Below, in pieces: positions 1-64,000 of a stretch of DNA of 64,000 bases; position 1 is the first letter of the stretch, and each line of letters starts with the position of its first letter. The DNA comes from Sphyrna mokarran. Its lineage: Eukaryota. A program made the position numbers and the translations under genes. The stretch lies in the NCBI GenBank assembly GCA_024679065.1, contig JAGIQG010000022.1, positions 23,684,001 through 23,748,000 on the forward strand, in the 5' to 3' direction. The notes under the pieces were generated by a model. That model worked only from the letters and a program-made list of their open reading frames with translations. It was not told the DNA's origin and ran no database searches.

Positions 1-176
1 CCACAGTCTAAAGATGTGCAGGTTAGGTTGATTGGCCGTGCTAAATTGCCCCTTAGTATTGTGGGGGGGAATTAGTAGTGTAAATACCTGGGATTATAGG
101 GATAGGCCTTGGGTGGGATTGTTGTCGGTGCAGGCCAGAATGGCCTCCTTCTGCAATGCAGGGAATTTATGATTCT
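1..176 (+). mobile_element. HE1/V-SINE, 3' portion (cut by window edge)
   Basis: V-domain CCACAGTCTAAAGATGTGCAGGTTAGGTTGATTGGCCGTGCTAAATTGCCCC followed by CR1-type tail GAATGGCCTCCTTCTGCA...TATGATTCT. Confidence 0.92.
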
Positions 177-443
177 TGTCATATTGATAAGATCCCATTT
201 CAGAAAATGGAGAATAATCATATGGATGCCTGAACAGGCAAAACATGCTGAGATGTAGAGACATTTAGGAGCAAAGAAATGTCACACTGATTTTCCACCT
301 AATTCCAAATACCTAGAATGACAATTTCAGAACCATTCCACCAGAATGGAAATGAAAATGACTACAATAACTGCATATATTGCTCTATTTGCAGTTTGTC
401 AGTACTTTGGCTACCTAGAAATGACCAGATTATTTCTGATGTG

Positions 444-1444
444 CAATCTCATATATTGAAGACCCAAAGCCCATCAAAATCAAAACTATTCAGGAGCAAT
501 TATGTCTCAAATCAAATGAGCCAGTTGGATTAGTTTTTTTTTGTAACAGATAGTTTATCGGCATTACAAAGTATTTGTGTATTGGGCCCAAATAGGTCAT
601 TCAGCATGTCTAACTCACACCATTCTTCATGCTCGATATAAGGCTTTTTCCTTTTCACCTAACCCCATCAGTAAACATATTGTTCCTTTCTCTCTCATGT
701 GTTGATAGAGTCATAGAGATTTACAACATGGAAATAGGTACTTCGGCCCAAATTGACCATGTTGCGCCAGCCTTTTGTAAAGCCCTGATCTAATCCCAAT
801 TGCCGACATTTAGTCGTTATCCCTCTATGCCCATCTTACCCATGTAAACGTCCAAATACTTTTTAAAATACAAAGTTGTACCTGCCTCGACTACCACCTC
901 TGGCAGCTTGTTCCAGGCACTCATCACCTCAGTGTTAGAAAATTGCTGCTCTGAACTCTTTTGTATCTCTTCTTTCTCACCTTAAACCTATGCCTTCTAT
1001 TTTTAGACTCCCTCACCTTTAGGAAAAGATATTGACTATCTACCTGAATTATGCCCCTCATTATTTTGTAGACCTCTATAAGATCACCCATAAGCTTCCT
1101 ATGCTCTGGAGACAAAGTCCCAGTCTATTCAATCTCTCCCTATAACTCAAACCATCAAGTCCTGGTAGAATCCTAGCAAATCTTTTCTACACTTTTTCTT
1201 GTTTAATAATATCCTCCCCAAAAAAGGGTGACCAGAACTGTATACCTTATATCGAGCATGAAGAATGGCGTGGGTTAGACATGCTGAATGACATATTTGG
1301 GTCCAATACACAAATACTTTGTAATGCCGATAAACTATCTGTTACAAAAAAAAACTAATCCAACTGGCTCATTTGATTTAAGACATAATTGCCCCTGAAT
1401 AGTTTTGATTTTGATGGGCTTTGGGTCTTCAATATATGAGATTG
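444..1444. repeat. 200 bp inverted repeat: 444-643 versus 1245-1444
   Basis: CAATCTCATATATTGAAGACCC...GCTCGATATAAGG is reverse-complemented at 1245-1444 (CCTTATATCGAGC...CTTCAATATATGAGATTG); about 6 mismatches by eye. Confidence 0.97.
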
Positions 1445-1515
1445 TAGCCTTACCAATGTCTTGATCTAAGTTCTCCTTGAATGAATCTATAACATTCTCC
1501 TCAACTACTCCTTGG
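575..1515 (-). mobile_element. Old CR1-type LINE 3' end/UTR, split (575-704 and 1464-1515) by a younger CR1 insertion
   Basis: Reverse complement reads GGAGTAGTTGAGGAGAATGTTATAGATTCATTCAAGGAGAACTTAGAT / CATGAGAGAGAAAGGAA...CTGAATG, a CR1 3' end pattern. Confidence 0.7.
705..1463 (-). mobile_element. HER1/CR1 LINE 3' fragment
   Basis: Starts with tail complement ATAGAGTCATAGAG; ORF 924-1115 LMGDLIEVYKIMRG...RHRFKV is the CR1 ORF2 C-terminus. Confidence 0.92.
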
Positions 1516-1526
1516 TTTATCTTTTA

Positions 1527-1862
1527 TGGGGAGGCAGTGGCATGGTGGCTTAATTAATGGACCTTCGACCCAGAATAATGCTCTGAGAACACAGGTTCGA
1601 ATCCCACCATGGCAGATGCTGAAATGTGAATTAATTAAAAATCTGGAATTAAAAGTCTAATGAAGACCATGAAACTATCGACAGTTGTTGTAAAAATGCA
1701 TGTGGTTTAATAATAGTCTTCAGCGAAGGAAATCTGCCGTTCTCACCTGGCCTGCCCTGCAAGTGACTCCGGACCCTCAGTAAAGTGGTTGACTCTTAAC
1801 TTAGTGATGGCTTAGTGATGGCCCAGCTAGCGATGTCCACATCCCATGAACAAATTTAAAAA
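1527..1862 (+). mobile_element. tRNA-derived SINE (here 'family B')
   Basis: A box GGCAGTGGCATGGTGG, B box GGTTCGAATCCC, body ATGAAGACCATGAAAC...GGAAATCTGCC, tail CCACATCCCATGAA-A-rich; other copies at 5260, 22830, 50025. Confidence 0.85.
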
Positions 1863-1887
1863 CATAAAGTTTTCTCATGACAGGTTA

Positions 1888-2081
1888 TTCGCCATTCTTT
1901 CATGTTGCTGGAACCCACCGCTTCTTCTCTGACAGCACTGTATGGATGTTCCTACACTGCAGGGACTGCAACATTTCAAGAAGGGAGCTTGCCACCATTT
2001 ACTGAAGGGCAATTAGGGATGGGCAACAATGCTAGCCTAGCCATTGAAGCCAATATCCCAGAAAATGAATTTAAAAAAAAA
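1888..2081 (+). mobile_element. 3' end of a CR1-group LINE distinct from HER1 (probable partner of SINE family B)
   Basis: GGACTGCAACATTTCAAGAAGG...AAGGGCAATTAGGGATGGGCAACAATGC...poly-A. Confidence 0.8.
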
Positions 2082-3065
2082 TATTTAGAGGGGGCTGAAG
2101 GCTGGAGAAAAGAAGTCGAGAAGACGGTGTTTGTATGTCTGAATGTGCCTCACACGTGGGGAGCGTTGCTGTGACATGTAGCCAATGAGCCTTTGATCTC
2201 TTGACCCGCAATTAGTTATTCATTAGAAGATCTAAACTACACTGTTGTACTTGTTTCAAATGTGCACCTTCAAAGCTACAATTGTGCAGCTCGTTTTACT
2301 ACATGCACTCAAGCATGCCAAATGAACTGATCTATACTTTTTATTAAATGAAGACAGAATACTTAAATGTTTCCAAAAGACATCTCATTAATCACGTAGT
2401 GGTTAATGAATTGATGAAGCCTGCTTCCAACAATACATCATTTCTTTTTTAGGAGATTGACTCATTAGTATAAATTATGTGAACCATTTTAATGGCTCAT
2501 TTTTGTTCATTGATCCATTACCTAACCTAACTTTTATTAAATTCATAACGTTGATAAATTAGCAAGTGAAATAATTTTTAAATTACCCATCGCGTTTACG
2601 AAGTGTGGATGCAACAGTTTTCGCACAGCGCAGCAATATGTCAAATTAACCTCTTTCACTAAATTCTCCATCCACCGACTGGAGCAAGCCCGTCGCTTAG
2701 ATCGACATACACCACCCAGCAAGCTGCAGCTACAAATTATTTTTGAACAAGGCAACATTTCCTTTCTCTGCATGCATAGACCAGCACACTCGAGGGCTAA
2801 TTCTTTCAAATTAATGGTGTTTTTGTTTCACTGCAGCTGCATGGTGTGGACTGCCACGAATCAATTCAGTTGTTGCGTTCACCAATTGATTTAGTTCTGC
2901 CCATGCATGTGAGTTAAAGGCGGCAAGTGCCAAAAGCCAGAAACAGAACACAAATAAATGTCTTCTTTCAAACATCTTCAACAACGATAAACTTAAGATC
3001 ATGCTCCAAACTCAGGGACTGACTCACTGAGACTGCCTACTGAAAAAATTGCATGGCTGTGTACA

Positions 3066-3320
3066 GTTTATTAATTATCGTCACAAATCGACTTAACATT
3101 GCGGTGAAATTACTGTAAAAAATTTCCTAGTCGTCACTCTCCCAGCGCCTGTCCAGGAAGGAGAATTTAGTGTGGTCAATGAAACTAACCAGCACGTCTT
3201 CTGGACGATGGGAGGAAATAAGACCACTCAGAGGAAACTCCACTCTGTGACCCAAGCTGAGAATCGAACCCTACTCCCTGGAACTGTGAGGCAGCAGTGC
3301 TAACTATTGTCTCACTATGC
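3066..3320 (-). mobile_element. V-SINE with alternative (type 2) tail
   Basis: Reverse complement has tRNA head AGCACTGCTGCCTCACAG, V-domain, and a tail ending ...TTGTGACGATAATTAATAAA. Confidence 0.85.
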
Positions 3321-3564
3321 TAGTGATTTTAAAATCCAGTAATGTGCAGTGCTCTGTACTGGAGCTGTAAATTTACACATTCCTTTTCTTATTAGGTTGC
3401 ATGCACTTCCTCTTCTTCACCAAAAGGACAGTGGAAACTGAAACTGCCCCTACTCTTCCCCACGTTCCCCCCCCACCGCTGCCCTGCCCCAAAAAATTGT
3501 TGAAATTTGGCTGATTAAAAATGAGAACGATTACTGAGATAGTCATGAGAAAACTTTTTAAAAA

Positions 3565-4065
3565 GTAAACAGGGAGTAGTTGAGGAGAATGTTATAGATT
3601 TATTCAAGGGGAAATTAGATTAGCATATGCTTCACACTGCTGCCTCACAGCGCCAGGGAGTTGAGTTCAATTCTGGCCTCGGGTCATTGTCTGTGTGGAG
3701 TTTGCACATTCTCGCTCTGTCTGCATGGGTTTTCCCTAGATGCTCCAATTTTCTCTGTCAATCTGAAGATGCACAGGTTGAGTGGATTGGCCATGCTAAA
3801 TTGCTCCTTTATGTATAAGGGATTTAGTAAGGTAAATATGCAGGCTTATGGGGATAGAGCCTGGCTGGGATTGCTGGCACTGCAGGCTCAATGGGCTGAA
3901 TGACCTCCTGCTGTACTGTGGAGATTCTATGAATCTTTGAGAGAGAAAGGAATAATGTGTTTATTGATAGAGTTAGATGAAGTGAGGTGGGAGAAGCCTT
4001 ATGTAGCTATGAACAATGGCATGAGCAGACATACTGAATGGACTGTTTTGGTGCTAAAAGTGCTG
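3565..4065 (+). mobile_element. Old CR1-type 3' UTR, split by HE1 insertion (3565-3626 and 3936-4065)
   Basis: GGGAGTAGTTGAGGAGAATGTTATAGAT...TTAGAT / TGAGAGAGAAAGGAA...CTGAATGG; same family as 575-1515, opposite orientation. Confidence 0.7.
3627..3935 (+). mobile_element. HE1/V-SINE
   Basis: CACTGCTGCCTCACAGCGCCAGGG...GTGGAGTTTGCACATTCTC...GGCCATGCTAAATTG...GATTCTATGAATCT. Confidence 0.93.
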
Positions 4066-4299
4066 TTCATATCATGGATCAGCCATGATGCTTTTGAATG
4101 GGGGAGCAGAGAGAATGTGTGGAATAAACTGCTCCAATTAATGGTTTTGCATGACATTTCTTTGTATTTCTTTAGTGTGTTAATTAAATGAATGACTAAC
4201 AAGAAATCTAAATAAATGTAGAAACATTGCATGTTGATAATAACAAACAGTGTGGTTTCAATTGCTTTGTTCTAATAAATTTATTTTGCACTCCTTCCT

Positions 4300-4548
4300 A
4301 GGTCAGTATATCCCTTGTAAGGTGTGGTTCCCAGAACTTGTCACAGTGTTCCAGGTGTAATCTAATGTAATCTAACTGGAGCTTTGTATAGCTTAAGCTT
4401 CTATCATAGAGTTCTAGATATAAAGGATAGCTTTCTATTAGCCATTTTAGTTACTTTCTGTCCTCCTCACGGCCTGGACACCCAAATCTCTTTGGACCTC
4501 CACTTTTCTAGCTTTTCCTCATTCAAAAGTATCTTGTTCTTTCCTTTC
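4300..4548 (-). mobile_element. Degenerate CR1 ORF2 fragment
   Basis: AAGGTGTGGTTCCCAGAACT..CACAGTGTTCCAGGTG is the complement of the CR1 HLEYCVQFW.P motif. Confidence 0.65.
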
Positions 4549-4838
4549 AGAATCATAGAATCCCTACAGTACAGAAAGAGACCATTCTGCCTATCAAGTC
4601 TGTACTGACTGCAACTCCATCCAGGCCCTATTCCCGTAACCCCACACATTTACCCTAGCTAATTCTCTGACACTAAGAGGCAATTTAGCATGGCCAATCT
4701 ACCTAACCCACACATCTTTGGACTGTGGGAGGAAACCAGAGAAACCCATGCAGACACGGGGAGAAAGTGCAACCCCCAACAGTGACCCGAGAGTGGAATT
4801 GAACCCAAGTCCCTAGCACTGTCAGGCAGCAGTGCTGT
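4549..4838 (-). mobile_element. HE1/V-SINE
   Basis: AGAATCATAGAATCCCTACAGT...TTTAGCATGGCCAATCTACCTAACC...AGGCAGCAGTGCT. Confidence 0.93.
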
Positions 4839-5259
4839 ACCTCAGATTCCAAATAGGATGACCAAAGTGATTATAATACCCATTGTGCATCAAGGAGAAG
4901 AAAAAAAGGAAAATTAAATAAATTGTTTTCTTTCACATTACCCACTGATCAAAATATAACGTCATATTAATTCCTGAAAAATATCCTCTCAGGCATATAA
5001 CAGGTAATGTGGGACAGAGTACAGTACATGCCCACACAGTGATGTGAGACAACATTCAACCAATACCTAAAAGTCAGTGTGGTGTAGAATAGAAGAAAGA
5101 AGTGTAGAAATAAACATGGAGACAGCTCCTAGCCTGAACCTTTACTGTATTGAATAGTTAATAAAGTTACTGATGAACTATTTAAGGTTACAAATACCTT
5201 ACTAAAGCCTAACAGTTTATGCCAAACACCCGAGAAGATTAGATTAAATTGTGTAGAGT

Positions 5260-5405
5260 GGGGAGACAGTGGCATTTTGGTATTCTTGGTGGACTAATAA
5301 TCCAACTTTGGATTATTCCAGAGAGCCAGTTTTGAATCTGGAATTAAATTAAAAGTCTAATGATGACCATGCAATCATTATCAATTGTTATAAAAGTCCA
5401 TCAGA
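5260..5405 (+). mobile_element. SINE family B, 5' fragment
   Basis: GGGGAGACAGTGGCAT...AATCTGGAATTAAA..GTCTAATGATGACCATG. Confidence 0.7.
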
Positions 5406-5812
5406 TTTTGATCCACTGACAGTGAAGAAACAGCAATATATTCAAGTCAGGATGGTGAGTGGTTTGAAGGGGAGTTTGCAAGTGATGGTGTTGCCGTGTA
5501 TTTACTACAGGTCATCAGTTTGCAAAGTGCTGTCTAAGATTCCTGCAGTGCATCTTGTAGATGGGTACACAGTGCATCTTGTATATGGGAACACAGTGCT
5601 GCTACTGTATGTCGGAGATGCATGGAATGGATATTTTTGGATGGGGTTCTAATTAAGTGGACTGCTTTGCCCTGAATGGTGACCATCTTCTTGAGTGCTG
5701 TTGGAGCTGCACCTATCCAGGCAAACGGATGTATTCCATCACACAACTGATTAGTGCCTTGTAGATGGTGGATAGACTTTGGGAAGCACAAAGGTGAGTT
5801 ACTTACTGCATC
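5405..5812 (-). mobile_element. CR1-group LINE ORF2 C-terminal fragment (family-B partner type)
   Basis: ORF 5534-5824: PFAWIGAAPTALKKMVTIQGKAVHLI...NIHSMHLRHTVAALC. Confidence 0.8.
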
Positions 5813-6353
5813 GTTCATTTTCATTCATGGTTCACCCACAGGGTTTGTAACACATACTTAAGTTAATAGCAGAAGAGTGAAGGCAGTGTTTGCTCTTATT
5901 CCTTAGCAGTGCCGAAGAAGTTAGCAGATATTTGAATGGTGTCATCCATAGACTAACAAGAAAGACATCCTGCTCAGTCAACTTGTTTAATATTACCCAG
6001 GAATATTGGAGGAGGGGTTCAGTGGGGATTTGTGTATTGAGTTAATTGGGTGCAGTTTAGACTCTGAATTGATTCTACACAAAAATCACTCATACAATAG
6101 AAGATCTCAATCAGTTGTCAAAAATATATTGCCATCTAAAGTACTGCAATGTTTCTAGTTAACCATTATTTACTCCAAGGACATCAAGAACTTGACGAAA
6201 TAAATTATACATACCCATACAAACTAATTAATTTAACATCATATGCAAAATATGATAAAGTGTGGCTACAGATGTGCATATCAAGACCCAATATTGAAAG
6301 ATGCCTGTGTGTTTCAGAATCAGGTTGGTTGTAAAACTATTAAATTGCTATCA

Positions 6354-6720
6354 TATCATAGAATAGAATCCCTACAGAGCAGGAGATGGTCATTCAATCC
6401 GTTGCTTCTGCACCAACTCTCTGACAGAGAATTTTAGCCAGGCCCAACCACCCCACCTCCCGTAACTCTGCACATTTACTGTAGCCAATCCACTAACGGC
6501 ATATCTTTGAAAACTGAGGAGCAATTTAACATGGCCAACTCAGCTAACCTGCACATCTTTAGACCGTGGGAGGAAGCTGATAGACATGGAGGAAATCCAC
6601 ATAGATATGCAGAGAACATACAAACTCCACACAAACAGTCATCCAAGGTCAGAATCACTGAACCAGGGTCCCTGGTGCTGTGAAGCAGCAGTGCTAATCA
6701 CTGTGCCACTCTGCCATCCC
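6354..6720 (-). mobile_element. HE1/V-SINE, near full length
   Basis: Tail complement ATCATAGAATAGAATCCCTACAG through head complement GCAGCAGTGCTAATCACTGTGCCAC. Confidence 0.92.
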
Positions 6721-7019
6721 TTATACATATGCAATTCTTGTGGGTCAAGTTATACATTTTAAAATCACAGCGTGTGAGACTTCATGACTCTTTTTGTAAA
6801 TGACTTTCAGATCACAGGTGTAGAGAAATTAAAAGATGGAGTGAAAACTCTTATGGTAAGGCCACAACCTGTGACAGTTTGGTCAACATTGAATATTATC
6901 TGTCTGCAAATGCATGCAATATAGCAGAGCTAGCTATGAATGGGAACCAAGGTCAAATCATTGGAATGCTGTACAAAGATTGAGAGAGCCAGTATCCTGT
7001 CTAAAGACTGAAATAACAA

Positions 7020-7545
7020 GTGGTCCACATGGACCATTAGCCACCAAGGATGCCTTGTATCTCCAGTGTAAGAAGATGTGCAAATGTGGTTTGCCAGGAT
7101 GCTGCCTTGATTAGAGGGCACAAGCTTTAAGGAGGGATGGACAATCCACAGTTCTTTTCTTTAGAGCATTGGAGGTTGAGGGGAGACGTGATAGAAGCCT
7201 ATAAAATTATGAGAGGCTTACATAGGGTTGACAATCAGAACCTTTTCCCCCAGACTTGAAATTTCTAATACTGGGTATATGCACTTCAGGTGAGAGGGTG
7301 AAAGTTTAAGGAAATGGATATGTTTTTTACACACAGAGTAGGTATCTGGAACACACTGCTAGGGGTGGTGGTGCAGGCAGATATGATAGGTGATGTTTAA
7401 GGGTCTTTTAGATAAGCACATGAATATGGAAGAAATAGGAAGATATGGACCAAGGGCAGGAAGAAGAGATTAGCTTAATTTGGCATCATGTTCAGCATAA
7501 CATTCTGAATTAAAGTGCTTTTCCTGTGGTTTTATGCTATATTCC
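7020..7545 (+). mobile_element. CR1 LINE 3' fragment
   Basis: GAGGTTGAGGGGAGACGTGATAGAAGCCTATAAAATTATGAGAGG (RLRGD.IE.YKIMR) followed by 3' UTR. Confidence 0.85.
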
Positions 7546-7717
7546 CTTTGTGTTGTCACAGCGGGAGTGATGACAGATCCTGTCATCAAATTAAGTGATG
7601 TCAGGGGTCCAAAAATTGGAATCTGAGCAAACAACGTCCTCTGTTCAATGTAATCCCTACATGTGGACAATAAAATAATGGGTGTGAGCCCAGTGGTAAA
7701 AAGCATGATGCTTTTTA

Positions 7718-9030
7718 CTTCATGCATTTACGGGCATTTGTTGCCCATCTCAAATTGTCCTGGAGAAGGTCATTATAAATTTTCCCTCAAGAATTGTGTG
7801 CTGTCAATAAAATCCATGGTGTTATTGGGGAGGTAGTTCCAGAATTTTGATCCAGCCAATTGAAAGAACAGTGATGGTCAGGATGGTGTGTGACTTGGTG
7901 GCACCTTGCAGATGCTGAAGTTTCCATCTTCCTGCCGTCCTTGTTCTCCCAGTTGTAGAAACTGTGGCTTTGGAAAGTTCTGTTGAAGGAAACTCATTGG
8001 GGGCAATCTTACCTTCTTGTCCTGCTGGCGGATGGATGGGGCGAGCCAGTAAAATCACGCCAGAGGTCAACATTCAGGATTGGGTTCGGAACAGAGAAAT
8101 CTGCATATGTGCCCATTCTTCCCATTTCCTCTGTGGGTTTCCTCTGGGTGTTCTGGTTTCCTTCTACAGTCTGAAAGACATGCTGGTTAGGTGCATTAGC
8201 CATGCTAAATTCTCCCTCAGTGTATCTGAAGAGATGTCAGAGTGTGATGACTAGAGTTTTCACAGTAACTTCATTGCAGTGTTAATGTAAGACTACCAAT
8301 GACACTAATAAATAAACTTAAACTTAAACACTGCCATGTGTTAGTGACAGAAAGAGAGAATATTTAAGTTGGTGGGTAGACTAATTTGTCATGGATGGTG
8401 CTAAACGTCTTGAGTGTTGTTGGAGCAAGTGTAGAATAGTATTCTATCACACTCCTCACTTGTGCTATGTAGATGCTGGATAGACTTTGGGGAGTGAGAA
8501 AGTGGTTTACCTGCCACAGAATTCCTAGCTTCTAACTTGCTGTTATACTCATAGTTCTGTTTCTGATCCACAATAATCTCTTGGAATGTTGATGGTGGGA
8601 TACTTAATGATGACGATACTGTGATTATCAAATGGAGGTGGTTAGATTATTTTTTATTGGAGGTGATTGTTTTCGGACACTTTGGAAGCATTAATGCTAC
8701 TTATCAACCCAAGCTTGGCTGTTGCTAAGACTTTGCTGGATGCAGTCAGAAATTTCTTCAGCACTTGATGAGTTGTGTGGAGTACAGAACACAGTGCAAT
8801 CATTGACAAAAAAAAACCCTCTTACTGTATGTTGGTGGGGAGGTCATTGGTGAAGCAGTTGGAAATGTTTGAACCTGGAACACTGCCTCAAGGAACTCCT
8901 GCAGCAATGCCCTGGGGCTGGGATGATTGGTCTTCGATAATCGCAACCATCTCCTTTTGTGCTATATCTGACTCAATGCCCTCTGCAGAGTTTTCCATCT
9001 GAAACCCATTTACTTCAATTTTACTCTGTC
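7718..9030 (-). mobile_element. CR1-group LINE 3' ~1 kb (family-B partner type), interrupted at about 7990-8330
   Basis: GCATTTGTTGCCCATCTCAAATTGTCCTGGAGAAGG tail complement; resumes after 8330 with TTGAGTGTTGTTGGAGC...GGAGGTCATTGGTGAAGCAG. Confidence 0.75.
8095..8328 (+). mobile_element. V-SINE type 2
   Basis: GGTGCATTAGCCATGCTAAATTCTCCCTCAGTGT...CAGTAACTTCATTGCAGTGTTAATGTAAG...GACACTAATAAATAAACTTAAACTT. Confidence 0.9.
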
Positions 9031-9401
9031 AAATAGCACGGTGTATCAAACATTTAACAGTGCAGGATATCAAAGTGACACAAGCTAACTCTGTCATCTA
9101 AGTTTCAGAGGATTAGAAACCAATCAGCTATATGAACTCTATAAATTAAATAACATTATACGCAGCTTCTTTACATTTCTGACAGTTGCATATGGACTGA
9201 ATATTTCAATTATGCTTTAGCTGATATAAACAATTAACCCATCTTCTGATTGATGAGCTGAATAATATATGACATTTGGATTTGAAGCAAAACAAAGTGA
9301 GGCAGACAATCAGCTTAATACAACTAAAAATGTGTCTCTTCTCACTTCTAAGAGGCTGATTTCCTCTCCTGACAATGAAGAATAATAAGAGTAGAAAATG
9401 T

Positions 9402-10440
9402 AGGTGGCACAGTGGTTAGCACTGCTGCTCAGAATGTCAGTGACCTGGGTTCAATTCCAGCCACGGATCACTGTCTGTGGAGTTTGCGCATTTTCCCCAT
9501 GTCTGTGTGCATATCCTCCCATAGTATAAAGGTATGTAGGTTAGCTGGATTGGCCAGGGCAGGATGCTGGACTTCAGTAAGATACTCTATCAGAAAGTTG
9601 GTGCAGTCTCCAGAGGCCCTATTTTACCATTTTGATTTTAAGTGTTGCGCGGACTTGAAACTAAGGATATTTCAGATCTGATTTTTAGACCTGTTCTCAG
9701 GCACCCCCATATGCACTCTGCCTGCAAAAGTGTCAGCAAATTTGATTCGCACTGCACAAGTCTGCGGACAGGGCTTAACACACCTAAAATCCTGCAGCTC
9801 CAATCGGCACCTCCAACTGCACACATGCAGAAAAAAATGCTAGAATGCTCCCTGCCACTTCACTCCCAGGGTAATGCCTCCGTCTAGCCTCCACAGATAT
9901 TGCCCCACACCCACAACATCTTTGATCTCCTTATCCCCCCCATCTGCTCTTCCACCCAGACTGACCATGAGCCCCTCCCCTCTCCCCCCTCACTGATCCT
10001 AGGCAGACTGGCAGCGGATGCCCCCTTACCCCTCACTGATCACAGGCAGATTGGCAGCAGATCCTCCTCCCCCCTGCAATCAGAGAGCCATTGGACACTA
10101 GGCGCTCATCTCTTCACTAACTGGAGCACCTGAATCAGACTTATATGTTTTGCATCGATTCCAAATTGTCAAACATGGTGGTAAAGGGCGAAGTACCGGT
10201 AAGGTTAGGCACGCAACTCATTCACTCAATTTAACGCATGCAAATATATTTTGTGTGCTATCCTGATCACAGCCATTTTCAGGCCTTAGTAAAGGGGAGA
10301 CAGGCATGGAGGTGAATGTGGATTGTGCTACCCTCCTCACGATCAATTTTACCAAAACAAAAACAGGCACAATGAGATGATAAAATTGGAACCGCTGGGT
10401 CGAATGGCCTCCTTCTACAATGTGAGGATTCTATAATTCT
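9402..10440 (+). mobile_element. HE1/V-SINE interrupted by a MITE
   Basis: Head GGTGGCACAGTGGTTAGCACTGCTG near 9403; tail resumes near 10395 with TGGGTCGAATGGCCTCCTTCT...GATTCTATAATTCT. Confidence 0.88.
9614..10393. mobile_element. Non-autonomous DNA transposon (Harbinger-like MITE)
   Basis: Imperfect TIRs GGCCCTATTTTACCA ... TGATAAAATTGGAACC, C-rich interior, splits an HE1 tail. Confidence 0.7.
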
Positions 10441-11956
10441 GTGTGTGAATGGACTGCACAGATTGCCATCATGAGATTCCCTCAGGAGTTTACAAATCCA
10501 ACATTTCTGTTTTCAACTCGTACTATATCCCCTCCATACCACAGAACGGTGATATCGATTGATAATATTAATCCTCATTTTACTGAGATGAAAATAATTT
10601 CTGACCAAATCTGAGTGATGGGAGGAGCTAAAAATGCTTCAAATATAAAAATTACAGCATGCGGTGGACCCAGGATGCATTAGCAATACAAGTGCAGAGT
10701 AAGTGCTGAGCCATTTAGCTTGATGCCAGTCTAAGAAGTCTGTACCTGATACTGGAACAAATAGGAGTTCAAATCGTTCAAACAGATAGTCTCACTTCAT
10801 TTTATTTCAGTCAGTTTGGGCCTTGACACCTGCATTGCAGCAGTTGATATGAAGTGTCACTTGCACCATTAAGTCGATAGGTTCTTGGTTTTGGAAATGA
10901 TAGTGTCAATGAGGAATGACTGACGGCACCGAGGGAGATGATTGCAGAACTACTGGCCTGAGATGTTGATATCATCTAGAGTGGCTTCAAGTGGATATAT
11001 TAAGGAGCCTGTTGAGAAATTCATTCTCGGCAAGAATGTTTTATTATCAGATGATAGCCCTAATTGAGATTTTAACTCTGCATTGGATGACTGCTCATCC
11101 ACTTTGAGATTTCAGATGTAATCTTCTGTGACGTGCTGCCATTTGGGGCATTTATTTCAGACAATCCTCTTCCCTGCCAGTCCTCTGAGTATATTATGGG
11201 GATTAACCCCAACTCTGTATCACACTTTCAAAATTCTTTCCTAAGTTAAATATTATCTTCCCCTCTATTTACAACACTCCGGCTTCCAGTACAGTAACTA
11301 CCTTGGACTTTTTGGAGAGAACCAGATATCTAACCCTTTGTCGCTGATATTGCTAACTGTCCCACTCTCTGAAGTATATTTTATATTGCTTCCACCCACT
11401 ATATTAAAATGTGCCCAATTAAGGGTCAATTAGACTTACTAAAATTGCTCATGCCATAAAATACATGTGACATGGGCAGCAAAGCAAGAGCAAGAAGGTC
11501 AATTTTTAATCTCAAATGGTTAAAAGGCAGAAAGAAAGAAGGGGGGGGGGGTTGCTATTCAGAGACTGCCCTTTAAAGATCATGAGATGATTAATTTACA
11601 ATGAGCCACCTCTTCCTACCTGCTCTCTGTCTTAAAATCACACTTCCCGCACCCCCCCACTGCCCATTTACCTGATGCTGTCAAACCCTGTCGACCCAAG
11701 ACCCCAAACTTGCTCTTTGGATTGAGGGGGGTCTTTCAACTGAATAAAGGGCAAAGTCTTACTTGAACCCATTAATGAACCCTGTAACTGGCAATTTAAC
11801 AATATAAGAAACAATTCAAGATTATCAGTTAGGCTTGCAGTGTGGCTCTCTTATGTGTGCTAGAAGCTACATACATTTCACTCATAGGTCCTGACCTTTG
11901 AAGACTAAAGGAGCACAGCCATACATTGCACCTTTTTCAACTAAGCAAAAATGTAG

Positions 11957-12205
11957 AGGACAGTCATTCCCTGTTTCATTCCCTAGAACAACGCCTTAGC
12001 CAATCAGAGTCTACCTGCGAGATTTAAATTTAAACAAAGCTTGGAAGTTAACTGTCAGTTGCTGGTCAATTCTCCATGACAATGTCACTTGCCGATCAAT
12101 CTGTACTCTCTTCTCATGCAGTACAAATTGTTGTTCCCTTTACAAGTCTTGCGAATTGTCCTGGTGAGTGCAAGATGAAAAGTTTTGAGAGCACGTCTAT
12201 TCTTA
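11957..12205 (+). mobile_element. Interspersed repeat with CCAAT/TATA-like motifs and a decayed hammerhead motif (PLE pLTR/retrozyme-like)
   Basis: AGCCAATCAGAG, CAGTACAAATTG, then TTGTC-CTGGTGA-GTGCAAGAT-GAAA-AGTTTT. Confidence 0.55.
12156..12191 (+). ncRNA. Degenerate type I hammerhead ribozyme motif (family 3)
   Basis: CTGGTGA (for CUGAUGA), short stem II, GAAA, AGTTTT (for palindromic stem III). Confidence 0.45.
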
Positions 12206-12783
12206 GAGCAAATAACTGCAATCGATGAACCTAGCATTTTTGCACTTAACCCACAATGAGAACCTAAAGCTGCAATCAAAAATGAACAGAAATAGGACAC
12301 CTAATCTAAAAAGATGCTTTTATAATGAAGAGCAAGACTGAATAGTAAAACTGAACGTTAGGCTTGCTATACAAAAGAATGGAGGTCAGTAGGTTAATTA
12401 AATGACTCTATCTGTTGTCTTGTCCAACATATTGATGATGTTATCTTTCATTTTCCAGTACAGTATATTTGACCATCCTGAAATAATTACCATTGCAAAT
12501 ATATACTGAATTAAATATACACTGAATTAACATGATGAAAGTTTTTTTATCTGCCACAAAATGTGTCAGGTTAAATAATGCATTCAATTCCCACGATGAT
12601 GCAGGGGTTGATGCATTTGAAGTGCCTGATGTGAGCAGTGGACAATTTGGATGGAATTCTCCACATAATTTTTGAGGTGGAGTATATTGCAAGAATAATG
12701 TCCCGGTCTCTCAGGCGTGTTTGACACCGCAATTGTCCCACACTCAGTCACATTTTTGAAGAGTTGTGTTGTGTAGCAGTACT

Positions 12784-13015
12784 AGAACATAGAACGTAGA
12801 ACATTACAGCGCAGAACAGGCCCTTTGGCCTTCGATGTTGCGCCAACCAATTAAGAAAAAGCAATGACCCTCTAACCTAAACCATTCCCGTTTCATCCAT
12901 AAACTTATCTACTAACCTCTTAAATACCCCCAAACTTGGCGCATCTACAACTGCAGCAGGCAGGGCATTCCATACCCTTACCACTCTCTGTGTAAAGAAC
13001 CTACCTCTGACATCC
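12784..13015 (-). mobile_element. CR1 LINE 3' end
   Basis: (AGAACAT)n tail complement; ORF RGRFFTQRVVRVWNALP...FKRLVDKFM. Confidence 0.9.
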
Positions 13016-13890
13016 TGGGATATACTCTGACATACTGGGAGGGGATTGGTAGGATGGTGGGAAAGTGGAGGAGAAAGTGTTGGGGAGGGGTGCCTAAACA
13101 AGCCAGTGAGTGGGCCCCAGAAGGTTCAGCTGCCATTTTATAAGGGCATCTCAATTTTAAAATGCATTAGGAGAGTTTGTCCCTCTGCCCATTACCATTG
13201 GGATCACTCCTCATCAATGTTCTCTTATCCCCTTCCCAACAAGGGTCTCTGTTTTTGAGATCTTACAAATGGGTCCCCCGTCATGACCTCCGACAAAACC
13301 CCTCATCGTGAACCTCTTCATGATCCACCTTTCCATGAATCTCCTCACATGACTCCCCTGCATATCCCCTCATCATAGCCCTCCTTGTTATAGCCAACAC
13401 TGGTCACAGCTTCCACTTAGGCACAACCCCTTGGGCACTGACTCTGGCACGCTGGCAATGCTTAACTGGCACTGCCAGGGAACCTGGTGGCCACTTTTGG
13501 GGTGTCTGGTGGGAACTGCCAGCTTGTCCAATGGACACTGCCAGGATTAAAAGGTAGCAAACTAGTTTTAAAACGGAATTGGTTAAGAAGACAGGTTGAC
13601 TGAGATGAAGCATCTGGGGTCTTTGAGATATGGATTGGCCTAGCAAACTGTGAATAGACATTTATCTAAGAGAAGGGAATAACAATAGGTCAACAAATTT
13701 CAGGAGTTTAAGCACGGAAATTCAAAAGAGAAAATGAGGGTGAATTTTACACTTGCATTCTAAAAGGGTAATCACTTATAAGAAATGCCATTAAGAGAAA
13801 TTTCCAAGGCAAATAGTTCAGATAAGAAAAAAACAAAAGGAAAAGCAATCAGTCAGTGGCAAGTTGCTTCCTATATGGTGAGCTGAGCTG

Positions 13891-15526
13891 CACTCTATAC
13901 CAACATCCCCCACGGTGATGGCATTGCAGCAACTTCCTCGGTACTCAGCCCAATAACTGCCAATCTCCAGATACAATTTTACAACTCATCTGCTTCATCT
14001 TGGACCACAATGCCTTCACCTTCAACATCTGTTCTTCATCCAGACACACAGAATAGCCACGGGGACCAAATGTTGGCCCCTCAACATGCCATCATCTTCA
14101 TGCACAGGTTCAAATAAGATCTCTTCACTGCACAGGACCTTCAACCAATGCTATACACTAGATACATAAATGACATTTTCTTCCTTTGGACTCATTGTGA
14201 ACAATCACTGAAACAACAATATTTTGACATCAACAAGTTCCAGCCCACCATCGGACTCACCATGGACTACTCTCCAGAATAGGTTGTATTCTTGGATGCA
14301 TGCATCTCCATCAAGGATGGTCACCTCATCACTTCATTGTACTGCAAGCCCACAGATAACTTAATGATGTTCCACTTCTCCAGCTTTCAACCTAAACACG
14401 TTAAAGAAGCCATCCCCTTCAGACAAGCCCTCCATGTACATAGGATCTGTTCAGATGAGGAAGGTCACAACAGACACCTCCAAACATTGACAGATGCCCT
14501 TATAAAAACAGGATATAGTGTTCAACTCATCTATTGACAGTTCTGATGTGCCACAATGAAAAACCGCACCAACCTCCTCTGAAGACCAACACGGTACACA
14601 GCAGATAGAGTATCCTTTGTCATCCAGCGGAGAACCTATGAGATTTCAACATATCATTGATGATGAACATCTCACCAATGCCATCCCCACACCTCCCACT
14701 TTTTGCCTTCAAACAACCGCACAACCTCAAACAGACCACTGCCTGCAGCAAACTACCCAGCCTTTAGGAGAACAGTGACAACACCACACAATCCTGTCAC
14801 AGCAACCTTGGCAAGATGTGCTGGATCATTGACATGGATGACATCATCTCACATCAGAGCACCATCCACCAAGTACATAGTACATATACTTGCAACTACC
14901 TGATACATCACAGGGGAAAGGATGTCCAGAGACATGGTACATGCAGACATTATGACAATGGATGAATGAACACCATTCGACAATCACCAGACAAGAATGT
15001 TCTCTTCCTGTTGGGGAACACTTCAACAGTCATAGACATTCGGCCTCTGGTCTTTGGGTAAGTATGCTCCAAAGCAGCCTTCATGACACACAACAACACA
15101 GAATCGCTGAGTAGATACTGAAACTAAGTTCCATACACATGAGGATGGCTTCAACTGGATCTTGGGTTCATGTCACACTATCTGTAACCCCGAAGACTTG
15201 CCTGGGTTTGTAAAATCTCACTAACTGTCCTGACTGGAGACAATACACATCTTTTTAACCTGTAGTTAATCTTCTCTCCACTCACATTGTCTGTATCTTT
15301 AAGACTTGATTGCCTGTAAAGACTCGCATTCCAACTATTATTTTGTAAATTCAGTTTGTGTCTTCATATTCCCTGCTTGTGAACAGAACTCCCACTCACC
15401 CGATGAAGGGACAGCATTCCAAAAGCCAGTGGTTTGTGTTACCAGATAAACCTGTTGGACTTTAACCTGGTGTTGTGAGACTTCTTACTGTGTTTAGCCC
15501 AGTCCAATGCTGGCATCTCCACATCA
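13891..15526 (+). mobile_element. 5'-truncated Penelope-like element (RT C-terminus, probable GIY-YIG remnant, pLTR) with 11 bp TSD
   Basis: LYTNIPH, LDHNAFTFN, RYINDIFFLW, LYCKPTD...KEAIPFRQALHVHRICS; TSD GAGCTGAGCTG at 13880-13890 and 15527-15537. Confidence 0.93.
15397..15431 (+). ncRNA. Degenerate hammerhead motif in Penelope pLTR (family 1)
   Basis: CAC-CCGATGA-AGGGACAGCATTCC-AAAAGCCA-GTG; stem I CAC/GTG intact, core mutated. Confidence 0.55.
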
Positions 15527-15759
15527 GAGCTGAGCTGAGCAGAGCTGGCTCAAGATTACAGCCACACATCAGAAGCACTGTTCACTCCAAACAAGGGAAT
15601 GCCTGGGAAATTCTGTTTGAACCACCAGTCATTTCCATTTTAAAGAAGAAATCCCAAAGGAGATAAAGGTACTAATTGTGGTAACTATTACTAGATTTTG
15701 CTTATTGTTTTAAAACCTATGCAATATTGTTTGGAGATACTTAGCTCTGAGTTTAGGAA

Positions 15760-15932
15760 TACAATTGCAAGATTTAAAAGACATTTGGATGGGCACACGG
15801 ATAGGAACGTTTTAGAGAGATCTGGTCCTAGCACAGGCAAATGGGACTAGTGTAGTTTAGGAAACCTGGTGGCCATGGATAAGTTGGGCTGAAGGTCCTG
15901 TTTCCATGCTGTAAATTTCTATGACTGTATGA
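15760..15932 (+). mobile_element. HER1/CR1 3' UTR
   Basis: TTTAAAAGACATTTGGATG...TTGGGCTGAAGGTCCTGTTTCCATGCTGTAAATTTCTATGAC. Confidence 0.88.
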
Positions 15933-16860
15933 ATATAAGTTGGTTTGGATCTGAGTCAATTCAATAATGTGTGTCGCCAACATTGTAATTAAGTATATGT
16001 TTTGTTTCAGCGTGCCTTTCTTCTTGTGTATTTTCCTGTTTATTGAACATCTCATTTGTTTCATTATTATAACAAGATTCAACTTTTCTTCACTAGTCTT
16101 CATATCTTTCCTCATCCCAAATTTCAAAAAGTGCAGTTTGCAACCAGCATTCCAGAACTTGTAGTCTCAAGCCTAAAAATATTATTAGTCACAAAAATGC
16201 AGAAGTGGCATTAGGTTTGGGATTGACCATATACCAATGACACTGTCAGGAAGGTTCCTGCTGACAACTGGGAAATTTTGATAAACATGCTGTTTTCAGA
16301 GCTTTTAGCCACTTATTATTCTCCTAAAAGTTCACTGTCAGAAACGGTCATTATTTTTAAAGGTATTGATTTGTCGAATTTGATAAGCGGCCGGAAGGAA
16401 TAAACATGCCCTAGTGTTTTAGATAACTGGTGAGAGTGCAGTTGTGATCCTAATCTCACCACGCGTTTCTATCAGCAAGGAGTACTTAATCACTGGGCTT
16501 GTGGATCAAGGAGTGACTTAAATCTCTGAAAGATTCATAGCAAAATACGTTATTGATTTGTTGTGGATAGGGCTAAAGATGTCGTAGTTCTAGGTGCAGT
16601 TAATATTGTGGAAAAGATATGGGATGAGATGATCTCCCGAACTTGCAGCTGTATGCGTTTAAGAAAAAAATGAGCCATTATTTATCCAGTGGAGAGAAAT
16701 GAATCAGCTAACAAATCAGATGACTTGATGTGGAATTTGTGAGAGAGCAGAATGTAAGGGTACATTTAGAGACCAAGACAGTTTTAGTCGTGGGTAGACA
16801 TGACAATTGAGCAGATAAAGTGAAGAATAATTTGGACTTCCAAATGCTATCCAAACACAC

Positions 16861-17192
16861 GGCAGGTTGGCACAGTGGGGGGTAGCACTGCTGTCTTGTA
16901 GTGCCAAGGACCCAGGTTCAATTCCCAGGTCTTTTAAGCCTCAGGTCACTTTGTATGGACTTTGCATATTCTCATGTGGGTTTCCTCCGGTTGTTCCGGT
17001 TTGATCCCACACTCCAAAGATGTGCGTGTCAGGTGGATTGACCATACTAAATTGCCCTTTCGTGTGAGAAGCAACAGGAAGGTAGTAGGATAAGCATATG
17101 GGGTTATGGGGAGAGGGCCTGGGTAGGCTTATTGTTGGTGCAGACTCAATTGGCCAAATGACCACCTTCTGCACTATAATGACTCTATGATC
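16861..17192 (+). mobile_element. HE1/V-SINE
   Basis: tRNA head, V-domain and CR1 tail ending GACTCTATGA. Confidence 0.9.
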
Positions 17193-17839
17193 CTATAATA
17201 ACTTCTCACATACCTCAGCTACCCACCACCCCACACCCCTTCCCCCCCCTCTCCACACCATCCCACTCCCTCACCTCTTCACCGTGCTGAAACCATTGTG
17301 CAATGTTCAGCCTTGGGCTAATCCATATTTTATCAACCAAAAAAACTGATCTGGGTAATTTTCTACAACAAAATCAGTGTGCACAAACTAGCTAATAATC
17401 CATTGTTCAATATTGTACACTGTGGGACATAAGCTGCAATAAAATGTATTATTATAATTAAACTATTCTATTAGAATTAAGAAAAAACCAGCAACTTTAA
17501 CTGCATGGGGCAGTTAAGTATTATCCAGACAGGATAACAGGGAATAATTTAATTTGCAAAACATTGTTTAAAATTATATAATAGCCGTTATTAAATAATG
17601 ACATTTTAAAGTAAATTTTAAGCTCCCCTGAGGTCTAATTATCCTTGAAAGTCCAAACAGATAATAACCATCGGGCTGAAGTGTTTTGTTTGGATTTGGG
17701 TTGATCATTTAAATGTTCTCAATGGATCCTTGAACCGGTGTAAGATATCACATAGTGAAGTAAAAGCATTGTTCAAACCATCACCGCATGCACGCAGCAC
17801 TGATGGTAAGGTAGCGATGATACGGAGTGTGTGGGAATC

Positions 17840-17906
17840 AAGCCGGCATAATGGGCTAAATGGCCTCCTTCTGTACCTTAACAAAAAAAACCTGTGATTC
17901 TGTGAT
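17840..17906 (+). mobile_element. Very short CR1-type tail
   Basis: ATGGGCTAAATGGCCTCCTTCTGTAC...TGTGATTCTGTGAT. Confidence 0.7.
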
Positions 17907-18106
17907 CCGCTGGAAGTTGGCAGGGTTGATAACAAAATGACCAAAGGAACGGTGTTGGTGATGTGGGGGTGTCAACGATTGTGTCGGATTATTTGAACAA
18001 TTCTGTTTGCATGCGGTCTCACCAGTGGGCAGTGATGTTCAGATTTTAGGATGTAAAGTGGTGATTCTAGTCAGAATCATAGATGGTGCGTACCTACATT
18101 CCTGAA

Positions 18107-18408
18107 ATTTAAAGTTTATTTATTAGTGTCACAAGTAGGCTTACATTTATATTGCAGAGAGGTTATTGTGAAAATTCCCTGATCGCCGCACTCCGATATT
18201 TGTTTGGGTATACTGAGGGAGAATTTAGCTGACCATACATCTAACCAGCATGTCTTTTGGACTGAGGGAAGAAACCAGAGCACTGGAGGAAACCCACGCA
18301 AACATGGGGAGAGCATGCAGATTCCACACAGATAGTGATCCAAGTCAGGAATCAAACCTTGATCTCCAGTGCTTTGAAGCAGCAGTGCTAACCACTGTGC
18401 CATCATGC
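18107..18408 (-). mobile_element. V-SINE type 2, full length
   Basis: AAGTTTATTTATTAGTGTCACAAGTAGGCTTACATT...GCAGCAGTGCTAACCACTGTGCCA. Confidence 0.93.
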
Positions 18409-18969
18409 TGTCTGATGGGCAAAGTGCTCCGTCAACAGCGTGGATGTGAAAAGTCGCACTCCCAATGCACTGCAGAGAACATTAGGGTTTGAAACTGCAA
18501 ACGAAAGATTGAGCCCAAGGTAACACTGGTCAAAAATGAATACTGAAAGGAGATAGATATAAAAGAGAATAGCAAGAAGTGAAAGGTTTGGAGAGGGAGT
18601 TCCTGAGGTCATAGCCTAGGTAGCTGTCAGTGATGGAGCAAGGAAAGTGAGGGTGCGCAAGGTTACAGGATCTGATACTTAGCTAAAGTTGGTACATGAC
18701 TTACAGTTGGACCCCAGGACTTCTATGTGTGCATTGTCCAGCAAAGTGCCACATATGGAGAGTTTGTTATTCAGTGAACAGGCTGGAAGCTGGCCTGCAC
18801 ATCTATACTGAAGAAAAAGGGGCAAAGAAGTGAAACAGCAAGAAACTGCAAGTCAGGTAACCTAAATCAGGATGCCATTAAAAGGAAGGTGCTCAAGGGA
18901 ACTGCAGGTGATGGGCTTGGTACAGGAAAGGGTGGTAAAATTGAGGAAGTTTGAACAATGCTTCTTCCT

Positions 18970-19006
18970 GCTTTGACAAAGGGTCATCTGGACTCGAAAC
19001 GTCAGC
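18970..19006 (+). ncRNA. Minimal type I hammerhead ribozyme motif (family 2), core decayed
   Basis: GCT-TTGACAA-A-GGGTC-ATCTG-GACTC-GAAAC-GTC-AGC: stem I GCT/AGC, stem II GGGTC/GACTC, palindromic ACGT, GUC triplet. Confidence 0.65.
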
Positions 19007-19068
19007 TCTTTTCTGTCCTTACAGATGCTGCCAGACTTGCCAGGATCTTCCAGTGTTTTCTCTTTTGA
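18973..19068 (+). mobile_element. ~96 bp PLE-derived mini insertion with 12 bp TSD
   Basis: TSD CTTCTTCCTGCT at 18961-18972 and 19069-19080; body ...GACTCGAAACGTCAGCTC...ACAGATGCTGCCAGAC...TTCCAG. Confidence 0.85.
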
Positions 19069-19149
19069 CTTCTTCCTGCTATCTATTTTTCCACTGTGTC
19101 CTGACATCCTGCAGAGTCTGGTGAAGACAGCTAGGCCAGAGAGAGTGCT

Positions 19150-19590
19150 ATGAAGGGAATGAAGAATTTGTCATATGAGGAGCAGTTGAAGAGTTTGGGT
19201 CTATACGCAATGGAGTTTAGAAAGATGAGAGGGGATATCGAATTGAAACTTACAGAATGCTAAATGGAGTGGACATGGAGAGGATGTTTCCACTCGTGGG
19301 AGAGACTAGAACTTGAGGGCACAAACCCAGAGTGAAGAGACGCTCCTTTAAAACTGAAATGAGATGCATCTGTGGAACTGATTGCCACAGAAGGCTGTGG
19401 AGGCCAGGTCATTGAATATCTTTAAGACAGAGATAGATAGATTCTTGATCAATAAGGAGATCAAGTATTACAGGGAGAAGGTGGGAGAATAGGGATAAAA
19501 ATCACATCAGCCATGACTGAATGGCAAAGCAGACTCGATGGGCCAAATGGCCTATCTCTGCTCCTATATCTTACAGTCAATGGTCTTCTA
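19150..19590 (+). mobile_element. CR1 LINE 3' fragment
   Basis: TGGAGTTTAGAAAGATGAGAGGGGAT...CTGTGGAACTGATTGCCACAG...GACTCGATGGGCCAAATGGCC. Confidence 0.88.
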
Positions 19591-20158
19591 AGTGTACTGG
19601 ACTGGTATTTAAATGTGGCACGGGGATCTTCAAACCCACTAGCTGATGGTGGGTAGATGGGTCAGCAGCTGTCCCACCTGGAGATTCAGATAGGAACTCA
19701 CCAGTGCTCCCATTTGGACAACTTCAACAGGGATCTGCCTCGAGATATTCAATAACACATTGCCAGATTCCTTTCCCCTGAATCTGTGAGAGCACTCACA
19801 ATTCACCTTCCGTACATGCTTTCAGATCTTCAGTCATACCAAGTAGAACACCACTGTTCCTTTGCCCTTGCGACCTGCAGCATGGAACCACTAACCTTCA
19901 GTTGTCTTCTTGCATCTTTTGAGCTTCTCTGATCTCATATTGATTCTATTGCTCATATTGCTCTATTCCTCACAACTCCAAGTCTTTAACTTGGAGACTA
20001 TTTCTCTGTTCCTTTGTCTCAAATTTACTTTACCAGATCTGTTTTGGATCTCTGTCTTCGTTCCTTATCTGGAATTATCCAGGACATGTTTCTGATCTTT
20101 GTCTTTGTCGCTATTTGGAACCTTCCTCTGTGAGCTCTCCTTATCCCCTCCCCGTGTT

Positions 20159-20463
20159 ATCATAGAATCCATGAAACTCATACAGTGCAGAAGGAGGCCA
20201 TTCAATCCTTGGAGTCTGCATCAACACAACATCTTAACCATCCGATCTTTGTAACTTAAACCATCTTATCTACACAATTGGGACACTAAGGGGCAATTTA
20301 GCCTGGCCAATCTACCTAACCTGCATGTCTCTGGGAGGAAACCAGAGCACCTGGTGGAACCCATGCAGACATGGGGAAAACATGCAGTGTTCACACAGAT
20401 AGCCACCCGAGACCAGCATCAAATTTGGGTCCCTGGCACTGTGAGGCAGCAGTAATAACCACC
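20159..20463 (-). mobile_element. HE1/V-SINE
   Basis: ATCATAGAATC...AGTGCAGAAGGAGGCCATTC...GGCACTGTGAGGCAGCAGT. Confidence 0.9.
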
Positions 20464-21601
20464 TTTGCTGTTCAGTGTCTGATCAGTTTTTAACATGTAC
20501 TAAGAATGGAATGTGAGCTTCACAGTGTCAACAATAAGAATAGTCTTGCCAGTAATTATGATCATGATCACAGCATGGAATTTAATGACCTTTTCTTCTT
20601 TCAAGGTACTGCAGTGGTCAGTGCAAGATTGGTTAGTTTGCAGTGAACAGTTACATCAGTAGATCATGGATGCATTGAATATCTTCAGCTACTTTACCTT
20701 AGAAACTTAACCTCAGAATCAGAGTTACCAAAATGCCTTTGGATTGCAGTCCTAAAGTCCAGGATGTGAATGTTTCGGCTATTTGATCATCTAAATATCT
20801 ACACAAAGTACAGTTTATAAATGTTCTTGATAACACCAAATCCAAGTGCAGGTGGGCAAACGATCATCAACCCAAGAATATGCAAGACAAAGCCAGTTTC
20901 CTTAGCAACAATCACAATTCCCTGATTGCAAGGCAATCCTTCTGAATAATTTAAGGGAGCAGCCATTCTGGAAAGCTGATGTTCTGGAGATTAGAACTCC
21001 TTACTTGTGACAGTCAGGCCCACACGGTTAGAAAGATGATTGCAAAGCTTTACTTCAGCTATCCTGCGGCAGTGTTTTCAGTGCCAAAGTGGGACCAGGA
21101 AAACATACCAGTGCACCTCAGGGCCTTAATTCATCATTGTCTGTCGCATGTTGTTAAACTTTGCCAGATTTTACACTTCAGGAGTTGTAGGTCTGCCTGA
21201 TATTCTTTTGAGAATCTCCCAGTGTGAGTCTCAGTCCAGGCTGGAAATTCTCTTCTCTCTAACTAGGGCTGTTATAGAAAGATTTTATAGGACTGGTCAT
21301 CCAGATTTACCCGCTTTAGTTCAAAAAATAGGCTAACAGCAATTTGATTTATTTAACTGTTGACATCAATGAACACTGGAGTGTAATAGATGGAAAATAC
21401 CTCAATGTGGCTTGAATCAATGAAGCTTTATTGCCAAATAACAAATAATGTATATACAACAAGGTTAGACTAAATTACAATGCAACTGCTCTATTAGGTG
21501 TGTTGGCTATGCTAAATACTCCCTCAGAGTACCCAAATAGGCTCCAGAGTGTGCCAATTAGGAGATTTTCTCAGTAACTTTGTTGCAGTGTTACTGTGGC
21601 C

Positions 21602-21830
21602 ATGAGATGGATATGCCAGTGTTGGACTGGGGTGAGCACAGTAAGAAGTCTCACAACACCATGTTAAAGTCCAACAGTCTTATTTGGAATCAGGAGCTTT
21701 CAGATCTCTGCTCCTTCAACTCACCTGATGAAGGAGCAGCACTCTGAAAGCTCACAATCCCACATAAATAAACCTGTTGGATTTTAGCCTGTGTTGTGAT
21801 TTCTCACTGTGATGTAGAGATGCTGGCATG
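21602..21830. mobile_element. Inverted pair of Penelope pLTR fragments
   Basis: AGTAAGAAGTCTCACAACACC...GCTTTCAGATCTCTGCTCCTTCA / CCTGATGAAGGAGCAGCACTCTGAAAGC...AAACCTGTTGGA; same family as the pLTR at 15190-15526. Confidence 0.85.
21722..21755 (+). ncRNA. Hammerhead motif (family 1) with intact CUGAUGA/GAAA core
   Basis: CAC-CTGATGA-AGGAGC-AGC-ACTCT-GAAA-GCTC. Confidence 0.65.
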
Positions 21831-22829
21831 GTACTTTGTACTTCTTATAGTATTAATGTAAGCCTACTTGTGACGCCAATAAATAAACAGTAAAAAAAAA
21901 TTCGACCTCCTATCTCCAACTGCGAGCTCCCCCGTGACCGGTGGTACACGCCCTCTCACTGATTGGCTCAACCTCTCTTTGTGGGATCCATAGAGCTCTC
22001 AACAATCACGTGGTCCTCGCCTGTGCCTCCCTCTCTGCCCCCCAAACTCCCCCCTTAAAGGGCCATGCTATTACATGGAGATTCTAAGTGGATGTGATCA
22101 CCGTAGAGTTTGAACTGAGAATCTTGAGTTATTCAAGATACACTGTGTCCTGTTTTCATTGTAGGTAGAGTTAGGATATGCCATCAATATGACCAATACT
22201 TAATTTGAAGTAGTCGCTTCTGCTTTCCTCAGAGAAGTCAAAACATTTTAGCTCTTTCCCCTTGTCTGTACAGTCAATATAGCAATTATTTGATATACCC
22301 ACATCTTGCAATGTCCTTGGAGCATTCGGCTGACAGCTGAACACCTTTGTTCAATTAAATACATTTTAAAATAGAGAAGGATATGACTCAGTGAGTATCA
22401 AGAGGACACTCAATGTCATTATACGATCACAGGTAATTAAAACTCCTTGGCTCCTGCCATTATTCATGCACAGTTCCTTCATAATTTGTCAGCTTTCTGA
22501 ACCAGAGAAAGAGGTCCTAGAATAGGTTCAAAGAAGGCCTGCTGAAATTAAGTTACCCTGACAGTCACAGAGTACTGGTCTTTCTACTATGGAATACCAT
22601 TGACTTAGGTGAGGTTTAATTACAGTATTTAAATTTATAAAGGGATTATCGGTGTGGATATTTATTTTGAATAGAAAAGTTAAGCAAAAGGTTAGCATTC
22701 TATCTGATCCTCAGCTAAACTTCCAATCCAAGATTGTCTTCATTGCAAAAATATTGTAAGCTTCATCTCTACTCTGTAAGTTTAATTGCACAGCAAATGT
22801 TGCTTTACGTATCTTAATTCCCACACTGA

Positions 22830-23557
22830 GGGGAGATGATGGCCTAGTGATATTAGCACTAGATGATTAATCTAGAAAATTAACTATTGTTCTGGGGACC
22901 TGAGTTCAAATCTGACCATGATTTTGAATTCAATAAAAAAAAACTAGTATTACGAGTGAACTGATGACCATGAAACATTTTTGATTGTTGGAAAAACCCA
23001 TCTGGTTCACTAATGTTCTTTAGAGAAGAAAATATCCATCCTTACCTAGTCTGGCCTACATGTGACTCCAGAGTCACATCAATGTGGTTGACTCTCAACT
23101 CCCTCTGGCACGGCTTTGTCAAGGACAACTTGGGTGGTACCGTTTATACTGCTGCCTCACAGTACCAGGGACTCAGGTTCAATTCCGGCCTTGGATCACT
23201 GTCTGTGTGAAGTTTGCATGTTCTCCCTGTATCTGTGTGGGTTTCCTCAGAGAGTACCCATTACCTCCCACATCCAAAGATGTGCAGGTTAGGTGGATTA
23301 GTCATGTTAAATTGTCCTTTGTGTCCCAAGATGTGTAAGATTAGGTGGATTGGCCATGCTATATTAACCTTAGTGTGAAGGGGAAAGGCAGGGTAAATGC
23401 ATGGAGTTACAGGGAAAGGGCCTGGGTGGGATTGTTATTGGTGCAGGCTTGATGGGCTGAATAGCTTCCTTCTGCACTGTAGGGATTCTATGATTCTAAC
23501 TAAGGATGGGTAATAAATGCTGCCCAGCCTATGTACCATGAATGAATAAAAAAAAAT
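22830..23557 (+). mobile_element. SINE family B interrupted by HE1
   Basis: Head GGGGAGATGATGGCCTAGTG...GTTCAAATC; body to about 23105; tail AACTAAGGATGGGTAATAAATGC...poly-A from about 23498. Confidence 0.85.
23106..23498 (+). mobile_element. HE1/V-SINE
   Basis: CTGCTGCCTCACAG...duplicated TTAGGTGGATT..CATG.TA segment...GGGATTCTATGATTCT. Confidence 0.9.
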
Positions 23558-23574
23558 GCTCACTAAACTACATT

Positions 23575-23946
23575 CCCTCCCAGTCCACTAAGATCCGAAT
23601 TGTCAAATTCTTCTCTTGTGTTCAATCCATACCAGGTCTTACATTTTCCTACCCACCCCTCTATTCAATTTTGTAACATTCTCTAGCCCTTGCACTCTCG
23701 GGAAACTCTGCCTTCCAACTCTGGTTTCTTGTGAATCTCTCATTTCATTCATCCTGCTGCTGATAACTGGGCCTCCAGTCACCTTGATCCTAAGCTCTGG
23801 AATTACTACCCTAAATCTCTCTGCCTCTCTAGCTCAAGGCATTGCTTGTAAACTATCTCTTTAATCAAGCCTTCTCCAGTTACATTCCTGCAAGTCTCCT
23901 TGATTTGTTCTAGAGGTGAAATGTAAATGCATGTCTCTGTTATTGT
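23575..23946 (+). mobile_element. L2-clade LINE 3' remnant
   Basis: CCTAAGCTCTGGAATT..CCCTAAA...AAACTATCTCTTTAATCAAGC...AAATGCA...GTTATTG. Confidence 0.55.
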
Positions 23947-24539
23947 GAGAATAACACCTGGCATCACCAGAAATTTCTGCAGGCCTTGGCACACAAGCCT
24001 GCCAATACTACAGCCAACAAAGAAACGTTTGTAGAACATTATGATCCATCGTACATTTACCATACAGTGACAGCACTATTGCTGTGGCCAATACATTCAT
24101 TATGGCCTTTAGCCCTTGGTTTGTTTTTAGTCTGAAATGTCAGCCACTGCATTGCTCACGCATGCATCAGTTAGATGGTTGATGCAGCATGGCCAACACT
24201 GGCATCTCTTTGGACATTGAATACAAACTGTCCAATGTCACCTTCCTGCTACATTTCTCAAATACAGGTAACACTAAGGGTTGTGTTTCAGTGTAGCTTA
24301 TCTTTGATATTAGTTAGTGACTATACATTTCTGTTATGCTTATTTGGTATGGAAGTCTTTGGAAGAAGTGAGTGTGGTAAGGCTTTCAACTGCACATACC
24401 TTGCACAGTGCAGAGATATGGGCGTGCATGAGACACATTTGAAGTTTTTGGCAAACGAAGACAGTAAATGCAGGGCAGGCAGCTTTGTGACATTCATTCA
24501 TCTGCCATCTACCTCACTGAAGCCAATCCCTCCAGCATC

Positions 24540-24850
24540 ACAACTATGATGGTGTGAAATCAGTTCTTCTGTTCCGGACACTCCATCAGCATGCACAGTT
24601 ATCAGCTTCTGAAGCTGATCCTTTTTGCACAATTTAAAGTTGATAATAAATCTCAAGAAGGAGAGAGAACATGTTTTAAGGGCATTCTGGCGGTCTCGTT
24701 AAAAAGGAGACAAATTGATGTTGATGCATGGGAGGAACTTGCAATGAACTGTATAACATTTAGCAGCCCCTCATCATCCAATAAGCCACAACATCATCGG
24801 AAACAGACTACATGTCATGGGGAAACGATGAAAGTGGAAAAAAAGAGAAC
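24540..24850 (+). mobile_element. RTE-clade LINE C-terminal remnant
   Basis: ORF 24591-24854 QEGERTCFKGILAVSLKRRQIDVDAWEELA resembles the RTE motif GGQRKRFKD.LK.SLK...ID...WE.LA. Confidence 0.6.
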
Positions 24851-25305
24851 ATAAAGTGATGGCTAGAGGAACCTCCCCATTCCCCAAATCCTGTTGTCAT
24901 TATCTCCCCTCTCCCCCTACCTCCTCCACTACCAGCACCACTCACTCTTAGGCCAATTCCTACCTCCATGGCCCACAGACGTCCGGCTCCAGGATTGACT
25001 TGCTGAATCACCTTAGGACACATATATCATAATGCCTGGCAGACATTATCCTTCTTTCAAGGAATTGACAATGGCATGGTATTGTTGGATGGCCTTCAGA
25101 TCTATCATAATGTCCCTTAAACTCCTTGTTCGTTCCTCATGTCTGGGTGATCCTGTGGAGACATCATATTGGCCAAGCAAATACAGCATGCAGCAGTAAA
25201 AACAGAAAAATGCTGGAAAATCCCAACAGATCTAACAGCATCTGTGGAGAGAGAGAATAGAGCCAAAGTTTTGAATTTGAATTTGAGGTCAGGGCTGTCA
25301 TTTTG

Positions 25306-25344
25306 ACCTCTGATGAAGGGTCATTCTGACTTGAAACATTGGTT
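25306..25344 (+). ncRNA. Hammerhead motif (family 2) with intact core
   Basis: CTGATGA-A-GGGTC-ATTCT-GACTT-GAAAC-ATT. Confidence 0.6.
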
Positions 25345-25420
25345 CTATTCTCCCCCTCTACAGATACTGCAGGCCTGTTGAGATTTTCCAGCATTTCTTA
25401 TTTTTATTTCAAATTCAGAA

Positions 25421-25741
25421 GCGGAATGATGGCACAATAGTCAGCATAGCTACCTTCCAGTGCTAGGGTCCCAAGTTCAATTCTGACCTCAGGTCACTTT
25501 CTGTGTGGAGTTTGCACATTCTCCCCATGTCTGAGTGGATTTCCATTGGATGCTCCAGTTTCCTCCCACAGTCCAAAAGTGAGCAGGTTAGATTGATTGG
25601 CCATGCTAAATGGACCCTAGTGTTAGGGGAATTAGCAGGGTATATGTGTGGGGTTGTGGTAAAGGACTTGGGTGGGATTGGGGTTGGTACAGACTCAATG
25701 GGCCAAATAGCCTCCTTTTGTACTGTAGGGATTCTATGATT
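25421..25741 (+). mobile_element. HE1/V-SINE
   Basis: Head, V-domain and tail GGGATTCTATGATT. Confidence 0.9.
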
Positions 25742-26749
25742 CCAGCATCCACAATATTTCGTCTTGCAGTTTGTCTATTTCTGAAACTTCAAACAGTGAA
25801 CAGGTTGTTCTGCCCATAGAGTCTAATTTGTGCCTCTACACTGGGCATTCCATCCTTTCAGGCCTGTTATTTTATCTTACTCCACTCCACATGAGAAACA
25901 AAGCTATAATGTGCTGTAATATTTGAGTCTTTTGAGGACTCCAACAATTTTTGTGTTCGATATGCGAGCATTAACCTTCGAATGACTTTACCACTTCAAA
26001 TTTGAACATAAGGACAGCATAGTTTTCACCCAGCCAGTGACATTTTAAAATCGATTCCTGTGCAGCGATTGATGAAAAGCACCTCATCCCTGCCAACATG
26101 TGAATTGGGCCTGCAGCAGTAAAATTGATGGCTTTCATCCAGGACATCTAATTTGCCTCATTTATATTTTTACAGGACACATTCTGTGATCTAACAAATG
26201 GTTTCATGAATCCAGCACCAAATATGCAAGCTCCATTGTAATTGTACAATCAACAGGAACACCAAGCTACACGATTCATTCTGGACTACATAATGCTAAT
26301 ACAAAAAATTAATGTTGAAGTTTCTAGTTCACAAAAGCATTAATTACAGTACATCTCTGAGAAATGCTGTCATTTTTTCATTGCATATCACACACTCTAA
26401 ATGTGACAGCAGAAACAAAGTACTGCTGCAAGATCTTCATAATAAAGTTGCAGACATGTGGCAGCATTTTTTGATGTGGACTGACTACGAGTGAGGCCTT
26501 ACCAGTGGGACAGAGTATCAAAAATTGAACCTAATACAAAAGTGGACAATGCCTGAATATCATTTGTCCGTCTTGACTCTTGATCTCCTGAAACTTGAAG
26601 AGCTTTGACAATAACTGTTTCAGATTGACTAGACCCTTCAATTATGAATCAATAATCATGCAAAAGCCCATTTCCATCATCTGGAGAGGTTGGGCAGAGC
26701 ATTCAAATTGAACTGAGAAATTTTGTGACATGCCTCATTAATCCGCAGA

Positions 26750-27440
26750 AGATGATAAAGTCAGTGAATGAAGACTATCCGGGGAATATAATTTACTCGG
26801 AGTTTTCAGAAGGCTTTTGATGAAAATTTTGTGATTGACACTTTAAAACAGAAAGATTAAGCCTTGTCAAGTTGGTGGAAAACTCCCAACCTGGTTTTCA
26901 AAGCTGGCTGTGTGCAGCAGGAAACAGAAACTAGTGATCAGTGGAAAATGTTCTTACTAGCAGAAATCTACAGGGGTATCTCCTCTGTCTCTCAATGCTC
27001 AATGCTATGTATGAATAATTTGAGGGAAATTTGCAAGGTCTGCTTATGACATAATTCTAAGCTGCCTGATGACAAGTAGTCAAAAGCCATTGAAGTGTCA
27101 AGGAAGGGTCAAGGAATGTATTGATGGGTCAAAGAAGAACCGATGGAATTTGATGTAAATATGAAGAAAAGAATGCTGACATGAAGGAAAAATTGCAATT
27201 CTGAAATAGACCCATTGATCATCAGGTTAAGTGAAGCATATCACTTATTCCATTACAGACAGGACATCAAAAAATTAGAAAATTGTTTGTGTAGCCAGAT
27301 TGACATCAACAAAACCCAACAAAAATACATCAAGTGGCTAAAAAAAGTGGGAATATCAGCAGAAATCTAGTAAGAGATACTATGTCGTCCCCAACAATTA
27401 TACAAGGCTTCTATACAATAAATGGGCACTGCACGTTGGT
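26750..27440 (+). mobile_element. Highly decayed CR1 RT remnant
   Basis: ATAATTTACTCGGAGTTTTCAGAAGGCTTTTGAT resembles IYLDFQKAFD; later ATGGAATTTGATGTAAAT resembles M.FN..K. Confidence 0.55.
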
Positions 27441-27554
27441 GGTTAACACTTTATAGACTTTGACAAGTGGCTTTCAATAACGCTCATTAGTAACAGTGGA
27501 AATGGATTTGGATTTGATTGCTGAGTAGTCACTGGACACATACTGTAGTCAACC

Positions 27555-28050
27555 ATAGAGTCATTGAAACATAAGTGCAGAAAAGCCCTTTGGCCCATTG
27601 AGTCTGCACCTACAACATCTACCACTAAAGGTGTGCTAATCCCATTTTCCCTGCACTTGACCCATAACCTTGAATGCTATGATAGTTCAAGTGTTCATCC
27701 AATATTTTTTGAAGGTTGTAATGTTTTCAGCTTTGACTGCTTTCCCAGGTAGTGCATTCCAGATTCCCATCACCCTCTAGGTAAAAAAGTTTTTTTTTCT
27801 CAAATCTCCTCTGAATCTCCTGCCCCAACCCTAAAACTATGCTCCCTTGTGATTGACCCCTCAACCCAGGGGAACAATTGCTTCCTATGTACCCTGGCCA
27901 CACCTTTCATAATCTTATACACCTCAATCATGTCCCCCCCTTAGCCTTCTCTGATCTGAAGAAGACAATCCAAGCCTCCTTATGGCTCAATTGTTTCATC
28001 CCAAGCAGATGAATCTGCTCTGTATGCCCTCTAAGGCTGTCAATCTGAAG
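27555..28050 (-). mobile_element. CR1 LINE 3' fragment
   Basis: CATAGAGTCATTGAA tail complement; TTTCATAATCTTATACACCTCAATCATGTCCCC (GDMIEVYKIMK on the minus strand). Confidence 0.88.
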
Positions 28051-28904
28051 CAGTTATAAGTGAGAGCCAGCAAATTCCAGGAGATGTTTCAAAGTTATTT
28101 GAACAGGATTGATTAAAATAATTCTGATAGCCTTGAATTCAATCATTGACCACGTTGGATTCAGGTCAGTTTTTGATGTTCTGCACCATCTCCCACGTAG
28201 CCCAACCCCATTTCTAAAGTCACTGCTGTGTATCTGGAATTGTCTGTTAAACATCGGCTGTGTGAGGTTGCTTCAGCACCACACAAATCTTATAAAATAT
28301 AAGTCATGATGCACTAAACATGCCATGTTATCTTCAAAAGGGCACTCATGTCTTCACTGAGTTAGTGGAGAAGTAACAAACACAATTCGTAAATTCTAGC
28401 GGTAATGAAAAGAGATTTGTTGAGATAAATTTGTTTTTGCAAAAATAAAAAAGATTGGCAGGATACTTAATCAGAGGCTTTAAAATGTTCAGCGACACAG
28501 TTGCTTGAGCCACTACTGCGTGATCTGTCTTGGCTTGAGAGTGCAAAACCAAAACTGGTTAATTTAAAGAAACTCAAACCAGTCCACAGATTGGAAGAAT
28601 TACTTTTTTTCTTCCTCTTACAATGGTAAAGGAAAAATTAATGGATGTTGTGGCAAGATCAAGATATAGCTGAGGAGTAACATTGGAAGCTGTTATAAAT
28701 TTGGGTCTCATAAATATTTTGTCACCATTAATTCCAACAATTCTTCTCTTAACATCTTACTTATATGGGGTCACGAATGGTGTGGTTAACACAGTTGAAT
28801 CTTAATATTTGTAGGAAAGAATGAGTCTGAAGTCAGCCTGCACCTTAAATTAGATTTATTTCCACATATGCAGAGTAAAAACAATGACCACCCTGCCCTC
28901 AAAA

Positions 28905-29130
28905 CACCAACAGGATTTCCGACAGTGAACTTGGCTCACCAACGGCCATCAGCAGGATCTTCCAGTCCTGCCGACGTCTATGGCATCTTGTATTGCTTGT
29001 TTGTCCTGCCACTGGGGAAGTTGCCATGGATGGGTTGGAGAGGGAGTGGAGTGGGGATGGGGGTTGCATGGGAGTCGCCTTTGGCAGGACTACAACACCC
29101 CGCTGGTAAGAAGGGCTGGAAAATCCTGCC
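28905..29130. mobile_element. Short Harbinger-like MITE inserted in the Copia 3' LTR
   Basis: CAGGATTTCC...GCAGGATCTTCCAGTCCTGCC...GGCAGGACT...GCTGGAAAATCCTGCCC; hairpin-like; related copies near 40720, 47680, 49850. Confidence 0.6.
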
Positions 29131-30085
29131 CACGGCCTTTCCAATTGCCCACCCAATGTGATCATCTTTTTTATAATCTTGTAATGAAGCCCTGATAGTT
29201 GGGAGAAGTTGCTCTTGATTATCGAAATATAACATATACCCTATTGCAGCATACGTGCAGCATTAATAGATTTCCCCTTTCTAAAACAGAATAAAAGGTA
29301 CATTCAAATAAAAAGTAAACTGAAGACAGAGAAATAAGGCACACATTTTCAAAACTCACATCTTACTCGTCCTTCTAATGCCCTCAATAAGTTTTCACTA
29401 TGAGTGGATGGAACAATTTGGTAACCGATGGCTTATACCAACCCATTAGAACTTAGAAGCTTCCTTTATCTCCACCGTTTGTTTTAGACTTGCAATACCA
29501 ACTGTTAATCATCTCTCACTCACATTTTTTGTGGATTGTATGTTATCCCAACAGGATACGACATCCTGTTGGGACATTTCTTCTGTTATTTTCCACATAT
29601 AATGGGGGAATTTCTGTCCCTATTTTTGGCGGATGGAAATGGGGATCAGGAGCAGAGAATCAAGGGGGTGTCTCAAAACAGCTTTCACATTGGTGGGATT
29701 TCCCTGCTCAATTGTTCCCCGTCACCCTCCGCACCCGCCCCGCCATTAGTGTTCCTGCCATGCAGTCGGAGTGGAGTGGGGTAATTGAAATATTTTGACA
29801 TTGAAGCTCATATTAAAATGCACATTTAGAAGAAATAGATGAATATTAAAAGTTTCAAAGTTAGCCATGGGAGCCATTCAGGCATGATGGGAAAACTAGT
29901 CAGAATATGGCATTAAGGAGATAGTCAAGCAAATGCTGAGTTCTCCTGCTCCCTCTAATTCTTCCCTTGATGAAAGCTTCCCTGCATGTACATAAGGCAT
30001 TTAAATGAGCATAAAAATGGAACTAATAGCAGTTCCTTCAAGAGCAAGGAGTGCGTTCAGCAACGCTGACAGAAACTTTGGATTC

Positions 30086-30496
30086 CTACCCTATACCACC
30101 TGGTACAAAATATACCCCACCCCCACCAATCATTTGCAAAGAATTTTTTGCACATACTGCCCATACCAGTGCAGTTTGCAACTTATATTCTGGTTGGTCA
30201 ACCAGTATCTGATGTAACACTTTGTCAATTACTGCATAATTCTTCCCACACAAGCCATTGCTGAAGGTGCTCTCAACTGCAGTATTCATGGCTATGACAA
30301 TCAGATTTTCACACAGATTGTCCCAAAAATGATCATTTGCAAATTCCCCTCTATTGTCTGTTAGGAATTTTGTCAGTACTCCGAATCCAAAGCCCATCCA
30401 TTTCTCCGTGAGTTTATCTACAATGGTTTGTTTATCCTTGCCATTTATTGCTGTAGGTTGGCTACATTTACACACCATATCGACAAAGTGTAACAA
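30086..30496 (-). pseudogene. Copia (GalEa-type) integrase core remnant
   Basis: LHFVDM...KFLTDNRGEFAND...NTAVESTFSNGLCGKNYAVID...ALVWAVCAKNSLQM matches the DDE integrase pattern TDNGGEF / SNG.CERNH. Confidence 0.85.
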
Positions 30497-32117
30497 AAAA
30501 AAAGTGTTGTCCCATAATCGTAAAATATATTACCACTAAATCATTAAATACTCTGTCCAGCAGCGGAGAACAGGTCTTATTGCCCTTCAATATTTAATAC
30601 AAATATCACACTGAACTGTAACTTGCTCAATAATGGTGTTGTATTCTTTATCAACCACTCCAACTTCTCTTGACAGAGTTTTCCATTTTTGTGATGCTGG
30701 ATGTGCAAAATGTAAATTCCAGATAATCTTTTCTCTTGTCCAACAAACCTTTATCCCCAAAAGTTAACAATATTGCAGTTCAATGTCTTTCCTGAATACA
30801 GTTGCTTTATCATTTTCTATGTCTAATTTCATCTGTACTATTTTATCAAAAGTTGGCTCAACAACATAAGCATCTCACGAGAGACTGCATCAGTACTGAT
30901 GAAGAGACAGGTCCCAGCATTTTTGCATGGGAGGATTGCCTTTCTGAAAGATGCTAACATCTTGTCATCCCCAAACCTAAAATATTTGGAGCTTCTGTAT
31001 TCTAGATTTCGCCAATCTGCTTCATCAAGAGATTCCAGTTAGCAGTGAAGCCAATCCACTCCACATACTGGAAGTGCAACACCTATTTAAAACTGTACAG
31101 TTAAACAAATCAGCAAACAAAATACTCATCACCACATTCAAACTCCCAGTGACCTTCACAATGATTTCTTGGCAGTCACCATCAACATTCTCAGCATTGA
31201 AATTATCTGTTTCATGCAATACTTCAAAAACATTATTCTTTCATTGTGGGAAATTCATTGCTTAATGATATTTAGAATGACAAAAACACTACCATTAATT
31301 ATTCCTGCTGCATTGCTCAGAATCAAGGTAGATATCCCAGACCTATTCTTGTCTCAATTCTCAAATTGGCTAAAAGTGCAGCCATCTTCAGCATGCTATC
31401 AACAACGCCATCTTTGAACTGAAACCTGCGTCAAATACCTTCGTGACTTAGAACCATAGAGTCTTCCCTCTTTTGCCTTGTAGCAGAGTTTGTCTGTATA
31501 TAATAGAAACTTTGCTGCAAATGTCTTACTTTCCCAAAATCTGGTTATCTGGTCTTGGCACAAGCCTTTCCATGAAATTGAATGCTGGCCAAAACCAAAA
31601 GTCTATCGACATGAAAAGAAACATACCCATTCCAATCACTTGAAAGCCAATGTGGACCCCTGGATTTTAAGGTTAAACTTTTTCAATCTTTTATAATCAC
31701 TTATCAAAGTCCATAATATATTCTGCCATGAACTGATCATCCATTTTCATAAATCCATCATAAGTTGACCCTGCTTGATGTGCTTGAGCCAATTATACTT
31801 TTGTAAAATTTCCCAAAAACAGGAATAGAAATCTCTCTTCAGCGTCCAAGTCACCCATATCCAATTCTAAAAATACTTTACACCTAATTTTTGGCAGGTA
31901 ATGACAAAACCAAGACCACATTTCGCTTCCTCGGAGTACTGTTTCGGGCCCACATTTCAACTTCATTTCTCCATTGCCAATATTCTTCTGTCTCCAAGAG
32001 GAAATAGTTGATAGCCAAAGTCTAAGATTGTCTGCCATTCTGTAACTGCTTCTTTTCGTCTCAGAGGATAGAGACAAAAACTTCTTATTTAACTGTCAAT
32101 CACCACAGCTTAATGTT

Positions 32118-32132
32118 CATCCTCTGCCACCA
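32118..32132 (-). promoter_or_regulatory. Primer-binding site resembling the complement of initiator tRNA-Met
   Basis: Minus strand TAACA|TGGTGGCAGAGGATG versus canonical TGGTAGCAGAGGATG, directly after the LTR end. Confidence 0.8.
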
Positions 32133-32409
32133 TGTTAAATCTAGTATTTATATGTTGAGGAAAGAATGAGCCTGAAACCAGCCTTTGGTCTGTTGAGCCG
32201 GCAGGGAAACTCATTGTATTTATGTAGGAATGAGTAATGTCAACATTTTACTTTAGTATTTTTCAGAGATCAAGAAATACTTCTGGGGAGTCTCCTCAAG
32301 AACACCATACCCAGAATCAGTGTACAATCGTTTAGATATTACATAGTTTAGGGAAGAAAAAAAACACTGGTGACCAAATGCCACTTTCTGCTCTATGTTT
32401 TCTTATAGG

Positions 32410-32524
32410 TTCGGTGTTGAATTGGGGTAGGCACAATAAAACGTCTGACAACACCAGGTTAAAGTCCGACAGGTTTATTTGGAATCACGGGCTTTCAGAG
32501 CACTGCTCCTTCATCAGATGAGTC
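32410..32524 (-). mobile_element. Penelope pLTR fragment with hammerhead motif (32486-32520)
   Basis: ACAACACCAGGTTAAAGTCCGACAGGTTTATTTGG..GCTTTCAGAGCACTGCTCCTTCATCAG; minus strand CTGATGAAGGAGCAGTGCTCTGAAAGC. Confidence 0.85.
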
Positions 32525-33519
32525 TTACATGTTTAGATAAACTGAGGGAGAGCAGCTTGGAACTAAAAAGTGAACAGCACTTTCTTGATAGAGTGATATG
32601 ATGTGCTCACTCAGAATCAATGTACACACAGTAGCAGATGATGCAGCAGCAGGTTTCATAAAAGTGGAGTCTTATGTGTTACATTCATGAGGCATCTCTT
32701 TTCCAAATCTAAATACACTCATATCTGTAACATGTTGCTTCCATGAATATCACCTACCGAGTCTGATATTAACAGCACTTCTGTTTTGGGAGTTATGGCA
32801 AAGCTTCCCAGTTCAATCCCTCTTCTGCTCAGTTACTTTGCCCTTTTATACAAACAGTCTGGAAAAGGGTAATGGATATTACAAATGAGTCAGGCAATAT
32901 TTAATTAATAATATCCATTTGTGCAAAGTCCATGAGGCAATAAATAATCTCATTGTCTCGACATACTGAGGCTGCAGAATATGATTCATTGATTGTGAAG
33001 GGCAATCCAGACAGATGGATGCTACCAATATTGTGCTTTATTTGTGAAATTGAGTGTGGGTAGCTTCGCAATTCTGAGAGATTAAACTGGCGAGGATCTA
33101 ATTCAGTTGGGATAATCATAATGTCATGATCATGTGCAACATGATACTTGTCTTTCTGTGGTATAATGTTCCTTACAGTCAAATCTCTGCTGCATGGAAA
33201 TGATTATATGTCAAACACATGATCCTAATACTTTACGATGATAGGCTCAACTTCATTCCATTGCTAAATATAACTGGAGGTGAGCCTTGGCAAAGAAAAG
33301 GATCACTAATTTTGATTAAAAAAAAACATTCTCTTCTGTCAGTTCCAGCACAAACATCTTTGGCATTGGTAGCTAATTTTCAAGTTCAAATCCACTTTAG
33401 CAATGATCAACATCTTTAGATCAAAGCAAATATTGCCTTTGTTTCTATTCTGCTTCCTAATGAATCTGTGCAAGGGATTCGAGCAATAGAGCTTGATGCG
33501 GTTTGAAGTCCAAAAAGAT

Positions 33520-33668
33520 ATGCTGATTCGGTGCATTGGCCATGCTAAATTCTTCCTCAGTGTATCCGGACAGGCGCTGGAGTGTGGTGACTAGGGGATT
33601 TTCACAGTAACTTCATTGCAGTGTCAATATAAGCCTACTTGTGACACTAATGAATAACCTTTAAACTT
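33520..33668 (+). mobile_element. V-SINE type 2, 3' half
   Basis: GGTGCATTGGCCATGCTAAATTCTTCCTCAG...CCTACTTGTGACACTAAT..TTTAAACTTT. Confidence 0.9.
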
Positions 33669-33854
33669 TGATGGAATTTCTTTCTGCTCCTAGAGGCTGT
33701 GGGCAACTGAACATCCAAGACTTATCATTGCCTCAGTTTTATCTGCACTTTACAAGCAGTTTGGGTCACCTGGACAACATTTGTAGATCTCTTTCCTGAA
33801 ATTCAATGTACGTGATCTATTTGATGACCTCAGCATCTAATTGAAATTGACATT

Positions 33855-33995
33855 TGGGTTCAAGATCCAACACTGAGGATGTACATTCTTAGAAGTGTTC
33901 CCCTTGAATTGAGATGTTAAACTGAGTCTCACCTATCCGCTGAAGTAGATATTTGAGGTACTGTAACATTATTTGATGAGGAACATGTCTTGGCG
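33855..33995 (+). mobile_element. DeuSINE (SacSINE1/AmnSINE1-like) Deu-domain remnant
   Basis: ACTGAGG...TGAGATGTTAAACTGAGTCTC...CTGAAGTAGAT...ATTATTTGATGAGGAAC resembles Deu core TGAGACGTTAAACCGAGG...CAGGTGGACGT...CTATTTCGAAGAAGAGC. Confidence 0.55.
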
Positions 33996-34007
33996 TTGTA
34001 GTCTTGG

Positions 34008-35110
34008 AGTCATACAGCACATGAAAGCCATTGAGTCTGCACTGACTACCACTAAAGTGCACGAATCGTATTTTCCTCCATTTGTCCCATATTCTTGAAT
34101 GTTATATTTCAAGTGAACATCCAAATATGTTTTAAAGTTTTCCGGCCTCCACTACCTCTCCAGACAGTACATTCCAGATTCCCACTATACTCTGATTTTC
34201 TTTTCCCAAATCCGGTCTGAATCTCCTGCCCCTCAGCTTAAAACTATACCCCCTTATGATTGAGATCTCAACCAAGGGGAATAGCTGCTGCCTACCCATT
34301 CTGTCCATTCCCTTCATAATTTTATACACCTCAATCATGCCCCTATCCCCCTCAGCCTTCTCTGTTCTACAGAAAATAATCCAGGCCTATCCAGTCTGTC
34401 CTTATAGCTCAAATGCTCTATCCAAGGCAACATCTTGGTGAACCTCCTCCGTTCCCTCTCTAGTGCTATCACATCCTTCTAACAGTAAGGTGTCTGGCTG
34501 TACACCAGCTATGGCCTAACCAACACTCTTAAATTCCAAACATTACCTCCTTTCTCGCATACTCTACGCTAAAACTGATAAATGCCTGTATCCCTTATGC
34601 CTTCTAAGCTAACTATTCACATGCTCTACCAACTTCAGGGATCTGTTGATAAATACCCCAAGATCCATTGGGGTATTCCCCGGGTCTTCCCATTGTCCTG
34701 CCGTTCATTAAATACACCCTTGTTTGGTTTCATCTTCCAAAGTTACTTACCTTGCATTTATCAGGGTTAAATACCATCTGCCACTGCTCTGCCCATTTGA
34801 CCAACCCATCTATATCCTCCTGTAGCCTATGGCTTTCTTTTTCACTATTAACCATACTACCAACATTGATGCTGCCTGCAAATTTGCTCAACATTCTGCC
34901 ACATTTTCATTTATATCATTTATGTAGATAACAAACAATAAGGGTCCTAGTACTGATCCTTGTGGTACGTCACTGAATACTTGGCCTCCAGCCACTTGAA
35001 TAGCCTTCTACCAGTAGCCTTTGTATCCTATCACTAAGCCGGTTTTTGATCCATCTCGCCAACTTTCCCTGAATTCCATATGCTTCAACTTTCCATATCA
35101 GTCTCCCATA
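34008..35110 (-). mobile_element. CR1 LINE ~1.1 kb 3' fragment (RT to tail)
   Basis: ORF MIEVYKIMKGMDR...VGIWNVL; AAGGGTCCTAGTACTGATCCTTGTGGTAC is GVPQGSVLGPL on the minus strand. Confidence 0.9.
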
Positions 35111-35792
35111 TCAACTTTCCTCTGTCACCAGAAGGACGGATTAAGTATTTACTGCTGTTTGCAGGATTTTCCTGTGCCCAAAATGATTACTATTCAATGC
35201 CTAGGAGAAACTGTCTTACTCAAAAGTAACTTATTGCATGTAAAGTGGCAGAGATGTTTTAGAGAGCCTTACGCAGATAATGTCTACTTGAGCCAAGAAT
35301 GGAGGTTAAGAATGGTTTCCAGGAGGTACCATCTGTCCTATGAAAGAGCAGGCTACACAGCTATGTCCGGGCCATAGCTGCATACGTAATACAGGAAAAG
35401 TGAACATATGGTTTAAATTTGCCTGTCAAGCTGAGAATAAACAGGAGCCAGGATATAATGCTATGCCTGATCCTGGGCCATTTTCAAACTAGGCAGGACT
35501 TCAGCCAGTTGAAAGGATATGCCCTGACTGCAAGCAACCTTAATGCCCAGGGACACCTGCATTTTTCAGGCAGGCTTTCCAACATCTGCTCAAGAACCTG
35601 TGAGGAGAAGATAGAAACTGCCAAGTGGCAAACTTTAAGTGTAATTGTGAGCTGTGATGCTGCCTTGTAAGTTTGCTTTTTTTTTGCTTAACTACTGCCT
35701 AAACCCAAGAAATACTTCAGTCACTTCCACAGATCTTTGGTCATTTAAGTTCCAAAAATCTCTTCAACTACCTGTACAAATAGTGAGCACCA

Positions 35793-36259
35793 TGGCGGCA
35801 TAGTGGTACAGTGGTTAGCATTGCTGCCTCACAATGCCGCAGACCCAGGTTCAATTCCGGCCTTGGGTGACTATGTGGAGTTTGCACATTCTCCCCATGT
35901 CTGCATGGGTTTCCTCCAGGTGCTCCGGTTTCTTCCGGCCTTGGGTGACTGTGTGGAGTTTGCACATTCTCCCCATATCTGTTTAGGTTTCCTCCAAGTG
36001 CTCCGGTTTCTTCTGGCCTTGGGTGAGTGTGTGGAGTTTGCACATTCTCCCCATGTCTATGTGGGTTTCAGCCGGGTGCTCTGCTTTCCTCCCACAGTCC
36101 AAAGATGTGTAGCCTAGGTTGACTGGCCATGGTATACTATCCTTTAATGTCATTGGGTTACGGACATCGGGCCTATGTGAGATTGTAGTCAGTATAATTG
36201 ATAGGCCAAATGGCCTCCTTCTGCACTGCAGGGATTCTATGATTCTATAAATCTATGAT
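35793..36259 (+). mobile_element. HE1/V-SINE with an internal 78 bp triplication
   Basis: Unit TTCCGGCCTTGGGTGA...GTGCTCCGGTTTC starts at 35855, 35933 and 36011. Confidence 0.93.
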
Positions 36260-37227
36260 GCAAAGTAGATAGAAAACATCAGGCGACATTTTGCTATGAT
36301 TTACCCAGCTTTACGAATGCCCATCCGGATGTGACTGAAATGTCCTCTGCCCCATCCAGCAAGGCAGCTCCTGAGGAAGTTTCCATTCGAACAGATAGTC
36401 TAGAGCTGGTGTATGATTGGTAAATTTATAAAATGGCACCGCTAGTATAAGGAGCAGGTCGGAAATTCAGACATTCACCAACTTCAGCGGTGCCAGCTGT
36501 TAGTGAGTGAGTTCCATTTCAGAAATTGAACCTCATGCAGATCGAACTTTCAAGATGATCTATTGTGTTTTGCTGAGCTATGAAGAAAATTGGAACTCTT
36601 TTGTAAAGAATTAGCAATCCTCCCAGCTTTTAACAAACATTGATTACCCTGATTTCTATAATTGTTTTATTCTGGCCATGTTCTCACTGATCTCCCCATG
36701 TAATTGTGTAGTCCTGTTTCCTGTTGTTATGAAATGTGTAGAGCTTATTGCAACAGTAATCTATTTGTTTTAGAATCAATAAGAGCAGAAAGAAATGAAC
36801 GGCTGTTTAATGTTTCAACAAATCAATCATATTAAGATTGAAGTGTAGGTTGTTCATACTAGACGTGAGTATTGCAAAATAGACCAATTTATGTTTTATG
36901 AGGAAAAAATGATGTCGTTGGAGTGGTCTCCCTAAACTGGCAATCATCAGTGTTAATACTTCATCCATTTGATGCCAAAGATTCAATTTTATAACACATT
37001 TGCCAACAGCTCAATATTTAACAGTACTCATTAACAAGATGAGCAACTTAAAAAACATTAGCAGCACTGTCCTCACAGAGTAGAATCAAATCTTACAGCA
37101 CAATAGCACTCCATTCAGCCCATTGTCTCTGTTCTGGCTCTTTTTCAGAGCCTTACAGTGATTTTTAAGCCCCAGACCTTTCCGCAGTCCCTTGCTCTGT
37201 GGGATCCTCCGAAAAAATCTCCAACTT

Positions 37228-37525
37228 GCATAGTGTCACAATGGTTAGTGCTGCTGCCTCACAGCACCAAGAGCCCAGGCTCAACTCCTGGCTTTGGTCA
37301 CTTTGCAGAATCTGCACACTCTCCCCGTGTCTGCGTGTGTTTCCTCAAGGTGCTCCAGTTTCCTCTCATGGTTCAAAATAAGTGCTGGTTAGGTGCATTG
37401 GCCATGCTAAATTCTCCCTCAAAGTACCTGAACAGGCACCAGAATCTGGTGACTAGGGGATTTTCACAGTAACTTCAATGCAGTGTTAATGTAAGCCTAC
37501 TGGTGACACTAATAAATAAATGTAA
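37228..37525 (+). mobile_element. V-SINE type 2
   Basis: Head TGGTTAGTGCTGCTGCCTCACAG; tail GTAAGCCTACTGGTGACACTAATAAATAAA. Confidence 0.9.
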
Positions 37526-37924
37526 AGCTCTGAATTAGAATCTGATGTTTGGCTAGTTCTGATTTACTTACCTGGATAGTTAAGAAGTTTTAGACAGAAA
37601 ATTTGGAGTCTAACTTCTAGCTAACTACACAACTGCCACCCACCCCGCACCTACACCCCCACCTAGATTTCCCCTTGATTCCTCTCATCACCAATTCATT
37701 TCCACCAACTATCAGCTGACCTGACCTAATGTGATCTCACTATTTGACCCTATCACCTGATACCCTAATTCTCCCACAACTCCTGACCTGACCTTACCAC
37801 CCTACCTAGTTGCCACCCTACCCTCACCCACCCTATCACTTACCCAATGTACCACCCTCACCCACCCTATCCCCAACCGTCTTTCCTGACCCACCCTGCC
37901 CCCTGACCTCACCCATTCTACCCT

Positions 37925-38331
37925 TGTAGTGGGCATGACAGTAAAATTCCCCCCATGAGGTCATCTGTCATGTAACACAGTTGTTGGAATGTGTAAGTTG
38001 GCCCAGCGAGAAGCATTAGTAATAACTCTCCAGCAATATGCATATACCAACATAATCTTTGAATAACAACTAGCAATGTAGTTTACCAGTCCTATCTGAG
38101 TGATTTATGACTTAGAACCATAGTTTCCAAACTTCAGGCTGTCGTATTGGGTGGTTCCCAGTGCTGGGCAACTATTCCCAGATATTCACATGTGAGGACT
38201 TGCACAGCAGTTGCCCTAGAGTGCAAACTTCCCCAGGGCAATTGCCCTGCAGTGGGAACCACCTGGAAATGCAACTTAAATCTCAAGCTCATTCTGACTG
38301 GTTCAGTTCTAACGCACGACTAACCATTACA
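37925..38331. mobile_element. Possible solo LTR inserted in a C-rich MITE remnant
   Basis: TGTAGTGG...CCATTACA termini and an abrupt composition change on both sides; no TSD found. Confidence 0.45.
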
Positions 38332-38470
38332 AAGACCCAGGCTGACACCCTCCCCTCCCTGCCCCCCACCACTCCTTATGGGATACACCCATACCTCCCA
38401 TCATGGAATTGCCCCTATCCACAAAGGACAGCACCTCCCAAAGAGAAATCCCCACCTCACAAGATTCCCT

Positions 38471-38563
38471 CAGCCCAATGGGGACTCATACGCCCTTCAG
38501 CACCCCCCCCTCACCACCAGCCCAATGGGGACTCATTCGCCCTTCAGCACCCCACCTCACCAC
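38471..38563 (+). repeat. ~47 bp tandem duplication in a C-rich tract
   Basis: CAGCCCAATGGGGACTCAT.CGCCCTTCAGCACCCC..CTCACCAC twice. Confidence 0.9.
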
Positions 38564-39524
38564 TTTCACCTCTTCATTGCCCTCGCCCCTCACCCCCATT
38601 ATCCCCCAGGCCCAAACTGAGTCCTTCCCTGGACCCAACCGATCTTCCCTCCCAATGGCTCAATCCAAGCCCTCACCTGAAGCTAAGGCCCCACCCCCAC
38701 CCCACAACACATCCAAGACACAACCTGGCCCAAAGCCCCACCACCATTATATCCTACCCAGTCACTTTGCCTTCTCCCTGGCCTGTTGAAGACTTCTGGC
38801 TTGACCTTGGTTAAAGAAGCTAGTGCTGTTCAGAAGGGGAAAGAGGGGTTCCTTTCCTCTGACAGAGCAACACTCAAAACTAGTCCCTGGGGTGCGCTGC
38901 AATGATGAGATCTTGCATCAGTGGAAAAATCAGGCAAAAAAATCTCGCAGCAGAGTGGCTCTAATTGCCATTCGGAGGATGTTCAAGCCCTTTGTTTTTG
39001 AAGGATAGAAGGAAATACAACATGATGCAGCTGATGGGATCACAAAAATTATGATCTTGTGTAGTACATCATCATCGCAACATTCAGGACTTTAAAAATT
39101 GGGAGATTGAAGCTCCACTGACGTAGCATTTTTTGCAACTTTGAAGGTGGTTCAGGACAAAATTAGGAACCTCAAAGGGAACATTGGCAGCGCATCAGCT
39201 TCAACTTGGAACTACACCAACACTCTGGGAGGGAAGAAAATGTTGGCAACAGCGTCCTAAGAGGCGAAACACTCTCTTGCAGACCGTACTTCGTTGAAAA
39301 CAGTGAGTAACTTTACAAAGGGATCACCTCTAGAGAGGTACGATCAGTCAATTTGAATCAGGCCAAAGCATGTCAATTCAGAGGAAGGCTTAAAAAGTCT
39401 GAGAAAAGCCACGGCAGCTATTACAACTTTTTGGGCCATCGCATTATTTGCACCAAAATACCATTTTGCAGATGGGGCTTTGAAAAGGAGAGCAACAGTA
39501 TGACAGATCCTTAGTGCCAGAGAG

Positions 39525-40266
39525 CCTTCAATGTCAACAAAATGAAGGAGATTGTCATCAATTTCAGGAAGCCACGTGGAGAACATGCCCCTGTCTCCAT
39601 CAACAGGGATGTAGGAGAAATAATCGAGAGCTTCAGGTTTTAGGTGTCCAGATCACTAACAAACTGTCCCAGTTACCCCATGCTGACAGTGTAGTTAAGA
39701 AAGCTCACCAATATCTCCACTTTCTCAAGAAGCTAAGAAAATTTGGCATGACTTTCACCAACTTTACAGATGCACCATAGAAAGCATTCCTTCTGGTTGT
39801 ATCACAGCTTGGTATGGCTTCTGCTCTGCCCAAGCCCGCAAGAAACTATGAAAAGTCGTGAATGTAGCCCAGTCCGTCACACAAACCAGCTTCCTGTCTA
39901 CTGACTCTTTCCACACTTCCAACTGCCTCAGAAAAACAGCCAGCATAATTAAGGACCCCATGCATCCCGGACACATTCTCTTCCACCTTCTTCCATTTGG
40001 AAAAAGGTACAAAAGTCTGAGGTGAAGTACCACCCGACTCAAGAACAGCTTCTTCCCTGCTGCTGTCAGACTTTTGAATGGACTTACTTCTCATTAAATT
40101 GATCTTTCTCTAACGCTACCTATGACTGTGACACTACATTCTGCACTCTCTCTTTTCCTTCTCTATGAATGGTATGCTTTGTCTGCACAGTGCGCAAGAA
40201 ACAATACTTTTAACTATATGTTAATACATGTGAGAATAATAAATTAGATCAACTCAAATCAAATCA
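39525..40266 (+). mobile_element. Rex1/Babar-clade LINE 3' fragment
   Basis: NVNKMKEIVINFRK; LGVQITNKLS..HADSVVKKAHQYLHFLKKLRKFG; TRLKNSFFPAAVRLLN; (TCAAA)n tail. Confidence 0.88.
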
Positions 40267-40399
40267 AGCCCTGAAACAGGGCATGGCAAGTAAAAGTACT
40301 TCAGGCAGCCAGTTCTACAATACATTCAAGCCTCAATGTACAGGAAAGCAGGAACACTTCTTCCTACCTTGGGAATCACAAACAAAAAACCCTGGAAAC

Positions 40400-43300
40400 A
40401 TCAGCAGGATAGCAGTAAAATTTCTCTATGTGGATTAGAATGTAGCATTTTTGTTTATGAGTTCCAATTTTCCCAACAAGAAAGAAAGCTATGGTGATTT
40501 GACGTGATTTTTCAGAACGAAGAGAACAAGCAGTCAAAATCAAGGTAACTCAGAAATGCAGTACTTCATTGGCTGAATATCTTGAGCTTTCCTGAAGATG
40601 ATCAGCAAGATTACAAGGAAACATGAACCACACTAGAAGATGTACAATGTGTGAAAATCATTTTTTGATTGGCACCAACCAAGAGTCAATTTGGCAGTCA
40701 CTGCAAGGGCAGAGACTGGAGAGCAGATTCTGCGATCTCACCCACAGCTGGGATTCTCCAGTCCCGCTGCAGTGAATGGAGATTTGGTTGAATGCCAAAT
40801 TCTTCATCTTCGCTGGCAGCAGTGGCAAGGATGAACAGCTATAGAATTCAACTTTTCAGAAGGTGAGTTAACTGAAAGAATCACAGAGCAGGTAATAGCA
40901 TTGCCCTCCATTGAAGCTTTTAACAAGGACGTCCTAGAAAAGTCAAAAAGTAATACATGCTCTTTGAAATATTATTAAAGACAGGTATAATTAGAATGCT
41001 ATCCTTACAGACTGACAGAATCTGCATTAGATGCGGCTTCAATTACTGGTAATGTAGCTAAAATGGTAACATGGAACAAGTCATGTGGTAGACATCTTCA
41101 TCCACCAAGAAGCTACCTAGCATATAAGGATCACTGTAAGAGAAGTAGTATTAAAAGACATTGGGCACACCAATGTAATAATCCAGTTCAAAAGGTATGC
41201 CGAGAAGTCACAAAAATTCACAACTTGATTAAGAAAAACACATGCAACACACTGGCAGCCAACCATAGAAGCAAGTAGTTAACTTTGGTTAGCTGAGGCC
41301 CGATGGATACGCCTGACAAAGAAAGCTGCAGGTTCAATTCCTGCTTCAGGGAAACTCAGTAACTAATTTAGCTTGACACTCCAATGGGGACCAATTGTCT
41401 TGCATTTATGGGCGGCACGGTGGCACAATAGTTCACACAGCTGCTTCACAGCGCCAGAGGCTCAGGTTCAATTTCGGCATCATATGACGGTGTGGAGTTT
41501 GCACATTCTGTCCATGTCAGCGTGGGTATCCTCTGGGTACTCTCGTTTCCTCACATAGTCCAAAAGATGTGTGGGTTAGCTTGATTGGCCATGCTAAATT
41601 GCCCCTTAGTTTCAGGAGGATTAGGGTTATAAATATGCGGGGTTACAGGGATAGGGCCTGGGTTGTTGGTGCAGGCTCGATGGGCTGAATGGCCTCCTGC
41701 TTCACTGAGGATTCTGTGATTCTGTGATAAACAAAGTCACCAACAAAGAAGCAGACAGAGAGGCAAATAATAATGGCCAACTTCATGTCCAAGAGAGCGT
41801 ATAAGTGTTTCACATTGTCAGTGTTACTAGGTCCATACATGCAATCACACCACTGGAAGTATTTGCAACCATTAATATTGTGAGTCCTAGAAAACTTGGA
41901 ATGCACATTTTGATGGCTAAAATTGATGATGGGGGCAAGTGCTTTCATCCTCTCCCCGAGAATACTAAAGGATCTACGACATTGAAAGGCAATGGTACAA
42001 CTAGCTACAACCAAGTCAATTGCATATAATGGATTGGTAATTCATTTCATTTGTACAGTGACACTGAATTGCAGCCACGGTCAATTGGCATGGTCGTTGT
42101 AGGTCTGTTATCTCTTTGATGCAGAAGGCCCTGCTGTAGCAGATATCAGCATGCAGAGACCTGAAACTTGTTACTATTCATGAGATCAATAAGGTACCAG
42201 CGTGGATACCAGATATCAGTAAAAACCCCATCAAGTCAGTCCTCAACTTGAAATCGAAATGCTCAGACCTGTTTGACTCAATTGGCAGTATTTTTTTGAA
42301 GGGGATGCAGTCTTACATCCATGAGAGAATGCATTTACTTCAATAGGTCCCCTGGAAGCTATTCAATAAAAGTGTAAGTCAAACTGGACAGAATGAAGCT
42401 GGATTGTATAATTTGCAAAGTACAACAGCACATGGAGTGGGTGCAATTCAGTTACATTCATGGTAAATAACAACAGACCAATTAGGGTAGATCAAGATCC
42501 AAGATGTCTTAACTGAGCATTAAAGAGATGCCCATGAGCACAATTTCAAGATTAGAAGGCTTGAATATAAAGTTTGCTGGTTTTTTATTCTCCAATTTGC
42601 TGCTGAACTGTTCATCTGGCAGAAGGCTTGCAGAAGGTGCTCACATATCAAACACTGTACAGAAAATTGGAAACATAAGCTCCATGGCTACTCCACCAGA
42701 AAGGGAAGACTTTTAACTGCCTTTGATCTGGTTTGACTACAAATGTTTGTTTTTATGAGGGATTAAGTACTTGAGGCATTTAAATATACTGAATGGGCTT
42801 TTATCAGTGAGAGTGTTGTTTATATAGTGAAGTCTGTAATAGATACTTAGAATGTAATTATATTTAATCTCAGTATGGCCCTGAAGTCTGCCAATGATGA
42901 ACACTGGGTGAGTTGGCATGCAGGGTACAAGGGCAAAGGGTGATGGATATAGGGCATAGCTTGATGTTAATTTTTTTAATTTCTAGGACGTTTAATTTTT
43001 TAATTTCTAGAATTGCTTAACTTCCTTGCACCACACTTCCCCAACTTTGCTCAGAGGGCATCATCACTTATCATGTGGTGAGGAAGAAAGTATCAGTCAT
43101 ATGGCAAGAAGGTCATCAGTATATTTGAGATAACATAAAAACCATTGTCAGTAGAAATGTTCCCATGTCACTCCAGTTTTATCATCCAAGGAAAACAACC
43201 CCCCTGAGTTAGACACACCACTGAATGGGCTTGGAATTTGTTTCCTACAGGATGGAATGTCCATTGCATTTGGATTGAAGAACTCACCAAGCAAATAATT

Positions 43301-43510
43301 CAGACAGGAGGCACTTGCTCTAGTATTTGATACAACACAATTTCATACACATCTATTTGGAAAGAAATTAATTGTGAAACAGATCAAAAGAGCCTTTGGA
43401 CTGGCGGTAGCCTTTGGAAAGCGCACTGCCTATGTTACAACAACCGCTGATTAAAATCCAAGTATACAAGTGCAATGTTTGCCAAGCAACTTGATTATTA
43501 CTTCAGGCAC
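40400..43510 (+). mobile_element. Decayed Gypsy-type LTR retrotransposon internal region (gag-PR-RT...)
   Basis: gag-like ELTERITEQVIALPSIEAF (~40865); protease FATINI...LMAKIDDGG (for KIDTGA; ORF 41805-42029); RT start PDLFDSIG and DPRCLN*ALKRCPH (~42500). Confidence 0.7.
41410..41727 (+). mobile_element. HE1/V-SINE inserted in the Gypsy remnant
   Basis: GGGCGGCACGGTGGCACA head to GATTCTGTGATTCTGTGA tail. Confidence 0.92.
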
Positions 43511-43512
43511 CT

Positions 43513-43990
43513 TGGGCCTGATTTTCATCTGAGAATTGGATAACTCAAGTTGGGAAATTTCCCAGTTTTGCACAACTCAAACAAGTGCTCTGGGCAGAGA
43601 ACGTTTCACTCCAGGGGGTGTTGAAATAGATTCAGCATTCACCTCTCTCCACCCAGATTTGAGAAGGCTAAAGTGACTGCCGAGTGCTAAGGAAGGCTAG
43701 TTATAAAACCCACTTTAATTCTTTGCAATTTTACCACAGTTACATATTAGGTTCTTGAGCTCACACCCCCTCATCCATCCATGACAATTCATTCCCCTCT
43801 AGTATAATCTTGCCATACCCTCCATGCTAACCTATGCTCTTCACTCATCCACATGATGCCCTGTAGCCCATATGCCAACTCAGTACCAATTCATGTCAAG
43901 ACATAGCCTCCACCCTTTGCCCTTTCATGTCATGTCACCCAGTACTCACCATGGGTAGATCTCAAAAGCCATGATAACATTAAATAAAAT
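43513..43990. mobile_element. Harbinger-like MITE remnant
   Basis: Starts GGGCCTGATTTTC followed by a C-rich CCATGCC-type tract. Confidence 0.45.
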
Positions 43991-44269
43991 CACGTCTTAA
44001 GTATCTATAACAGACTTCACTCTATAAGAATACTCCTCTTGGTGAAAGGACATTTAATAGATTTAAATACTTAAGCACTTAATCCCTTATAAAATAAACA
44101 TTTGCAGTCATAGCCCTGTAGTTAATCCTTTAATAATCTCTTTGAAGCTGTCAAACGCTAAATTTACAGCATCCTACCCCACTCTCCCACTGTGATAATA
44201 ACAGGTTGTGGAAGCAGTCAAACAGTAATAATGCGAAAAAGCACTTAGAGTTACATCAATAAATGTCCA

Positions 44270-44445
44270 TTGATATAGACACAGACAGGCAGCAACATAG
44301 ATTTAAGGTTTTGAACAAGAGATGCAGGGGGATATGAAGATGAATGATTTTATTCAGTGAGTTGGAATGATTTGAAGTTGGCGGCCTACAAGGGTGGTGG
44401 AAGCAAAGACAATCACTGATTTTCAAGGGAAGTTGGATGGGCACT
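44270..44445 (+). mobile_element. CR1 3' fragment
   Basis: CATAGATTTAAGGT...GGGTGGTGGAAGCA...TTTCAAGGGAAGTTGGAT. Confidence 0.7.
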
Positions 44446-44636
44446 TTTTCTGGTCAAGCAACATTCCACCTATAAAATCAACAGAAATGGGCAGAATTCC
44501 TGAAAGACCTCAACATTAACCTTGGGTTTAAAATGAAACAGGTCTGAAATTACATTGAAGTAGAGGTGACACTTACACAGTATAACATGGCATTGAAGGT
44601 ATCCTGTGATTCATTGGCCACCCCGATCAGATCATT

Positions 44637-45160
44637 TAACATAGATCATAAAACACTACAGCACAAACTGTTGCACTCACAAGTTGCGCCGATCATATTC
44701 ATACCTACCAGGCCTACCTATAACTCTCAAACCCATTAAATCCCATGTACTTATCCAGAAGTCTCTTAAAAAACCCCAGCCAGTTCACCTCCACCACTAC
44801 TGACAACAGCCAATTCCACTCACTCACCATCCTCTGAGTGAAAAATTTACCCCCTAACATCTCCTCTGTACCTGCTCCCCAGCACCTTAAACCTGTGTCC
44901 TCTCATAGTGACCATTTCAGCCCTGGAAAATAGATCCACCCTATCTATACCTCTCAACATTTTATAAATGCCTATCAGATCGCCTCTCAACCTTCATCTC
45001 GCCAGGGAGAAGAGACATAGCTCCCTCAACTTATCTTCATAAGGCATGCCTCACAATCCAGCAACATCCTTATAAATCTGCTCTGCACCCTCTCAATAGC
45101 TTCCACATCCTTCCTGTAGTGAGTTGACCAGAACTGCGCACACTACTCCAAGTGGGATTT
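44637..45160 (-). mobile_element. CR1 LINE 3' fragment
   Basis: TTGACCAGAACTGCGCACACTACTCCAAGTG (HLE..AQFWS on minus); CATAGATCATAA tail complement. Confidence 0.88.
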
Positions 45161-45319
45161 CTTGCTGTATTTCACATAAACTCATAAGCAAGCCTAAGGC
45201 ATCACATTCAAACCTAAAAATTACCCAGTCAACCTCAAAGTGGCCTGGAACAACAAGCTATCTCAAAGATTTGACCAGCAGATGAAGCTTACTGTGACTC
45301 ATGTTTTCTATTCTGAAGC

Positions 45320-46070
45320 CAGTCTTTTTTAATCCAAGCTGACAGTAACCCTATTCTGTGAACTTTACTTTTGTTAACCAGCCTTTCACTTCATCAACAC
45401 ACTTTCTTAAAATGTAGATTTACTGCATTCCATTCATCAAAAAAAATCACCTAAATTAACCAAACACAATTGGCCTTTTACTAACTGATGCTGGCTCTCC
45501 TTAATTGAGCAAACCTTTCCAAGTGCCTGTTAATTGCTTTTCCTGAATATTCTTTTGAAAACCTTACCCACCATTGAAATTAAAAAGCATGCTCTATAAA
45601 TACTCAAAATGTCTCCACACTTCTTCTTGAACAAGGGTATGGAAATTTTCCACTTTCCAATCTTCTGGCAATTTCCTATTTCCAGGGAAGTTTGGAGGAC
45701 TATGACAAGCCTTTCCATTATCTCCACTTGGACTTCCCTTAGCAACCAGGTCCCCAAGCTACCTAGGCCAATCTAAGCATAGCCTTCTTTTCAGTACATG
45801 TTGCATATAAATTTTCACCCCATCCATTTCCTCAACCATCTCAAGTTCTTTCAATATTTTTCACCAACCTTTCCATCAGTAAACCTTGAAAGGGTACTTA
45901 TTAAGTACTCTAACCATGCCCTGTAGCTCTAAATATATTCTCCCTTCTTTGTCTTTAATAGCCCCACATTCCTACTCGTTATTTATTATCACCTACTAGA
46001 AGAAGACTTTTGGGTTACATCTTATGCTGATATCCATTGTGATATCATATCTTTGCTAGTTTTGTTTTCC
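45320..46070 (-). mobile_element. Old CR1 RT N-terminal remnant
   Basis: ORF 45530-45757 LLREVQVEI...IPLFKK...YRACFLISMVGKVF resembles PLFKKG..YRPVSLTSVVGK. Confidence 0.75.
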
Positions 46071-48969
46071 TCTTCATTTCTCTTTTCTGTTGAGTTGGAC
46101 CTTTATCGTCAGGGTGGGTAGTTGGAGTTGTGAAAATTCTCGGCTCGACCCACCTGCCTCTGGAGAAGTGCCATTAAAGGATGGATTTTTATTGTGAGAA
46201 GGGACTAGCTGACTTGGAAAGAGTCCAGAGGCAGAAGTAGTGCTGCTGGTGATAAGTTTTGGTATTTTAGCAGCTAGGAATGCAGATAGACTAGAGCCTC
46301 ATGGAAAACAATGCTTTGGTTCTCTGATTTCTTCTGTCAATTGTAAAAGGTCTATTTAAACATGGTAAAGAGGTTTCAAGTGCTTACAGTTTCAGATAGT
46401 TAGTCTTTGAAGAGTTTGGATGATTGACGCTTCTATTGGGCTGTAGAAAGCCAAATGTTACTGTTGTGGAGGATGTTAAAAGATGGCTAATTTATTCTAA
46501 AAACTTAAACTCTATTCAGGAGTAAACAAAAGGCAAAGTCTCTGCTCAAAAGACGTAACAAAATTTATTTTAAAACACAAAAATCATGCAGGACACACAA
46601 AACATAATCACACAGCCATTCCAGAGACCCTCAAAGGGTTAAACATTTCAGGTTAAGAGTTGTAAAACTTCTCCAAAAATCAGGCAAAATACAGAATGAT
46701 TATTCCTTTTTATTATCTAAACTACACCTCTTCATAACTTTAAAATCAATTTTCTTTAGTGTTCACATATCTGTACAATTCTTTGACAAGGTACTTCAAT
46801 CAATTACAATTTGTCAGTCAGTACAATGATACCTCATTAGTCCATTCAATTCAGATATCCCCTCATCTTGGTTAAACCCATTTTCTCGTTGCTTTGTAAC
46901 TATGGACGCTTTCCATACATGAACCTTATCCACAGCCACATTGGCAAGGCAGAAAGATATGTGATTCCTGGGCCCTAGGAATGCATTATCATGTCTGAAC
47001 AATGTATGCTGCTATAAAGTCACAATATTTGTCCCAAGAAGTTGAAATTTTCTAATACATACTTTTGCCAACTAATGGATTCCCAGCTTGTAGGTCTCAC
47101 CTTCTTATCTTACCATTACACTTTGCCAGCATTTGCTCTTTTTGACTGAGGTGAACAGTACATTTTATATATTAAAATACATTGAATACTTCGATATACA
47201 TATATACTTTAAAATCACATTCATTTGTTTTAATACTGCGACCACATTTGCATATGAGCAAACTGTCCAGATTAACTTGTTATAAAGAAGCATTTAACCC
47301 CTTCTCACTATCCTGTCTCCTAAAGGACTATACCTGTCTATGAATCTCACTAGCTGATTTGAAATTCCCTTCTACAGTTATCTATGAATATTTTTAGAAG
47401 TTTTTTTTTAACATATACTAGTGTCACTATATTTCAATAGTTCTACAGTTTATAGTAGGTGAATACATATGAAAAGGCTCTAGCTTGGCTTGAGGATCAC
47501 CAGGAGGCAAACTGGACCTTAAGGTATAGATGGATGTCATGCCTTGACAAGGGGAGGGCGCAAGGGATTATAGAGGTGGGTAGGGACATAAATTACCATG
47601 GGGGAAATGAGTGGTCATAAGGGATGGATGGAGGTCATACTTTGGCCATGTGTTTCTCATAGCAGGAGGTGGCGTGCCATTCACCAGCAGTCAGATCTTC
47701 TGATCCCATCGCTGTCAGTGGGAATTCCCATAGACTGTACCCCATGCTGCCAGGAAACCAGTCATGGAAATGGACCGCTGTAGGATTGGAAGATTCCACC
47801 GAAGGAAAAAGCTGAAAAATCTTCCCCTGTGTGTTTACAGTCTGAGCCTGTCCCTGTATTCTGCATGGTTCTTCTTAGCCTGATCCTATATTATCTGGTG
47901 CCATTCCCTTCCCAAGTGACTCCCCAAAACTCTCACTGCCAGGTGCACCTTATTCCTCTTTTCTACTGCTATGTTTTGTTGCCCGCTGCCTATAGAGTTT
48001 TAAACCTCCTAACCCACACTGGTGAAGCTCCCAGTGAGGACATTGGTCCCAAAATGTGATTTGCACTATTTATGACATTTATAAGGGAATTGGATATTCA
48101 GAGGATGAACCAAAAGACTGACACTTGTGGAATTTTAAGGAGGGTTTTAGAGTGGATAGGGAATCGGGGATGCAGGAGAATATATAAAGAGAATTTTAAA
48201 ACTTCATGCTGAGGTAGCTGGAAGCATAGCACCAATGGGAGAGGGAAATAAACAAGAAACTGAAATCTGAGGAAGGAGTTTTTCAGGAGAGGTATGTAAC
48301 TGGAACTTTTTGATCTATACAGTGTGATTAATGATTAATTTCCCAAATGAGCTAAATATAAAACTTAAATGCACCAAGCCTGACGGACTTGCCCTTTAAC
48401 ATTGCAAAATCGAATATTTCCACACAGATATTTGTGCTGAATTTCTGCAACTGTTTTAAAGCATCTTCTATCTTTCTCCTTCTAACTCTCACTGTTTCAC
48501 TCACAGTTTCAGAATTACACACAAGTGTCAGCTGAGATGTGATTAAAACAAATATTTGTGTTCAGCTAAGTAGGTGATACCAAGGACATTACCACACATT
48601 CCCGGGAAAAAATGCTTAATTTCTGAAGCAAATCGTCTTATTACGAAAACAAGTTTGTTTTAAAAATGTAAACATTTTTTTAGGAAACTAAAGCTCACAG
48701 AAGAGATGAAAAATAATTATACTTATCTGATGTGTAAATATAAATTTTAATATTATATAATAACCCTCTCAGAGGCTTACTGTAATCTAATATAAATGTT
48801 AAAATTAGAGCCAGATAAACCAGCAAATGGGGCTACAGTGCTCTATTTTATCAAGATTTCCATTCTACTAACTGAATTTATATTGTAGTTTTAACATTGG
48901 TAAACATTGCACAGTATATCTCAAAGTCATCATCAGAAAAAGAGAGAAAGGTAGGAAGATGGAGAGGTT

Positions 48970-49265
48970 AGAATACTCACAGTGCAGAAGGAGGCCGTTC
49001 AGCCCATCAAGTGTGCACTGACTCTCTGATAGAAAATGTCTTTCCCAGGCCCTTTCCCCTGCCCCATCCCCATAGCCTCACACTTTTCACTGTGGCTAAT
49101 CCATCTAACCATCACATCTTTGGACATCAAGGGGCATTTTAGCATGGCCAGTCCATCTGACCTGCACATCTTTGGACTGTGGGAGGAAACCAGAATACCC
49201 ATTAAAAAAAACACATGCAGACATGAGGAAAACTTGCAAACTCTACAAAGACAGTGACTCCAAGG
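48970..49265 (-). mobile_element. HE1/V-SINE
   Basis: ACAGTGCAGAAGGAGGCCGTTCAGCCCATC...TTTAGCATGGCCAGTCCATCTGACCTGCACATCTTTGGACTGTGGGAGG. Confidence 0.9.
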
Positions 49266-49849
49266 TTTAAGGAGACAATACTTCAGCATAGAACACATAC
49301 CACTCAGGATATACTTGCCAGTGATGGGTCACAGAGAAGAGCATCTTGTCAAATGAGTTAAGGAGCTGCGGATGCGGTGTGAGGACTGGACACAGTTAAA
49401 AAGAAAGGGAAAGTTTTGCAGGAGCTCAAAGAAGGTAGTGAGTGTAGTGCTGCAGGAGGATATAGAGATTTAGAATGACAGAACCATGGATGGATTGAAT
49501 TACAAGGGTGCAAAGTTTAAATCTGAAACAGGATTAAGGAACAAGAAGCCAGTGTACAGGGTGCTTGGCAAGTGATATCAGTGCAGGATGGCATGTGAGC
49601 AGCACAGCTTCAGATGAGCTAAAGTTCACACAGGCTGTAGCATGCGAGGTATTCGGGAAACTTGACATCCTTTTAACAATGCATATTTTGCCCTACAGTT
49701 CAACTGATGTTTCCATCATGTCTATCGTTATACAATTTAATGTTTTGAGAAAACATGATATCCTAATTCTTTTCCAGCTTTATGAAGTGAATACAATCAG
49801 CAGGTCTACCATCCCCCCACCCCTGTGACATGCTTTGCAATAGTGGAGA

Positions 49850-50003
49850 CAGTCTGGCTTTTTCTGCTGATAGGATTGTCCATCCAATGATGTCAATGGG
49901 GTTTCCTCTTGTATGGAGCCCTCACTGGAGGATAGAGGGCAGGGTTTCATTGGCAGCAGGATTGGACAATCCCACCAGTGGGAATGGCTGGAAAATTCTG
50001 GCC
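49850..50003. mobile_element. Short Harbinger-like MITE
   Basis: GGATTGTCC...GGACAATCC hairpin arms; end GGCTGGAAAATTCTGGCC. Confidence 0.55.
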
Positions 50004-50024
50004 AGTGGCTACAATTTTAATAAT

Positions 50025-50330
50025 GAGGAGGCAGTGGCATAGTGGTATTGTCACTAGACTTGTAATCCAGAGAGCCAAGATAATGCTCTCAGGACCCGAG
50101 TTCAAATCCCACCATAGTAGATAGTGAAATTTGAATTCAATTAAAAATGTAATGATATCAGGAAACCATTGTTGATTGTTGTAAAAACCCATCTGGTTCA
50201 CTAATGTGATTTAGGAAAGGAAATCTGCCATTCCTACCTGGTCTGGTCTACATGTGACTCCAGAGCCACAGCAATGTGGTTGATTTTTAATTGCTTTTAG
50301 GGAGGGGAAATAAATGCTTTTCCAACTGGC
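50025..50330 (+). mobile_element. SINE family B
   Basis: GGAGGCAGTGGCATAGTGG...GTTCAAATCCCACCA...CCCATCTGGTTCACTAATG...GGAAATAAATGC. Confidence 0.88.
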
Positions 50331-50519
50331 ATTAAAAATATATAAGTCGTAACTGCCTGACACCCAACCTGATTGTTTGCAACCCTGATGTCCAATTTAG
50401 CACTAAGATTAGTTTCTGACCATGTGTACACTCTATCACTAAGACTTCCTAATTCCATATTTGTAACTCCGCCCAACTCCATTCCATGGGAGGAACAGAA
50501 CAGGTTGTTGGTGATTTGG

Positions 50520-50795
50520 ATATCTAAAACATGTAAATTTCAACCCTTTCTACTTCATCCCCATTGATGTAGACAGCAAGATGTTCTCCTTTAAGCTTCC
50601 TGAAGTCAGTGACAACCTCTCTTATTTTGTTGACAGTGAGGGAGAGACTATTGTTGCTCCACCAATTCACTAGATTCTCTCTCATTCCTGTACTCTGGCT
50701 TGTCATTGTTTGAGATCTGAATCACTATGGTGGTGTTGTCAGCAAACTTGAAAGTCGAATTGGAGGGAAATTTGGCCACACGGTCAGATGGTACA
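50520..50795 (-). mobile_element. Rex1/Babar RT fragment
   Basis: ORF 50524-50706 NLVNWWSNNSLSLTVNKIREVVTDFRK...YINGDEVERV; KFADNTT just upstream. Confidence 0.85.
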
Positions 50796-50864
50796 GTGTT
50801 AATGTCAGTCACTGAGCCCCCCCCCCACCATTGAGTAACAGGTAGATTTTAAAATTCTCAACTG

Positions 50865-51040
50865 TGTCATTGAATCCTTCCATGGCTTTACCCTTCCCTA
50901 CTTCTGTAATCTGCTCCAGTCAAACAGTCTTCGGAGACATCTATGCTCCATCTCAAGCCTCTTGAGCAGTTTGATTTTCCTTGCTCCATCACTGGCAACC
51001 ATCCCTTCAGCTGTCAAGGCTCTACAGTCTGGAATTCTGC
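50865..51040 (+). mobile_element. L2 LINE 3' remnant
   Basis: AATCCTTCCATGGC..CCCTACTTCTGTAATCTGCTCCAG...CCTTCAGCTGTCAAGGC..TCTGGAATTC. Confidence 0.65.
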
Positions 51041-52349
51041 CACCCTGCCAGTGATTTTCACAACTTCAGACTGAATAATGCATAGATTCTAATGCTACTA
51101 AAATCAATGCATCAATACTAGTGTTTGGGAAGGCACAAAGTAATATAAAATGATTTGAATGCTAGTAAACAGGGGGACGTAGCATACAAGACACATTGAG
51201 AAGCCTGCTATTTAGCACTGAGAATGAGGATGAGTTAGTGATACCAGTTCTGTATATTATTGTTTATGAAGATGAAGTTTATAGATTTGATTTTGTGCTT
51301 TAAGTAGTGTAAAGGCTACAGTTCTTTCTTCACTGAAGCATCTGTTCTTTCCTGGTTCTCTATCTCAGCACAGCTAAGTGACTGAGTAATGGCTCATAAA
51401 TGAAGATCTTATTAACTTAATCAGAGATGTAAGATACACAAATCAGCCATTTGTTCTTAGGATATGGTCTAAATTTCCAATCCATCTTTGTCAGCAATGA
51501 TGCTTATTTTAATTCATCAGGACTCCTGACAGTCACTCCCCACAGACTGTGTATTAGATCCACCAGCACCGCTCCCAGTGTAAACCCAAACAGAATATTC
51601 AAGTGCCTTAAAGCTTTAATTGGTATGTCTTGCATGTCTTTTATTATCAGCTAATTAACTGGAAGCACCAGTAACCACAGCAGCATGAAGACCTCCTCAT
51701 TACCATGGCAAATTTAATTAAGAATGTCTTTTACAACTCAAATGCACTTTTTAAATAATATCTTTTCTTTCTCACGTATTAAAATGGATCTGGCACCAAC
51801 TTCTGATTACGACCGTTAAAGTTCTCAAGGATGTGAGGCCATTTTACACAATGCATATATTTAATGAGCCATTGAGGTCTTAGGTGTAGCAAGGGGGCCA
51901 TATAGAGTGGCACTTCACTGAAGCAAGAAAGAGCACCATTTCTCAGCCTTTGAACCCCTACAGTTTAAAACATTCCGAGCCATCAACCTCTCCAATTTTC
52001 TTTCCGCCAATTAGTGCCAAGTGAGAAAACAGTGTGATGAAAAGAATGTATATCTGCGAAGGATTGGAGTGATTTTCCTAAGAGTGAACTCATTGGAACC
52101 CATAACAATTCACAAAAGGGGAAGAATTTCACCTTCATTTATCCTGACTGACAGTCTCTGTAAGGTCTCTGACAAACTCTTGCAAACATGCTGGACCAGG
52201 TCTCACAGTCTGGGCGTCCGGAGTCAAAATGAGTTTTGATGCGTGTTACTTCACACGATTAAAGCTCTGTCATTTCACTAATATGATACTCTTGCATTCC
52301 ATAGTGTAACCAGGGCAGGCTAATTTGCCGATCGATCTATTTCCTTGTT

Positions 52350-53222
52350 AGGGCCCGATTTTCCTGTTTTGAGGCTGTGCCCACGCCAACAGGAAAACAT
52401 GAACATTTCCTCTAGCACTGGGAATGTCTCTCAGGTGGGATTCATCCACTTGAAAGATGCTGATGCGATCATCTCAACAATCCAGCAGCAACCTGACTCT
52501 TTTGAAACCAGACCACTGTTTTTAAATGGATCCCTGATTTCTGCGCTTGGATATAGACCACCCTCTCCTCCCAAAGAAATAAAACGGTACCCAGTCCCCC
52601 CACATCCCACTGATCATGAATCCCTCACCAAAGAGAGGCATCCACCTCCCCTACCCACAAATAGCAGATAACACCCTTCCCCATACCTCACAGGCATGAG
52701 GGTGACCCAACCCAATAACCCCTCCAACTCAGCCTCCCCTCAGCTCTCCTATTCCCTCAGACCGACCACTCAGCTCCCAATCCCTCAGACCCTCTACTCA
52801 GCAGCTCTGTCCCTCAGACACCTTAACTTGGCCCATTTCCTCTTAGACCTACCACTCAAGTCCCCCCTCCCCCAATTCAGTCCACGCACATTATCAGTGC
52901 CCACTGTGCACTGCCCACGGCAGCCTGGCATTGACATCCTGGCCTGGTACCTTGAACACTGAGGGAGCTCAAGCAGGTAGGTTCAGTGACCATTTTCCCC
53001 TTTGCCGCTGCCAAGCTGCAAAGGAAGGATCCCTCAGGTGTCCTAGGGCTTGGGTGGGCTGGGGGCAAGAAGTTAACCTTGCCACTCTCTCCTGGGATGG
53101 GGTGTCATGGCTGGACTGCCCCGTCTAGTCCTGGAAGACCTGAAGATCACCCCTGGCATGGTGATTTCAGGAAGCTCTGTGATCAACATCTTCATTCTGG
53201 CTCGTCAGCTGAGAAAATTCTG
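52350..53222. mobile_element. Harbinger-like MITE
   Basis: TA|GGGCCCGATTTTCC left end, C-rich then G-rich interior, GAGAAAATTC right end. Confidence 0.6.
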
Positions 53223-53789
53223 AAGTGGCCTGGCCACTTTAACCCTCATGCCCCACAGTCACTGGCAGGCTTTTAAATCATTGCAGCACTCTATTTTGCA
53301 GCAAGATTTCCTTTTCTCCCTGTCAGAAGCCACAGATGTGAGCAGACACTTTTGAAGTCCTCTGATAGACTGGAAATGTCAATTTCACCGCAGAGAGAGG
53401 AATTAGCGGTGCACTCAGCCCCAGTATATGCACTCAGCTTTGATTTTAAGTTGCTAAGGCTTCCTAACAATTTGAATTCCTTGAAGCTCTCTCCAGTTCA
53501 GTGGAACCTTTCATCTGTGACAAATTCAGATGAAATTGAGGAAGATTCCATTGGCACTCAATTGAGTTTTATCATCCTCCAGCTACCTGTGTTTATTTTC
53601 ATTTCTCTTCATGCTTGAATATACCTTAAGTATCTCACTGATCCTGACTGCAATGTTGACAGATTCTAAGTGTAGTTGACAGCCTGTGATTTCTTCAAAA
53701 TCATTGTGGTTTGCAAAAGAGAGTGAAACCACAAGGTGTCAATTCTGGAAAACTTCATTAAAAATTTCAAAATCATGTTTCTCTAATTG

Positions 53790-54058
53790 TTTCCTCCTGG
53801 TGCTCCGGTTTCCTCCCACAATCCAAAGGTGTGCAGGTTAATAGATTGCCCGTACTAAATTATTCCTTAATGTCCAAAAATGTGTAGGTTATGTGGATTG
53901 CCATGCTAAATTGTTCCTTAGAGCCCAAGGATGTTTAGGTTAGGTGGATTAGTCTTGAAAGATAGGATGGAGGGAGGGGCTTGGGCGGAATGCTGTTTTG
54001 AGTCAGTGCAGACTTGATGGGCCAGAAGGTCTCTTCCCACACTGCAGGGATTCTATGG
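53790..54058 (+). mobile_element. HE1/V-SINE, 3' part
   Basis: GGTGCTCCGGTTTCCTCCCACA; repeated GTTA.GTGGATTG..ATGCTAAATT; GGGATTCTATG tail. Confidence 0.88.
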
Positions 54059-54661
54059 TTTTAATAATGACAAGATATGTGCAAAATTTTGAGATAAGCT
54101 GCTGTGAATACAGATTAGTATTCCAAGGAGACTGCTCCTTGTGGTGAGAATTGTGACATACACATCAAATTAATTTCTTCAACCATAGCAAAATGTAAAA
54201 TGGGGTCCCAGTGGTATGTAGAATAAAATATGTATTTATATGAATATATAATATATATCTTCTTAAGGAAAGTTAGCATTTTAAAACCAAACATCAAAGA
54301 TAACAATAATATTTGATAAGTTACGGTTTTGTTTTTGTTAACAAGGGAATCTAGTTTCACTGATAGTGGTAGATAAGAGAGGTAGCATATAACCATTTTT
54401 GTGAGCTCAATATTCCAGAGTGCTTTGTAACCAATGAAGATGTATCATATAAAATATTAATTTACAACATCAGTGTCTGCACTGCCTTTACAATATCATT
54501 GTTTCACTTTTTTTTTGAAAAGAATACTTCTTGCAAAGCATAAAACATTGGCCCACAGCAGCTACCATATTGCATTTGCAAAGGCAACATGCTGTGTTTT
54601 ATGGAAACGCTATAGCCAGGATCTTCCCAAATAAAACTAAGTGTCCAATGAGTGGGAAAAA

Positions 54662-55557
54662 GGGAGAATTTCCCATCCATTTTTTGGGCATACTTACCTG
54701 AATGAACTTCTGACACTCTATGCATTACAGAGTGCCTTGGAGAGATTCATGTTGGAAAATGAGCAGCGGAGCCTCATCCTACTGGAGAGGCCAGCATCAG
54801 CACACTGAGCGGATCATTTGCGCATGCAACACCTGTTAGGGCAAAGATCTGTCCTGAACCTCTCCATCCCTAATCTACACTCCTAATGCTCAGCCCCGAC
54901 CCCACCAATTGCCAGCCCTGACCTCACCACCGATGACCATCAACGATCCCACCACCAATGGCTAGCCCTGAACTCCCCCGCTTCCCCGATTATTAGCCCT
55001 GATCACCCTCTTCTCTCCATCCCCCACCTAATGCAGAGTGGCAGCAGGTCCCCCTGACCACTGATCATCCTCCCAGTAGGCACTTTCCCCTGTATACTTG
55101 CTCAGGCCCTGCCTGGTGCACAGTGGACAATATCTGTGCGCTCCTTGGGAAGTGCCAGGGTACCAGGCTGGCACTGCCTATGGGGCACTCCATTTTACCT
55201 CTGACCTTCCGACCTGTCAGCACCAGCAGGGTGAGTATGCCTGTTCTCTGTTATTGAGAAGCAGTAGTAAACCCCACTGGTGGGATCCTCTCCTAACCAG
55301 TGAGGGTGGTAGATGGAGGTGCTAGCAAGCCCAGAGAACAACTTCCCAGGCCTGCTCATCAAACTGAAATTCAGTTTCCAGTATGCCAATCAGCTCTGTG
55401 TTAATATCTGGCTTGAAGCTTATTGCTCTGAAATAAAATGCCTGGGAGAATCACAATTGGCCGGACACTGGTCGTGAATCCTACTAAAGACCCCTGCTGT
55501 TGTATCCCTGCTCACTTGAGTAGTCGAGCACCAGAACAAGCTGGGGAAATCCTAGCC
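54662..55557. mobile_element. Harbinger-like MITE
   Basis: GGGAGAATTTCCCA ... TGGGGAAATCCTAGCC termini, C-rich interior. Confidence 0.55.
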
Positions 55558-56777
55558 TATACTGAGCCTCCAAAGGGAGGTCACATGATCCAGGTCTTGG
55601 ATGAAAATATGTTTTTGATTTAAATCTACAGGGACACTGCCGCAGGGGCAACAACCTTACCCCATCTCTCTTTCTTCTGAAGCCCCTCTCATCAAAATTG
55701 AGCTGTTTATAATTTAAAGAAAACACCAGAAGACCTCATTGCTGCAATATACAAGTCCTTAATGAAGAATTCTGAATCAACCAGCCACGATTGCAGATCA
55801 ATTGCTCTGATGTGGAAAGGGACCCTTCAACTGTAAACATGTCTCTGGACAATCTGTGAATACATTTTTTCCCAGATATTACTTGTTACTTGGCAAGTTT
55901 GTTTGGCAGGGTTTTATTTCTTTTGCATGCATCAGGTGTGGGAGATGCATGGGGTGGTGGAATTATATGTGCCTGTGTTATTTATGCGTTAGTAGGTAAT
56001 TGGACATTTTTGTAATTGGCCTTCTGACTACAACTGACAGTAGACTCAGAAAGCTAAATGTTTTTACTTCTGAAAAACATAAGCCTCAAGAATATTTGAA
56101 CCAGGTCTTGAAAATAATGAGACTATTGCAACTGGTGCATGTGGATAGATCACTTGAGTTGAATAAATTGGAGAGCACCAGGAGATGCGATTATATGTTA
56201 AGTAAGTTAGACGCCAGGACATACTTCTTAGAGGATTGTCGGTCACATAAAAATGTATTAATTTTAGCATTGTCCCACATCGGGAGCTGTTCTTCCTGAT
56301 GGCTGATAGTTTGAACCCCAAGGGGACGGCATTCAGTTAATGAACTAAACTAATTGAATATTAAACCTTGGGAAATTGATATTATCTGAGTGTTTCATGG
56401 ATGCTAACATCTCTCGGATTGGTTGTCTCTGGATCACCATCTAAATCACTAAGCAATCCGTGTCATCAGGGAAATAACATTTGTTGCACTTAATTTGCCT
56501 ATTAACGCAAAAAAATAGTTGCTGCATCAGAATCAAATTCCAAGGCATAAATCTGCTAATTTCCAATTCTTGCAAAAATTAAACTGGAGATAATATACAA
56601 CACCTCGCCTTGAAGATCTGCCAAGGAAAAACCTGGCAGGTTCACCTAAATGCCCTGTTGTCAGTTATGATAAAAGTGAAGAGATGTTTGTGTTTTCATC
56701 ATCTAGTCCGGGTGAGCCTTTCAAAATGGCAAAGACAGTAGCAAGCCACCCCAATCACCTAAAAACTGGTCATGTGG

Positions 56778-56895
56778 TTGGGTGTGGAATTGACTCCCTG
56801 CTGTAATAGTGGAGTCAGACACTTTAGGAACTTTCAAACTGTTATTAGATAAATACATGGAGAACTCCAGAATTATAGGGAGGGGATAGCTTGAC
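56778..56895 (+). mobile_element. CR1 3' fragment
   Basis: GTGTGGAATTGACTCCCTGCTGTAATAGTGGAGTCAGAC..TTTCAAA..TTAGATAAATACATG. Confidence 0.75.
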
Positions 56896-59195
56896 CAAGA
56901 TGTCCTTGATAGGGTTTTCCTGGAAATTCCTCTATCAGGTCTAAAGGTTCTTTTGTCTTTACTCTGGATATCACTGATGTCACAGCTTGGATAAAGTCTC
57001 ACCAAAGGTATTACATCTTTATTAATCTCTGAAGAAATAATACATCCTCACAATATTACTGGTAGCTTAGCTTCCCTGCAAGCCAGAGTCTATCTCAGTG
57101 CTTAATCTGATGTTGGATCCTCTGTGTGCATCTTCTAAGGAACTGACCAAATTGCTCTGAGCACTACGATAAGGATGGTTCTGTGGACTCTTTTATTTGT
57201 ACATTTTTTGCCATATGAGGTAACATCTGCTTTTAGTCCATTTAATTGTTTTTTAATTACATCACTTTTCATCTCCATGCTTTCACTAAATGTCCCTCAG
57301 CTATTCCCCTTGGAGATCACATCTGAAGTATCATAGTCAGCTCGACTCCATTTTGTTTTCTCTAATATTGTTATCAATCTCCAGAGCTGGGGAAAGTTAG
57401 GACAATTGTTGCCTCTTCATGAAGCTCAGTCTATTTATTTTCGCTGGCATGTAATCTCCAAAACGTTTTGCAAAACTTGCTGATCCCATAAAGGTTTACA
57501 ATTGACTAAATTAATAAGCATGTTTCATGTTTTGAGCCCACAGTGCACTTCAGCATAGTTCTTTCCATATTTTCAGTCCGGTTACTTTTTATACTTTGAT
57601 GTTCCAAGTTATCACCATGAAAGAGACTCTATGTGTATGTTGATTAATATAAAATAAATAAATAGTGGCCTCTTCCATCAGCACGATTTTCTGATCTGAC
57701 TGAAGTCAATGGACATTTTGCTTCATTTTAAAACCTCACCCTTGTCCCTGCCATAAAGGGGACATAAAATTCCATCCAAAATGACAGGTACATAACTGAA
57801 AAATGAATGAATAATATGTTGGCTTATCTTCTCTCGGATTTCCAAGTGAAGAGCTCATGGAACCACTACCATTTTTGCATTGTGTATCAGGAGGTGATTT
57901 ATCATCCGAAGTGGTGACACTATTCAAAATATGTCCTCCAGACAGGGTTGCTTGGAGTACACTGTTGCCATCTATCCAGACAGTGTGCGCGGGGATTGGG
58001 GGGATGGGGAGGTGACGTACAGGGCAGCCAAAGGTGGGGCAATGCCTGAGGTGGTGATTGGTGGTTGGGGGATGGGTGATGTCAATGGGGGTGTTTGGGT
58101 AGGGGGCAGCAATGTCCAGGTTGTGGGGGTGGAGTTGGGGAACCTAGTGCAGGGAGCATTCAGCATCTGGGCCCCGATGTCCATGGGGTTGTGGGGAGAG
58201 TGACGGGTGATCTCCCAGCAAACTGTGATCGAGGCAATGGCAGCCCATATCTCAGCAGCTGGCTTCATCAGCATGAATAGGCTCTGCCTACTCTCTCTAC
58301 TGGCGAGAATCACTCTTGGGCTTTATTCTTTTTATTGAGTGCCATACGAGTGCCTTTGAGAGCTCATCAAATAAATGGATGCAATTCTCTCCCATTTTCA
58401 GTCTTTCAGCATAAATACTTTTGGTATGATCATCCCCTAGGTAGTTGAAGGAATTTAGATGTTTGAATGGGTTTTTATGACTGTAAGCATTTTTTTTCTG
58501 AATAGAGAAATCATCAGCATACACCTAAAACTTCATTTCATCTTTGCCTGGACCCTGAGGTCTACTCATGTTCCTACTAGATGTATTGTCAAAAAGGGTA
58601 TAAGGGAGTTAGTAGGCATTATTTAGCATACAGACTCTAAAGGATCATGGGGTTGATAGAGGAGATAGGTTGATGTTACTTTGGCATAGAGGCTGTAAAG
58701 GTCCAGGGGATAAATGGACATGAAATGCTAATAGAGGTGGATGGGCAGCACTTGGTGTCATGAGCTGACATGGAGTGGGCTTGGGGAGTGAGTGGGTGTG
58801 AGAGCATGTGAGAGGCAAGGACTAGGGTGCTGATTTTGGTTTTATTGGGTGTTTTTCCAGCTTGGACAAATTCTCAGAATACTGAGGCAAGCCTTTTAAC
58901 AGCCTGCCTTCGCTTCCACACTCTTTTCAGGAATGGCAGGCCTGATGCCAGTAATCACCTATATCCCTGGAATGAAAATATAACTGTCCACAGCACCTGA
59001 TACAGTTGGCAACATTGGCTGCACAGAGATTGGGATGCCTCTTGTAAAGAGTGCCTTTATCTGTGCTGGAAACCATATTCTCCCCCCACCAACAGATACA
59101 GCCCCACCCAAACTACGATAACTCCCCCAGACAAGAACCAGGACAACACACATCCTCCCCCAAGTATAAAGTGAACATACCCGCCACAAACACTG

Positions 59196-59510
59196 GGACA
59201 CACTGGTTAGCACTGCAGTCTCACAGTTCCAGGGACTCGGGTTCAATTTCAGCTTCAGATAACTGTCTGCGTGGAGAGTTTGCACATTCTCCCTGTGTCT
59301 GCATGGGTTTCCTCTGGGTGCTCCGGTTTCCTCCACATCCCAAAGATGTGCGGGTTAGGTTGATTACATGATAAATTACCACTGAGTGTCAGGGAAATTA
59401 GCAGGGTAAATCCATGAGGTAATGGAGATAGGGGTTGGGTGGGATTATTGTCAGTGCAGGCAAAATGGGCTGAATGGCCTCCTTGTACACTTTGGGGATT
59501 CTATGATTCA
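59196..59510 (+). mobile_element. HE1/V-SINE
   Basis: TGGTTAGCACTGC head, V-domain, GGGATTCTATGATTC tail. Confidence 0.92.
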
Positions 59511-59599
59511 ATGAACTCGCTCCACACATAAGGGGCCTGCTTTATTCATGTTTGTGGAGTTGGAAATTTTTATCAATTCTTTGCTCCTGTCACATGAAT

Positions 59600-59850
59600 G
59601 AAAGTTTGGCCCCAAGTCTCCCCAATCATTGGAAATACTTTCTCTGTATATACCCTATAAATGCCTCTTAATATCTGGAAACATTGCCTAATTCACCCCA
59701 TAGCTTTCTAAACTTCACAGCGTACAATTCTGTCTCCATGTTACTGATCTCCTGGTGCCCAGGTATCATTCTTGTAAATCTACACTGCTATCCCTTGAAG
59801 CCTAATAATGATAATTGAGATGTACCATAACTGTACCATAACTTGTACTC
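59600..59850 (-). mobile_element. Old CR1 remnant
   Basis: CCAGGTATCATTCTTGTAAATCTACACTGC...CCATAACTGTAC. Confidence 0.5.
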
Positions 59851-61294
59851 TAACCCTCTAAATGTAAAAGGCAGCATTCCATTAGACTTGTTGGGGTTGA
59901 GAGAGGAAATTTACAAAAGTGGGGGGGGGGGAGGGCAAATTTTTCAGTTCTGCACACAATTGGTGTGGACAAGGGATGAACAATGGAAATTACCGTTGAC
60001 CTCAAGAGGGACCTTCCTGTTTCAGAATGAGCGTGGCAGAAAATCCCCTCTCCCATGATATCCAGTTAAGAATACAAAGGGGGTAGATACAATTGTTACA
60101 CCCTTGTATATGCAACAGCAGCTAATATCCTAAAGGCAAGATGCCAAACTACTCTCCAGAAGATGTATAAGGCATCTAAAACTGGTATCCTGCCATTTGA
60201 GTGTCTTTAATTTAATTTTATCTATTTTGGCCTGCAAGCAAATTTGATCAAATTGTGCTAGTGTGACAGCATATTATTTTCTGCCTTCAGAATGCTTGAA
60301 AAAACCTAATAGATATTTTTCAGTCAACAATACATCGTGAGTAAGGATCATACTCTGGACAGACTAATCAACGGTTTGTGGTGAAAATAGCCCAGGTTTT
60401 TTTTTTAACTTGCCTTCCTAGATTTGTGGATGACATTCAGTCTTGATGACAGCACAATATGAGTGGTATAAGATCTACCACCAGTAATACAAATTGTCCA
60501 ATTTTCACTTCACACCCTTTTGTGAAATGGGTGGCTGATTCGACTCTGCTTCTCTGGAACTGTCAGCATTGTGAATTTCAGCCTCTTGATCGATATATTT
60601 TTGTGCCAGACCTGAGAATAGGCATTGAGAGAAAGTCCAAGTTGTTACACTCCCCGGACTTTCTCCAAAAAATCCATGCTGCCAAGGCTTATGTAAAAGT
60701 AACTTGAGGTTCAAGGAATGACCGATTGCCCTTCTGTCCAAGTGTAAGGATATAAAAGCAGTTACTGCTGAAAAAAAAATTACACCTCACCAATCAATCA
60801 GAAGATAGAGTGTTAACATCGTCCTCAAGTAGTTGTCATCTAGTCTCCAACTCAAGAAATATAGAAAAATGTTTATGCACATGGTGAAATAAATAATTAC
60901 AAATATTATTTTTTATAATCCTTTGCCTGAATTTTATCAGTTTAAAACATGGATGGATGGATTATTTGATGACTTCCTTCCAACAGTAAGGTTGATGAGG
61001 GTTTTAAAGTGCCAGAGATAGAGAGGGAGAATTTTGTGCATAATGGGGAATAAGGAAATGGCAGAGAAGCTAAAGACAATTTAGGCAGTGTGAATGGTGG
61101 CGGGCAGGACATTTAATCTGGGGAAGGCAAAAGATCACTTTCCTGATGATGAGATAAAGAGTTGGCATTTTGATATCTCGATTTTCAAGGTGGGTTAAAG
61201 ATATGTCAAACCTTCCAATTAATAATATCAGCAACCCCATTTGCATGTATTAGCATCCCATGCAGTTTAATTAAAAGATTAATTTCTTATGCGG

Positions 61295-61600
61295 TAGGAG
61301 CAGTAGCGTGACACAGTGGTTAGCACTGATACCTCACTGCACCAGGGACCTTGGGTTCGATTCCTGGCTTGAGTCACCAGCTGTGTGGAATTTGGACGTC
61401 CTTCCCATGTCTTTGTGGATCTTCTTCAGGTACTCCAGTTTCCTCCCACAGTCCAAAAGATGTGCTGGCCATGCTAAATTCTCCTTCGATGTAGCTGACC
61501 AGGTACCGGAATGTAGTGATTGGGGATTTTCACAGTTATTTCAATGTTATCTTACTCGTGACACTAATAAATAAACTTTGACTTTAAACTTTGAAACTTT
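61295..61600 (+). mobile_element. V-SINE type 2
   Basis: CACAGTGGTTAGCACTG, GGTTCGATTCC; tail CTCGTGACACTAATAAATAAACTTTGACTTTAAACTT. Confidence 0.9.
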
Positions 61601-61978
61601 GCGAAGCAATCAAAGCATACCATACATAGAGAAGGAAAGGAGAGAGTGCAGAATGTGGTGTTACAGTCATAGCTAGGGTATAGAGAAAGTTCAACTTAGT
61701 ACAAAATAGATCCATTCAGAAGTCTGATGGCAGCAGCGAAGAAGCTGTTCTTGAGTTGGTTGGTACGTATCCCTGGACTTTTGTATCTTTCTTCCTGATG
61801 GAGGCAGGTGGAAGAGAGTATGTCCAAGGTGTGTGGTGTCCTTGATTTCGCTGGTTGCATTTTTGAGGCAGCATGAAGTGTAGACAATGTTAATGGATGG
61901 GAGGCTGGTTTGTGTGATGGACTGGGCTCTGCTCACAACCCTTTGCAGTTTCTTGCATTCTTGGACAGAGCAGGAGCT
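61600..61978 (-). mobile_element. Rex1/Babar 3' fragment
   Basis: ORFs KKLQRVVSRAQSIT..LPSI and RTNQLKNSFFAAAIRLLN. Confidence 0.88.
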
Positions 61979-61979
61979 A

Positions 61980-62200
61980 AGATGAGCAGAAAATTCTTTC
62001 AACAGAGGGTGGTGAATCTTAGAAAATCTTTACTCCAGCAGAGTATGGAAGTTCAGTTATTGGGAATATTCAAAACAGAGATTGATAGATTTCTGAATAT
62101 TAAATAAATTAAATATTTAATCGGGGCATTAAATTACAAAATCAGTTGTGACTTAATTGAATGGTGGAGCAGGCTCAGGGGCCTATTCCTGTTCCTACAT
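61980..62200 (+). mobile_element. CR1 3' fragment
   Basis: RKFFQQRVVNL..SL...IFKTEIDRFL; TGAATGGTGGAGCAGGCTC. Confidence 0.85.
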
Positions 62201-62249
62201 TCGAATATCTTCCAGGTTTGTGTGACAAGGGTTTACTTTTATTCTTAAT

Positions 62250-62408
62250 TATAAATTGACCTTTCTTTACTCCCTAGTTATGTCTATAACCCTATATACT
62301 GTACCCTCTTGTTTCTTTCTCCCTATGTGCTCTATGAACGGGATGTTTTGTGTATGTAAGAAACAATACTTTTCCAATGTATCCTAATACACATGACAAT
62401 AATAAATC
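62250..62408 (+). mobile_element. Rex1/Babar 3' UTR
   Basis: AAGAAACAATACTTTT..TGTATCCTAATACACATGACAATAATAAATC, matching 40195-40250. Confidence 0.75.
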
Positions 62409-62569
62409 GAAGGGTGATGGCAATTTTATTTCTTGAATGCTATTAATCTGGAGGCTCTCAACATGGAGTACCAGACAAGGTACTAATAGTGCCAAGTAAA
62501 ACATTTATTTTTTGCAAGTACCATCAGATTAATATCAGCAGCAACCAAAAGTAACATCTTTATTCTAGC

Positions 62570-62845
62570 TTATTTATTAATGTCTCAATTAGGCTTACAT
62601 TAATGCTGCAATGAAGTTACTATGAAAACCCCCTCATCACCACACACTAGCGCCTGTTCAGGTACACTGGCAGAGAATTTAGCATGGCAAATGTATCTAG
62701 CTGGCATGCCTTTTGGACTATGGGAGCAGAACAGAGCACCAAGAGGGAACCTATGCAGACATGGGGGGAGCATGCAAACTGATCCAAGCCAGGAATCAAA
62801 CCCAGGTCCCTAGCGTTGTGAGGCAGCAGTGCTAATCACTGTTGC
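62570..62845 (-). mobile_element. V-SINE type 2
   Basis: TAGGCTTACATTAATGCTGCAATGAAGTTACT...GTGAGGCAGCAGTGCTAATCACTGT. Confidence 0.9.
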
Positions 62846-63474
62846 ACCCTATAACAGCAAAAGAAGCCACTATCCAAATTGTCATCCACATTTCACATAA
62901 AACTCTACAGCACAGGAATTTGAGGATACCATAAGTCTGTTTCTGCCTTTCAATTCAATCCAAACCGATTTGTATCTTAATTTCATCGTACACTATTCCT
63001 ACTTCCATCAGCTTAAAAAAATTACAAGCCCCTGTTTCAAATATTTTCATCACCAAAACTCAACAGTTTTTTGGGACAGTTCCAGATTTCCACTAGCTTT
63101 TGTGTGAAAAGCTGTCTGACATCACCCCAAATTCCTTGATAGATTAGAACAATACACTGGAAATTGCATAAGTAGATCGGTCCCCCTAGTGCTAAACATT
63201 TGAATAGAAACTGAAATATTTGTTTATTTGTGAAACTGGAGGCTCCTATTTCTGACTGCAAATCATCATTTCAAGGTCTATGATTCCTGCTGACATAAAC
63301 TGCTTTCACCTTAGCATATGCAAACACCTTATTACTAATGCATAAGACCATAAATGAAAATATTGCAAGAATATTGAGTTCTTTTACACTTTGTATTCCA
63401 AGCAGAAGTCTAACTCAGAATAGGCCAACTTATTAAATGGCCATTTTATGACTGCACCACACCAGAAGATTTCT

Positions 63475-63790
63475 TTAAATATTCATTCATGGAATGTGAG
63501 AAATGGTGGCATTTATTGCCTATTCTTATTGTTCAGAAGGTGATGGTGAGCCTCCTCCTTCATCTACTGCAGTCCACAGCATGTAGGTAATTCCACAGTG
63601 CTGTTGGGTTGGAAGATCCAGAATCTTGACCCAAGAATGATAAAGGAATGGCAGTATATTTCCAAGCCAAAATGGAGTATGACTTGAAGGGTTTTCCCAA
63701 GCACTTGCTGACCTTGTTCTTCTAGATGCTGATTTGGAAGACACTGTTGAAGGAACTTGGTGAGTTATTTATAGTGTGCTTTGTAGTGGA
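63475..63790 (-). mobile_element. CR1-group LINE 3' end (family-B partner type)
   Basis: ATTCATTCATGGAATGTG...GCATTTATTGCC...GTGAGCCTCCTCCTT..ACTGCAGTCC...CCAGAATCTTGACCCA. Confidence 0.78.
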
Positions 63791-64000
63791 CACACATTTC
63801 AGACACTGTTGTTCTGGAGAATTAAAAGTCGTTGATTATCAAGGAGAAGCATTAGTGAAATAAGTCAACAGAGGCTAGTGTTCCTTCACCAGATTTCCTT
63901 TCATTTACAAGCTCTGTTATAGTTCATTGTATGTTACAAGCTCTGAGTCAGCATCCAGAGTGCCAAGAGACCTGACACCCCTAGTTATATCTGCAGAAAA

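Follow-up and report, generated by a model that had tools for sequence, protein, structure and literature searches.

Probable fossil minimal hammerhead ribozymes in the pLTRs of three Penelope-like element families of Sphyrna mokarran

The hammerhead motifs scattered through a 64,000-nucleotide stretch of Sphyrna mokarran DNA (hereafter the window) are probably fossil hammerheads of the minimal type, located in pLTRs from three families of Penelope-like elements (PLEs), with most short copies derived from the front end of uncut RNA. All six motifs reported in a sequence-only reading of this DNA were located, with C3 at 12161, 15400, 18973, 21725, and 25310 on the plus strand and at 32517 on the minus strand. 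A descriptor that demands an exact core and a stem II of at least 4 bp returns four of these sites (18973, 21725, 25310, and 32517), whereas 100 simulated windows of equal dinucleotide composition average 0.05 sites and never exceed 1; 12161 and 15400 were assigned by family homology instead. The proposed grouping into three families also stands. Exact family patterns occur at 3709 (family 1), 1445 (family 2), and 419 (family 3) places genome-wide, whereas the reversed-pattern controls give no match. However, the count of six overlooked two additional antisense arms, at 21603-21728 and 25175-25274. Rfam reports no hammerhead family in the window at E ≤ 1; because the motifs are minimal forms without helix III, this result lowers only the likelihood of Rfam-family membership. 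An Rfam match to mir-3160 (E 0.24) was rejected, as it corresponds to an inverted pLTR pair. The ribozyme class itself is already known and has now been counted in a shark.

The suggested PLE origin is confirmed by the location of the hammerheads in pLTRs behind ORFs that encode a reverse transcriptase (RT) and a GIY-YIG endonuclease. Family 1 retains an intact 901-codon frame, usable for biochemistry, which matches RVT_1 (E 1.5e-9) and GIY-YIG (E 3e-4, short of the curated cut-off) and stops ~260 nt ahead of a family 1 hammerhead. Family 2 loci display the same architecture in broken frames, as judged by tblastn. Family 3 was overlooked by a word-based protein search; its peptide has 302 relatives, the longer of which combine RT and GIY-YIG, and its single-ORF organization is seen through its endonuclease end and these relatives. 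Placement by motifs rather than by an RT tree suggests that families 1 and 2 are Neptune-type and that family 3 may be Penelope/Poseidon-like. Families 1 and 2 carry a CX2-5CxxC linker ahead of GIY-YIG with CCHH (CHSNLCKTC and CNHRRCNTC, respectively), a linker that also occurs in Nematis. The 32-35% identical relatives of family 3 have CCHH and lack the linker Zn-finger, as do decayed family 3 copies read by eye, from which the RT core was not recovered. In the available parts of Craig et al. 2021 (PMC8557442), the Neptune and Penelope/Poseidon clades share the C-terminal GIY-YIG with CCHH, and the clade motifs fit the presence of the linker in families 1 and 2 and its absence from the relatives of family 3. 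The 5' truncation, inverted 5' copy, and 30-40-bp tail described there also recur here; together with the pLTR, they are hallmarks of endonuclease-containing (EN+) PLEs. A full pLTR-ORF-pLTR tandem was not seen in six extended loci.

Family 1 is represented in the window by a 5'-truncated, 1.64-kb Neptune-type element (13891..15526, plus strand) that aligns with the intact family ORF by tblastn (62% identity, E 4e-105). It contains the C-terminal half of the RT, a CxxxxCxxC linker, a GIY-YIG domain with stops and frameshifts, and the pLTR. An 11-bp direct repeat (13880-13890 and 15527-15537) bounds this copy and is likely a target-site duplication. The hammerhead at its end (15396..15432, plus strand) is dead, with U4 -> C, G12 -> A, and U16.1 -> C. 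An inverted pLTR pair of the same family consists of an antisense arm with a scrambled 5' core (21603..21728, minus strand) and a stub that runs from stem I onward (21719..21811, plus strand), with an intact core and a broken stem I; the two are predicted to pair (fold z = -8.6). A solo stub (32412..32523, minus strand), dead through U16.1 -> C, starts 6 nt before C3. This position is the predicted transcription start, and a G lies directly ahead of it.

Homology and flanks define a family 2a antisense arm that extends from the GAAA region to the tail (25175..25274, minus strand). A 2a stub (25306..25416, plus strand) has a C3:G8 core and lies in a long hairpin; its palindrome is lost via CpG decay, and its stem I is weak. 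Homology and flanks also define a family 2b stub with a Neptune-type pLTR (18970..19068, plus strand), which begins at stem I. It is bounded by a 12-bp direct repeat (18961-18972 and 19069-19080), and the last three bases of the upstream repeat double as the 5' strand of stem I. The hammerhead within it (18970..19006, plus strand) is a structurally intact minimal form with a U3:A8 core, a 5-bp stem II, an ACGU palindrome, and a 3-bp stem I; cleavage is predicted after C19003. Assembled contigs from four runs, compared with 18500-19500, contain the family in 4/4 cases and show mixed sequence before 18970 (agreement 0.35-0.37), which fits short copies but is no independent map of their ends, because the reference starts there. 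Family 3 is represented, by homology, by the 3' end of an element (11858..12211, plus strand), recovered as two pieces, that comprises the last GIY-YIG codons, a pLTR with CCAAT and TATA remnants, a hammerhead, and a short tail. That hammerhead with its 5' leader (12147..12191, plus strand) is broken by A6 -> G and by damage to the palindrome and stem I. As for host exons, 0 of 123 non-repeat frames in the window match Pfam, a search that short exons could escape; Pfam also missed short endonuclease fragments (0 of 10 real hits).

The motifs had been described as intact or decayed cores, and five of the six copies are indeed damaged in core or stem. The copy at 18970, however, is not decayed, and every core position is intact. 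The copies at 21722, 25306, and 32486 retain CUGAUGA and GAAA, but each is broken elsewhere, through loss of stem I, loss of the ACGU palindrome, and U16.1 -> C, respectively. At the family level, the minimal type I fold, in which stem III is a palindrome, is upheld, with CUGANGA, GAAA, and UH in register; at the copy level, this holds for 1/6 copies in the window and 17/188 unselected copies (~9%). A short stem I with an ACGT or AGCT palindrome describes families 1 and 2, whereas the family 3 palindrome has six bases (AAGCTT). The AGCU palindrome occupies 15.2/16.2 in 86/97 family 1 copies, family 2 shows CG and its CpG decay products, and family 3 has AAGCUU. Many of these features are shared with the metazoan PLE min-HHRs in the accessible text of Cervera and De la Pena 2014 (PMC4209133), namely the type I form, the lack of a genuine helix III, a palindromic 15.2-16.2, an extra base between 9 and 10.1 (families 1 and 2 here), G10.1-C11.1, and many consensus families of mostly solo copies with opposite-strand pairs. 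Stem II is 7-8 bp there but 3-5 bp in families 1 and 2 and 2 bp in family 3. Cartilaginous fish are not named in the same part of that paper, and shark terms are absent from two of its supplementary files.

Compensatory changes are seen in all three families. For family 1, 97 copies chosen without regard to the hammerhead were analyzed, and an alignment picked for intact structure was therefore left out. Pair 10.2-11.2 is formed in 89/97 copies, 10.3-11.3 in 87/97 (A-U 43, C-G 21, G-U 13, G-C 10), and 2.2-1.2 in 88/97 (A-U 67, G-C 18), and none of 2000 shuffles matches the observed mutual information. These tallies count copies rather than events and reflect a handful of changes between subfamilies, which is where the stem covariation lies. 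The stems of family 2 show no covariation within the sample, whereas its core does: among 218 cores that are otherwise intact, collected by exact pattern, a hand count of the first 100 gives U3:A8 in 68, C3:G8 in 17, and mixed pairs in 15 (p 3e-8). U3:A8 is the compensatory core that dominates the subfamily of 18970. The origin of this copy by CpG decay of a C3:G8 core was ruled out, with TTGACAA in 49/56 and TTGATGA in 0/56 members of subfamily 2b. The U3-A8 variant also appears in the available text of PMC4209133, there from Schistosoma. In family 3, pair 2.5-1.5 is formed in 53/63 copies.

The very large genomic reservoir anticipated earlier is borne out by an extrapolated ~300,000 hammerhead copies in the 2.77-Gb genome, many more than the 4,000-9,000 reported for coelacanth and Xenopus in the part of PMC4209133 available. 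Extrapolation also gives ~28,000 structurally intact copies. This number, together with the 218 near-perfect family 2 cores, favors the suggestion that relics with an intact core cut host pre-mRNA, either in cis or through dimers of separate copies. Excised alone, 18970 folds with probabilities of 0.74 for stem I and 1.0 for stem II, and dimers and trimers of min-HHRs have low activity in vitro (PMC4209133, in part). However, the stem I probability of 18970 drops to 0.10 when 30 nt of context are added and to 0.01 with 70 nt, the window holds no second intact family 2 copy, and the palindromes differ among families (ACGU, AGCU, AAGCUU). Folding predictions bury the copies at 21722 and 25306 in hairpins of ~100 bp, each formed with the copy's own antisense arm. 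Inverted partners are frequent genome-wide, accompanying 95/180 family 1 and 39/129 family 2 copies. Core positions decay like neutral CpG sites, with G12 -> A in 29/97 and 11/39 copies. According to the text available, single min-HHRs gave no cleavage (PMC4209133), and an anole PLE hammerhead cleaved only in the presence of the PLE protein (PMC11167929). Copy ends show no pile-up at the cut site. At the family 1 site, 79 genome-wide copies from one subfamily tail start nearby, 14 at +29 versus 13 at +30 by hand count. Small deletions or inverted junctions at stem I account for 10 of the 14 starts at +29; of 30 loci read, no more than one starts cleanly there, and by eye ~4/180 copies start at +29/+30. 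For family 2b, 0 of 30 loci read (of 80) start cleanly at +31. These counts are compatible with a footprint of 1-2%. With published PLE hammerheads dependent on a partner or on the element's protein, two window copies in long hairpins, and no cut-site pile-up, host cleavage is unsupported and very improbable, and none of the six window copies is likely to cut host RNA. The relics decay neutrally and are predicted to be silent in host transcripts. The ribozyme was likely once under selection in the active element, and its cleavage there likely required dimerization or the PLE protein.

The copy ends point instead to an uncut template. In families 1 and 2, about a quarter of the copies begin at stem I: 48/180 and 30/129, respectively, have 5' ends within 10 nt before C3, as compared to ~1.2 per 10 nt farther upstream. 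The 3' ends are fixed downstream of the hammerhead, although the second 3'-end cluster coincides with the reference end. In all three families a TATA element precedes the predicted start, at -29, -30, and -31, respectively; the start was predicted from TATA spacing, with the A residue chosen knowing the 5'-end pile-up. A G directly ahead of the family 1 start is found in 30/51 non-C rows, and in 14/26 after inverted-junction and template-like rows are dropped (27% expected, p 0.003); in local samples, the excess is not significant for solo copies of family 1 (5/14, p 0.15) or family 2 (5/19, p 0.37). Starts at stem I that lie 30 nt downstream of a TATA element and, in family 1, often carry an extra G are as expected for a copied front end of uncut, capped RNA.

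It is possible, and we propose tentatively, that the hammerhead is the first part transcribed, that reverse transcription begins ~100 nt downstream on uncut capped RNA, that the stubs, in their hundreds of thousands, are integrated "strong-stop" cDNAs, and that in family 3 a pseudoknot assists a hammerhead that depends on dimers and has a stem II of 2 bp. A TATA promoter in the pLTR would probably start the RNA at stem I or within a few bases upstream of it, and in family 3 it may do so at the leader that pairs with loop II. The PLE protein would prime at the nicked target, with cDNA starting about 90 or 127 nt below C3, in the PLE "tail". Reverse transcription would often run off the capped 5' end and leave a stub of 100-130 nt, sometimes with a second arm in inverted orientation; for long copies, the enzyme would have to jump to the 3' pLTR or copy a template made by tandem read-through. 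If this is correct, PLE copying would resemble retroviral minus-strand transfer, and the ribozyme would work as a switch at the 5' end instead of cutting host RNA. Internal initiation, a tail, and an uncut template are reported for the Anolis Poseidon PLE PAc in the available text of Frangieh et al. 2024 (PMC11167929). Its copies end at two sites past the hammerhead, and no RNA ends lie at the cut site, the same picture as here. The PAc ORF starts inside the hammerhead, whereas the family 1 ATG lies ~128 nt after C3, and a genomic 5'-end pile-up at stem I is not described in that portion of the text.

The 5' pile-up could alternatively reflect an RT stall or fold-back at stem I in the 3' pLTR. 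In families 1 and 2 the predicted start falls on stem I, so position cannot separate the two readings. Some inverted junctions join exactly through stem I strands (7/80 and 5/79 rows, hand counts), as a stall would allow. In Drosophila Penelope, the promoter is internal and lacks a TATA element, and an intron ends at helix I (PMC2377424; PMC4209133, in part), which also favors it. However, TATA is equally spaced in three unrelated pLTRs, family 1 carries the extra G, a 3-4-bp stem is a poor block, and family 3 shows no pile-up at its 5-bp stem I. A stall is therefore an unlikely source of these ends. Hardly probable at all is that the short copies form a separate non-autonomous family, SINE-like or of retrozyme monomers. 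Their fixed start and similar length would fit, and a 2026 preprint derives animal retrozymes, including a chondrichthyan one, from pLTRs (10.64898/2026.07.22.740005). However, the loci read contain no tandem arrays, the stubs lack the upstream TATA they would need, and they share subfamily variants with long ORF-linked copies. A non-LTR retrozyme, with tandem type I hammerhead units, was likewise rejected, as the window copies are dispersed or inverted. The relics are a fossil record for the role of the hammerhead in PLE transposition and for the origin of pLTRs and inverted copies, and their ends yield testable predictions: a start at stem I, an uncut template, and run-off cDNA.

In family 3, copy ends accumulate neither at the predicted start nor at stem I (2/38 unselected copies in the last 10 nt), and nearly all of 90 core-selected copies extend farther upstream; the run-off model is therefore not general, with the caveat that short old copies are harder to detect. 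The leader TCTTGCG (12147-12153) is complementary to TGCAAGA of stem/loop II, and in the model the loop of the 2-bp stem II can pair with it, although such pairing may just as well inhibit the ribozyme. PLE variants with a short stem II or a pairing leader may already be described in Lunse et al. 2016, a work cited in PMC6765202. The pseudoknotted hammerheads in the available text of Perreault et al. 2011 (PMC3088659) combine a 1-2-bp stem II with a base-paired contact between the stem I and II regions, which is possible in family 3; their stem III is a genuine helix and they act fast as monomers, whereas family 3 has only a palindrome. The 2-bp stem II with its pairing leader and the U3:A8 core are two natural variants that can be assayed directly.

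All six minimal hammerhead motifs listed in the sequence-only reading are present in the window: family 1 at 15397, 21722 and 32486 (minus strand), family 2 at 18970 and 25306, and family 3 at 12156. Four of the six pass an exact-core descriptor, for which 0.05 matches are expected per simulated window; the two that fail are, by family homology, decayed members of the same families. In the 2.77 Gb of genome searched, exact patterns match 3709 times for family 1, 1445 for family 2 and 419 for family 3, and the pattern of the family 1 tail matches 9422 times; the reversed controls give no match. The very large genomic reservoir of relics that had been proposed is supported by a rough extrapolation from a single region: 52 core-bearing copies in 464 kb (the window and its surroundings) scale to about 310,000 relics, 28,000 of them intact. 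At four further loci (L024, L044, L081 and L249), the flanks hold other repeat families with the family 2 tail but different hammerhead-like heads, indicating that more than three families exist. PMC4209133 describes hammerheads of Penelope-like retroelements (PLEs), with reviews in PMC6155905 and PMC6765202, and a 2026 preprint (10.64898/2026.07.22.740005) concerns tandem retrozymes of one chondrichthyan. A literature search, with most subscription journals outside its coverage, found neither shark PLE hammerheads nor a start-site pile-up described. The window motifs are new members of an already known hammerhead class; the start-site pile-up, the U3:A8 subfamily and the pairing leader of family 3 are the observations worth keeping.

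The proposed PLE origin of the motifs was borne out by RT and GIY-YIG ORFs adjoining family 1 and 2 copies. The copies have a fixed 3' region and a frayed 5' side. Long family 1 copies extend into an ORF that encodes, besides a DKG motif and YIDD, the linker CHSNLCKTC and a GIY-YIG domain. An open frame of 901 codons (L181:2449-5151, minus strand), from a young family 1 subfamily differing in stems I and II, suggests recent activity; Pfam applied to 790 of its codons returns RVT_1 (E 1.5e-9) and GIY-YIG (E 3e-4). This frame has no visible 5' pLTR (the PLE end repeat), and its first ~35 codons resemble flank. Among named proteins, those closest to the family 1 protein come from sharks (79-87% identity). 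Within the window, a truncated 1.64-kb family 1 element (13891-15526) ends in the 15397 motif and is flanked by an 11-bp direct repeat. At loci L183 and L184, ~2-kb family 1 copies lie in inverted pairs. Family 2 loci are laid out like those of family 1, with proteins about 25-30% identical and CNHRRCNTC as the linker, and by the definitions in PMC8557442 both families appear, from sequence, to be Neptune-type. Family 3, whose copies are about 70% identical pairwise, is older. Its endonuclease end matches 302 proteins; among five relatives scanned, RVT_1 was found in four and GIY-YIG in two, and the linker is absent from all three inspected. Family 3 is provisionally assigned as Penelope/Poseidon-like.

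Family 1 is ordered as stem I, CUGANGA, A, a 3-5-bp stem II, GAAA, GC, U and H. The stem covariation that the sequence-only reading had named as a check is seen here: in 97 copies chosen by homology and without regard to the hammerhead, covariation is found at three pairs of stem II and one of stem I, reflecting a few subfamily events passed down to many copies. In family 2, core position C3 is retained in 15 of 16 for subfamily 2a, and UUGACAA occurs in 49 of 56 for subfamily 2b. Of 218 family 2 cores across the genome that are otherwise intact, the first 100 were counted by hand: 68 have U3:A8 and 17 have C3:G8. This covariation matches the one published for Schistosoma in PMC4209133, the sole paper found for the term. 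The 18970 copy is of the U3:A8 type and, alone among the six window motifs, has all core positions in place. U3:A8 cores occur in 3 of the 97 family 1 copies, possibly through double decay. One family 1 copy (L021:1279-1318, plus strand) combines a U3:A8 core with an otherwise intact fold.

In family 3, stem II is 2 bp long, the palindrome spans six bases, and the outer pair of the 5-bp stem I covaries (paired in 53 of 63). In 62 of 90 copies the family 3 5' leader can pair over at least 5 bp with the stem/loop II segment; four control regions allow such pairing in 6-21 of 90. After TCTTG in the leader, the variants CA (22) and TG (17) suggest that the ancestor had CG, as the window copy still does. 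The pairing, which may be a pseudoknot like those in PMC3088659 or an off switch, is a single inherited trait in which no compensatory changes are seen.

The 5' ends of copies pile up within 10 nt before C3 in families 1 (48 of 180) and 2 (30 of 129), compared with 25 copies in each family whose starts are scattered across the 210 nt upstream. A TATA box lies 29, 30 and 31 nt upstream of a plausible start A in families 1, 2 and 3, respectively; family 3 also has CCAAT boxes at -57 and -79 and shows no 5' pile-up among its copies. An extra G opposite the cap is seen in LINE insertions. Of the 925 family 1 copies that begin at the pile-up, the first 100 were scored by hand for the base just before the start: 30 have G, 49 have C (for the most part template), 11 have A and 10 have T. 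With inverted-junction-like and template-variant rows removed, G is found in 14 of 26 (p 0.003); in small local samples the extra G is not significant. The pile-up and the extra G would fit copies made from the capped front end of the element's RNA; the local samples and the lack of a pile-up in family 3 speak against that reading. No cut-site footprint of 5' ends was detected in the two subfamilies tested, one each of families 1 and 2, though a start at the cut site was judged by eye for about 4 of 180 copies in family 1. Near that site, ~5 of 79 family 1 rows show a 4-base loss directly 5' of the cut, which slippage could explain, as could cut RNA that was trimmed and then re-ligated.

In family 1 the 3' ends fall into two clusters, near +86 to +99 and at +125 to +127 counted from C3; the corresponding clusters of family 2 are +93 to +106 and +128 to +132. 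The second cluster coincides with the end of the reference, where seed conservation also stops. These clusters agree with the two-site tail of an anole PLE in PMC11167929. The family 1 ends lie downstream of both the cut site and AATAAA at +45. Ends past the cut site, and in family 1 also past AATAAA, indicate that the template was uncut there.

Among 188 core-bearing copies from DNA chosen without reference to the motif, 17 keep an intact structure (15 of 99, 2 of 51 and 0 of 38), and losses are mostly CpG decay. A single change at U4, A6, G12 or U16.1 abolishes hammerhead cleavage. The suggestion that intact copies could cleave host pre-mRNA is unlikely, given buried copies, an unstable stem I and inactive published monomers. 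Two window copies are predicted to form hairpins of about 100 bp with antisense arms of their own; the intact 18970 copy is predicted to lose stem I in its genomic context, and the window contains no second intact copy of its family. PMC4209133 reports inactive monomers and weak dimers, and PMC11167929 reports that the anole hammerhead required PLE protein and that no RNA reads end at the cut site.

A 147-aa frame at 30089-30529 (minus strand) of the window resembles an integrase-core fragment by eye, with no Pfam match at E 0.001. Two 200-nt inverted arms (444-643 and 1245-1444), 97% complementary and 601 nt apart, are a young inverted-repeat element or an inversion. A ~330-nt SINE-like repeat, presumably HE1-type, has many copies in the window (for example, 3621-3946, 16858-17202, 23123-23555 and 25425-25751).
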